Notes under the pieces: generated by a model
What the model saw: the letters and a program-made list of their open reading frames with translations, nothing else
Told to the model about the DNA's origin: nothing
Database searches by the model: none
Origin: Leucoraja erinacea
Lineage: Eukaryota
Direction of reading: 5' to 3'
Assembly: GCF_028641065.1 (NCBI RefSeq)
Contig: NC_073396.1
Span: 10,602,001-10,666,000 of the forward strand
DNA: 64,000 nucleotides
Program-made: the position numbers and the translations under genes
Shown: piece by piece, positions 1 to 64,000 of the stretch
How the letters are laid out: every line of letters starts with the position of its first letter
Numbering within the stretch: position 1 is the stretch's first letter

Positions 1-570
1 TGCTGCCTGATCCCTTGAGTTCCTCCAGTTGTGTGTTTAGCTCAGAATTCCAGTATCTGCAGTTCTTGTGTCTTCGTTTACAATCAGCCTTTTTAAAAAC
101 CATCTTTTTTTCAAGTACTTTTTTTAGTTTTTTTACTCTTTACTTTTTGTATGCTTGATTCTTTGGCTCCAAATATAAAATCTTCACAATTTTATAACTG
201 GATATAAGTTATTGTGAGCAGCTTGCACCTGAGAGTAAGCTTTGATTTCCTCTTCCGTATTAGTTTATTCCAAGTTTAGCAATTTCGAAAATTTATATAT
301 TTTTTAAATTATCTTTCTACATCCTTCTTTCTATCTTGGTGCAAGAATTAATATACACAGAATATGTTTAACTTTCTTGAATGGATTAATGACATCTCAT
401 AACTGTTCAGGGTGGAAATATCTGGGCCATTCCACCGCATCATCTCTGTACTTCACTCTACATTAACAATCCTACAAGGTCTCAGAACCAGCATTAGTTT
501 ACAGCCAAGGGATAACTGACAGGGTGACAACCCTGGCCACACCATAGACAGGACCTGTCATTCGACTTAC

Positions 571-733
571 CATTTAAAATAACAGTTCCTAGTATTCCAT
601 TCAAATTAAGTTGATCTGTTGAATTTGCTAAAGAGGTAGTCGCCTCCTCCAGTGCGGAAACAAGATTTGCGATGTTCTGTTCATCTGCCAAAACTGAACT
701 TAGTAGTGTAATTGCGATCAGAATGGATTTCAT
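571..733 (-). pseudogene. Duplicated C16orf89-like exon 1 (ORF and GT donor intact; no exon 2 at the expected position)
   Basis: [54 protein letters not shown] then G|GTAAGT; about five substitutions versus 31660-31822. Confidence 0.75.
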
Positions 734-2328
734 GCTTACTCGTCTCTCCCGCAGTTTGCCCATCAACTGCTTGTGGCGCTTCTTATGGAACTGTCTTTCA
801 CACGTAACTTGTTCCCTGCAATCACTGCTACAAGGCTGGTTCTTCTACAGAAGTTTTATTTACATTCATGCAGCGTCATGCAGCGTGGAAACAGGCCCTT
901 CGGCCCAACTAACTATTGCAAATGTTACTCCATTGGTCAAGAAGGGAGGGAGACAAAAGAGGGGAAACTATTGGCTAGTTAGCCTGACTTCAGTTATAGG
1001 TAAGATTTTAGAGTCCATTATTAAGGATGAGGTTTACTTAAAAGCATTCAGCAGGTCAGGCAGCATCTCCACTGATCCAAAACGACGACTATACATGTGT
1101 ACAAAGTACGCAAAAAGTTGCCACGTTTCTGGCGCCGATGAAGTTACAAAAGTACTCTTTGTTCTCAGTGGCGCCAGGTTCCTCATTCTTCTCAGCAGCC
1201 ACTCCCCCACTGTCCCCCATTGGTCAACATTTGACCATTGTGGACTCCACCTTTCCTTGATCTCTTGTTTCCCTTTCCCCTGACAGTCTGAGGAAGAGTC
1301 TCGACCCGAAACGTCAACTATTCCTTTTCTCCAGAAATGCTGCCTGACCCACTTGAGTTATTCCAGCCATCTACCCCCTTTGATCTCAGCGACCTCACCA
1401 CTGGGTCCCTCTTTGTTCTCATCGGCACACCCCCATCGCCTCTCTACAAATCTTTCTTTACCCAACAGTAAAACTGGTTCCAATAGTTTGTACTTTAAAG
1501 TCTTTGTCACGGTCTGTTCCAAGAGCATGCCATTCACTTTGTAACTCATTTTCACCTAGCCCACAGTTAACAATGGCCTGCTTCCTTTATCATTGTTACT
1601 TTTGTGCATATCTTTCATTAATGTGTTTTATATCTCTGTCTTTATCTCTTGTTTCCCCGTCCCCTGGCTCTGTCTGAAGATGGGTCTCACCAAGAGAGTT
1701 GTGAATCTGTGGAAGGCAGTGGAGGCTAATTCACTGGATGTTTTCAAGTCAGAGTTAGCTGACTTGGGATATAGGGAAAAAGCAGGAATGGGGTACTGAT
1801 TTTAGCTGATAGGCCATGATCATATTAAATGGCGGTGCTGGCTCAAAGGGTTGAATGGCCTACTCCTGCACCTGTTTTTCTATGTTTCTATGACCCAAAA
1901 CGTCACCTATTACCTTTCTCCAGAGATGCTGTCTGACCCGCTGAGTTGCTCCAGCGTTTTCCGTCTATCTTCAGTTTAAACCAGCAGCTGCAGTTCCTTC
2001 CTACATTCACTATGATAAGGCCATTTTCCCTTTTGCAATGAGCAACAGCAGTGTTGTTTTCTTTCATGCCAAAACCTGAACAGATTGTAAGGTATAGGAC
2101 CCTAAAAACTAACGTTCAGGAACAGCTTCTTCCCTACAACCATTAGGCTATTCAATACTACAACCTTCAAATGAGCTCTGAACTACATGGACTATAATTG
2201 TTATTATTGCACTAATTTTGCTTGTTTGTTTTCTGTGCATGTGTGAGTGCATATATATGTATGTATATATGCACTCACACATGCACAAAAAATATATATG
2301 TGAGTATGTGTGTGTGTGTGTATATAAA

Positions 2329-2885
2329 TGATGAAGCCGAATTTTAGTTAAAAATATAAGAAGATATTAAATTGGCTTCTGGGATAGTTTACAGCTTATA
2401 TTTAGTCTCAAATTAGGCTTGCCTCGGGTGCGGTGTGTGAGATAATAAATACTATAACATTGTCTCCCAAGTGACGAGGTGACAGAGAGGAAGAGAGAGC
2501 TAGAGTCATCTCTTTGAAGTAAGATGTCGTAAACCAAGTGTCCTATGTTTATGAGGGAGGAGGTGACAAGAGAGGAGAAGCTAGACTGATCTAATGGATA
2601 GTGACAAAATGCCTTTGATGTGATGCCTTTTCCTGTACCTCTGACCATGACTAATGTCTGTGGAATGTGCTAAGGTGACAAAGAAACACTATAAAATGCG
2701 ATGTAATTCTGTTGTTCAGGGAAAGTGGGGAGGACGGTCAAGTGTCTGTATTGGTCACTTGACTGGAGTTCTCCCTCCCTTCCATCGGCCGATAATAAGT
2801 AAAGTTTTGAACTGGTCTACCAAACAGTTTGTGTGGTGTCTGTTTATTAAGAAGCGAACCTGTTTAGTAGTTATATAAGCAACTT

Positions 2886-2890
<5 letters not shown>
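2329..2890. mobile_element. Probable solo LTR (TG...CA, 562 bp) inserted in a (TA)n/(TG)n microsatellite
   Basis: Absent from copy B (~33330); begins TGATGAAG and ends CTTTTTCA (imperfect terminal inverted repeat). Confidence 0.6.
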
Positions 2891-2944
<54 letters not shown>

Positions 2945-2978
2945 TATATATATATACACACACACACATATGTATATA
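2891..2978. repeat. (TA)n/(CA)n microsatellite
   Basis: Direct reading. Confidence 0.95.
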
Positions 2979-3209
2979 ACATGTTATTGTGTATTGTGTG
3001 TTCTTTTTTGATTGTACTGCTGCCCTTTATTGTGTATGTGATGAATAAAAACTGATAGATTGATATGTATATACACACACTGAACTTTTTATCTCGTTTA
3101 TTATATTGTTTACAGTTCCTACATACTATGTTTGCATATTCTGTTGTGCTGCTGCAAGTAAGAATTTCATTGGTCTATATGGGCCATATGACAATAAAGC
3201 ACTCTTGAC

Positions 3210-3253
3210 CAAAGATTATAGAGTAGTATCTTTATATACCTCTAGTATCTTTG
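3210..3253. mobile_element. Short hAT-like MITE remnant (CAAAGAT...ATCTTTG) with 8-bp flanking repeat CTCTTGAC
   Basis: CTCTTGAC at 3202-3209 and 3254-3261. Confidence 0.55.
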
Positions 3254-3315
3254 CTCTTGACTTTCAGCGCGCATGTTCCTGGTTCAGCAGCAGCAGCAGC
3301 AGCAGCAGCACAGAG

Positions 3316-3337
3316 CAAAGATCCTCTAGGATCTTTG
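3316..3337. mobile_element. 22-bp palindromic hAT-like micro-element with 8-bp TSD GCACAGAG
   Basis: GCACAGAG-CAAAGATCCTCTAGGATCTTTG-GCACAGAG; copy B (~34020) has a single GCACAGAG. Confidence 0.75.
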
Positions 3338-4689
3338 GCACAGAGGCTTTGCAGTGAATGCAGGGTCCGGGGTTCCACTAGGGGCCCCGGCTCCGCTGAC
3401 TGTGCGCCGCTCCTCCTCCCACCGCCGCCGTTGCCGTCATGGTTTCTATCCACTTTATTCCTGGCGGTTTCCCTCTACAGTCTTTACCTCGCAGGTGCGA
3501 GCGTGGCTCTACTACTACTACTACTGTTGTTGTTGGTGCCGGGCGTGTGGAGTCGCCGGCGGCGAGGCCGAGGAGGCAGCCGCCGCTCCGCCTGTGTGCT
3601 GGTGATGGGCGACCTGGGCCGCAGCCCCCGCATGTTGTGCCACACGCTGTCGCTGGCCCGGCACGCCTTCAGTGTCACTGCTGTCGGCTATCCCGGTGCG
3701 TTCAAGACCAAGGCTAAACTAGCCACCATTTATGTCATAGTGTGATACAGCGTGGAAACAGGCCCTTCGGTCCATCTTGCCCACACCTGCCAAACATGTC
3801 CCAGCTTCACAAGTCCCACCTGCCTGCGTTTGGACCATATCCCATCCAAACCTGTCCTATCCATGTACCTGTCTAACTGCTTGTTAAATGTTGGGATAGT
3901 CTCTGCCTCAACTACCTTATCTGGAAAGTACACAAAAAAGCTGGAGGAACTCAGCGGGTGCAGCAGCATCTATGGAGCGAAGGAAAAAGGCAACGTTTCG
4001 GGACGAAACCCTTCTTCAGACTGAAACATTGCCTTTTTCCTTCCCTGAACACAATACACTAAATGTGGCCTCACCAACATCTTAAGGGTGATGCCTTTTA
4101 TAAGTGTGATGTCTCACCAAAGTGCTCCAATTAATTCTTACATATTTAACCGCATTTAAATAAAGCCAATAACAATTAATCACAGACACAAAATGCTGGA
4201 GTGACTCAGCAAGACAGGCAGCATCTCGGGTGAGAAGGAATGGGTGACGTTTCAGGTAGAGACCCTTCTTCAGACCTAATCAAGGTCTTCCTTCCTAAAC
4301 AATCTGTATTACTAAATTACTAAATCTCTGATCTTGACCGCTTTTGGCCCACTGTGCTGCGATTTCCGACAGAACGCCGCGACCTACGGCCGTCATTTTT
4401 GGCCACCTCGCTCAGAGCCCCCCTCCGCCTTACGGGTGTGGAGGATTTTTCCCATTGATGACAAAACAGAGAGATATTAATGTTTTTTAAAAATTCACCA
4501 TTCTCTCTGCTGCCCCTGCTGGAGGGAGGGCGAGGGACTATAAAACCAGGAAGTGGCGTGCCTCAATCAGTCTCTGCAAGATGGATGAAGCCAAGGGTCA
4601 CGTCTCTATGAGCTCTGAATAACACTGAACAAATGTCTACACAACTGTGAGTACCCTTAATGTGGTTTGAAAATGAAAATATGGTTTGT

Positions 4690-5515
4690 TTGAAGTAAAA
4701 AGGCACTACTTACTGCACATGGTGGCTTGTGAGCTTTGGTTTAAAGTTGAAAGGCACTACTTACTGCAAAGGGTGGCTTGGGTGTTTTGGCTTGAAGTTG
4801 AAAGGCACTACCTACTGCAAATGGTGGCTTGGATGCTTTGCATGAAGTTGAAAGGCACTACTTACTGCAAATGGTGGCTTCGGTGCTTTGGCTTGAGGTT
4901 GAAAGGCACTACTTACTGCAAATGGTGGCTTGGGTGCTTTGCTTGAAGTTGAAAGGCACTATTTACTGCAAATGATGACTTGGGTGCTTTGGCTTGAAGT
5001 TGAAAGGCACTACTTACTGCAAATGATGGCTTGGGTGATTTGGCTTGAAGTTGAAAGGCACTACTTACTGCAAATGGTGGCTTGGGTGCTTTGGCTTGAA
5101 GTTGAAAGGCACTACCTACTGCAAATGGTGGCTTGGGTGCTTTGGCTTGAAGTTGAAAGGCACTACTTACTGCAAATGGTGGCTTGGGTGCTTTGGCTTG
5201 AGGTTGAAAGGCACTACTTACTGCAAATGGTGGCTTGGGTGCATTGCTTGAAGTTGAAAGGCTACTTACTGCAAATGGTGGCTTGGGAGCTTTGGCTTGA
5301 AGTTGAAAGGCACTACTTAAATGGTGGTGGGTGATTTGCTTGAAGTTGAAAGGCACTACTTACTGCAAATGGTGGCTTGGGTGCTTTGGCTTGAAGTTGA
5401 AAGGGCACTAACTGCAAATGGTGACGGGTGCTTTGGCTTGAAGTTGAAAGGCACTACTTACTGCAAATGGCAGCTTGGGTGCTTTGGCTTGAAGTTAAGA
5501 GGCACTACTGCAAAT
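4690..5515 (+). repeat. 51-bp minisatellite (~16 copies) inside the Helitron
   Basis: Unit TGGCTTGAAGTTGAAAGGCACTACTTACTGCAAATGGTGGCTTGGGTGCTT. Confidence 0.95.
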
Positions 5516-5892
5516 GCACTTACTTCCTGTTTGCACTGTATATTGATTTTAGATAAAACGCTACCACTTACGGCTGTTATCTTTGGCCATCTTACTCAGT
5601 CCCCCCTCCGCTGAGCAGGTGCAGAGAATTCTTCCCATCAAAGAAAAATAAAAGTGTTATTAGTGTTTAAAAAATGTTGAGAATCTCTCTCCTGTCAATC
5701 ACGCCCTGAAAGCCACACCTTTTCCGGTGGGAGGGGGAGGTGTTATAAAACCCGGAAGTGTGGGTGTGGCTCAGTCTCAGCATGATGGGGGAGGGAGAGG
5801 TCATGACATTGTCTGAGCTGTGAATCAACTGAACACACTGAATGTCTACTGAACTGTGAGTTTGGTGTTTTGCGTGGTTTTATGGTGGTTTC

Positions 5893-6100
5893 ACCCTGCA
5901 TGAAATGGTATGAAGCTGCATTTGAATTTGGTGGCCTTCGACCCTGCTTGAAATGGAATGAAACTGCACTTGAATTTGGCGGCCTTGGATCCAGCTTGAA
6001 GTGGTATGAAACTGCACTTGAATTTGGTGGCCTTGCACCCTGCTTGAAATGGTAGGAACATGGATTTGAATTTGGTGGCCTTGCACCCTGCTTGAAATGG
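5893..6100 (+). repeat. 48-bp minisatellite (~4 copies) inside the Helitron
   Basis: Unit CCCTGCTTGAAATGGTATGAAACTGCACTTGAATTTGGTGGCCTTGCA. Confidence 0.9.
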
Positions 6101-7244
6101 AATTTCAAGGAATAATCATGAGTCAACTGCCAGCCCACCAGCCGTGTGTGAGCTGCCAGCAGATCAGGCTTGAGGGACTGAGCTGCCACCCCAAGAACCC
6201 ATACCAGCACTCCAGAAAGCCCCCCCACTGGCCACCAATATTGGAATTGGTGGAGAGGTGGAATATTGTGTCGGGGGACCAGCCCTCCCGTGTGAACATG
6301 GGACCCAACGGGTCCCACTTAGTCTAGTTAATCATACAATTAAATCAATCAAATGCCTTGTATTTGACTAAGTGAGGGGAAACGCTTTGAGCAAACCCAA
6401 GACCACTTTCTTTAATTTGAGGTACTTAATTACAAACATGATTGTAATAATGTATTTATTTTGAGTTATGATTATGCAAGGATCTAGCAGGGTTCCCCTA
6501 AGATTTCTCCAAAAATTCAGCACTTCTAACATATTAAGGTTGCTGGCTGTGCATTCGAGCCAAAACCTAGACTTTTGGTGTTTAAACCTCACACATATTG
6601 GATTGATTTGTTTCGCATCTTTAGTGATTTGCACTGGATGTAATTTTTTGTATTTAGTTTGAACAAACAATGCTGTAGGGTTTGGTATATTTGTTTTTAC
6701 ACATCGTTGTTTGATACTAGGGGCACAGTGTGGCAGCTGACAGAGCTGTTGCCTCACAGCACCAGAGCCCTGGATGCCTCTGGTTTTCTCCCACTTTCAA
6801 AAGACATGTATGTTTATACGTTAATTGTCCTCTATGAAATCGTTGCTAATGTGTTGGAAGTGGATAAGATATTGGGATAGTATAGAACTAGAGTGAACAG
6901 AGTGATTGATGGTTGGCATAGATTTGATGAGCTGTTTCTTTAAACTCCATCTCTAAAGTTTGTTATTGAAATCTATCATTTCCAGATTTTTTTCAACTGT
7001 TTGAATTATGTTTTTCAGGTGCAAAACCTCATAAAGATGTTTTAAATAATGATAAGATCAAAATTGTCTACTTAACAGAAGTGAAGACAGCAACAAAATG
7101 TAAGCACTGCCATATTTGTTACACTAATTATATATGTAGGTTTAAATTGCCACATGTATTGAGATACGGTGAAAAACTTTTTTAATTGCTATCCGGGTTA
7201 AACATCCATGTCATGTGTGAATACAATCAAATCATGCAGTAACA

Positions 7245-7480
7245 GGGTAGTGCAGCTGGTGGAGGCACTGCCTCTTAGTGCCAAAGATCCAACTTCAATC
7301 CTGACCTCAGGTACTGTCTGCGAAGTTTACACATTCTTCCTGTGACAGCATGGGTTATGCCTGGGTACTCCGGTTTCCTTCCACATCCCAAAGATGTGTG
7401 GGTTTGTAGGATTTATAGGTCTCTGTAAATTTCCCCTGGTGTAACGAGTGGCTGAGGAAGTGGGGTAACATAGAACTAGC
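7245..7480 (+). mobile_element. HE1/V-SINE-like tRNA-derived SINE
   Basis: Degenerate A/B-box head and the TCCGGTTTCCTTCCACATCCCAAAG core; related copies near 6720, 12240, 17210, 24955, 36020. Confidence 0.7.
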
Positions 7481-8034
7481 TTTTGCTAAAAGACTGATAA
7501 TTTTTCAAAAAATATTATTCTTGCGGAATTCTACTTCTAATGGACTGATAATACAGATAAATAGTGAAATCACCAAGACACAATGATCATGAAGAGGAGG
7601 CATTTTCACCTCTTTCCACTTTCAGCTGGCACACTACAGATATAGAATAACACAGATATACAATAATAGAAAATATATCACATTCTTCCACTGACATTTT
7701 ACTGAGGCTAGTCAAAATGAAAATTTCGAGTCTTATTGAAAACAAAGCTATCTCCAAGGGTTACAAAACCATGAAGAGTATATTTCATTAAATAACAGAA
7801 CAGGTTTGAGAGAATCAGTGGACTACTATTCCACTGAATCCAAGGGTTCAGTGATCACATCTCTGACTTTCTGACAATTGCATCTAGACTAGTATTTATA
7901 TGGTTATTTGATTTATCCCCTTCCCTTAAATGCCAAAAGGAGTCTCATAATGAGATTCATCAAACGATTTGCACAATTACCAAAGCTAAGCTTATATAAA
8001 TTGTTAATATTCATTAGATAATTCATAGTTTCAA

Positions 8035-8720
8035 GATTCAAGATTCAATTTAATTGTCACATGTACCAACTATGGTACAGTGAAATTTGAGTCACCATAC
8101 AGCCATACTAAGTAAAAAGCAAAAATGTACACAGCAGATAAAATAAAGTTTAACATAAACATCCACCACAGTGGAATCAACATTCCTCACTGTGATGGAA
8201 GGCAATAAAGTTCAGTCATCTTCCTCCTTCGGTCGGGGCCTTTGAAAAGGGCCTTTGAACGGGGCCTTTGACGACGGTCCGCTGTTCAAGCCCTCTTGTC
8301 GGGATGATCGAAACTCCAGCGTCGGGACGGATCAGAACACTCTGCGGCAGGGGGCTCCCGAGTCGACCGCTTCTCAACAGAGACCACTGCTTCACGGTGT
8401 TAAAGTCCACTGGCCCCACGGTTGGAGCTGCAACACTAGCGATCCTCGGCAGTAGATCCCAAGCTCCGCGATCGTAAGTCCGTGCTGCACCCGCGGCTTG
8501 AAGCTCCTAGCCGGTCTTCAGGACAGGCCGCACCACTCCGTGGGGGGGGGGGACACAGAGATGCGACATGGAAATCTCCGTCGAGGTAAGTGACTGGAAA
8601 AAGTCTCCCCCAATCCACACCCCCCGCATAAAATGTACCGAGAGACATTAAAACTAACATTCAAGACATTCTAAATAATAAAAACAGAGAAGGGACAAGA
8701 TAGACTGCTGGCGAGGCGGC
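8035..8720 (-). mobile_element. Non-autonomous LINE-derived repeat with short tandem tail
   Basis: TTCAAGA tandem at the left end; shares ACATAAACATCCACCACAGTG...TGTGATGG with 60410-61135 and 53184-53860. Confidence 0.55.
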
Positions 8721-11366
8721 AAATTGTTGTGCATTAGCTAAAACGTTGTTCATTGACTTAAAGCTGCACCAAAATTATGTCAAAAGACTCGTCTCATAAG
8801 TCTGACATGCCTTGTAAATTAGCTTCAAATGTAGCAAAGTTCATATCAGTCTTTGTGAATGGTGATTTCCCAGAGAGTTGCTGATGGAAAATGTAGAATG
8901 TAAAAACATTGAACATTATTTGAAGACAAAAGGAACTGCAAATGGTGATTCACAAAAAATTACATAACATGCCGGATTAACTCAGTGGGTCAGGCACAAT
9001 CTTCACCAACCCAAGACTGCGCCTCTCCATATTTTCGAGAGATGCTGCCTGACCAGCTAAGTTACTCCAGCACTTTGTGTCCTGAACATAAAGTAAAAAC
9101 TGGTGAGGCATCCTTTTGATAATAGTGGTCTCATTCAATGATTCAATGCAATGCTTCTTTATTGTCACACATGTCTCGGGACAGTGAAATTCTTTGTTTT
9201 TGCATACATTACATAATGCACACAAAGAGTCGCCACTTTTCTGGCGCCGTCAAAGTTACAAATGTACTCTTTGTTCTCGGCGGAGCCGAGTCCCTCTTTG
9301 TTATTGGCGCCACTGCCCATCTGCCTCTCCACGGTCTCTCCACAGCTCAACCATGTCTCCGCGACCTGATCGCCAGGTCGTTCTGCTCCATGGTGCATCC
9401 CGGGAGCTTCCTACACTACGGGGCTCCATCTACACTTTTATACATTTACTATGCACTGAAGTTCAACATTACTTTGAGGAATAACATCTAATTTTCCATT
9501 TGGGCATGCTACATCCCTCTTGACTTAATATTGCTTTCAGGAATTTCACTTAGCCATCTTTTCTAGTTTGTTAGAACTGGTTACTTGGGGTATAAGATAT
9601 TGGAATTCTAGGCAGGTGTGGCCACATCTGTGGAGTGGGGGACGTATTTCACCTTCATGATCCTTCATAGTGGAGGTTTCTCATCCTAAGTCATCGGCTA
9701 TATTTCCCCCTCCACAGATGGTACAACAGGTAGTGCAAGTAGAAAGGAAGCAGAGTGCAGAATTTAATGTTACTGCTGCAGGGAAAATGTAGATATAAAA
9801 AGTGCAAGCGCCTCAACGAGATATTACATTGGGGAATCCGTAATTACATTTGAACTTTTAAACAGTACAGATTTACAGTCATTTTTCCAGTGACAAGGGA
9901 TTAGATTGTCATGAAATAACGGGAGGCGCTTGGGTGGTCCATGGAGCAGAGACTGTTAAGAGGAAAGTGATAGAGGTCCATGAATGGTTTCAATTAAGTA
10001 AATAAAAAGCAACTGCTTCTAGGAACTGAATGGTTGATAAACCAGAGAGCAGAGATTTACCATTACAGGCAACCAAACCAAAAGAGGGTTACAGGGAAAT
10101 AGCTCTTTACATATTTACATTGACCAGATGGTGGGTACTGTTTCAAGAGTTACTTTCACAAGGAAGTAAATGCAGTACAGTATAGATATACAAACAATGG
10201 TCTAAATGGATCTGTTTTTGAAAGACAAGGAGTTCCCTAGACAGAATGTCCCCCTGGGATGCAAAATTCAGTAATTCTCTATAGCATTTTCTACTTCTAT
10301 CATGTCCGTTTGGCTCCCAGCCCCCTTCACTTTTATGAGACAACAGTGTATTGTCCTCTTCATGTGAAACGTGAACACTGTGCAATCAACCAGATCCTCA
10401 GCATTGATTACAGTTCTACTCGAGTGATCTTCATTAGCAAATTAATTCTCTAAATATATTTATAAAGCACTTTGGAAACATCGTGCACGTTTTTCCCAAT
10501 TATCTTTCCTATTTCAGTCCTCTCTTCATCGCCCCTTTTATGAACTTCATTTCCACTCTTCCTTGCATATGAACAAGCATTTTCTTTGAGATTGAAATGT
10601 TTAATTTTTGGGTCTTAGCTTTCATTATCTTTACAAAGTATAATTTATATTTTATAAATGCTCCAAATTTCACAGATCTATCTTTTACCTCTTTAGTAAG
10701 AAAACAGAACAACTAATTTGTGAATCAAACTAACTTTATTTCAAATCTAATTTATCACAGTTTTGTTCTATGAGATAACATAGACAAATGTCACTGAAAT
10801 CTGCACTTCTTTAATCACCAACCAACCCTTAGAAACAACCACAAACAAGTATTTTTAATCTTTCACTGCTCTGTGTATTTTTGGAAGAACAAGTTTTAGG
10901 TCTTTGTCTCTAATGTAATATTTTTTGTAAATTTAGATATAACCTCATAATATTGACAAAGGTTTTGCACATTTCATATGTATTAAAGGGGATAATGAAC
11001 TGTACATAAATATATTAAATTGCATCATTTAATCTATAGTCTAGTTGATTAATGTTCCAAAGTATGACTCCAGACTGTATTTTGGGCACGAAGGTGAAAC
11101 AATGCACTTCCAATTTCTTATTTTCCGAGACCCAGAGAAAGATCTCTGATTAGTAGGAATGGTTAGTGTTTGTCATAAAATTCAGCAAGAATCTGAAAAA
11201 GATTCTAAAGAAAACTAAAGAAAAAAAAATCCCAAAATCCCAATTAGCAATTTGAATGATCAGAAATAAAATGAAACGTAAAACTGCTATTTCAAATTAC
11301 ATTGATGGCATTACAAGTTAAACATTATCTCGCAAGACCAAGATGTTTTGGTGATGTTACGATGGT

Positions 11367-11449
11367 CTAGCCATTATTAGTGGCATAGAAACGGAGAAAA
11401 CCAACCAGAGCTGCTTCTCCATAGACAGTCTGATGTTTTGAGCATTTAC
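11367..11449 (-). CDS. C16orf89: C16orf89-like last coding exon ([27 protein letters not shown])
   Basis: Acceptor cctttcag, TAG stop at 11367-11369. Confidence 0.8.
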
Positions 11450-14400
11450 CTGAAAGGAAGTAAAGATTTTAATTGTCATATCTCTGCAGGTAAAAATTCA
11501 TATCTATTAGTTGGACTTCACAGATTTGTTAGACATGTAATAGTTTCAATTATACAAAGATGTACAAAATATTAATATTCTTATCCTTTGCATGAAATAA
11601 TGGCTCAACATGTGGATGGCATATCTCAGTGTTGGAGTGAATATATTTTTACGCCAAACGCAAATTAGGAAACTTAAACCTAGCCTGTTTAACCTGCCCT
11701 TACAAACTAACCATAGAAAGCTTAAGTAAAAAATTGTTGGCATATAGCAAAAAGGTTACTGTTAAAAGTTAGTCAGCCAATGATAGTTTTATGTTTTCAG
11801 AACAGTGATAAATGTCTAACTCATAGTGAAATGATTACCAATGATAGCAAATGAGATACTAGCACCAACTCTAGTACACAACATTCTGTGTGCTTATTGT
11901 CTTAAATTAGTTAGAAAGGACTGAAGCTTCTGCTGGTGGAACCTATACCCAAATAATCAATGGTACTCTATTGTCACATGTACCAAAGTACATTAAATGT
12001 ATTTTTTTGTATATGGTTCAGTAAAACTCTTACTATATATAGGCACCATTATTATCAAGTACAATAGTGTAAGGATAGTTGATTACACTGAGGCTGTACA
12101 CAAGGGTCGCCACGTTGCTGGCCTCATCTTCTACCCTTCAAGCACAAAAACACAAAAAAACAAACACACAAAGACAATGTGTTCATAATCTTTAAAATAG
12201 GCTACAACTGCTTTGCACATATAGCTTTTCTTATTTCTAGGCTGCACAGTGGCGTAAGCGATAGAGCGGATGCCTCACAATGCCAGAGAACCGGGTTTGA
12301 TCCTAACCTTGCGTGCTGTCTGTGCAGAATTTGTCTGTCTCCCTGTGACCATGTAGGTTTTCTCTGGGTGTTCTGGTTTCATGCAACATTCCAAAGGCAT
12401 GCAGGTTTGTGGGTTAATTCGCTTCTATAAGTTCCCCTTAGTGCGTAGGATGCAAAAGTGGGATAACGTAGAACTAGTGATGCTTGATGGTTGGTGTGGA
12501 CTTCGTGGGCCGAAGGGCCTGTTTCCATGCTATATTTCTAAACTAAATTAAAGCTAATTTCAGAAAAAATAGCAAGTTGCAAAGTCACGATTTTGACCCA
12601 GCAACAGACGTACAGCAATAGATTTCCAAGTAAGGATGGACAGTCACTTGCAGCAGAATTTGCACTTTCTCAAATATACCCTGCATATTTATTTCCATTT
12701 CGTAGATACCACAGTTTGATGAAGTATCATTGCAGAAACTTGGCAAGTTACAATGGTGCATTTTGAAGTTAATATGTACTGTAACTTTACTTTTTTTGTA
12801 GGATATGGGTGTTGCTGGAGGGTTATTATTTGTTGCCCATTGCTAATTATCCTGGAAATGATGGTGATGAGCCACCCTCTTGATCTGTCGCAGTTTTGAC
12901 ACAGGTCCTACCCCAAGTGATGTTGGATAGGGAGTTGAGTAGACTGATCAACAACGGGCGAAACAGAAAGATATTTCTAGGTCAAGATGGGTTGTAATTT
13001 GGATAAGATGGGTTGTGATGCCTCTTTGCCACAAGGTCTATCTGTGACTTCACTTCTGTTAAGGCTGAAGACCTGCCTAATTTTATGTGAAATACAAAGC
13101 ATGAATTGTGGGGAAACATTCACCATTTTCAACAGAATGCATATGTGTCATTATATGTTTAAAAATATATTTCACGTTTTAATTTTAAGATGTTCGCACT
13201 TTTCTAGACTGGTGGGGTTGACTATATCCAAGAAAAATCTAAGTGAAACTGGGGGGTTATGGGTGAAAATGCCTCTACATTAACTCTGAAAACGCCTTCT
13301 CATTCTTCTGAACTCCAGTGGATTCAAGCACAACTTGAACAACCGTTTCTGATAACACCTCTGCCCATTGCAGGTATTAGTCGTGTAAACTTGGTCGAAA
13401 CTGCTACCAAAACATTATGATCTTTCTTCAGGCAAGGAGTACAAAAGGATTCTTGGCACATCAGATGTGGTCTCACAAATACCTAGTGTAACTGAAATTT
13501 AGTTTCATGAAACTTTGGTATTTATTTACTCTCACAATAAACTACCTGTATAACATGTTGTTGGCATTCCCAATTACTTGCTGTACCTGCATTCTATTCG
13601 CTTACTAGGACACCAAGAACACTACATCTCACTATTTAGATAATATGCTCATTTATTTTTCCTGCCAAGATGGGTAATTTCACATTTTCCCACATTATAT
13701 TCAATTTGCCACTCACTTGTTACATTTTATCAACCATATAAAAGTCCAATTGTGCCTACGCGCTGCTGGCCAGCCAGTCTTCTCCCCACACCATTATGTT
13801 AGTTCCTGCAGCACGAGATTTTATTTTCCTTTTTAACCTTTCATGTGATATTTTATCAAAGGCTTTCTGCAAATCCAAATACAGTAAGCTCTCGTTATAA
13901 TGGACCATAGGGTGAGGAATTGTTTCCGTTATTACTGAGTGTCCGCTATAACCAAGTACGGTATTATCATTGTATAAGTGGCAGAAACAAACAACTGCAG
14001 TTGCTGGTTAATGTACAAAAGGACACAAAGTGCTGGACACAAAGTAACTCAGCAGGTCAGGCAGCATCTCTGTAGATCATAGATAGGTGAGGTTTCAGGT
14101 CAAGACGTCTTCAGACACTTGGTCTTGAACTGGGCCTGGAATCCATGTGAGTTGACGGCCCCCGCCTGCCAGTGGCTGGGGGAGAGGTGAAGATCGGGAG
14201 AGTCAATGGTTGCAGCCTGTGAGCGGCCGGTGTCCACGTTAGGTGTGGCAGCAAGCGGCATGTGAGGTGGTTCAAGCGGATGTGGCATAGGCAGCCAGGG
14301 CTGTAAACGGCAGGGGTGGCTGTGCGAGCCAAGGTTGGCGTGGACAGTCAGGGTGGTGTGGGCTGCTGGGACTGCAAGTGGCAGGTGAGGTGAGCGGGTG

Positions 14401-17400
14401 TGACGTGGGCAGCCAGGACAGCAAGAGGCATGGGAGGTGGTGCAAGCCAGAGCTGGCTTGGGCAGCCAGGGCTGTAAGCGGCAGGAGAGACGGTGTGAGC
14501 TGGGGTTGGAGTAGACAGTCAGGGTGGCGTGGGCAACTAGGACTGTAAGCAACTGATGAGGGGGTGCGAGCCGAGGTTGGCGTCAGCAGTCATCTGTTGG
14601 TCCGACCACTATGACCGAAATCAGTTATAAAGAGGTCCAAAAAAAAAAGTTTACTGTAAAATACATACACCGGTTCCCTTTCAGTACAGCATTTGTGGAT
14701 TATTCAAAGGACTTCAATAATTTAGTCAAACAAATTCCTTTTAACAAAGGCACATTGACTTTGTTGAATTCCCTTGAATTTTTCTAAATAACTTGTTTGG
14801 TAACAGCTTTGAACATTTTCCCTTTGACTGATATTAAGCTAATTGTCATATAATTTATTTTCTTTCACTTTTCCTTCACGAATAAAGGAAAAAATTTAAG
14901 ATCAGGCAGATCGATCACAATTCAGCCATGATCTCACTGAAAGGCAAAGGATTAAAAGGCCAGCTCCTGTTCTTCGTCCTCTACTCTCGTATGGTCAGCA
15001 AATTTAACAGGTTGGTGGAAGTTGTTTGTTTCTGGCACATGAACAGTCGTTTCCATTTTAAACGATGAATATTAATCAATCAACTCACCATTAACGTCAA
15101 AGCAACCTAATTTTTGCTGCCACGACAGAATGGTTGTATACCACCTGGGCTTGTAAAAGTCAGAATATCCCATCATCCCACAAAGCGAAACTGCATAAAA
15201 TATACATTTAGTCAGAAAATTTGATCATAAACAATTAACGTTCAATCATGAATACTACATGCCATTGCTAATAGATCTCATACTCTTTGCTGTTCTCTGG
15301 AAACAAAGTTGGAGAGAAAAAAAACATTTAATAATGTAATCATTGATAATTTTATCATCAATTAAAACATCATAGCCACGGCAGTTCAGGAACAAGGCTA
15401 ACAGAGCAACTAAAGAACATCAATTATCACAATCTTAACCGTGCATTATTGGAGAATAATTATAGAAACATTTGACCCAAGGCCACAGCAGGAGATCATT
15501 GCAGGGATGAGTTCCCTAATATTTAGTGGATAACTGTACTAAATCCTATTGAGCCGTGCCATTAAATCAGGCTCACCACTGTTTTGCCAGTTGGGTTCCT
15601 TTAATCAGCATTTAATTAAGTATAGAAAAAGTGGAGTATTGCAGGATAAAAATAATTGACTGGAGGAAAGCTAATGTGAATGGCTAGAAAGTGAATCTGG
15701 CCCAATTAAACTGTAGAACAGGCAACTGCTTTTCAGGTACAGTGGAAGCGCATTCCGTTGAGAAGAAAAAATAAAAACAAATTAGGGTCCCCTGGCGATG
15801 AAAGAGAGGGAGAATAAGCAATAGAACAAGATGCTTGCAACAAGTACAGGTTTGTAAATAACAGTAGGTATCAGGCTAATTGCAAACGGATCACAATAAC
15901 AATTAATCTAAGAGGGGCGATGGGAACTTTTGCGAATTGTCATATAGCAAAGCGGGACAGGGAAGAAAGGAACATTGATTGAAAATTTACAAAGTTCATT
16001 AAATAACAGAACACAGGATTACAGTGATTTTATTTTCATACTGAAGGAAGATGAATAGTGATGTTTCCTTGTTATTGTTAGACCATTTTTTTAACAATGT
16101 TTTGAAAAGCTACAAAGTTGCTGTCCCACGTCATACTCCACACCTCTACCTTCCTCATTACCCTATCTACCTGCTACTTTCAAGGACCTATTGACTTGCA
16201 CCTCAAGGACTCACTGTACATCAACGCACCTTAGGTCCCTACCATTTCTGCAAGAAATTCACTTGCTAACGTGTTTAAAGTCCATCTGCCACCACTTCAC
16301 CCAACTTTGCAGCTGATCTATCTCCTATTGTATCCCTAGACAAACTTTCTTCATTATCACTCCACTAAACTGCAAACTAAGATGCAAGTATGTTTGATGC
16401 TAGAGTGACGAATTTGCCCAAATGATGGGATAGTCCCAGCCTCAACCACCTCCCCCGGCAGCACGCTCCACACACCCACCACCCTCTGTGTGAAAAAGCC
16501 ACCCCTCAGATTCCTAGCAAACCTTTTCCCCTTCACCTTGAACCTATGTCCTCTGGTCCCCGATTCCCCTTATATACTCACATCTCCATAAAGGAAATTG
16601 ACAAGTTATATTTTATTACTTAATTAATATTGACAGTTACATGGACATTTAGGCAGGTTCAGGGGCTGGACTGGTTTAGAGGGATATGGACCAAAGGCAA
16701 AGCAGGTGGGACAAGATGCTGCCTGTCCTGCTGAGTTACTCCAGGATTTTGTGTCTACCTTCGATTTAAACCAGTTTCTGCAGTTCTTTCCTACACATAT
16801 CGGACCAAATGCAGGCAGGTGGAACAAGTGTAGATGGTACTTATTGGCCGGTGTGGGCAAGTTGGTCCGATGGGCCTGTTTCCACGCTGTATGCCTCTTA
16901 TGACTCCACTTGTGTCACTTTCTGTGTATCAGACACACGTCAAGAAAAAGCATACATCACTATTAGCATGTAAGAAGTTATCGCATGAGCCCACACTGCC
17001 ATCTGCTGCTGCACATTGTGTGTGTGTTTTTATTAAATGAGGATGTATAAACAGGATGTATTTTAAACATCCGACAATTAGGTGAAAATAAATATTAACA
17101 AATATTTTACATTTAAATCTCACATAATAGTAAACATTATTGGTGAAATGGAACACTAGGATGAGCAAAAAGGGTACTAATTTCTGAAAGTATTCAGTAA
17201 GAACACGTCCAGTGCAGCTGAATAGTGCAGCTGGTGGAGGCACTGCCACTTTGTGCCAAAGATCCAACTTCAATCCTCACCTCAGGTACTGTCTGCAAAG
17301 TTTACACATTCTTCCAGTGACAGCATGGGTCAAGTCTAGGTACTCCGGTTTCCTTCCGCATCCCAAAGACATGTGGCTTTGTAGGACATATGCTTGAGGA

Positions 17401-20400
17401 TTTAGACCAGGCCATTGCAGAATCCTCTGTTCAGAACTCATCTCCACCGCATTTCCACAAAAAAATTGTGATTGAATGCTAATGACATTGAATGGTGGGT
17501 GTACGGAACAAGCTGCCCGAGGAGGTAGCTGAGGCTGGGTCTATCCCAATGTTTAAGAAACAGTTAGACAGGTACATGGATAGGACAAGTTTAGAGTGAT
17601 ATGGACCAAATGCAGGCAGGTGGGACTAGTATAGTTGGGGCATGTTGGCGAGTGTGGGCAAGTTGGGCCAAAGGGCCTGTTTCCACACTGTATCACTTTA
17701 TGACTATGATAAGTAGTGTTCCACAGGAATCAGTGCTGAGACCCTTGTTATTGGTCATATACGCAAGTGATGAGTATGGGGATGAAGGCGGTATAATCAG
17801 CCAGTTCTCAGATGACACAAAGATTATTGCAGTTGACAGTGTGGAAGGGAGTCGTGGGCTACAAATGATCTTGATATGCAAGTGAAATGGGTGGAGAATT
17901 GGCAGGTGAAGTTTAATCCTGATATGAGGAGAGACTGGAGAGGTTTCTCTATTTTCCCTGGAGCGAAGAAGGTTAAGAAAGTACCTAAAATTATTAGTGG
18001 CACAGATAGAAAAGCCTTTTCCACATACCAAAGGTAAATAAACTAGAGGACATAGATTTAAGGTAAGGGATAAAATATTTAGAGGGGATTGTCACTTTAC
18101 CTCCCCCCTCGAATCCATCCAAAGACCCAAGTAGTCTTTCCAGGTGAGGTAGAGGTTCACCTGCACCTCCTCCAACCTGATCTATTGCAGCCGCTGTTCT
18201 AGGTGTCAACTGCTCTACATTGGCGTAGGCGTAGGCGATCGCTTCGCCCAACAGCTCCGCTCAGTTTGCATTAACCAACCTGATCTCCCGGTGGCTCAGC
18301 ACTTCAACTCCCCCTCCCATTCTGAATCCAACCCTTCTGTCCTGGGTCTCCTCCATGGCCATTCCCACCGCAAATTGGAGGAGCAGTACCTCAAATTTCG
18401 CTTGGGTAGTTTACACCCCAATGGTATGAACATTGACCTCCAATTTCAGGTAGTCCTTGCTTTCTCCCACCTTCCCCTTCCCTTCCCAGCTCTCCCACAT
18501 CCTACTTTCTCCGCCTCTTCCTTTCTTTTTCCTGCCGCCCCCCCAACCCCCACCCCCACATCAGTCTGAAGAAGGGTCTCAACCCGAATCGTCACCTATT
18601 CCTTCGCTCCATAAATGCTGCCTCACCCGCTGAGTTTCTCCAGCATTTTTGTCTATCTCAAATATTTAGAGGGGATCTGGGAGAGACATTTCTCACTGAG
18701 TACTTAGAATATAATTCAAGAGAGAGTTGCAGTAGAGTGGCTGACAGCATTCAAGAAGTGTCGGGAGGGTAACTTGAATTTCCCAGGTGTAGAAGACTCT
18801 GGGCTAAGTGGTGAAAGATAAGAGAAGATGGATGGGTCCCACTGATCAGCATGGACGTGATGGGCCAAATGATCTGTTTTCAAGCAATATGACTTTATGA
18901 CCATCCCCTTTGAACCCTTGCGAATAGTAATAGTCTTTCCCCCAAACTCTGGATTCTCAATAAATAATTCCAGTCTTTGCCATCCCAGTCTCCCCGAGAA
19001 ATATTGCAGGTCTCCAGTGAGAACAACTCTGATGTCCCTATCCTGCCTTGGGAAACAAAATCTGGGCAGCACATTTTTCCCTTGCCTCAAGCAAGCCAAG
19101 CCTTAAGACTAAATATCTGTGCCACTGTTGCGTGATCTGTTGAACGCACTAACATTTCGAGACCCTCATGCACAAAATGATCGACTTTGCAAACATTTAC
19201 AAGATCAAGCACCCATTTTCATTTTTCAATTTTATCTTAACAATTCTTCCTAAGTTTAAACCACTTACTGTTTTCTAGAAATATATTACGTTGAGCAGGT
19301 GGAAAACCATTCTTATCAATTTCCATGTTTACTTCCATCATTTTCATGCAGAGGACTTCCTTATAACTCATTTGAGCATCTGTCACTGGGTGCTGAAATC
19401 CTTGAACATTTGAGCAACACATCTACAAATTGAATTGAAAAGTAGAACATTTCAAAGGATAATTCATGCTTTTAGAAACAGACAAAAGATTGATGTTGCA
19501 CTGAAGTCCTCAAATTTAACACCCAATACTTTCTCCTCCCACTGCCATTGCACTGATTGTCTAGAGTACCTGCTGATGGGTCACAGACAAGAAATTTAAC
19601 AGTGCTATAATAGCCAAGACCAAAGGTCCAATCTGCACTTTATAAATCACAAGATGTTCTTCAGTGATAAAGTACTCATCCTTCCCAAATGTTCAAGCCG
19701 TTCCCACAACAACCATGAAACCAGCTCTGGGAACGGCACTGTCACTGGTTGAGGTCCAATTGTGGAAGAGGTGAACACAATGCACAGTATCCTTATCACA
19801 AATCAATAATAGATGATGCAGCATAACTTCTATTTAAAACAGAATAAATTACTGTTACTAAAATTACTATCTTCAGTAGTAACTAGACCAAGTGCAGACC
19901 CATTAGGTCTGTTACCCCAACGCAACCGGTCCCAAACCGTAGCCCCACGGGAGGTGTGATCCTCCAACTCAAACCGTTCCCGAACGTAAGATTCCAGCAC
20001 TCCCCTTGCCTTCCTCAGCAGTGATCTTAAAAAAAAATTCCAATTGCACCTGTCCTGCATGTAGCAATAGCAATTCGCCCTCCCCCACTAGTCGAGCCAT
20101 TGTGACGTCATCAGTTGAAGCTGTTCTGCTTGAAATTAAAGGTATATTGATGTTTTAAAACTTTAATCCATAATAAGTGGGAAATAAAGCATAAACGGAT
20201 CAGTGAAAGTGATCTCTGCTTCGAGGGGAAAAATGTTAATCAGAATATGTAAAAATCTTGTGAAAGTTGCCATTTTTAAAGCTTTAATCGCGAATAACGT
20301 GTCAAATATAGGATGAAATCTTCATTGAGGCTGGTCTCTGCTAGCTGAGCCATTGTGATGTCATCATTTGAAGGTGGTTTTAATTTCAAAGTCTTTTGAC

Positions 20401-23400
20401 GTTTTTAGACTTTTAATCAGTAATGAGTTGAGAACAGGTCGAGAAATAAAGCATGAAATGTTCAGATAAAGTGATCCCCACCTCGACGGGAAAAATGTCA
20501 ATCGAAATATGTAAAAATGTAAGCGTTACCGCCTAGCGTTTTTGCGCAGATGTAAAGACAACCACATATATACACACACATATGCACATATACACACTAC
20601 CAAGATCAGTCTTTTAATAACTAAATGATAAAGTATGCAGAAACGTCCTGCTGTAAAATGCTGCCGCCTTATGTCTATATTTTTGATAAATAATGGTGCC
20701 TTCGATAGAGGATATTTTAATTTGATGAGGGACGGAAGGTGATGATTAACTTTCACTTTAGTATCACAGTACATTCTGACCCAGTAACTTTCCAAGATTT
20801 CATCTGTTATACAGAAACTGAACCTCAAAGCTATTCAGTTGAGAAACACAGTACGTGGCAATAGTCAAAGACGTTTTCTGTGTGATTGGAATTGTAGGTA
20901 AAAGCATATGGACTGATTCTAGGGAATCTCAGTAGGTAATTAGCTTTGCTTTGGTCACCAAAAGCATTTCAACCCTGATTGGGCAGGAAGATGGTTGGTC
21001 CAGGTGATTTATTGCAGTGTTTGTGAAGTAAAGTGCTCAAAGACTTTTCATTCTCATTTTCATGAGTCAACCTTGGGATAGACTCGTTTTTTCTGACTGT
21101 ACGTAACTAATGCCCTATAAATTGAGGCAGGCATTATATTTACTATACAAGGAATTATTACAGTAATAGATGCAACTGTTTTATCAATCAATGCTATTAT
21201 TGAGTCAATGATTTTCCTTACCATCTCGGCAACAGTAAAGTACAGGAACTGTTGTAACATGGAGTGTATTGGGCAACTTAGTATTACCGACAACTTCCTG
21301 CATTTCAAAGTTTCCGTGCACTCCACATCAGCTTTCTGCCTTAATTTTTAAAGAATAAAAAATATTCACATTATTTGTTTTTGTGGATTATGGTAATAGC
21401 AGCTCATGTGAAATTATATTATTAACTTATCACCCTGTAAAAATAATTATTACTGTCTCTCATTCAAAGCCAGGTTTCCACACCCATTTATTTTCTATGC
21501 AGATTGACATAGAAATAAGAATGGTTTCTGAAGCATTGACACTTTTCTGCATTTATCTGGGGTGATAATGCTACCGTTCTGTCATCCCTGAGTGAAGCTG
21601 CCGGTGTTTGCTGTTCTCTTGGTATTGGTATATTATTGTTATGTGTACTGAGATACAGTGAAAAAGCTTTTGTTTGAGTGCTATCCAATTAAATCATGTC
21701 ATACTATACACGAGTACAATCAAATCATATACAACTACAGCAGGTAGTACAAAGGGAACAATAACAGAGTGTAAAATATAGCTTTACAGCATTGTAGTGT
21801 TACCGTTATAGAGAAAAAGTCCATTGTCGCTACGAAGGATGGTTGGAAGATCGGGATTAGCTCTAAAGTGTGTGAGAACTGTTCTTAATCTGAGAACAAA
21901 GGCAAGTAAACTGTGCCCGAGTCTGAAGGTGTGTGCTTTCAAGCTTTTGTATCATTTGCCTGATAGTTTGAGGTACAATTTTACCTGACTTTATTGGATT
22001 CACATTCTTATTATAATTCCCTCCCCCAAAAGCAATTCAGTGATTTAAAATCAGGAGCTAAATGTTTAGATTAGGTACAGTTCCTCGAGTAGATTCTTCA
22101 TTGTGGGCCAGCTCTTGCCCAGTTTTTCATAAAATTTGTGGTGACCACAAACAAACCTGCTATTATGGGATTCAATTGCAATAACCCTAGCAGATTAGAG
22201 AAATTGTCAAAGAAGCGGTAGGAAAAAAATGTTTAATCATAACTACAAGAACACGTGAAATAGGAATAGGAGCCATCTTTCATACATTTAAACCTGCTGT
22301 GCTATTCAGTAAGATCATGGGTGATCTGAGCTTGACCTCGTCTCCATTTTCCTGTCTGATCTCCATAACTGCACTATTGTACTTTGCCCTATTTATTGTA
22401 CTTGATTGTATTAATGTGTAGTCGTAACTGATCTGATTGAATAACATGCAAATCAATCTTGCAAACAAACCAGGTATCAGCAAGGCAAATTTTGTTGCTG
22501 GCCTTCATAGGAAGAGGAATTGAGTGCAGAAACCGGGATAATTTACTGACATCTCGAGCTCAGTGTTTAATTAACTTTTTTGCCACTTGTAACAAGGTAC
22601 AATGAAAAGCTTTTGTTGCGTGCTAATCGGTGTACAGTTTTGGTCTCTTTATCTGAGGAAGGATGTTCATGCTGTGGGGAGAGTGCACTGAAGAATCACC
22701 AGATCGATTCCACTGATGTTGGCATGAATAATAGCCTGGACAATTGGGCTTATATTTGCTAGAATAGATGAATGAGAGGAACCCTCGTTGAGACTTATTA
22801 AGTCCTGACTAGACTGTGCAGCTCAGGTGGACAGTGGGAAGTTCAGTTCCACGGACCACAGCCCAAGGGTACAGAGTAATTCATTCGCTTGGAGGAAAAC
22901 ATTCCTGACCAAAAGAATGGTACACCCGTGAAATTCTCTGCCACAGAAGGAAGCCAAAATCAATGTATTACATATATTAATGACGGAGATAGATATGGTT
23001 CAAAAGGCTAAGGAAATCAAGGGATTAGGAGTGAAGGCAGAACAGGTTACTTAATTTTCATGTTCAGCCATCATCACATAGAAATGGTATAGAAGGCTCA
23101 CTGGCTTGATTGGCCATCTCCAGCATCCACTTTTTAATCTTTCTTTGATCTCACAAAAGTAACCATCTAAACTAGGAATGGTAAAATAAGAGCAGAGCTG
23201 TCAGTTTATCATGTTTAACAGATATATCAGGATGAAAACTTAAGCCTCAAACATCTCTCACAAATACATCACCAAGCTAAAATTACAATTGATGCCATAT
23301 AAAATATTGATAAAATCATTAAGCTGTAATTAAATTCTTGAAAGTCTTGAACCCTGATTAATAGAACAACATATTGTTTACTTGGTTTCAGCCTAGAGAA

Positions 23401-26400
23401 AATTTACATTTTGTATTGAAAAGAGATATTGATATGATGTTTGAAGAATTGTTAAAGTTATGTTAAGTGTTTCATTGTCGTGGTCCGTATTAGGAGAGTT
23501 ATGATACGTATTTTCCCTACTAGAGTGGACCTTTATCTGTTGTACAGTACAAACAATTTATAGAAGCAAAGACAGGACATACCAAGCAGTCATTAGATGA
23601 GTGAGGCATGGCTTCATGGAAGGATCGTCAGGACACTCTGGGCCTTTCTCTTCAACCTTAACTTGTGCTTTTTGTGTTGTTTTCCATCGACCACTTAGAG
23701 TCCAAAAATTTACATTTTGCAAATTTGAATAGACTAGGCAAAGAAATAAAATATCCCAATATCAATAATTATTAGCAAAATCAAAATGAAACTGCAAACT
23801 CTTGTGATAAAATCTCAGATTATCTTATCCAATAATATGATTCTCAGGTTTGAGTCAATCTTCCTGTGGTGCTACTTTCAATGAACCGGGTATTTTTACT
23901 ACTAAATCACTATGCTATACAATACTTACCGGGAGTCTGTAATGGTCCTGTTCTCATTCTTCTTCCCAAAATGCAGAACTTCACATTTATCTGAATTAAA
24001 CTTTATTTGAAATTCTTTGGCCCATTTGCCCAATTGATCAAGATTCTGGAAGTGGCGGCGCTGTTGAACAGATGCGGCTCGCCTGCAGTCTGTCTGTTTT
24101 TACTTTTTTTGTTGAGTTTTTTTGTCTTGTTTTAGTTCATTTTAATTTATTAGGTTGTGTTATGTGGGTTGGGGTGAAACATGTTTTTTTGTCTCTTCCT
24201 TTGGGGGAATGTGACTCTTTTTGTCGTATCCCCCTTCTCTGCCTCCGTCTGCTCGGGGCTGAGGCGTTCTCCACTCTCACAAAACTGCACTCAAATTGCA
24301 GCCTAAACCTTGCACTCGAGGCTCCAGAGCAGGTTAAGACAATCCGGCCTTCAGACTTGGAGATTAGAATGTCATAGATACAGTTGACATCCAGTAAAAG
24401 GGTGTTTAATAAGGATATGGAACTCTTAGTTCTCAAGGAACGTACTTAGAAATTAGAATAATTAGGGATGGTATTTGGAAACTAGAATTTTCTGCGTGAT
24501 TTTTATAAAGCTTTATTGTGAAATAAAACTAGCCAACATACTTGCAGGAGGTGGATATGTGTACTTGATTGCAGACAACTACACTGCATGGGAGTTTTAC
24601 CTCAAGAAGGCTTTGGTGCATGTGAGGAAATGGTTGATTTTACTCGTCCCAACCCCAGCATGACTGAAAGTTGAATTGGAAAAAGACCCACTGAACAACC
24701 TGCCAGAAGAGGTTGGAGGAAGGAAAGAAAGCCTATCCTTCAGGGTCATTCTAGCAACACATCTCCAACATACAACTTCCTGAACATCAGTAATATGAGA
24801 AAATGCTGGACACACTCAGCAGGCTTGACCAATTTTCATCTCCTTCTTGAATGAAGGACACAGTCATAGTAGGCTTCTCCTCAGCATAAGGGTCAATTGA
24901 CTGAAAGGCTTAATATTAAAGGGTCCCCAAAAAACAACCTGCCCTTTAAGCAACACAGTGGCGTAACTAGTAGAGTTGCTGCCACACCGCTGCAGTAGCC
25001 TAGGTTCAATCTTTTCAGCCAATGCTGCCTGTGTGGAGTTTGCACATTCTCCATGTGACCATTTGGGATTTCTCTGGATGCTCCACAATACAAGGATTTG
25101 TGGGTAGGTAGGTTAATTGGCCATTGTAAATTGCCCCTAGTGCGTAAATTAATGGTAGATTCTCAGGCACAAAGGAAATGTGGGGAAAATAAAATGCGTT
25201 TGAGTAGGACTAGTATAAAAGTGGATGCTTGATAGATTCAATGGACCAAAGGGTATTTTTTTCAAGGCCATGACTCCCTGGCTATGACTATACTAGCACC
25301 ACAAGGAGATATTGCTCCCTTAAATGTTTACGTTGTGAGCAACACAAAAACATATTTTATGTGATTCACTTGGAAAGTTTGAACGATATCATCATAGTGA
25401 ACAGGCCCATAAGAAGCTTTCCAAAAAGGGGGGTGGCATGACAGGATTGCAAAAAATTTAATGTGAAATAGTGTGTGCGCTGCGCACATCATGAGCGCGA
25501 AGCATGAAGTCCCTCGATGCCAGGGTCCAAGCTCTGTAGTTTTAGATGGTCTCTGATGCATTTTGAGCCTTATTTTGGAGCATTTTTGCACCAAATTTAT
25601 GACCAATATTTCAGAAATTAACAGGAATCTGAGAGGTAGCTTTTTCACACAAAGGGTGCCGGGTGTATGGAACGAGCTGCCAGAGGAGGTAGTTAAGGCT
25701 GGGACTATCCTAATGTTTAAGAGACATTTGGATACGGTACATGGATAGGACAGATATATTAGATGGATATTTGGGCCAAATGCATGTGAGTGGGACTAGT
25801 TTGGATGGGACATGTTGGGCGGTGTGGGCATGTTGGGCTGAAGGGCCTGTTTCCACACTGCATCATTCTATGACTACAAAGTTAAGAAGAAAAATGCATG
25901 TAGATAAGTAGAGCAGATTTGAAAGAGGAGTGAAATGTAAAGGCAGAGAGAGGTTTATGTGTGGAAAGGAACATAGGAAAGGAGGGGGGAGAGTGGGCTT
26001 GTAACTCAGTAGGTCAGGCAGCATCTGCGGAGAATATGAATAGGCGACGTTTCACAGAGTGCTGGAGTAACTCAGCGGGTCAGGCAGCATCTCTGGAGAA
26101 CATGGATAGATGACATGTCACAGAGTGCTGGAGTAACTCAGTGTGTCAGGCAGCATATCTGGAGATTATATTTCGGGTCAAGACCGTTCTTCAGTAATAT
26201 TCATGACGTGGCATGCATAGACATTCCTGAATGTTACCCAAACCATCGTGAGCTACTTTGTTCCGGTGCTTGCTCTCTCCTATAATGTCTCTGCTGCCTT
26301 GGGTGATGCAGGACAGGACACAAGCTTTGGGACATGGTGTGAAGAGGTTGCAGTCTGTCCCAACCTGGTTAAAAACCTGGATGGTGTGGATGTGGAGAGG

Positions 26401-29400
26401 ATGTTTCCACTAGTGGGAGAGTCTAGGACCAGTGGCCACAGCCTCGGAATTAAAAAACATTCCTTTAGGAAGGAGATGAGTAGGAATTTCTTAAGTCAGA
26501 GGGTGGTGAACTGTGGAATTCATTGCCACAGACAGCTGTGGAGGTCAAGTCAATGGACATTTTTCAGGAGGAGATTGATAGATTCTTGATTGATACGGAT
26601 GTCAGAGGTAATGGGGAGCAGGCAGGAGAATGTGTTTGAGAGGGAAAGATAGTTAGAGCCATAGTGTGATACAGTGTGGAAACAGGCCCTTCGGCCCAGC
26701 ATGTCCCATCTGCACTAGTCCCACCTGCCCATGTTTGATCCATATCCCTCCGAACCTGTCCTATCCATGTACCGGTCTAACTGTTTCTTAAATGTTGCGA
26801 TAGTCCCCGCCTCAACTACCTCCTCTGGCAGCTTGTTCCATACACCTACCACCCCTTGTGTGAAAAACATACCCCTCAGATTCCTATTAAATCTTTTGCC
26901 ATTCACCTTAAATTTATGTCCTCTGCTCCCCGATTCACTTACTCTGGGCAAAAGACTCAACCATATCTATTCAAATCATGATTTTATACACCTCTATTAG
27001 ATCATCCCTCATCCTCCTGTGTTCCATGAAATAGAGTCCCAGCCTACTCAACCGCTCCCTATAGCTCTGGCCCTCTAGTGCTGGCAACATCCTCGTAAAT
27101 CTTCACTGTACCCTTTCCAGTTTGATGACATCTTTCCTATAACATGGTGCCCAGAACTGAATACAATACTCTGAATACGGCCTCACCACCTTCTTATGCA
27201 ACTGCAACATGACCTCCCAACCTCTATACTCAGCCTGACCCGCTGTGTTACTCCAGCACTCTGTGAAACTTCACATGGCAAGATTGGCAAGTTTGCTGAT
27301 GATACAGATGTGAGTGGTTTTGCATATAGTGAAGATGGTTGTGAAAGATTGCAGCAGGATCTGGATGAATTAGCCAGGTGGGCAGAGGAATGGTTGATGG
27401 TTGCATGGTTCCTTGAAGGTCGTGTCGCAGGTATATCAGGTGGTGAAAACGTATTTTGGCACTTTGGCCTTCATCAATCAGAGTATTGAGTATAGAAGTT
27501 GTGAGGTCATGTTGCAGTTGTATAAGACGTTGGTGTGACTGCATTTAGAATATTGTGTTCAGTTCTGGGCACCATGTTGTAGGAAAGATGTCAAATTGAA
27601 AAGAGTACAGAGATCCCCATCCTGGATCAGTCCAATCAGGGTTGTGTCGTCCGTAAACTTGAGAAGCTTGACAGAGGTGTCTGTGGAGGTGCAGTCATTG
27701 GTGTGGCGAGAGTAGAGGAGAGGGGAGAGTACGCATCTTGCGGTGCTCCTATGCTGAGCGTTTGCGGGTCCAAGATGTGCTTTCCCGTCTCACATGCTGC
27801 TTCCTGTCAGTCTGAAAGCTGGTGATCCACCGATTGAGGGGTTCAGGCACAGTCAACTCAGAAAGTTTGGAGCGTAGTAGCTCTCGCACAATGGTGATGA
27901 ATGCAGAGCTAAAATTAAGAAACAAAATCCTCGCATAGGTCCCCTGGCGGTCTAGGTGCTGGAGGATGAAGTGTAGGCCCAGATTGACTGCATCATCCAC
28001 AGATCTATTGGCCCAATATACAAAATGCAGAGGGTCCAGCAGAGGGATTGTGATATTTTTCAGCTTGGCCAGCACAAGCCTTTCAACGGTCTCCATGACT
28101 ACAGAGGTCAGTGCGACAAGCCTGTAGTCATTAAGACCAGTAATCCTTACCTTTTTGGGTACAGGGGCAATAGTGGAGACTTTGAAGCAGGCAGGGTTGA
28201 TGCATCTTTGCAGGTACTGGTTAAAAATGAGTAATTGGGAGTGAAGTGTTAGTTGGGATCGGAAAGGGTCCACTCTTTTCATTACTGGAGTCTTGCCAGG
28301 TGTGAGGTGGTGAATGGGAAGGAGAGGGTGCAGGGTCCATTCTTTGCAGGCTGTGTTTGGTGGCTAGGGGGTACCAGGGTTACGTTTCTGATTTTCAAAC
28401 CTGCAGTAAAACTCATTCAGGTAGTTCGTCAGCTGACGATTGTCCAAAGAGCGGGGGACTTTCCTCTTATAGCTGGTGATTTCTTGTATGCCCTTCCAAA
28501 CTGAAGAAGAGTCACTAGCTGAGAACCTGCTCCTCAACTTCTCAGAGTACCTTTCCTTGGCAGCTCCGATTCCTTTTCTCAGCTCTTTATCGATTAGTCT
28601 ATATATTAACTATTTAACAATTAGGCTATTGGCTTGACGCATATTTGCCCCCCCTCCCCCCCCCCCCCCATATGGAGGAGACAATATAATAGCTCTAAAA
28701 CCTACCTTAATTTTGCAATCTCACTAAAGATATTCCCCTTTCCCTCTTCCCTCCTCCATTTCTCTCTCCCCTCCCTTCCCCTCTCTCTCGCCCCCTCCCA
28801 CGTCCCCCCCCCTCTTTCTCACCCCCGGGGGACGAAGATGAAGGTGGCGTGGGCCCAGTGGGGGTCAGCGGGGATGGTGTGGGCCCAGTGGGGGGTTAGC
28901 GGGGGGGTGGTGTGTGCCCAGTGGGGATCATCGGGGGTGGCTTAGGCCCAGTGGGGTTGGCGTGGGCCCAGCGGGGGTGGCGTGGGCCCAGCGGGGGTCA
29001 GCGGGGGTAGCGGGGGTCAGCAGGGGTCAGCGGGGGTGGCGTGGGCCCAGCGAGCGTGGCGTGGGCCCAGCGGGGGGCAGCCGGGGTGGCGTGGGGGAAG
29101 ATGGCTTGGGCCCCGGCGGCAGGGGGAGGCGAGGGGAGCGGGCCCCGCCGCAGCGGCGCTGGTGTTGGGGTTACAACCACTGGGTTCAGATTCAGCCACT
29201 CCCGCCCGGCGATAGGAGGATGGAGACGCTGGACCGAGCAGGCGGGCAGACACCACACCCCCCCCTTGGGATTTTTTCTTGCTCTGTAGGGGAAAAAAGG
29301 GGGTGGGGTCGCACCCAACGCACCCCCCCCCCCCCCCATTTCGAACAGCCATGGTGAAGCAGTCAACCAAGCCTTTCGTGCTATCACAATCAAACGAATA

Positions 29401-31822
29401 GATGAGCTTGGAGACGAGAGAAACAGAATCATAATAACAAATTAAGCTTCTTTAGATAATCTGTGCTAAATACTGCTGTTATTTTGTGAAGAATCTCCTT
29501 TGCTTGCAGCCTAAAAGTGAGAAGAGTGTTTCCACGTCTAAAAATACCGCACAACACAATCATACGTCTGATTTTTTTTTTACCCACTCGCTCCTAATCT
29601 CCCAAGACTTGCCAAGAATTCTAGATCCCCATTGAATTGTAATCTTTAGCCTCAATACCATTCCATTTCTATTACCTACTCCATCAAGCAACCCTGAGAG
29701 ATCTGTTCCCTCTCTATGGCATCCTACTCTCAGTTCAGTTTAGTTTTATTGTCACGTGTACAGTGTCATAGGTACAGTGGAAAGCTTTCTGCAGGCTAAC
29801 CAGTCAGCAGAAAAACAACACATGATTACAATCGAGCCATTCACAGTGCACAGATACATGATAAGGGAATAACGTTTAGTGCAAGATAAAGTCAGTAAAG
29901 TCCAATCAAAGATAGTCTGAGGGTCACCAAGATAGTAGAACAGGACTCCTCTCTAGTTGTGGTAGGATGCTGGGGAGAAGCTGTTATCTCCAATTCTATG
30001 CCATCTCCCTGATTTTTGTTTTCCTATGGGCAGAGTTAATGCAATTTGCTAAACAATCTAATGGGTACACAGATATTGAACTTTTATTGGAGAGCAAAAA
30101 AACATTGGAAGCAGAGAAGATAGCCACAAAAATAAGAAGGAAGCTGCACAGAGAGCTTGGATTTTACTATGGAGAAAACAAAACACGTGGAACTAACAGA
30201 TATTGTCGAAAAGTTGGTAGACGTGTTGGATGGACATTAGTCATGGACATTTAGGAATTGTTTGCATTCTATGACCAGCCTTGTAAACTATTCTTAGATA
30301 ATCTGTCTCTATGTTGGTATCCTTTGAACACGGTCCTAGGTGTCAGTTATAATCAGTGCAATTTGGACAGCAAACACATACACAGTAATGCGTTTCTGAG
30401 AAACATGTCTAAGGAGAACATATTTCTTATTTAAATTATGAAAGTGCAATACAATCAATTAAATGCTTCTTAGTCACTGCTTTGTAGTGTAAAGGTGAAG
30501 AATTACCAGGTCCACCCCAGGTTAAGAGAGGGTTTTGTTTTAGTAATTAGAATCCTCACACAACCGAAAATGCCTACAGATCCACAGCAGCCAAGAAATC
30601 CATACTGCCAGTGTATTGGTTGTACATAAGATGAGTGTTTGTAAACCTGGGAGTGCCTGTTCCCAAAACATTAACTCCATATTGTCTTGCCAAACTGTTG
30701 CTGCCTGAACTGTTGAATGTTATCTAGTACCTTTTGTTTTAATTTAACCTTCTACGATATTAATAACTACAGACATCACTCACTGGCACCATTAGAGTCA
30801 TGATCTGTCAATTATTGAAGACACACCAGGTAATGAGTGAGGCTTCACCTTGCCCATGAATGCAGAGCAGATTTGAAAATTAAACTTAGGCTTTAAGTTT
30901 AGGTTTATTATTGTCAGAGGTACAAAGGTACAGTGAAAAGCTTTATTTTGTATGCTATCCAATCAGATAATATTATACATGAATAGAATCGTCAAACTCA
31001 AGTACAACAGAGAGAACAAAGTGCAAACTTAAAAAATGGCAGAAAATTGGTATTTTATTAAATGCATAATCTTAAAGTTTACCTTTGTGATCTTCAGGCT
31101 CATTTTTACTTAGTTCGCTCATACCATTTCTTGTTGCGATGTTTACATTTGTCACAACATGCTTCAGCCTTACATGCAGTGCAACAGAACCTTCTCCTGG
31201 AATATTCCATCTACTAATGGTTCCTAGCAGTTGAGCTGCAGAATCAAAATGGCAAAATCACCTTTAAATTCAACAAGAATTATAACTGGATATAAGTTAT
31301 TGTGTGCAGCTTGCACCTGAGAGTAAGCTTTGATTTCCTCTTCCGTATTAGTTTATTCCAAGTTTAGCAATTTCAAAATTAACAATTTTTTTTTTTTAAT
31401 TATCTTTCTACATCCTTCTTTCTATCGGTGCAAGAAGTAATATACACAAAATATGTTTATTTTTTTTTAATGGATTAATGACATCTCATAACTGTTCAGG
31501 GTGGAAATATCTGGGCCATTCCACCCCACCATCTCTGTACTTCACTCTACATTAACAATCCTACAAGGTCTCAGTACCAGCATTAGTTTACAGCCAAGGG
31601 ATAACTGACAGGGTGACAACCCTGGCCACACCATAGACAGGACCTGTCATTCGACTTACCGTTTAAAATAACAGTTCCTATTATTCCATTCAAATTAAGT
31701 TGATCTGTTGAATTTGCTAAAGAGGTAGTCGCCTTCTCCAGTGCGGAAACAAGATTTGCGATGTTCTGTTCATCTGCCAAAACTGAACTTAGTAGTGTAA
31801 TTGCGATCAGAACAGATTTCAT
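11367..31822 (-). CDS. C16orf89: C16orf89/UPF0764-like secreted protein, 7 coding exons, 307 aa
   Basis: Exons 31660-31822, 31083-31235, 23583-23733, 21222-21339, 19269-19422, 15089-15190, 11367-11449; all GT-AG, phases consistent, 924 nt. Motifs [51 protein letters not shown] and CSKHQT..AAL.GFL match the recalled human C16orf89 pattern; syntenic head-to-head with ALG1. Confidence 0.88.
12240..12550 (+). mobile_element. HE1/V-SINE-like SINE
   Basis: tRNA-like head, V-core, CR1-like 3' end GGGCCGAAGGGCCTGTTTCCATGCT and (CTAAA)n tail. Confidence 0.75.
13882..14656. mobile_element. Tigger/pogo-like non-autonomous DNA transposon with GC-rich interior
   Basis: TA|CAGTAAGCTCTCGTTATAA ... TTATAAAGAG...TTTACTG|TA. 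Confidence 0.6.
15089..15190 (-). CDS. C16orf89: C16orf89-like exon 6 ([34 protein letters not shown])
   Basis: AG/GT boundaries; most conserved block of the family. Confidence 0.92.
17490..18089 (+). mobile_element. CR1 LINE fragments (3' end and degenerate RT)
   Basis: [19 protein letters not shown] remnant; WNKLPEEV-type CR1 C-terminus. Confidence 0.7.
18090..18659 (+). mobile_element. 5'-truncated Penelope-like element (GIY-YIG remnant plus pLTR-like 3' end) with 17-bp TSD
   Basis: NLIYC..C..C.LLYIG..DRFA GIY-YIG-like remnant; TSD AAATATTTAGAGGGGAT at 18073-18089 and 18660-18676. Confidence 0.75.
19269..19422 (-). CDS. C16orf89: C16orf89-like exon 5
   Basis: MCCSNVQ...LCMKMMEVN...RNIFLEN; AG/GT boundaries. 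Confidence 0.88.
19883..20628 (-). mobile_element. Non-autonomous Helitron, 746 bp
   Basis: On the minus strand: A|TCATTTAGTTATTAAAAGACTGATCTTG ... CAGACCTAATGGGTCTG hairpin-CACTTGGTCTAG|T; ends resemble the 4303-6327 element. Confidence 0.78.
21222..21339 (-). CDS. C16orf89: C16orf89-like exon 4
   Basis: [39 protein letters not shown]; AG/GT boundaries. Confidence 0.85.
23583..23733 (-). CDS. C16orf89: C16orf89-like exon 3
   Basis: [19 protein letters not shown]...[10 protein letters not shown]; AG/GT boundaries. Confidence 0.82.
25615..27610. mobile_element. Cluster of CR1 LINE fragments in both orientations plus tandem Penelope-type fragments
   Basis: [30 protein letters not shown] and KFADDT motifs; ~65-bp tandem copies at 26000-26190. 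Confidence 0.75.
27615..28225 (-). mobile_element. Rex1/Babar LINE RT fragment
   Basis: [57 protein letters not shown]. Confidence 0.85.
28640..29345. repeat. GC-rich, G-run-rich insert with GGCGTGGGCCCAGCGGGGGT-type tandem repeats
   Basis: Direct reading; sharp GC contrast with the AT-rich intron. Confidence 0.7.
31083..31235 (-). CDS. C16orf89: C16orf89-like exon 2
   Basis: [10 protein letters not shown]...[12 protein letters not shown]; phase 1-1, AG/GT boundaries. Confidence 0.82.
31660..31822 (-). CDS. C16orf89: C16orf89-like exon 1 (signal peptide)
   Basis: [16 protein letters not shown] signal-like N-terminus; [18 protein letters not shown]; donor GTAAGT. Confidence 0.88.
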
Positions 31823-33438
31823 GCTTACTCGTCTCTCCCGCAGTTTGCCCATCAACTGCTTGTGGCGCTTCTTATGGAACTGTCTTTCACACGTGACTTA
31901 TTCCCTGCAATCACTGCTACAAGGCTGGTTCTTCTACAGAAGTTTTATTTACATTCATGCAGAGTCATGCAGCGTGGAAACAGGCCCTTCGGCCCAACTA
32001 ACTATTGCAAATGTTACTCCATTGCTCAAGCAGGGAGGGAGACAAAAGAGGGGAAACTATTGGCTAGTTAGCCTGACTTCAGTTGTAGGTAAGATTTTAG
32101 AGTCCATTATTAAGGATGAGGTTTACTTAAAAGCATTCAGCGGGTCAGGCAGCATCTCCACTGACCCCAAACGACGACTATACATGTGTACAAAGTACGC
32201 AAAAAGTTGCCACGTTTCTGGCGCCGATGAAGTTACAAAAGTACTCTTTGTTCTCAGTGGCGCCAGGTTCCTCATTCTTCTCGGCAGCCCCTCCCCCACT
32301 GTCCCTCATTGGTCAACATTTGACCATTGTGGGCTCTACCTTTCCTTGATCTCTTGTTTCCCTTTCCCCTGACAGTCTGAGGAAGAGTCTCAACCCAAAA
32401 CATCAACTATTCCTTTTCTCCAGAAATGCAGCCATCTACCCTCTTTCATTTTGGCGGCCCTCACCACTGGGTCCCTCTTTGTTCTCATCGGCACACCCCC
32501 ATAGCCTCCCTGCAAATCTTTCTTTACCCAACAGCAAAACTAGTTCCAATAGTTTGTACTTTAAAGTCTTTGGCATGGTCTGTTCCAAGAGCATGCCATT
32601 CACTTTGTAACTCATTTTCACCTAGCCCACAGTTAACAATGGCCTGCTTCCTTTGTCATTCATACTTTTTTTGCATATCTTTCATTAATGTTTTTTATAT
32701 CTCCGTCTTTATCTCTTGTTTCCCCGTCCCCTGACTCTGTCTGAAGATGGGTCTCACCAAGAGAGTTGTGAATCTGAGTAAGGCAGTGGAGGCCAATTCA
32801 ATGGATGTTTTTAAGTCAGTTAGCTGACTTGGGATATAGGGAAAAAGCAGGAACGGGGTACTGATTTTATCTGATAGGCCATGTTCATATTAAATGGCGG
32901 TGCTGGCTCAAAGGGCTGAATGGCCTACTCCTGCGCCTATTTTTCTATGACCAAAAACGTCACCTATTACTTTTCTCCAGAGATGCTGTCTGACCCGCTG
33001 AGTTACTCCAGCTTGTTCTGTCTACAGTTTAAATCAGCAGCTGCAGTTCCTTCCTACATTCACTTTGATAAGGCCATTTTCCCTTTTGCAATGAGTAACA
33101 GCAGTGTTGTTTTCTTTCAACCAAAAACCTGAACAGATTGTAAGGTATAGGACCCTAAAAACTAACGTTCAGGAACAGCCTCTTCCCTAAAGCCATTAAA
33201 CTATTCAATACTACAACCTTCAATTGAGCTCTGAACTACATGGACTATAATTGTTATTATTGCACTATTTGTGCTTGTTTGTTTTTTGTGCATGTCTGTG
33301 TATATATATGTGAGTATGTGTGTGTGTGTGTGTATATATTAAATGTTATTGTGTATTGTGTGTTCTTTTTTGATTGTACTGCTGCTGACAAGTTAATTTC
33401 ACTGCACTTTATTGTGTATGTGATGAATAAAAACTGAT

Positions 33439-33737
33439 TAACCATATAACAATTACAGCACGGAAACAGGCCATCTCGGCCCTACAAGTCCGTGCCGAAC
33501 AATTATTTTCCCTTAGTCCCACCTGCCTGCACTCATACCATAACCCTCCATTCCCTTCTCATCCATATGCCTATCCAATTTATTTTTAAATGATACCAAC
33601 GAACCTGCCTCCACCACTTCCACTGGAAGCTCATTCCACACAGCTACCACTCTCTTGAGTAAAGAAGTCCCCCCTCATGTTACCCCTAAACTTCTGTCCC
33701 TTAATTCTGAAGTCATGTCCTCTTGTTTGAAAAAAAA
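33439..33737 (-). mobile_element. Young 5'-truncated CR1 3' end, specific to copy B
   Basis: CCATATAACAATTACAGCACGGAAACAGGCC tail; absent from copy A at ~3056. Confidence 0.75.
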
Positions 33738-33851
33738 ATTGATATGTATATACACACACTGAACTTTTTATCTCGTTTATTATATTGTTTACAGTTCCTA
33801 TATATTATGTTTGCATATTCTGTTGTGCAAGTAAGAATTTCATTGGTCTGT

Positions 33852-33946
33852 ATGGGACATATGACAATACAACACTCTTAACCAAAGATCTTATAGCTTC
33901 GCTATAAGATCTTTGGTTAAGAGTGTTGTATTGTCATATGTCCCAT
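33852..33946. repeat. Perfect 46-bp inverted repeat with a 3-nt loop upstream of ALG1
   Basis: 33852-33897 is the exact reverse complement of 33901-33946. Confidence 0.95.
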
Positions 33947-33984
33947 GTCATATGTCCCCTTCGCTATAAGATCTTTGCTCTTAA

Positions 33985-34440
33985 CCTTCAGCGCGCATGT
34001 TCCTGGTTCAGCAGCAGCAGCACAGAGGCTTTGCAGTGAATGCAGGAATGCAGGGTCCGGGGTTCCACTATGGGGCCCCGGCTGCGCAGACTATGCGCCC
34101 GCTCGCGGGCTTCGCACTGCAGCCACGTCGCTGCTGCTCCTCCTGCCGTTGCCGTCATGGCGGCCTTGTGGTTTCTATCCACTTTATTCCTGGCGGTTTC
34201 CCTCTGCAGTCTTTACCTCGCGGGTGCGAGCGTGGCTCTACTGCTGCTGCTGTTGTTGTTGTTGGTGCCGGTCGTGTGGAGTCGCCGGCGGCGAGGCCGA
34301 GGAGGCAGCCGTCGCTCCGTCTGTGTGCTGGTGATGGGCGACCTGGGCCGCAGCCCCCGCATGTTGTACCACACGCTGTCGCTGGCCCGGCACGGCTTCA
34401 GTGTCACTGCTGTCGGCTATCCCGGTGCGTTCAAGACCAA
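33985..34440. promoter_or_regulatory. CpG-rich ALG1 promoter/first exon; likely shared region with head-to-head C16orf89
   Basis: Local CpG enrichment; divergent ATGs 2.3 kb apart (31822 and 34157). Confidence 0.6.
34157..34424 (+). CDS. ALG1: ALG1 exon 1 (signal anchor with poly-Leu, GDLGRSPRM)
   Basis: Kozak-like GCCGTCATGG; donor G|GTGCG. Confidence 0.93.
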
Positions 34441-37400
34441 GGCTAAACTAGCCACCTTTTATGTCATAGTGTGATACAGCGTGTAAACAGGCCCTTCGGC
34501 CCATCTTGCCCACACCTGCCAAACATGTCCCAGCTTCACAAGTCCCACCTGCCCGCGTTTGGACCATATCCCATCCAAACCTGTCTAACTGCTTCTTAAA
34601 TGTTGGGATAGTCTCTGCCTCAACTACCTTATCTGGAAAGTACACAAAAAAGCTGGAGAAACTCAGCGGGTGCAGCAGCATCTATGGAGCGAAGGAAAAA
34701 GGCAACGTTTCGGGACAAAACCCTTCTTCAGACTGAAACGTTGCCTTTTTCCTTCGCTCCATAGATGCTGCTGCACCCGCTGAGTTTCTCCAGCTTTTTT
34801 GTGTACCTTTGATTTTCCAGCATCTGCAGTTTCTTCTTAAATACCTTATCTGGAAGCTTAGAATGTACCCCTCAGATCTGGAACACGTCTGGAATATACC
34901 CCTCAAATTCCTATTAAATCTTTTCCCCTTCACCTTAAACCTATGTCCTCAATTCACCTATTCTGGGTGAGATATTCTGTGCATCTACCTGATCTATTCC
35001 TCTCATGATTTTATACACCTCTCTATAAGATCACCCCTCCTCCTGCGCTCCAAAGAGTCCCAGCCTACTTAACCTCTCCCTGTAGCTCAGACCCTCTAGT
35101 CCTGGCAACATCCTCGTAACTCTTCTCTGTACCCTTTCCAGTTTGACAACATCTTTCCTATAACATGGTGCCCAGAACTGAACACTTTTTTTGTTTTTAA
35201 ATTTCAAAATAGACTTTATTCAGGTAGTAAATATATACAATACGTGAACCGTGTGAAAATTCATCTGACATTCTCGGAGGCTATACAAATTGTTCAATAC
35301 TGTGTTTATACATTTCTCAGATTTCATAAATCTGTCCCCCACCCGTTCCACTCATGTGCCCCCCTGGCATGGGATACCTTCCCTGAACACAATACACTAA
35401 ATGGGGCCTCACCAACATCTTAAGTGTGATGCCTTTTATAAGTGTGATGTCTCACCAAAGTGCTCCAATTAATTCTTACATATTTAACCGTATTTAAGTA
35501 AAGCCAATAACAATTAATCACAGACACAAAATACTGGAGTGACCTGGAGAAGACAGGCAACATCTCAGGTGAGAAGGAATGGGTGACGTTTCAGGCAGAG
35601 ACCCTTCTTCAGACCTAATCAAGGTCTTCCTTCCTAAACAATTAATCATACAATTAAATCACATATATTTGACTAAGTGAGGGAAACGTTTTGAGCAAAC
35701 CCAAGACCACTTTCTTTAATTTGAGGCACTTAATTACAAACATGATTGTAATAATGTATTTATTTTGAGTTATGATTATGCAAGGATCTAGCAGGGTTCC
35801 CCTAAGATTTCTCCAAAAATTCAGCATTTCTAACATATTTATGCTGCTGGCAGTGTATTCGAGCCAAAACCTAGACTTTTGATGCTTAAACCTCACACAT
35901 ATTGGATTGATTTGTTTCTCGTCTTTAGTAATTTGCACTGGATATGATATTTTGTATTTAGTTTGAACAAACAATGCTGTAGGGTTTGGTATATTTGTTT
36001 TTACACATCGTTGTTTGATACTAGGGGCACAGTGTGGCAGCTGGCAGAGCTGTTGCCTCACAGCACCAGATCCCTGGATGCTTCTGGTTTTCTCCCACAT
36101 TCAAAAGACATGTATGTTTTAAGGTTAATTGTCCTCTATGAAATTGCTGCTAATGTGTTGGAAGTGGATAAGATATTGGGATAGTAAGAACTAGAATGAA
36201 CAGAGTGATTGATGGTTGACATAGATTTGATGAGCTGTTTCTTTAAACTCTATCTCTAATGTTTGTTATTGAAATCTTATCATTTCCAGATTTTTTTCTA
36301 ACTGTTTGAATTATGTTTTTCAGGTGCAAAACCTCATAAAGATATTTTAAATAATGATAAGATCAAAATTGTCTACTTAACAGAAGTGAAGACAGCAACA
36401 AAATGTAAGTACTGCCATATTTGTTACACTAATTATATATGTTGGTTTAAATTGCCACATGTACTGAGATACAGTGAAATCCATGTCATGTGTGAATACA
36501 ATCAAACCATGCAGAGTAAAGGGTTACAGCTACAGAGAAAGAATAGAAGGGCTGCAATGAATTGGGGTAGCAGGTAGCAGGAAACTGTGGACTATTTGAT
36601 ATAACACTATTGTTGGAAAAATACAACAATCCATATTTTAAAAAGTAGTTGCAGGACATTTGGAAAATTGGAATACAAGTTTAGCTTATAAGAGGACCAT
36701 TCAGTAGTCTGATAACAGCAGTTTGTTATCCTGAATCTGGTGATACCCGTTTTCATGCTTTTGCATCTTCTGCCCAATGGGTGAAGGGAGAAGGGGAAAT
36801 GACTGGTGTACGAGTGGTCCTTGATTATGTTGGCTGCTTTCCTGAGGCTACGTGAAGTATACATAGAATCGATGGAGGAGAGGGTGATTTGCGTGATGGA
36901 CTGGACAGGATCCACAACTCTACAATTTCTGCAGATGTCAAACAATGATACATCCAATTGGATGTGTTCTATAATGCAGCTGCAGAAATTTATGAGTCAA
37001 TTGAGACATGGTGAATTTCCTTTGTCATATGAGGAAGTAGAGTCATTGGTGTGCTTTCTTGGCCATGATGTCAATGTGATTGTACCAGAACGTAAAGTTC
37101 ATGACCATCTTCACTTTAGCACTATTGATGCAGTTTGGGGCGTGATGGTACCGAAGTAGCGATGAGGTTGTAGAGGAAGTAGAGGTTGAAAGCTTCAAGT
37201 TCCTCGGAGTAAATATCACCGGCAACATGTCCTGGACATATCAACGCAATGACCAAGAAAGCATGCGTCTACTTCCTCAGATGGCAAAGAAAATTCAGCA
37301 TGTCTCAATTCTAAGACATTCAGAGCCATACAGCACTGAATCAGGCCCTTTGGTCCACCTTGTCCAGGCTGGTTGTAATGGACTAATCCCATTTGGCTCT

Positions 37401-40400
37401 TAGCCCTCTAAACCCTTCCTATCCATATCTTCTTCTTGCGTTTGAGGCAGCAGAAGTCTACCTGTCTTTTAAACATTAGCCAAGGTTAATTGGCCACAGC
37501 TAATTTGCCCATAATGTATCTGGGTAATGGGAGAATGAGGTGGATGATGACAGGCAAGTGAAATAAAAAAGTTTTTACGGAAAAAAGTATTGGGAAAAGA
37601 TTTATGGGATCACATTGAATATGGAACAGTGCAACGCAGGCGCAGGCCCTTCGGCCCACAATGTCCATGCTTAAAATAATACGTTAAATTAATCTGTGCC
37701 TGCATGGAATCCATATCCCTACATTCCCTGCATATCCAAGAGTCAAGAGTGTTTTATCATCATATGTCCCAGAGAACAATTATGTTCTTATTTGCAGCAA
37801 CACAACAGAATATGTAAACATAGTAGACTGTAAACAATATAATAAATTAGAAAAAAAGTTCAATGTGTATACATGCACACACAAACATACACATAAAAAA
37901 CTAACAATAACAGTGCAATAATAATAATAGTCCTATGTAGTTCAGAGTTTATTGGAAGCTGTATTGTTTAATAGCCCAATGGCATTAGGTCATCAGGATA
38001 TCCATGGATGTCCATGTGCCCACATGAAAGTCTCTCAAATGCCGTTGCATCTGGCATGTTCCAGGCACCCACCACTCTCTCTGTGTAAAAAAAAACAAAC
38101 TTGCCCTGCAGATCTTCTTTAAACGTTGTCACTTTCACCTTAAAGTTATGCTCACTAGTCTTTGTCAGAGCCTCCATTGTATATCCCTTGAGGGCCACGG
38201 AGGCTTTCCTATGTCTCCAAGATTCAGATGCCCCGTGCGATTCCATCTTTGTATTCAGGCAAGGTTATTACAGATGTGTGGAGAGTCTGAATAATGTTCC
38301 AGCTCCAGCTTGATTACACCAAACAATGCTTGGGAAAATTGCATATGGAAAATATGTTTCAACTGCCATGTGGGCCAGTAATCAAGACATAAATTTAAGA
38401 GTACCTAGCCAAAAATATTGGAGGGGTGGAAATACAGAGATCACATTGTAAAATCTATGCCTGGAAGAGTGATGCAGGGAGATTCAGTTGTAACTCCCAA
38501 TAGGCTTGTGAAAGAGCAAGTTTGTAGGAGTGTGGAGGAAGAGCATGGGAATGGGATTAATGAGGTACCAGTATAAAAGCCGGCACAAGAAAAATGGGCC
38601 ACAAGATAAGAGTGTTTGAAATGCTTGTAGAGACATGACTGTTGTTTACAAACAAACACATTTTATTATTAATATTAAAATGTAGAAGAAAGCAATTTGA
38701 ACATTCCAAATTAACCCAGTCGGCGATAAGGATTTAACTTTAGTTAAAAGCAAAAAATGCCTGTGATGCAAAGATATTTTAAAATGTTTTGTAACCACTG
38801 TTTTCAAAGGGTTGAGATTTGTTTTAAATTTTATAGTTGGACCAAAGATGTTTCAATATGGGATCAAGATCTTTGTGCAGACATTGCAAATATGTTATGT
38901 CCTCTTAAGGATTGATCCACCATCGTACATGCTGTTGCAGGTAGAAGATTTACTCTTTTTGGCTTTCTCTTCTCTGAATTATAATAAATTGATAAGATTA
39001 AATGTTCTGTGGTTTTTTTTTTGACAATTTCAAACAGAATCCTCCAGGCCTCCCTGCTATTGCAGTTGTGTGGGCAGTATGTTTGTTAAGAGGAAGTAAA
39101 TTTATTATTGACTGGCATAATTATGGTTACACTATTATGGGACTGACACATGGAGATCATCACCCGATTGTGCTGATTGCCAAATGGTAAGCATAGAATG
39201 ATTTTCTATATGTAGTTTTGATTTTTTTTAAACGTCTTATTATGGCTGTTCTGTACACCGTTTACTTGAAGAATCAGTAAATGTTATTGTTTTGCACAAA
39301 TACAAAATTAAAGCCCTGTCCCACTGTACGAGTTCATTCAAGAGCTCTCCCGAGTTTAAATAAAAAATCAAACTCGTGGAAGCACGTAGAATGTACGTGG
39401 TGGGTACGTCGGAGCTCGGGGACGTCTCTTAGCAGCTCGTAACGCTAACGGCAGGTACTCGGGAAACGCGGTAAGCTCGGGAAGACTGGTGAAGATTTTT
39501 CAACGTGTTGAAAAATGTCCATGAGAGCCCCGAGTACCTACGAGCGGCCATTACCGTAAATCTCCGAGTTCGAATCGGGGAAACTCGGGAGAACTCTTGA
39601 ATGAACTCGTACAGTGGGACAGGGCTTTTAAACAACTGATGAACTATAACATCAGAACATACAAGTAAGAATAGGCCTCTCACGCCTGCTTCATTCAGTA
39701 ACATCAGGGCTGATCTTTTACCTCAGAAGCAAGGATAACTTGCTTCCACGTTCTTTTGAGGTGTCTATGATTGTAATGTGTAACTTCAGAATCCTCCACA
39801 GATGAGACAAAAGGTGACTGACAAGATAGATAGATAGATGGGTGGATGGTGTGTGCGATGGTGTGCTGGTTACGTTACCTGTGCAGGACTTCTATGTACT
39901 TTAGGGGCATAACCAAGTGAGAAATTCCCTGCAGTTAATGTGAATGTGGTATTTCTTCAAGTCTTGAGCATCTCCTTCCATCTTTTCCTCTGCCTCCCAG
40001 TAGTCCTTTCCAATGGCAGAGTTATAGATAGATTCTGTTTTGGGATCCTGTTATCAGGCACATGGCCAATATGGTCAGCTCAATGGACCCGATGAATGCA
40101 AATAGAACCTGGGAGAAGACACTGATGTTAGTTCATTTTTCTCTCCAGTGAATTTAGAGGATTTTGCAGATCCATGAACGATCAGATTCAGTTTAGTTTA
40201 TTGTCACATGTACCGAGGTACAGTGAAGAGCTTTTGTTGAAGTGCATTGCAGAAAGAGGGCAGAGATTATTGCTGCCCAGTAGACCACAAGTTTAGCTTG
40301 TAGCACGTGGATGTTAGTGTACAGGGAGCACAGAAATGGGTCTCTGAACCGAAACACCTTTCATTCTCTCACTCATCGAAAATATTCTGTGTTCATATTT

Positions 40401-43400
40401 TTTCAACCTCAGTGGATAATATTAAATTTTGCCACATTGTAATCAATTTATGCATTGATTTTGTTTTTAAATAGGTATGAGCATTTTTTTGGAAAGCTGT
40501 CTGATTCAAATCTGTGTGTAACTGAAGCCATGAAAGAAGACTTGAACACAAACTGGAATATTAAGTGAGCATTTATACTTTAACCATTGTAGATGTAAGC
40601 TGAATTGACCAGAATTTCTTAAAAAATCATAATAGCCACACAGCACAGAAACAGGCCTTTAAGCCCCCAATCAAGATGCCCCATCTAAGCTAGTCCCATT
40701 TCCCATGTTTGGCCCATATCCTTCAACCTTTCTGATCCACGTATGTCTTCAGCATTATTCTGTTTTATAAACCCAGTTCATTATGCATTCTTTATTTGGT
40801 TGGCTTCAATTAGTGTCATTATTTATTTCCGCAATGTATAGATCGGATGTCTATTGTGTCATTGTGGGCTGCTTGTATTTTGTGGCTGAGTTTTGAAATT
40901 TGAATGTTTCCGGCTAAAAATTCGTTTTTAGGAAGGTTCCTGGTTACATCAAGTCAGGTGGTGGAGTTAAGTATGAAAAGGCAGAATTCTAAAAATTATA
41001 TATTAGTCAGAAGTTGTCAGTATTCCAACCTAATTACCAAACAAACAGCCAGCTCCGATTCTAATTTTCAATTGATATTTAATTGGACCGAATGCTTCAG
41101 TTGTTCTAGCCATTTCCAAAGTAAAATATAAATAGCTCCTTAATATTAATTTTAGTTCCTAAGGAGTGCTATGAAGAAGCACTTATAATCCTAATGCCAA
41201 CATTAGGTTTTGCCAAGACTGTTTCAAATATGGACCAAATTGCTTAATTCCAGAGGTGAGGTTAAATGATTGCTCTCGACATAAAGGCTGCATTTGACTG
41301 AGTCCGATATCAAGGGGCCTTGGTAAAACTGAATTTAACTGCATCAATGGTTGAAGTCGTACCTCGTACAAAAAAGATAGTTGTGGTCGTCAGAGACCGA
41401 TCATTCTAGTTCCAGGACATCACTAACGCCTTTCTTTAGGGCAGTGACACACGCACAACGTCTTCATCAGTGACCATCCTTTCATTATAAGGTCAGATAT
41501 GGAGCTGTTTGCTGATGATAGCAAAATGTTTAATTCCATTCAAAACTCCTGAGCAGATAAAACAGGTCGTTCGACATTCAGACCTATTCAACATTCAGGT
41601 ATGGGTTAATGAGCTGAAAGTAATATTATGCATGTAACGATGATCATCTCCAACAAGAGAGCATTTAATGACCTTTTGTTAACACAGGAACATGATGGAT
41701 TATTCCACCAGCCTAAATTAATGCAACTTCAACAATATACAGGACATTGAAACTTGTTTGATTGGCACTCGCTAAACATTCATTCTTCCCACCTTTTGCA
41801 CAATGATTGCAGTATTTATCACCTACAAAATGCACTCAGTTACTCACCCAGGTTCCTCTTACAGCATCTCCCAAATCTGCAACCTATATCATCAAGAAGA
41901 ACAATGGCAGCACATGCATGGTAACAAATTACCTGCAAGTTCTCCATCCTGACTTGGAAGTATGTCGCTGGCCCTTCATTGCTCGGTCTAAATTGTGGAA
42001 CTCCCTACGCAAAAGCACCATGGGTACGGTCTCCACCAAAATGACTGCAACAGTTTAATAAGGCAGTGCGCCATTACCTTCTCACGACCATTATGGATGG
42101 GCAATAAATGCTGGCCTCATCAGCACCACCCGGATCTCAAATATGAATAATTAAAAAGAAGAGAAATCATAGTTCAGAGTTTTTAGCAGTATGCTTTTCT
42201 AGACATTCAATGACCATTTTACTTGGGTTAATTTTCTGTAGAACATTGAGTGTGCCTCTCTATTTTTCTTAAAAATGTATGATTTTTTTAACAGGGCAAT
42301 CACGTTATACGATACCCCATCTCCCATTTTCAAAGAAACTCCTCTTGAAGTGCAACATAAGTTGTTTAAGAAGCTTGCTAAGGATTTTGCACCATTTAGA
42401 ACAAGGTATGTTGTATATGTGTGATGAAAACGTTAAACACATTTTGTTTATTAAATACGTGGTAGCAAAGTAATCTTTTTGTATGATATTTTTATTTCAA
42501 AAATAGATGTAGAAAATAAACTTATTATATGACTATCAACTTCCAAAACCTATTTGGGCAAGTAGGTCTATTTAATGACACAATTTTACAGTTTCAGACA
42601 CTGGATAACAATGTATATGTGGTGTTAAATTAGGATTGAATCTGTGCCTTCCAATTTGGAACAGACAGCCTTTACAGAACTGAATGTTAATACTGGAGAT
42701 GTCTCATATGTCCAAGGAAGACCAGCATTGCTGATGAGTAGTACTAGCTGGACAGGTACGATTTTTCTTTAAAAAAATAACCAGTCCGATTGTGCTGTTT
42801 GGTGTGCATACTACTAATTGGATCATTATATGTCAAGTGAAAATGGTACAGGATGGAATGATGAGAGGGATACCAATGGATATAATCTTAGAAGGACTAG
42901 AAAGATGGAAGAATAGAAAATAGAGATGAAATATGGCATATGGGGAGAAGACAGGAAGAGGGCTTGGTTTAGTGCTGTTGGAACATAGCAAAATCTATAA
43001 GCGAGTTCGGTATTCTGAAAAATGTAAGGAATCATGGGATTTGTCAAAGGTCGGGGGGGGGGGGGAGAGAGGTGGGTGGAGGAGGAAGAGGCGGGTGGAA
43101 GAGGAAGACTGGACCAAAACCTGAGCCCAATTAACCGGTCTTGGTTCTTCGCCCCCCCCCCCCCCCCCCAATCGAGTGTCCCATCCCGGCCAGGGGACGT
43201 CCGGACCGACGGGACACCGACCCCCAGGCCCACAGCCAGCGCCAACTTCAGCCCAACCCCGCTCTGACTGCAGAGGAACCCGCTCCCCAATCGGCTGCTA
43301 CAGCGACAAGTGCCAGTTCGCCCCTGCCCTCCCTCAGTTGCCACCCCAAGTACAAGACGTACTTTCCACACCACCGGCTTCTGCACCTACAGTACCCGCT

Positions 43401-46400
43401 GTGACTTCATTCACAACCCCAAGGAGGAGCTTGAGCTCAGCCTCCTCTGGCCCTGCGCAAGACTGTGCCGCGCTGCGGGCGGCCTTCAGCCCCGACCTGG
43501 AGTTGGAGCTGGCCCAGTCTTGGGGCTGGGCAAGGGAGAGGGAGGAGGTTGTTGCTGCCGCCAGCACCAACAACAGCAGCTCCAGCGGGCGCCCTGCAAC
43601 TCAAGAGCACCCTCAGCGACGCGCCAATCCCGACCCCGGAAGAAACGCAAGCCTGCACACAATGTAGCACCACCGTTGCTGAGACTTTATTGCTTGTGAC
43701 CTATGACCTGGGCATGCGCCGTCAAAATACCGAACTTGCTTATTTGCATCACCTATTTTAATATTTATCCATATTAACTTAAGATGTGCTAAAGCTTGAC
43801 TTATGGGTCCGATAGATTCCTATTTGGCCCAAGAAGAAAGCTCCTTGGCTTCACCATAATGGATTATCCTTCTTTGATTTGCAGAGGATGAAGACTTCTC
43901 CATTCTATTAAAAGCTTTAGACGGTAGGTTTCTGATTATTTTTCTTTCTGTTTAAATATGAACATTATTTTTAAAGGATTTTATATGTACAAGTATTAAA
44001 TGAAAAATGATGGAAGGATTGCACATTTTTGTATTACTCTAATTTAAGCATCTTTTTCTGTTTTCCTTTCAGAGTATGATGGACTGATAACCGCTGGTAT
44101 GAAATTGCCATCCCTGGTTTGTGCTATTACAGGTATATTTCGGAACAGCATCCTTTCTTCCTCATTCCTCTCGGAAAACTGTTAATTACTGATTTTCTTC
44201 ACTGCCCCAAACCGTACCTTCTTTCTCACTCCACCTTCTCCCATCTATCCTCTTCCTTTTCCCCACTGGCCTGGACTTGCAGTGGAGAAGTCACGCACCT
44301 TCAGCAACCAACTCCAATGTAAAAATGTTTACGTTTATTTTGTTTTTCAGGAAAAGGTCCACTAAAGGAATTCTATAAGCGTGTCATTGAAAAAATGCAC
44401 TTTAAGCATGTTGATATTTGCACTCCATGGCTGGAAGCAGAGGACTACCCAGTGCTGCTAGGTACAATCGCTTTTAATATGCAAGTGTTCTATTAGGAAT
44501 ATTTTTTATATTTTTTAGCGTTACTTCACTATCAGACCTGATTGAGGATGATAGCATGAGAGATCTTCCAATATGTCATAATAGTTTATGTATTTTGTCA
44601 TATTTCAGGGAACATAGCTGAGCGTATTGAATATTAATATTTAGTAGTAAGTTTATAAAGATGAAGAACTTTGTATCCATAGAAATATTGGTAACTTGTG
44701 ATCATTCAGTGATTTAGATTCCTGAAGATGTTGAAGGAAAATATTTTTTTAGAATATTTAATGCTGAAATAGAAGTTCCATAATGCAATGGAAGTAAACA
44801 TTTATTTTAATGCAATTTTCCATATCTTAAAGATTGTAATCATTTTATAGGATCCGGTGATTTAGGAGTTTGTCTACATAAATCAAGCAGTGGGCTAGAT
44901 TTGCCAATGAAGGTAGTAGACATGTTTGGCTGTCGTTTGCCTGTGTGCGCTCTTGATTTCCAGTGGTATGTATAAATGAAATAATACATTTATCATTCTT
45001 CCGTTCACCTCAACAACTTTTATTTCAAGCATGCAGAGCTGGCCGCAGTTCATCTATGACTGTTGTGTGACAGTTCAATACAAACTTTCTTCACAGTATT
45101 CGACTTTATATCACATTCCCAAGAGCACCAAACTGCATCTTTGGAACAAGCATATTCTCACACATCTTTTATTCAGAATGGGTTCACCCATTCCTTCTTT
45201 CCAGGTGCTGCCTGTCACACTGAGTTACAACAGCATTTTCTGTCTATTTTCAGTATTTGTATGCTTCTTTCAACTTCTGCCTCCTAGCAGCCCTCTTATC
45301 ACTAATCTCTTCATTCTGTGGTAATTGAGATAAATTGTAAAGTTCCTCCCTTTATTTTACAGTCTACCAGAACTTGTGAAACACGAAGAAAATGGTCTAA
45401 TATTTAAAAATGCTCATGAACTAACTGAGCAACTAAAGGTAAAGTCTTCAGTATTTGTAATGAAAGAAAGTAGATTTTCAATGTTAAAGATTTTGACTTT
45501 TTATTCTACCACCTGTGCTGGCAACACTTTAAAACGTTGGGTTCTGCAATGTCCCATGAATAATTAGGTACAAGAGTTTGGTTAGTAACATTTAACATTT
45601 TATTCAGGTTAAAGATGTTATGCCTTTCTTACATTGATGCAGCAAACATCAAAATTAATATTCCAAATAACAATAACATACAGATTTGATATCTTAATTT
45701 ACTTGCACAATCTTCTATTACAATCTCACATATAATTGTCTATAAACCTGCCCTAAACTAAATTTGTCCAGCCTTGCAGTACGCATAGACGTTGCCTCTT
45801 AAAGATTGGCTACCAGTGTGGTAATTACTAAAACATTCTATGAATTTGACTGATGTAAAATTATGTATGTTAATCCATGCCATGGATGTATTTTCTCCAG
45901 GAGAATTTTTTATTATATACATATATATGTATGCTTATCCCACATTGTTACATTTTGTCTTTTATTGCAATAATTAAGTTCAAGTTTAAGTTCAGTACCC
46001 TTTTTAATCCAATGTTCTTCTGAAGAAGGATCTCGACCCAAAACGTCACCCATTTCTTCTCTCCAGAGGTGCTGCCTGTCCTGCTGAGTTACTCCAGTAT
46101 TTTGTGTCTACCTCCTTTATATATATAGCAGCTCAATGGAATACACAAAAATGGTTAAAAAGGTTAAGATTATTTTTGGTACAGAAGATTAGAAGGTGGT
46201 CCAGTGAAGATCGATAGGTCAAAATTGGTTTATTTTTGGGTGAATTAATGTGCTAAAAAAGCAAGAAGTATTTGCAGGGAGTAAAGGAAGAGTGTTAGAA
46301 ATTAGAGAATTATTAGGTAAGGTACAAATCTCAGAACAAATGTTTAAGAAACTTACCATTCATGGTGTAGTGAGAAATTTATGTTGAGCTTGGATGTCAG

Positions 46401-47431
46401 TGTTAACAAGTATTGCGAGGGAGTAGGACGTTGTAAAACTGAAAATTCGGTGTGTGATGATGGATGCAAGGAAGGAATCTGCAGGTGTTCCACAAGAATA
46501 AAACGGTGATATATTCAACGAACCGCCATCAATAAATGTATGGAAAGAGAGGGCAGTGAAGTCACTGAAGAGGGAGCAATGGGAACTGAGGTGATGACTA
46601 AAATCAAGAATGTTACATTCATAGAATGAAGATCAACTGACAAGGCCAGTATTTATTGCCCTTCCCTAATTGCCACTTGCAAAGTGGTAATGATAATCTA
46701 CCATACTGTTAGGTGGGAGAAAATAAATCATTTGGTCCTGCTACTATTTCCAAGTCAAGATATACATGACTTGTTTATTAGCCACCCATGTCTCTCTGGG
46801 TGGTGTGGTGTGCATTTACTGGAGACTGTAAATGCCTAAAATGTTGCATCTTGCTGCCAGTCAGGCTGCTTTGCCCTAAAAAGAGTGAATCTACATTTGG
46901 TCGCAAAATGACATGCCCAAGCAATTCATCATGTCCCTTGTATCAACATACAAGCACAGACTACTGTGGCTGCTATGTGTGGTTTTATTGTTATTTGTGA
47001 AAGTACTGGGCTGCGACAGTCGTAAGAGAAGAGACTGTAAGCTGAATTAAAAACAACGGGTATTACCTAAGGTTGGTATCATAGTAAAAGGCTTATTAAT
47101 ATCAGTTGAAATTCTTTAGGTAGGCTTTTATTGATAGCAAAAAGAGTGTTTTTATATAAATGCAAAATAGCCCCTATATTTTTAAATTTGGCAAGGACAC
47201 ATTTAACCTTTTTGATTTTGATTTAAAATTTGACCTATATGCGCAATTCTATCTAAACCTTTTCTATCTTTAGCTAATGACGTATGTTATTTTCAGCTTC
47301 TCTTTACAGACTTCCACAATGAAAGAAACAAACTTGGTATATTTAAAAGAAACCTGAAAGAATCCAAGATGGTTCAGTGGGATGAAAATTGGGATGATAC
47401 AGTACTTCCTCTGCTGCCAGCAAGTGACTGA
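34157..47431 (+). CDS. ALG1: Chitobiosyldiphosphodolichol beta-mannosyltransferase, 13 exons, 486 aa
   Basis: Exons 34157-34424, 36324-36404, 38837-38940, 39038-39186, 40475-40564, 42295-42405, 42634-42755, 43885-43923, 44073-44132, 44351-44461, 44851-44965, 45363-45438, 47297-47431; GT-AG, 1461 nt in frame. Motifs [70 protein letters not shown]. Confidence 0.97.
34639..34841. mobile_element. Penelope-type foldback element (72-bp inverted arms) with 14-bp TSD
   Basis: Arms 34640-34711 and 34735-34806; TSD TACCTTATCTGGAA at 34625-34638 and 34842-34855. Confidence 0.75.
36324..36404 (+). CDS. ALG1: ALG1 exon 2
   Basis: [21 protein letters not shown]. Confidence 0.93.
38837..38940 (+). CDS. 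ALG1: ALG1 exon 3
   Basis: [14 protein letters not shown]...YMLLQ. Confidence 0.95.
39038..39186 (+). CDS. ALG1: ALG1 exon 4
   Basis: [10 protein letters not shown]...[13 protein letters not shown]. Confidence 0.97.
39311..39627. mobile_element. PIF/Harbinger-type MITE
   Basis: Long TIRs AAGCCCTGTCCCACTGTACGAGTTCATTCAAGAG...; TTA direct repeat on both sides. Confidence 0.85.
40475..40564 (+). CDS. ALG1: ALG1 exon 5
   Basis: [23 protein letters not shown]. Confidence 0.95.
42295..42405 (+). CDS. ALG1: ALG1 exon 6
   Basis: [24 protein letters not shown]. Confidence 0.95.
42634..42755 (+). CDS. ALG1: ALG1 exon 7
   Basis: TAFTE...[12 protein letters not shown]. Confidence 0.95.
43000..43740. 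mobile_element. Unclassified TIR element (TA-flanked) carrying a captured gene fragment
   Basis: TA|AGCGAGTTCGGTATTCTGA ... TCAAAATACCGAACTTGCT|TA, 17/19 inverted match; GC-rich interior. Confidence 0.72.
43293..43430 (+). pseudogene. Decayed ZFP36/TIS11-family tandem CCCH zinc-finger fragment
   Basis: Across three frames: [10 protein letters not shown] / HPKYKT / [23 protein letters not shown], versus recalled ZFP36L1 [45 protein letters not shown]. Confidence 0.82.
43885..43923 (+). CDS. ALG1: ALG1 exon 8
   Basis: [13 protein letters not shown]. Confidence 0.95.
44073..44132 (+). CDS. ALG1: ALG1 exon 9
   Basis: [19 protein letters not shown]. Confidence 0.95.
44351..44461 (+). CDS. ALG1: ALG1 exon 10
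   Basis: GKGPLKEFY...[14 protein letters not shown]. Confidence 0.97.
44851..44965 (+). CDS. ALG1: ALG1 exon 11
   Basis: [25 protein letters not shown]. Confidence 0.97.
45363..45438 (+). CDS. ALG1: ALG1 exon 12
   Basis: [14 protein letters not shown]. Confidence 0.95.
47297..47431 (+). CDS. ALG1: ALG1 exon 13 (terminal)
   Basis: LLFTDF...[17 protein letters not shown]. Confidence 0.95.
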   Translation, partial: LLFTDFHNERNKLGIFKRNLKESKMVQWDENWDDTVLPLLPASD

Positions 47432-47821
47432 AATCTGTGATCACTACTGAAATTAATGATTAGGTTTGGCCATCTTGATAGTTTATTTCTGGCAGATCAT
47501 AGAATACCATGGAAAAGAGTCCAGTGTGAAGATGATGCTGGAACATTTGATTTTTTTCCAATGAACATTGAATTTCTGGATTATCAATTTTAAATGACCA
47601 CATTTTCAAAAAAAATGGCAGCTTGAAAATCTTGTTGTTTTGAAAGACATAGTACTTTTCAAATGGGCTGTCAAGCTACATTAAGTTAAAATTATTGTTT
47701 GTCTGACATTTCAAAAGCTACTAAGAAAAAAGTATCCACGCTCTTGCTGTTTTTCACAATGTGTGGGTCAAGATTCTTCGAACGGGAAACAATTTTATTT
47801 TGCATTCCAGCATTTTGGACA

Positions 47822-47928
47822 TCAAGTTCCATAGCATAATTTAAGCAACTCTATTTTCGTGCACTTGTTGTATGGAAACACCTCAGTGGAAGGTCCTTTC
47901 ATCTTGTGGTGTTCAATTCCAACTTTAT
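47822..47928 (-). CDS. EEF2KMT: EEF2KMT exon 8 (terminal)
   Basis: DKVGIEHH..VFPYNKCTKIELLKLCYGT*. Confidence 0.85.
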
Positions 47929-50900
47929 CTGTTTTAAAAAGAACATGTGTCACACATCTTAAAATTAATTAAATCAAGAAAGGTGACGGTTGTGGGGGGA
48001 GGTGGTTAAATTTGAATATAAAGAACAATTCTAGCTTGTGAAGCCTGTGATTAATGGTATAATTTCCTTGGTGAGATGAAGGGGATTGTAGAGGTAAACA
48101 TAATGAGGAAAACATTTTCTGGTCAGTGAGTTGGTTTGCCGGTGAGAGAGATGGGCAATAATGATGAAATTTAAATACAATGACGAGAACTCTTAATGGC
48201 AGGAGATTGGCAGTTATTTTTGGAGAAATATTAAGTTTGTACAGGTAAAAGAACAGTAGATCTGTCAAGAGACTATGGCTCGGCTTTGAAAGGCAAAATT
48301 ACATTCAAAGATTTAAATAGTGGTCGAAAATAGTGTGACAATAAATCAGATTTTTTTAAGGGCATTGAAAAGGGAACAATTTGCAGGGATTGGAAGGAAG
48401 GGTGACTGATGAGAAATTTAATGGTACTGAAGTAGAGGGCAACTAATAGGAATATAAATGATATGGTTTTGGATGCAGAACATTTGGATGCTCTGTTCAT
48501 TTTGACAAAATAATAAAATAGCTTGATTTGTATTTTGTTTCATAATTGTTGTTCTGGCCAAATCACTAAAGATTGTGATTTTGGGAAGCAAATGAGGGCA
48601 CATAAAATGCAACCCCAAGCCTGTATCAGATGGGTCTCTGATGGAAATGGTTATTGGAAGAATCTGAACAATTGCCACTTGAGTAATTACCAGCCACATA
48701 CCAAGCTCCATTTTGAATTGGTGATACGTCTCCGGATTACGTATGGTAGATCCCAAATATACAACAGAACTTGTTTTCCTCGTTCCATCAGTTGTAGCAA
48801 CAAGTAGTTTCTTCAATACAGAAACCAAGCAGATGACCACCTCAGGATCATAAATTATATCTTTTTTAAGAGAATAAAATAGGTTAACATACACTTTAAA
48901 TTGCAGTCTATTAATAATAGTGAAAGAGTGGGGGTAAATTAGGATTTCTACATTTCCAATGTAGTGTGTCTTATATTACACAGTGTCCTTTATTACCTAT
49001 ATGCTTACTATTTTTTGTATCATAAATGAGCAAAGTGGTTTCTCTAATTTTGAAAGAATAGCCACATTATAAATATTATAGTTTTTGGCAAAGATGACAT
49101 TAAACCCGAATTCACTACATGGCACAATCAATCACATGCTACATGATCGATGCTCTAATTTTATCAGACTGAATCCTTGGCATGGAAGGCTAATGAAACC
49201 ATGATAAAAATTACAGGAGAACATTCAGAATATTAAAACGGTAGGCCACTTAGCTCTTCTAAATTTGATCTACTATTTAATAAAATCATGGCTGCTCTCA
49301 CGTAACTGTCCTTACTAAAAGGGCTTGTATTTGCATAGTTCACTTCAGTCTCTCAGGTCATCCCAGAACATAACTACAAATAAGGGATATTTGAGCATAG
49401 ACATGACTGCAATCTAAGATGCATAGCTGCAACACAAATTAAAGGATAATTTGTGATAAACATTGGCAAAGACATCACCTCTTTGTGTCCATGGTAGTGC
49501 TTTGGGTTCTTTTACATACATCGTAGGAAGGCAAATGCAACTTTGGTTTAACCTAACATCCAAAAGACAACATTACTGCTTCAATACAGTTCTGAAGCCT
49601 TGGTCTAGATTTCACATTCCTGCCTCTGCAGCTTTCTGGCTCAATAGATGGACTGCTTCCAATTTAGGCATGACCATCATTTCATTTGTGAGATGTGGCT
49701 GGAATCACCCACCTTGCTCAACGTTTGGTCTAACCATGGCTTTTTTTGTTTTCATTTTTATCCCTTTTGTATTCAACTACTCTAGATTATGAAGGCCAAC
49801 ATTACAACATAAGACATGCAGAACAAGTTTTGTTTCAATCCGACTGATATCACCTCGTTCCCCTCAGAAGTCTAAAGAAGGGTCCCAACCTGAAACGTCA
49901 CCTATCCTTTTTCTCCAGAGATGCCGCCTGACCCGCTGAGTTACTCCAGCTCTTCATAATGTATTGCCATAGCTTCCTGCTCTTATCCTGATTTAGAAAC
50001 TTGTATCAACTTTGCTGCCAAATTTACAACCTATCATTTTTAAGGTTATCCATCTTAGATTCATCCCTTAATTTACTAGAGATAGGGTAGAATTCTTGTA
50101 AACACTGTCCTCTGTGTTACACCATTACCTTGATTACATTTCCTCTAACCCTATTGCCTGCAAGGAGCAGTTTCCATTCTCCCATTTTGTCCATCTGTCA
50201 CTTCTTTACAGACAAGACAATTTTTAATTCCTGTACTTCCAATATTACTCAATTGTGGCTTCTCTGCCACACATGACTGGGGCCTCAATTCTATCTGTTC
50301 CGTTTCCTAGACCTGCCCTTACCCTTTATTTTCCTGTTAGAAAAAGGATTGGTTTCCACGTCTATTTGGGGTCTGTCATCTATGTTTTGAATAGCGTCAA
50401 GAAGCTGTGGAAATTATATGCAATTTTGAGCACCATAAAATATATAAAACCAAACTTTCATAATTGAAAGGAAATGGTTAGTTAGATTAGAACTCACTCT
50501 CATGTCCTCTGGCTTTAGATAATATTTTTTTTCTCTTTTTGTTCTTGTAATTAGCTCAGGATAGTCTGAATCTTATTCAGAATAAGTACATACAATACTT
50601 AGGCACAATGAAGAAAATTACTAACCTGTAAAAAAATTACCTACCTGTTGCCATAATAATATCCGATTGAATCTCTGAAATCAGTTCTTGTGTAATTTCT
50701 CCCCAGTCCAATCGGAAAATGGTAACTTTCGAACTCTGGATTTCTTCAGATCCACTGTTACTTTTGGTCTCTATTTCACATTCTTTTGAGTTCCAGGTGT
50801 CAGAATCTATTAGCAGATTATTTCTAATAATATTCTTCCGGAGTTGCTTAAGTACATTAGGATGACAGTCACTGAATATGTAGCGTTTCGGGTTGCAAGT

Positions 50901-53900
50901 CTTGCAAATGGCAATTCCAGCAAGACCAATTCCACTACCCAACTCCAAAATGGTCCTGATACAAAGTGATTAGATACATTGTGATTAGATAGATCTAAAC
51001 AATTAGATACATCGTAATGAGATAGATCATTAGCCACATGTTGAAGACTGATAATTATCCAAACAATTAATTTTATTTTGAACAAGCCTCCAAGCAGTTT
51101 CTAATTCACATGTAACCTTGAATGTTATGGTACCCAGTTAAATTTGCACTGACAAAAAAACTTAGTTGAAGGACATGTAATTGGCAAGACCATATTTGGA
51201 GTACATTGTGCAGTTCTGCTCATCCAGTTATAGAAGGATGTCTTTAAAGTGGAATGGGTGCAGAGAAGATTCACAAGGATGTTACCAGGACTGGAGGTCT
51301 TGAGTTACATGGAGGGGGTGGATAAGCTGGGGCTGTTTTCACTGGAGCCTAGGGGGCTGAGGAGCAACCTTACAGAGGCATATGAAATCAGTGGGGTATA
51401 AATAAGGTGGATGTTCCCTAGGGTCAGGGAGTCTAAAACAATGGGGCAGATTCAATGCAAGAAGGAAAAGCTTTAAAAGGATATGAGGGGCAACATTTTC
51501 AATGCAGGTGGTAGTCTTTATATGAGATGAGCTGCTGGAGAAAGCTGTAGAGGCGGGTACAACATTTACATTTAACATTACAACATTTAAAATACATTTA
51601 GACAGAAACATGGATAGGAAAGGTTTCGAGGGATACGAGCCAAACACAGGCAAATGGAACTAGCTCAGAAAAATATTGTAGGAGCCATTTATGCTTAAGT
51701 CAGTATATTATAACCATGTCTAGATATTTCTAATTATTATCTGTATGTACGCTGGTAGGGGGGGATTTGATATGTAGAGGGGTGTGTGTCTACATCTGGA
51801 GAGGCTTGCGCAGACTCAGAGATTTAGTTTAGTTTGCCTCGAGGGATGGTGAGGACAAGTTTTTATCAGGATCTCAATCACGTTCATGAGACGCCACACG
51901 GAAGAAAGTTTGTAAGAACGAAAAGTTATGAATTACTTCTTTGTTTTGTACTACAATAAATACTAATTAATTAAGAGACAATGACTGGAGGATTCGTTTC
52001 TTACTATATGCAATGTGAGTGTGGCGAGTGCGTAAGCAATGTCTCCACCACATCCCAGAGAAGTAACGGCTATCGAAGTTGGACTTTGAGAAGGTATAGA
52101 AACTGCCAAATATCTTGGTCAGCTTGGACAAGTTGGCCCAAAGAGTCTGATTCATGCTGTGAGTTTACGATTACATATGAAGAATGACCTATCGTATTTG
52201 GCGAGTTCCTCAAAAATAATTGAACAAGTCGAGACCATATCCAGATACCTCCTTATAAAACATGGGGGATTGTATTGAAAACTACAATGATTTAAAAAGG
52301 GAGAATATAATTGAACCCATAAAATGTACTTAAGGACAGCGAGATATAGTCCCTTTTCACAGGAATTAAATCCATTTCCATGGAAGCCATTTTTCTAATG
52401 CCAACAATTCTGACCTGCAGTTAAATACTTCAGGGTTTTCCATCGCCCATTCTGCAAAGTACAGTGCAGCTTCCCATGTGACCAGACCCGTGGTTCCTTC
52501 AGAGATTATTGCCACATTTTCAGCAAGGGTAATGTTCTCTCCTGACAACTGAACAATGATTTTCTTTTTTAAAAAAAAAGTCAAGACACTGAAGTATTCC
52601 TTTCCCTTTGCTCATTTTTGCACAATTAAATTACAAGATAATAAGAAATTATTTCACGCATTTCAACCTAACAACCGGGATGTATGCAAGGGGAATGAAG
52701 GCTTAGCCTCATCCTAATTCTCTGATGAGATTACATCAGACACACACAAGCACACACACATGATAAACAGTAACAGTATGAATGGGCAAGCACCACTGCC
52801 AAAGTAACAAATTGAAAGTCCTACATTGGCATATTGACAAGCAATATGGGCAAGTAAAATATTCAAAAGGAGAGATGGAGTTATTTTGATTATCTTCTCA
52901 TTAACTAAAGGAATATAGGCAATTCCACTGTATAATGAAATGATTTAACTGCCCATGTACCATAACCTTCAATATTCTTTGCCGCGAATTTGTTCTCCAG
53001 ACTGGCAAAAGATATATGATTTTCGACATGGATCGGTTCTGGGATCCAATGTTGTTCACCAATTACACAAATGTTTTCATTCATGGGGCAGAAGATTAGT
53101 AGATGAGATACACCATTGATTGAATTTATTGAGAAATTCATGAACAAATTAAAAGACATCAACAAGTTTGCAAAATGTACCACCAGGGGGGCACTGCACG
53201 ATTAGCAGCCCCGCCAACAGTCTGTTTTTTGGTCTATTGGGGGAAACCTTTTTTTTTCAGTTTCTTACCTTGCCCGAGATGCGATTGTTTTCCGGATCAC
53301 ATCTCTGGTTGCTCTGCGGCCTACCATAGATGGAGCTGGAGGCCTCCTTGGACTGACTTTGAGCCCCTCCGTGGGGCGTGAACTTAACATCAGAGTCGAT
53401 CCCTTGCCTAGGATTGCTCCAACCGCGGCCTGCGGACTTTACCATTGAGAGTTCGCAGTCTCGGGAGAGGCCGAGTCAGGAAGCTCCAATGACGCAGAGC
53501 CTCGACCAGCCCCGACGCAGGGTCCGATCACCGGTGCGGGGGAGCTGACATCCCCCCTGATGCAGGAGCTGATTGCCCCGATGCGGTGGGCCCAAACGCC
53601 GCCAGCAACGGCAGTCAACATCGTCCCGTCAATGGAGGGCTCAAGGCCCCCGACCGTGGGAGAGTAAAGAAGGGAAGATTTTTAACTTTTTTTCGCCATC
53701 CATCACAATGAGGAATGTGGAGCAGTCACTGTGGTGGATGTTAATGTTAAAATGCATTTTGTGTGTTCTATTCCTTTTTATTTGTATGACTGACTTGGCA
53801 AATGAAATTCCTCGTAAGTTGCAAAACATACTTGGCTAATAAAGTATTATTGTGATTGTGAATGTTTAACGATGGATGGATGACAGTAGAAATAAAAGTG

Positions 53901-56473
53901 TTGTTTTGGTAGGCGGAATATTAATGCCACATGGTCATCGGGAAATTAAAGTCTAAATGGAGCACAAGATCAAACTGCCTCAGATGAATGGATAGAATCA
54001 TTAAAAATTATGAAACAAATTACAGATCAGGAGTACTTAAAGGAGCAACCACAGTTCTGGAAAAAGGTCTTGTGGACAGATGAGACGAAGATTAACATAT
54101 CAGAGTGATGGCAAGAACAAAGTATGGGGGAGAGAAGGAACTGCCCAAGATCCAAAGCATACTACCTCATCTGTGAAACACACTGGTGGGGGTGTTATGG
54201 CCTGGGCATGTATGGCTGCTGAAGGTACTGGCTCACTTATCTTCATTGATGATTCAACTGCTGATGGTAGTAGCATAATGAATTCTGAAGTGTATAGACA
54301 CACCCTATCTGCTCAAGTTCAAACAAATGCCTCAAAACTCATTAGCCGGCGGTTCATTCTACAGCAAGCCAATGATCCCAAACATACTGCTAAAGCAACA
54401 AAGGAGTTTTTCAAACCTAAAAAAGTCAATTCTTGAGTGGCCAAGTCAATCACTCGATTTGAACCCAATTAAGCATGCCTTTTATATGCTGAAGAGAAAA
54501 CTGAAAAGGACTAGCTCTCAAAACAAGCATAAGTTAAAGATGGCTGCAAACAGGCCTGGCAGAGCATCACCAGAGAAGACACCCAGCAACTGGTGATGTC
54601 CATGAATCGCAGACTTCAAGCAGTCATTGCATGCAAAAGATATGCAACAAAATACTGAACATGACTACTTTCATTTACATGACATTGCTGTGTCCCAAAC
54701 ATTACCGTGCCCTGAAATGGGGGGACGATGTATAAACACTGCTGTAATTTCTACATGGAGAAACCAAAATGTATAAAAATGCCCTTTATTCAAATCTGAC
54801 AATGTGCACTTTACCCACATGTGATTTTTTTTTCTATTACAAATCTCAAATTGTGGAGTACAGTGGCAAATAAATAAATGATGGGCCTTTGTCCCAAACA
54901 TTATGGAGGGCACTGTGTGCTAAATAATATGAAATGAAATGAAATGAAATGAAATGAAATGATGAAATGATTCAATTTATCATTTCATTTCATTTCATAT
55001 TATTTAGCACACAGTGCCCTCCATAATATGTACTGGTTTTACAGTTTTACATTATTAATGTTACGATAACTTGAACGATTTTACTATTATTAATTGTGTC
55101 AGAAATATTTTATAATAGAATGAGTTGTACACTAACCAGAAAATAGTTCTTGTAACACATCAGTGAATCTTCTGATTTTAGCACTTCACCCAGTGCATCA
55201 TACAACTCATCTAGAGGCACAGCTCTTTCCCTTTCATGCTAGATTGAGAAAAAAATCATTTTAATGGATTATAATTTTATGGGGAAAATACACTAATAGC
55301 ATCCTAGAATATAGAAACAAGGAACTGCAGATGCTTGTTTACAAGAAAGACACAAAGTGCTGGAGTAACTCAACGTGTCAGCCAGCCTCTCTGGAGAAAA
55401 TGGGCAGGTGATATTTCGGGTCGGGACTCTTCATCAGTCTCCAGCACTTTGTGTTATCTTCTGATAACATCGGACAACTGCACCAAGTACACTCAATGGG
55501 ATTTGCCATTAACCAAATGTGTCATACATTGTAAAATTCCGTTACAGAATAACCGGCAGTGCATAAACTAGCATATTACTCATTTCAAGTAGGTTGATAT
55601 TTATATTTTATGATAAAAAAAATTACTCAATTTACAGCACCCATAGGTTTCTGACTGGAAATAATAATGAATAGTCTGTTGTAAAGTTTTTATTATTAGT
55701 TCAGCATTTTTTCCCCTGCATGCTTCAAACCTTGTTTACTGTAGTTGAAAAGAACATACCTTTTTAATCAGCTCCGATAGAAAAATTCTTCTGTACTTCA
55801 CCGATGGAGGATATTTTTTGCTAAGCGGATGAAGAATTGTCTAATAAAATAATTTGAAAAATAGGATGATACAAATGTTGTCTCAGTATTTTCCCCATCT
55901 CAAATCACACACCACAATACAATTTAAGAAGCAATTAGACATGGATATGACCGGTTTAGATGGGATATGAGCCAAACGCAGGCAGGTGTGACTGGTGTAG
56001 ATGGGACATCGGTGTGGGCAGGTTGGGCTGAAGGGCGTGTTTCCACGCTGTATGAATCTATTATTCAATTGAAGTCCAGTCCTACTTGCTGTAGGATCTT
56101 TGCTGTATACCTGCCACAAAATCTGATGCATTAAAGCGGGGTTCCTTTTGTTCCTCAGCCTCTCCTCAAGCTCCTGAAAAATAAATTAAAACAAAAACAG
56201 AGGTCACAATTTGAGAGAGCGGGGAGATTGGCTCAAGCCGAGTGGCGCGGGGGCGCTGGAGGGGGAGGGCTGGTGGAGGCCGGGCCGAGAGAAGGGCCGA
56301 GGCCGGGCCGAGGCGATCAGCGGGTCACTCACCGCCATGGGGAAGCTGTCCGGGTGACACATGGCGAAAAACAAGCGCTGGAAAGTAAGGATGAAGCGCC
56401 CGTCCTCCTGCTGCCGCCACTCGGGGCCGTGATCATTCTCCTCCTGCAGCCGCCAAGGCCCGCAGCTCACCAT
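47822..56473 (-). CDS. EEF2KMT: Protein-lysine N-methyltransferase EEF2KMT (FAM86A), 8 exons, 365 aa
   Basis: Exons 56333-56473, 56111-56173, 55760-55840, 55137-55238, 52415-52548, 50645-50955, 48702-48860, 47822-47928; 1098 nt in frame. FAM86 domain (PPSVKY..FLSELIKK, PLDELY), GTTGLVTWEAA, motif I LELGSGIGLAG, FSDCH, LDW, DIIY, TIRNPET. Confidence 0.95.
48702..48860 (-). CDS. EEF2KMT: EEF2KMT exon 7
   Basis: DIIYDPEVVICLV...STIRNPETYHQFKMEL. Confidence 0.92.
50645..50955 (-). CDS. EEF2KMT: EEF2KMT exon 6
   Basis: TILELGSGIGLAGIAICK..YIFSDCH..LDW. Confidence 0.95.
51160..51665 (+). mobile_element. CR1 LINE 3' fragment
   Basis: HLEY..QF..,VQRRFTRMLPGL and terminal CR1 motifs. Confidence 0.7.
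52415..52548 (-). CDS. EEF2KMT: EEF2KMT exon 5
   Basis: ITLAENVAIISEGTTGLVTWEAALYFAEWA. Confidence 0.96.
53184..53860 (+). mobile_element. Non-autonomous LINE-derived repeat (inverted relative of 60410-61135)
   Basis: Ends AATAAAGTATTATTGTGATTGTGA; long reverse-complement match to 60410-61135. Confidence 0.7.
54030..54915 (+). mobile_element. Tc1/mariner transposon 3' part (degenerate DD34E transposase plus right TIR)
   Basis: FWKKVLWTDETK, VKH.GGGVMAWACM, QQANDPKHTAK, EWPSQSLDLNPI; ends ...GGAGGGCACTG. Confidence 0.9.
54900..55027. repeat. 48-bp perfect inverted repeat with (GAAAT)n centre
   Basis: 54900-54947 is the reverse complement of 54980-55027. Confidence 0.92.
55137..55238 (-). 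CDS. EEF2KMT: EEF2KMT exon 4
   Basis: HERERAVPLDELYDALGEVL..CYKNYFL. Confidence 0.94.
55760..55840 (-). CDS. EEF2KMT: EEF2KMT exon 3
   Basis: TILHPLSKKYPPSVKYRRIFLSELIKK. Confidence 0.95.
56111..56173 (-). CDS. EEF2KMT: EEF2KMT exon 2
   Basis: ELEERLRNKRNPALMHQILWQ; 63 nt, phase 0. Confidence 0.88.
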
Positions 56474-56570
56474 CTCCCTCCCCCCCCGCCGCCAGCAACA
56501 GGGAGCGCTTCCCGCTCCTCTAGGATCTTTGCCGCTCACCGTCTGGAAGCAGCGACTTGCTGAGGTCCTC
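56215..56570. promoter_or_regulatory. CpG island at the EEF2KMT start
   Basis: High GC and CpG density. Confidence 0.7.
56333..56473 (-). CDS. EEF2KMT: EEF2KMT exon 1
   Basis: MVSCG...FILTFQRLFFAMCHPDSFPMA|GTGAGT; start codon choice uncertain. Confidence 0.82.
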
Positions 56571-56864
56571 GTTGACATTGTCTATAGTCTAGAGTGTTTT
56601 ATTGTCATGTCCCAATAGAACAATGATTTAATTTTTTTTAATTTGCAGCAGCACAACAGAATATGTAAACATTGTACACTAATCAATATAATAAAAGAGA
56701 AAAATATGACCACTGACATAAAGTCATAGATCAGAGAAAGATGCCCTTCGGTCTAACTTGCCTATGCTAACCAAGATGCCCCATCTAAGCTAGTCTTATT
56801 TGCTCACGTTTGGTCCATATCCCTCACTAAACCTTTCCTATCCATGTACCTGTCCAAGTGTTTT

Positions 56865-57320
56865 TTTAAGAAGGAACTGCAGATGCTGGAAAATCGAAGG
56901 TACACAAAAATGCTGGAGAAACTCAGCAGGTGCAGCAGAATCTATGCACCGAAGGAAATAGGCAACGTTTCGGCCAGAAACGTCGCCTATTTCCTTCGCT
57001 CCATAGATGCTGCTGCACCCACTGAGTTTCTCCAGCATTTTTGTGTACCAAGTGTTTTTTAACTTGTTTATAGAATCTGCCTCAACTACATCCTCTGGCA
57101 AACAAAAAATGCTGGAGAAACTCAGTGGCTGAGGCAGCATCTATGAAGAGAAGGAACTGGCGACGTTTCGGGTTGAGACCCTTCTTAGTCTGTAGAAGGG
57201 TCTCGACCCGAAACGTCGCCAATTCCTTCTCTCCATAGATGCTGCCTCACTCGCTGAGTTTCTCCAGCATTTTGTGTCTACCTTTGATTTTTCCAGCATC
57301 TGCAGTGCTTTCTTAAACAT
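56865..57320. mobile_element. Two Penelope-type foldback elements nested in a CR1 3' end
   Basis: Inverted arms CAAAAATGCTGGAGAAACTCAGC...GCTGAGTTTCTCCAGCATTTT; direct repeat CCAAGTGTTTTTT flanking the first. Confidence 0.7.
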
Positions 57321-57924
57321 ACCTACACTGGCAGCTTGTTCCAACTCCCCACCACTCTGCGTGGAAAAAGCTGCCCCTCAGGTTCATATTAAAATTTTCC
57401 ACTCTCACCTTCAACCTCTTCCCTGTCACCTTTAACCTATCCTTTAGGTTGGAAGAAGGGTCTCGACCCAAAACCTCACCTATCCATGTTCTCCAGGTGC
57501 TGTCTGACCTGCTGAGTTCCTTCCCCCTGATATCCCTACTTTCTAAGCCACGGGCCTTGTATGTCAAGAGGAAATACCTTACAGATGAAGAGCACAGTAG
57601 TGGTGCACTCTAAGACAGCTGTTCACATCCTATGACTGCAGAGGGCAATAACATCACATCCAAACCCTACTGCTCCAGAGTGCTGAAAAAAAATTGACAG
57701 AATTTGTTCTTTTACAGGAGCTTTGTCCAAACCCACTATCACTCCCCACCAAGTTTGGTCTTGGTCTCGTACATCAAATAACAGTAGTGCTTTACTTCTT
57801 CATCGCCAATAGAATTGCAAAATGGAATAATGAAGATCACATTATGGAAAGTTATGATGCAAATGGTTTTCTCGGAACACATCGCTGGGGATGTGCACAC
57901 ATTCCCATTGTCCGACGTAAGGAG

Positions 57925-59590
57925 AGACGGGTGAACACGAGGAAAGCTGTGGGCCCAGATGGCATCTCGGGGCGAGTACTCAAGTCCTGTGCTACGCAGC
58001 TAGCTCTGGTGCTCACTACAATATTCAATCTCTCCCTGGCCAAGTCCGTGGTCCCTGCCTGCTTCAAAAGATCCATCATTGTACCTGTACCTGAAAATGC
58101 CTCCCCAGCTGGTCTGAATGACTACCGTCCGGACGCCCTCATCTCGGTAGTCATGAAATGCTTTGAGAGGCTGGTCAAGGAACACATCTGCGCCTTCCTC
58201 CCTCGCAACATGGACCCGCTACAATTCGCATACTGTCCGAACAGATCCACGGACGAAGCGGTCTCCCAGGTTCTGCACACCGCTCTCTCTCACCTTGACA
58301 GCCAGAAGTGAGGGCTATGTGAGGATGCTGTTCATAGACTTCAGTTCAGCCTTCAACAAGCCTTTAGCCATGATCATATTGAATGGCGGTGCAGGCTCGA
58401 AGGGCCGAATGGCCTACTCCTGCACCTAATTTCTGTGTTTCTATGTTTCTATGTAACACGATAGTCCCCACCAGACTTGCTGACAAGCTGCTGGAATTGG
58501 GGCTCAACACCCTCCTGTGTGCCTGGGTCCTGGACTTTCTCACCACCGGGCCCCAGGCAGTCAAGATGGGAGGATATACATCGAAGTCCCTCACCCTGAG
58601 CACAGGATCCCCCCAGGGTTGAGTCCTCAGCCCCCTACTGTACTCCCTGTACACACATGACTGTACATGTTCAGCTCCAACTCAATAATCAAGTTTGCTG
58701 ATGACACTGTGGTGGTGGGCCTGATCTCAGACAACGATGAGAAGGCCTACCGGGAGGAGGTGGCTGACCTGGTACTCTGGTGTCAGGACAACATCCTCCT
58801 CTTGAATATCAAAAAAACTAAGGAGCTGATCGTGGACTTTAGGAAGGCACATCATCCGAGGACGTACACTCCATTGAAGATAAATGGGGATCCTGTGGAT
58901 AGGGTGAACTGTTTTAAATATCTGGGAGTCCACATCTCAGAGGATCTGACATGGACATCACACGCCGCAGCACTCGTGAGTAAGGCAAGGCAGTGCCTTT
59001 ACCACCTCAGGCAATTGAGGAAATTCAGAGTGTCTCTGAGGATCCTCCAGTGCTTCTACTCAGCGGCTGTGGAAAGCATCTTGTCCGGAAACATCACGAT
59101 TTGGTTTGGGAACTGCTCTGCCAAGGACAAGAAGGCTCTTCAGAGGGTAGTGTGTTCGGCCGAACACACTATGGGAACTCCACTCGCCCCTCTGCAGGAA
59201 CTATACATCAGAAGGTGCAACTCCAGAGCCAACAAGATCATGGGAGACCCCTTCCACCCCAGCAACAGACTGTTCCAGCTGCTACGGTCAGGCAAACGCC
59301 TCCGTTGCCATGCTATGAAAACGGAGAGGATGAGAAGGAGTTTCTTCCCTGAGGCCATTAGGACTGTAAACTCCTATCTCACCATGGACTAACTTTTCTG
59401 TACCAATTTATTGTTGTGTGGTGTCTTTTTAAAATTGCTGTTTTTTCTTTTTTTTTTTTCCTCCCACTAATATGTAATATGTGATTCTGTACCATTCTGT
59501 TTTGTAGTTTTTTTGCACAATCCACAAGCATTGCCACTTTTCATTTCACTGCACATCTCGTATGTGTATGACGAATAAACTTGACTTGAC
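57925..59590 (+). mobile_element. 5'-truncated Rex1/Babar LINE (RT pseudogene), interrupted by a CR1/SINE tail at ~58358-58454
   Basis: KAVGPDGISGRVLK, DPLQFAY, GSPQG, IKFADDTVVVGLI, FKYLGVHI; in-frame stops; tail AATAAACTTGACTTGAC. Confidence 0.92.
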
Positions 59591-60409
59591 ATGATATGGA
59601 CGTTGCCTTTATATCCATACATCAACCAAAATTTTAGTACGGTGTAATTAGTGAGGAATTTTATTAACCTATTTTACTATCCATCTATATTTTTTATTTA
59701 GTCTTTCCATCTATTTTTCTTGCAATCATTTATTTCATTTTACAGCGCTTTTACATCATTAGCAGAAGTTTCCATTATTTCAACAGCATAGAGTACAAAT
59801 GGTTATATTATCATTAAATGCATTAAAATAATCATTAACAACAGGATCGAGAAAACCTGTAATTAGTGTCCAAATTCAACTTGATCTAAATAAGGTATAA
59901 ATTCGTGCTCTGTGAAAGTTTCTGAATTTATTAAGAAATGAATCATTTGCTGGCTCAAAGTTGACGTTACTTCTTGTTAACCTCAGATCTATGCAACCAT
60001 TGGATTTTTACCTAAAAAATAATCATTAGTGGCTGGAAAATGGTGTCAGAGATTTTTTTTTCAAATCTAAATCAGTCCTATTATGTTACTGTTTTTAGGA
60101 TACCCTATAAAATGGAATGCTGTTTTCTCTATTTTGTACAACTCTTGGGAATATCTGGCCCTCGGCTACTCATAGAGGAGCAGCATTCAGAATGGCATTG
60201 AAAATCTCAAATCTCATACTGCCAGAGCACAGTCACAGGTAAGCCGTCCACAGTGTACAGATACAGGATAAAGGGAATAGCATTTAGTTCAAAATAAAGT
60301 CCGATTGAAGATAGTCCATGGGTCTCTAATGAGGTAAATGGTAGGTCAGGACCCCTCTCCACCATCTACCTCATTGGAAACCCTTGAACTATCTTTAATT
60401 GGACTTTAC

Positions 60410-61010
60410 AATCAATCATGCAATCACAATAATACTTTATTAGCCAAGTATGTTTTGCAACATACGAGGAATTTCATTTGCCAAGTCATTCATACAAATA
60501 AAAAGCAACAAAACACACAAAATATATTTTAACATAAACATCCACCACAGTGACTCCTCCACATTCCTTAACTGTGATGGGAGGCGAAAAAAAGTTCAAT
60601 CTCTTCCCTTCTTTGTTCTCCCATGGTCGGGGGCCTCGAGCCCTCCGTTGACGGGACGATCTTGACTCCCAATGTTTGGGCCCTCCGCATCTGGGCGATC
60701 AGTTCCTGCATCAGGGGGATGTCAGCTCCCCCTCGCTGGACGATCGAACCCCTCGTCGGGGCTGGTCGAACCTCTGTGTCATTTGAGCTCTACCGATTAG
60801 CCTCTCCCGAGACTGCGAGCTTGCGCTGGTAAAGTTCACAGGCCGCGGTTGGAGCGATCCCAGGCAAGGGATCGACTCCGATGTTAAGTCCACGCCCCGC
60901 GGTGAGGCTCAAAGTCAGTCCAAGGAGGCCTCCAGCTCCATCGATGGTATGCCGCAGAGCGATCCAGAAAAGAATTGCATTTCCGGCAAGGTAAGAAGCT
61001 GAAAAAAAGT

Positions 61011-61044
<34 letters not shown>

Positions 61045-61135
61045 ACATAAAACAAACTGGAGAACATACATACAGACTTTTAAAACACACTAAAAATTTA
61101 AAAAATATGAAAAAACAGACAGACTGTTGGCAGGG
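60410..61135 (-). mobile_element. Non-autonomous LINE-derived repeat
   Basis: Reverse-complement match to 53184-53860; internal poly-C run. Confidence 0.7.
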
Positions 61136-62302
61136 CTGTATCTTTTGTTGCTGGACTTTATCTTGCACTTAACATTATTCCATTTATCCTGTATCTGTAC
61201 ACTGTGGACGGCTTGATTGTAATCATGTATAGTCTTTCTGCCGCCTGCATAGCATTGAACAAAAAGCTTTTCACTGTACCTCGGTACACATGACCATAAA
61301 CTAAACTAAGTTTGGGAAGGATGATCTCACAAACTGCTCGCCCTATCAACATCGCCTGCCCCATTCCAAGGAAGAGTTCAGTTCTCACTTAGGCCTCATT
61401 GGAGTCATCTCAATACCAAAGGATTGCCAAAAAAGGAGTATGTAGTAGCAACTGCTCATTGTACTTCACTTTGAAATTCAATTCCATTAGTTTTGGATGT
61501 GTGGATGTAAAAACTACATTTTACTTGTTAATATATCATATAAAATATGCCTAAATAGGGCCCAAAAGTGAGATTTTGTTTCTCTTGTTTCCTTGTAGAT
61601 CAGAGAGAACAATTCTTCTGGGTACATAAGAAAAGCATTGTCCTACCTACACAAAAAACCACACAGATAAACAGATGGGTTTTTTTCTTTGGTCATATTA
61701 ATTAAAGGATTAAAATTGGTCAAGATACCAGGGGGTTGTCCTTACAGTTCTTTGAACAGTGCCTTAGAATATTCCCAAAGGTCAATTAATAACTATCTTA
61801 TCTGAAAGATGGTATTGAAGAAAAAGAAACGCATTCATTTTGCAATAAAATGCTCATTCAATTAATTTATGCCAATACATTGTTTTCATTTTACATAATT
61901 AAATCTCATATATTAATCAAATTTCCAAATTGGTGCTTCAGTTTTGAAGAAAAGAGAAAATTAATCATGTACCAATTACATTCTACTGAATAAATAAAGT
62001 AAATTATACAAAATGCAAATGGGAAAGGCAAATTGCACCTTATATTTTAAATTAGCATCTCCAGGAACTGAGATGATTCACCTCCATAAACCACAAACAT
62101 TTTCTGATGAAAGGTCATTATAGAAACATTGAAAATAGGTACAGGAGTAGGTCATTCGGCCCTTCGAGCCAGCACCGCCATTCAACATGATCATGGCTGA
62201 TCATCCAAAATCAGTACCCCTTTCCTGCTTTTTCCCCATACCCCTTGAAACCATTCGAGTTTCATTCTTTCATTTAGTTGAAAGGTTAAATGGCAAATAG
62301 TT

Positions 62303-62907
62303 TTTTTATTTTTTTATTTTTTATTTATTTTTATTAGAAGTACGGCAAGTTACAATAATACACAACACATATGTCTTAATACATTTTTTGTACCGCTTCA
62401 TTTTTTGAACTTTAAGGAAAAGATAGTAAAGGAAGTAAGGAAAGTGCGCAAGAGTCGTGAAGGTGCAGGAGAGTGTTGAGAAAAGAAAGCCCCTTAGAAA
62501 AGAAGTTAGAGAAGGAAGTAAAGAAAGAAAGTAGACCCTAGAAAAGAAGGAAAAAGAAAGTAGAAACAATCGCTCTATTATAATATTAAACTCCGCAGAA
62601 AGGGGGCTACCAATCAAGTCTATTTTTGTTGTTTTACCCCCCGTTGCCAGATCCTGATACCATTTATTTATTTATTTATTTATTTATTTTTTAAATCACT
62701 ATTGCACCTCATGCTTGTAATAGTTCCAAAAACGTAGACCACGTCTTTTGGAATCGGTCTGCTTTACCTGCTAAGAGGAATCTCATCTCTTCCAGATGTC
62801 GTGTTTCAAACATATTTGATATCCACATTTTTATTGTTGGTGTGGGCGCATTTTTCCAGAATTTAAGTATGAGCTTTTTTCCCATTATTAGCCCGTAATT
62901 GAGTAAA
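62303..62907 (-). mobile_element. L1/Tx1-type LINE 3' end with A-rich tail and 15-bp TSD
   Basis: ORF2 C-terminus-like KKLILKFWK..PT..MW...LE...F.KTW; TSD AAATGGCAAATAGTT at ~62288 and ~62908. Confidence 0.8.
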
Positions 62908-64000
62908 AAATGGCAAATAGTTAAAATATATTTCCAATATTGTTTCTATTTCAGTTTTCCAAGTATTGACACTATTTTACTTTGGTAAAGTTCTTCAATT
63001 ATGCTGGGGGGTCTGAGAAATGGATAACCGCAAGTTAGCCGCAAACTTACATTAATGTACAATATATGTTTCATGGAAGTTACAAAAGTCCACAACTGGC
63101 AACTTTAATGGACCCACTCAGACCCCACAGCTAAAGAATAACAATGTATGCCACACCTTAATATCTAGACTTCTGTCTCTTTAAATCTAAAGGCTTTGTA
63201 TGTAATGTCCATTGAAAATCCTGTGACTGATGCTTTGAATGTCTCCAAAACATGAACTCCTGCCCTGGCTTAAATGTAATAGCAGCATGAGGGTTAGGTT
63301 AGGTTTTGCCTGGCTTTCATCTTTTTAATGAACTGAAATAACATTTTTTAATACATTTCACTTTCCATCCGCCTCATTGGAGACCTTTGAATTTTCTTTA
63401 ATCAGAATTCAGTGTTATATCTTTGCACTAAATGTTGTACCCTTTATCCTTTCGCTTTGCACTGTGGATGCTTGATTGTGTTCATATATAGTCTTTTTTT
63501 TTGACAGGATATCAGACAAAAGATTTTCACTGTATCTCGGTACACATGACAATAATAAGCTAAATTAAATTGAACATTGTTAGGAATGGATAAAACTATA
63601 CTAAAGGGAAGGGCCACCACCTACAGTTTCACAAGGAAGATAATTCTCACATATTTCCAGTTTGCATTAACAGTTTGAATTTGGTGAGGCTAATAAACCG
63701 ATTGCTCCGATAAGCCATTTAGAACTTAAACTCCTTTATTGGAATGTGGGAATCACTGCAAGGGTTTTCACGCTTGGATCTGGGAAAATAAAGCACAACT
63801 TAAACATTATATAACTGGTCATTCCTAAAATTAAAAAAAGTGAAGCAAAGCTACTTACATGCTAACATTTTAATCTACTTACAATAATTGTTACATACCA
63901 ATCTAACATGGCTTAGACAGGGGAAGTTTGACCAAATTAGTTTCCATTATTGATTCCAACAAATATTGAAGATTATAGAATTTCACATGCATTCCTTTCC

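Follow-up and report, generated by a model that had tools for sequence, protein, structure and literature searches.

Within the window, the whole 64,000-nucleotide stretch of Leucoraja erinacea DNA that was analysed, an ALG1-like glycosyltransferase gene carries a 743-bp non-autonomous DNA transposon (42999-43741; Table 1) inside its intron 7 (42756-43884). Exons 1-13 of the host gene were placed by tblastn, and Pfam searches on the relatives used for this gene return glycosyltransferase family 1/4; a PDB search with exon 1 gave no match. One putative-RNA contig joins exon 7 to exon 8 with the element spliced out, and this joint and the exon map bear out the placement in intron 7 proposed in the initial annotation of this DNA.

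The ALG1 insertion is common to related species. In two of four runs from such species, the junction between element and flank is bridged under a 31-letter rule (on the right side in X2, on both sides in X7), and the remaining two extend 16-21 letters into the right repeat. An empty TA site in the orthologous intron of relatives, which the initial annotation suggested looking for, was not found among the joints listed in these four runs. The window copy has neither a paralogous nor an orthologous empty site, and the window's partial ALG1 duplicate comprises exons 1-2 only and supplies none. In ALG1 the element most likely rides along in the intron without effect.

The GC-rich island first noticed here has a GC content of 62%, compared with 27-44% in adjoining 200-bp bins. 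Inverted arms are present where they had been placed (42997-43018 and 43722-43743) and are 91% complementary, although the terminal inverted repeat (TIR), originally given as 19 bp, is in fact 20 bp and begins one base further out. The left end corresponds to the end preceding the SAP/YqaJ gene in coding copies of the family, and the right end to that preceding the transposase gene, on the opposite strand. About 90 bp following the left end, including a splice-donor-like site, are kept by most copies and gone from the window copy.

Table 1. Features of the transposon and its flanking exons, in window positions
Feature	Position	Strand	Basis or detail
ALG1-like exon 7, upstream of element	42634..42755	+	tblastn; splice joints in run X20
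Left target-site duplication (AT)	42997..42998	.	AT inferred via paralogous empty sites of other copies
Left TIR, 20 bp	42999..43018	+	2 mismatches to right TIR
ISL2EU left end	42999..43052	+	54 bp: 89% to L212, 96% to L209
G and C runs and GC-rich filler	43053..43293	+	common to sibling elements without the ZFP36 piece
Captured ZFP36/tristetraprolin exon-2 fragment	43294..43597	+	273/307 aligned bases equal to C38 donor, 7 blocks
Remnant of downstream GC-rich filler	43598..43636	+	alignment
ISL2EU right end	43637..43741	+	107 bp: 74% to L212
Right TIR	43722..43741	-	
Right target-site duplication (AT)	43742..43743	.	same basis as left
ALG1-like exon 8, downstream of element	43885..43923	+	tblastn; splice joints in run X20

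The ZFP36 cargo and its donor

The cargo of the window element derives from tristetraprolin (ZFP36), an mRNA-decay regulator, and retains the second half of zinc finger 1, the linker, finger 2 minus its first cysteine and some of the C-terminal region. It is interrupted by six deletions of 6-35 bp, the 3' part including the stop codon is lost, and the three peptides first read from it do lie in three different forward frames. The second-finger stretch is a zf-CCCH hit above the Pfam cut-off (E 1e-4), and among known structures it matches ZFP36L2 (E 6e-9) and tristetraprolin (E 9e-7), which, together with alignment to the C38 donor, upholds the ZFP36-family identity suggested at the outset. The first cysteine of CYSDKCQFA is not a zinc ligand, as had been thought, and aligns to a donor arginine codon by way of a CpG change.

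Sequence comparison identifies the donor as the skate ZFP36/TTP paralog on G000:C38 (7.170-7.172 Mb), not ZFP36L1 or ZFP36L2. It encodes an intact tandem CCCH domain and has neither the N-terminal Tis11B_N domain of ZFP36L1/L2 nor TIRs, and the family's repeat ends have no match in the 10 kb examined around it. Exons of MED29 lie 70 kb away (C38:7.240-7.244 Mb), a synteny that the human ZFP36 neighbourhood shares. Orthologs of the donor are present in other skates, rays and sharks, and the window cargo diverges from it by 9.7% at non-CpG positions. As candidate donors, ZFP36L1 and ZFP36L2 reach just 72-78% over about 150 bp and were set aside; the other two ZFP36-family paralogs (L032 and L033) carry PF04553. 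The donor has a proline where the first intact-finger search pattern had a leucine, and a shorter finger pattern gave 43 matches against 59 in the control, mostly chance, with the donor among them.

In full-length copies the ZFP36 piece spans about 560 bp, from the middle of zinc finger 1 to just beyond the stop codon. The cargo breakpoints recur at donor offsets of about 5 and 566 across 41 aligned copies, a non-random set selected for similarity or by pattern. The 3' limit in full-length copies falls 19 nt past the stop codon, with no poly-A and no further 3' UTR; the cargo lacks an intron, and the filler around it is not duplicated. An ordinary ZFP36 processed pseudogene with inverted flanks arising by chance would likewise present an intron-free, frameshifted coding sequence, but its probability is negligible given that the ends occur in hundreds of copies, that the capture points are identical and the flanks differ from site to site, that poly-A is lacking, and that both cargo ends are internal to exon 2. 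In essence, the end copies, the empty sites described below and the recurrent breakpoints refute it.

The family is multicopy, a possibility raised at the outset. A 32-mer from the left end has 350 exact matches in the genome and a 28-mer from the cargo has 83, on 28 contigs or so (0 for the control in each case), and the flanks differ at each copy. Copies carrying ZFP36 number at least 83 and likely about 150-200 in total, and the larger family, with other mosaic interiors, is estimated at about 800 left ends. The genome-wide search for the terminal repeats and the comparison of interiors, both suggested initially, reveal many copies with cargo-bearing and cargo-free interiors: on C1, 29 of 36 left-end loci (about four fifths) are without ZFP36 cargo. 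These sibling elements have the same flanking filler with the cargo absent, and at the cargo start point they read on with GCCG or GCTG in three of five sibling matches. As for other protein cargo, no Pfam family was found in 150 of 153 open stretches of at least 62 aa from sibling and cargo elements, a weak test that missed the broken finger of L024. The two longest of the elements picked by their left end (L039, 4.5 kb; L094, 4.3 kb) contain a LINE insertion and simple repeats, and no transposase.

An ISL2EU-type carrier

Although the initial annotation left the superfamily unassigned, predicted proteins and target site place the element in ISL2EU (PHIS): a THAP-HTH-DDE transposase and a SAP/YqaJ protein between the same ends, combined with an A|AT|T target, argue for ISL2EU with an AT duplication. 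The transposase at L134:4790-6415 contains THAP, HTH_Tnp_4 and DDE_Tnp_4, all above the Pfam cut-off, and the proteins nearest to the transposase (45-53%) are unnamed ones with the same THAP-HTH-DDE make-up, from marine invertebrates and some fish. Transposase-homologous remnants lie between family ends in L148, L211, L212 and L213. For example, L212 (C12, 4.3 kb) brings together both ends of the same subtype, a transposase 68-77% to the C16 protein, whose frame is still open, and remnants of the second ORF; cargo copies retain about 146 bp of its left end and 108 bp of its right end. Within the second ORF, SAP is found in L165 and YqaJ in L221 (E 2e-16, both family ends) and L209 (E 6e-14, left end). 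The genes of coding copies are convergent, one starting from each end. An intact autonomous element combining the two ends with the two ORFs did not turn up, and the pairing rests on decayed copies. Among other DDE_Tnp_4 families of the genome, 28 of 30 loci are without a family end within 1.5 kb.

The target site was examined in 52 elements with both ends, eight of which had flanks matching another fetched repeat copy. At seven of these eight loci, a 4-base overlap gives an AATT empty site; the base before AT is A in 41 of the 52, and that after AT is T in 46. The TA initially reported on both sides is present, and on either side 50-52 of 52 copies have it next to the 19-bp repeat, but it is not the target duplication, since the empty sites show AT. 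Such constant TA could mark a TA-targeting superfamily of Tc1/mariner type, or the Spy group without target duplication, for which zero duplication formally fits the empty sites. Either assignment is very unlikely: empty sites of AATT, not AATATT, rule out a TA duplication and Tc1/mariner, the same ends bound the THAP-HTH-DDE_Tnp_4 transposase and YqaJ ORF of the ISL2EU layout, and Spy elements, most of which have a single ORF, show a preference for AAATTT (PMC4482050, PMC9179366). Because an AT duplication with AAGCG ends would leave the same empty site as TAAGCG ends without any duplication, the cut position is a matter of convention. With ISL2EU and its AT duplication, the skate TIRs begin AA, unlike the usual GG, a start described as typical rather than strict (Han et al. 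2015, PMC4482050).

Decay and transcription of the copies

Relative to the donor, copies are about 9% (non-CpG) to 20% (CpG) diverged, with 4-14 gaps each. The first half of finger 1 is absent from every copy and two complete in-frame CCCH fingers occur in none; finger 2 is complete in five of 41 copies, in none of the 41 do a complete finger 2 and the C-terminal motif share a reading frame, and most have an 11-bp frameshift at finger 2. With half of finger 1 missing and finger 2 frameshifted, an RNA-binding protein is not expected. The commonest letters among copies differ from the donor by 17 synonymous and 6 non-synonymous changes in 163 codons (8/0/17 by codon position), and copy-specific non-CpG changes amount to 5.3/4.1/6.6% by codon position. 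The copies appear to decay about neutrally, with no selection on protein, and the cargo bears no apparent sign of function. Second positions are changed somewhat less than third, which composition or slight constraint could explain. Later internal deletions have microhomology of at least 2 bp in 45 of 116 cases (39%, compared with 24% expected), a modest enrichment.

It is conceivable, though unlikely, that the cargo owes its retention or amplification to a role as RNA, with sense and antisense transcripts of the many copies giving rise to small RNAs by which the ZFP36 donor is tuned, or with a host-gene disguise blunting transposon silencing; an epigenetic-conflict model is set out in PMC12001565. 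In the stranded polyA run X23 (organism D, a relative), with strand set from ALG1 exon 10 (20 reads vs 1), 10 reads with 7 starts are antisense to ZFP36 and bear a family-specific letter at 43366, and 6 sense reads span the filler-cargo junction. The convergent genes of coding copies and the splice-donor-like site of the left leader, found in 18 of 22 cargo copies having both ends, are consistent with such a role. However, the read numbers are tiny and come from about 6% of one run of a related species, and most family reads fall on the element ends, next to flanks that vary widely (agreement 0.38-0.51), as passive read-through would give. Moreover, the divergence and gaps of each copy limit 21-30 nt matches to the donor, and the prevalence of cargo-free left ends indicates that the family spread without ZFP36. 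In its fullest form—a first gene-capturing ISL2EU family, with 150-200 copies of the tristetraprolin effector half across skate genomes and two-sided transcription yielding small RNAs that regulate the ZFP36 gene or shield the transposon—the idea is improbable; if true, it would amount to a vertebrate case of epigenetic conflict with a donor gene, here a master regulator of inflammatory mRNA decay. Skates, whose genome has some 150-190 diverged pieces of coding sequence from a single regulatory gene, are a natural setting in which to ask whether a vertebrate donor gene comes under small-RNA silencing through its captured fragments.

Proposed origin and known parallels

The window element is very probably a decayed copy of a non-autonomous ISL2EU-type transposon bearing a skate ZFP36 fragment. 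Capture likely happened once, in an early skate, through a template switch in the course of repair, and ISL2EU transposase acting in trans likely then spread the element to some 150-190 sites. The ends, donor, shared breakpoints and cargo-free siblings sustain the initial proposal that part of a ZFP36-family gene was taken up by a non-autonomous DNA transposon, and the single donor, together with those breakpoints and siblings, makes the capture step and its aftermath directly readable. The starting point would have been an internally deleted ISL2EU derivative with GC-rich filler already inside, into which about 560 bp of ZFP36 exon 2 may have been copied at short microhomologies, perhaps 4 bp at the 5' junction and about 2 bp at the 3'. 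A transposition burst would have come soon after capture, probably powered in trans, and the copies would afterwards have decayed without selection on protein.

As capture was confined to one exon, DNA and RNA templates both fit. ZFP36 gives an abundant immediate-early mRNA, and entry by way of RNA, whether as a truncated retrocopy or by a template switch onto cDNA, with later spread by DNA transposition, would suit an intron-free cargo and a donor on another chromosome. Retrogene capture is also documented for bat Helitrons (PMC4224331). We nevertheless consider this route unlikely, given where the cargo stops after the stop codon, the lack of poly-A, extra 3' UTR or filler duplication, and an exon 2 long enough for intron-free capture from DNA.

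Among known systems of gene capture by DNA transposons, some can be set beside the capture by an ISL2EU-type element proposed here. Mutator elements (Pack-MULE) have long TIRs and 8-11 bp target duplications; the skate element differs from them in its 20-bp TIR and 2-bp duplication. As in animal Pack-TIRs, of which Tan et al. 2021 (PMC8277862) report 370, four of them multicopy, TIR ends surround an internal GC-rich host-gene fragment, the parental copy lies on another chromosome without transposon ends or an orthologous cargo-free element, and copies occupy distinct sites after capture. The skate family stands apart from these in its size, with at least 83 copies and likely 150-190, in its ISL2EU carrier and in having regulatory-protein coding sequence as cargo. 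The frog multicopy Pack-TIRs quoted in that article number three to five copies, hAT and TcMariner together account for 87% of Pack-TIRs, and neither Harbinger nor shark is mentioned in its main text; the skate family is tens of times larger than the animal multicopy captures given there. Gene-piece amplification on such a scale by a cut-and-paste transposon is rarely reported in vertebrates. The initial remark that such capture is little described in vertebrates is apt insofar as Pack-TIRs are rarely multicopy (PMC8277862), but in bat Helitrons captured gene pieces reached about a thousand copies (PMC4224331).

Helitrons of bats and Xenopus are likewise vertebrate DNA transposons that amplify host gene pieces, NUBPL to about a thousand and armc5 17 times (PMC4224331, PMC12001565). 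They are rolling-circle elements with no TIRs or target duplication that carry mostly 5' gene parts, whereas the skate element is cut-and-paste, has TIRs and carries the 3' coding half of its gene. Maize and rice Pack-PIF elements (Gisby and Catoni 2022, PMC8903248) share the PHIS superfamily, clusters of tens to more than 100, and cargo and cargo-free groups with common ends; they differ in being plant elements of the PIF/Harbinger group, with a 3-bp TWA duplication and a Myb-type second ORF. Their model is one of neighbouring DNA caught between two insertions, in contrast to a skate donor without family ends within the 10 kb examined.

The skate family resembles ISL2EU as described by Han et al. 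2015 (PMC4482050) and Etchegaray et al. 2022 (PMC9179366) in its A|AT|T target, THAP-HTH-DDE transposase, YqaJ exonuclease second ORF and short TIRs, and differs in carrying a gene fragment, for which the available parts of these two sources give no example. Both surveys had reported absence: PHIS from sharks, and ISL2EU from elephant shark, with teleosts its only hosts among vertebrates surveyed. The skate family places ISL2EU, with a transposase frame still open, in a cartilaginous fish. Our literature search found no description of the family, of a gene-carrying ISL2EU element or of ISL2EU in cartilaginous fish, and Repbase or Dfam may contain the family. At a practical level, the cargo copies are a potential source of error when skate ZFP36 is annotated or reads are mapped.

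Window element and host gene

The element in the window is a decayed ZFP36-derived fragment carried between inverted repeats. The GC-rich island seen initially is present, with 62% GC between the ends against 27-44% in the surroundings. Its ZFP36 assignment is also borne out: the three ZFP36-like peptides lie in three different frames, and the finger-2 stretch has matches both in Pfam (zf-CCCH) and among structures (ZFP36L2 and tristetraprolin). Mapping of full-length glycosyltransferase relatives yields a 13-exon host gene, which we take to be ALG1 from its sequence and a lysine-methyltransferase neighbor; the element lies on the same strand, within the seventh mapped intron, where the initial annotation had placed it. 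This copy is shortened, having lost the cargo's 3' part together with much of its left leader. Separately, part of the window is duplicated in tandem with 82-95% identity from block to block, giving exons 1 and 2 of ALG1 a second copy ~31 kb upstream of the complete gene.

Coordinates of the element, its donor, and related loci (G000, skate genome; C, contig; L, fetched locus)
Feature	Sequence	Position
Host gene, 13 exons	Window	34160-47416
Seventh intron	Window	42756-43884
Inverted pair	Window	42997-43018 / 43722-43743
Cargo, seven blocks	Window	43294-43597
Partial tandem duplication	Window	192-7174 vs 31280-36479
Source of full-length cargo	L084 (C38)	4940-4380
Finger-2 leader proline	L084 (C38)	4850 region
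Open transposase frame	L134	4790-6415 (G000:C16:36542789-36544414)
Left-end tandem array	L050	G000:C1:83561500-83571499
YqaJ frame cluster	L194, L195, L201	G000:C14:24.83-24.86 Mb

A multicopy family on an ISL2EU-type carrier

A DNA search of the 2.19-Gb skate genome with the element returned 1969 candidates; among the 40 of these that were scored, the other copies are 70-84% alike over the main match. Exact matches number 350 for a left-end 32-mer and 83 for a cargo 28-mer (controls, 0), bearing out the possibility, raised earlier, of a multicopy family. The cargo pattern detects 6/13 cargo copies with the left-end pattern, 4/7 on C1, and 18/41 overall, giving estimates of 180, 145, and 189 cargo copies, respectively (95% ranges between 92 and 451); the same scaling gives ~790 left ends (444-2555). 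On C1, 39 left-end matches, four in one tandem array, represent 36 loci (34 fetched by left end, plus L008 and L022 from the initial DNA search), seven of which contain the ZFP36 piece. In the remaining loci the interior is a different GC-rich mosaic, with modules shared among these loci and with common repeats. The four left ends of the array are 1.8-2.2 kb apart and lack right ends. In some copies (L010 and L023), a 22-bp unit of the filler immediately 5' of the cargo has grown into a minisatellite.

Two of 30 DDE_Tnp_4 loci lie behind an end 80-82% like the family left end, and following them revealed an open 527-aa frame on C16—THAP, HTH_Tnp_4, and DDE_Tnp_4—identical to a database protein labelled Leucoraja erinacea. 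Decayed transposase-family copies are bounded by both family ends at L148, L211, L212, L213, and L221. The ends of L212 are of the window element's subtype, and cargo copies retain ~146 bp of its left end and 108 bp of its right. A second gene behind the left end, convergent with the transposase, encodes a SAP N-terminus and a YqaJ domain. Eight of 52 elements that retain both ends had flanks matching other fetched repeat copies; seven of these show an AATT empty site and one an unrelated offset. The flanking TA, initially read as a target duplication, is instead made up of the T of the duplication and the outer A of the repeat. The definition of ISL2EU in Han et al. (PMC4482050) comprises an A|AT|T target, a THAP-HTH-DDE transposase, and a YqaJ second ORF. 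Judged by sequence, the carrier is ISL2EU in these tested features, although its repeats begin AA rather than the usual GG.

The C16 frame (L134) is the sole open full-length transposase frame of the carrier family among the matches. A non-autonomous member of the family, inserted in the leader, has taken the place of the frame's own end, a second-ORF fragment begins 1.5 kb downstream, and a Rhinoraja protein matches half of its length at 77% identity; the frame could be a domesticated THAP-transposase gene. In Rhinoraja protein P0213, SETDB1 domains (DUF5604, Tudor) accompany a THAP region that is 63% like the C16 transposase; the protein is either a fusion of transposase and chromatin regulator or an artefact of annotation. 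Two other DDE_Tnp_4 families (L104-L106, L109; L114, L115, L117, L119) have copies 96-99.5% identical with ~450-aa open frames, and one includes a convergent YqaJ ORF (L196), pointing to a young, possibly active ISL2EU family in this skate. Three clustered YqaJ frames on C14 (415-462 aa), open and without family ends, are possibly a domesticated exonuclease gene cluster.

Donor, capture, and decay

Two intact paralogs with a Tis11B N-terminal domain, L032 (C8) and L033 (C9), were rejected as cargo source, their match being confined to ~150 bp. The second exon of the donor, L084, is long and encodes two CCCH fingers; the gene also has AU-rich 3' sequence, a TATA box and, from splice signals, a probable short first exon and intron. 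MED29 lies 70 kb away, as in the human ZFP36 neighborhood, and no family ends occur in the 10 kb around L084. The closest named relatives of its protein are from one skate, one sawfish, and rays.

Full-length elements (1.0-1.3 kb) carry donor sequence that runs from mid finger 1 to a point 19 nt beyond the stop codon and includes the CNOT1-binding C-terminal motif. The same two cargo ends recur across 41 aligned copies, which argues for a single capture. Cargo-free siblings share the filler on both sides of the capture point, and where the cargo begins GCCG, three of five sibling matches read on as GCCG or GCTG; this suggests that the piece was captured by microhomology-guided template switching. 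At one finger-2 leader site the donor has proline and the paralogs leucine; intact copies show both forms, consistent with a CpG change.

Copies differ from the donor at 9.1% of non-CpG and 20% of CpG sites; their median difference from the commonest letter is 5.4% (2.8-7.6%). Between commonest letter and donor, 17 of 23 differing codons are synonymous, implying selection on the donor and host-to-element transfer; changes private to individual copies fall across the codon positions. Cargo protein sites side four with the donor and four with its Rhinoraja ortholog, and 17 with the donor against five with sawfish. On these few sites, capture in the early skate lineage is likely. DNA contigs of all four related organisms contain the cargo family at high depth; contigs bridge the ALG1 insertion in two of them and reach it in the remaining two, and the empty orthologous site sought since the initial annotation is absent among the joints listed for these four.

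In most copies finger 2 has lost its first cysteine to an 11-bp deletion; the finger is complete in 5/41 copies and in none of the 41 both complete and in frame with the C-terminal motif. Since AU-rich element binding requires both fingers, a working protein would not be expected from the cargo.

Standing and transcription

The element is real, and its carrier, host lineage, copy number, and cargo make it notable; the cargo family is probably neutral. Pack-MULE and processed pseudogene identities were rejected. It works like plant Pack-PIF and, in the Pack-TIR features tested, like animal multicopy Pack-TIRs, of which Tan et al. count only four in 100 animal genomes (PMC8277862). Bat Helitrons reach higher copy numbers than the skate family by another mechanism (PMC4224331). 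Two surveys report PHIS or ISL2EU as absent from the sharks examined (PMC4482050, PMC9179366). We did not find the skate family described in the literature, Repbase and Dfam lying outside that search.

Reads show that some family copies are transcribed, from either strand, which does not imply function. In X20, a presumed RNA run, exons 7 and 8 are joined in one contig with the whole element-bearing intron removed, and a second contig comes from a cargo copy at another site. The raw RNA reads of X24 and X23 concentrate on the family ends, where their flanks vary widely, as expected for read-through. X23 comes from a related species; 10 of its reads bear the family-specific letter at window position 43366 and lie antisense to ZFP36, and six sense reads span the filler-cargo junction.
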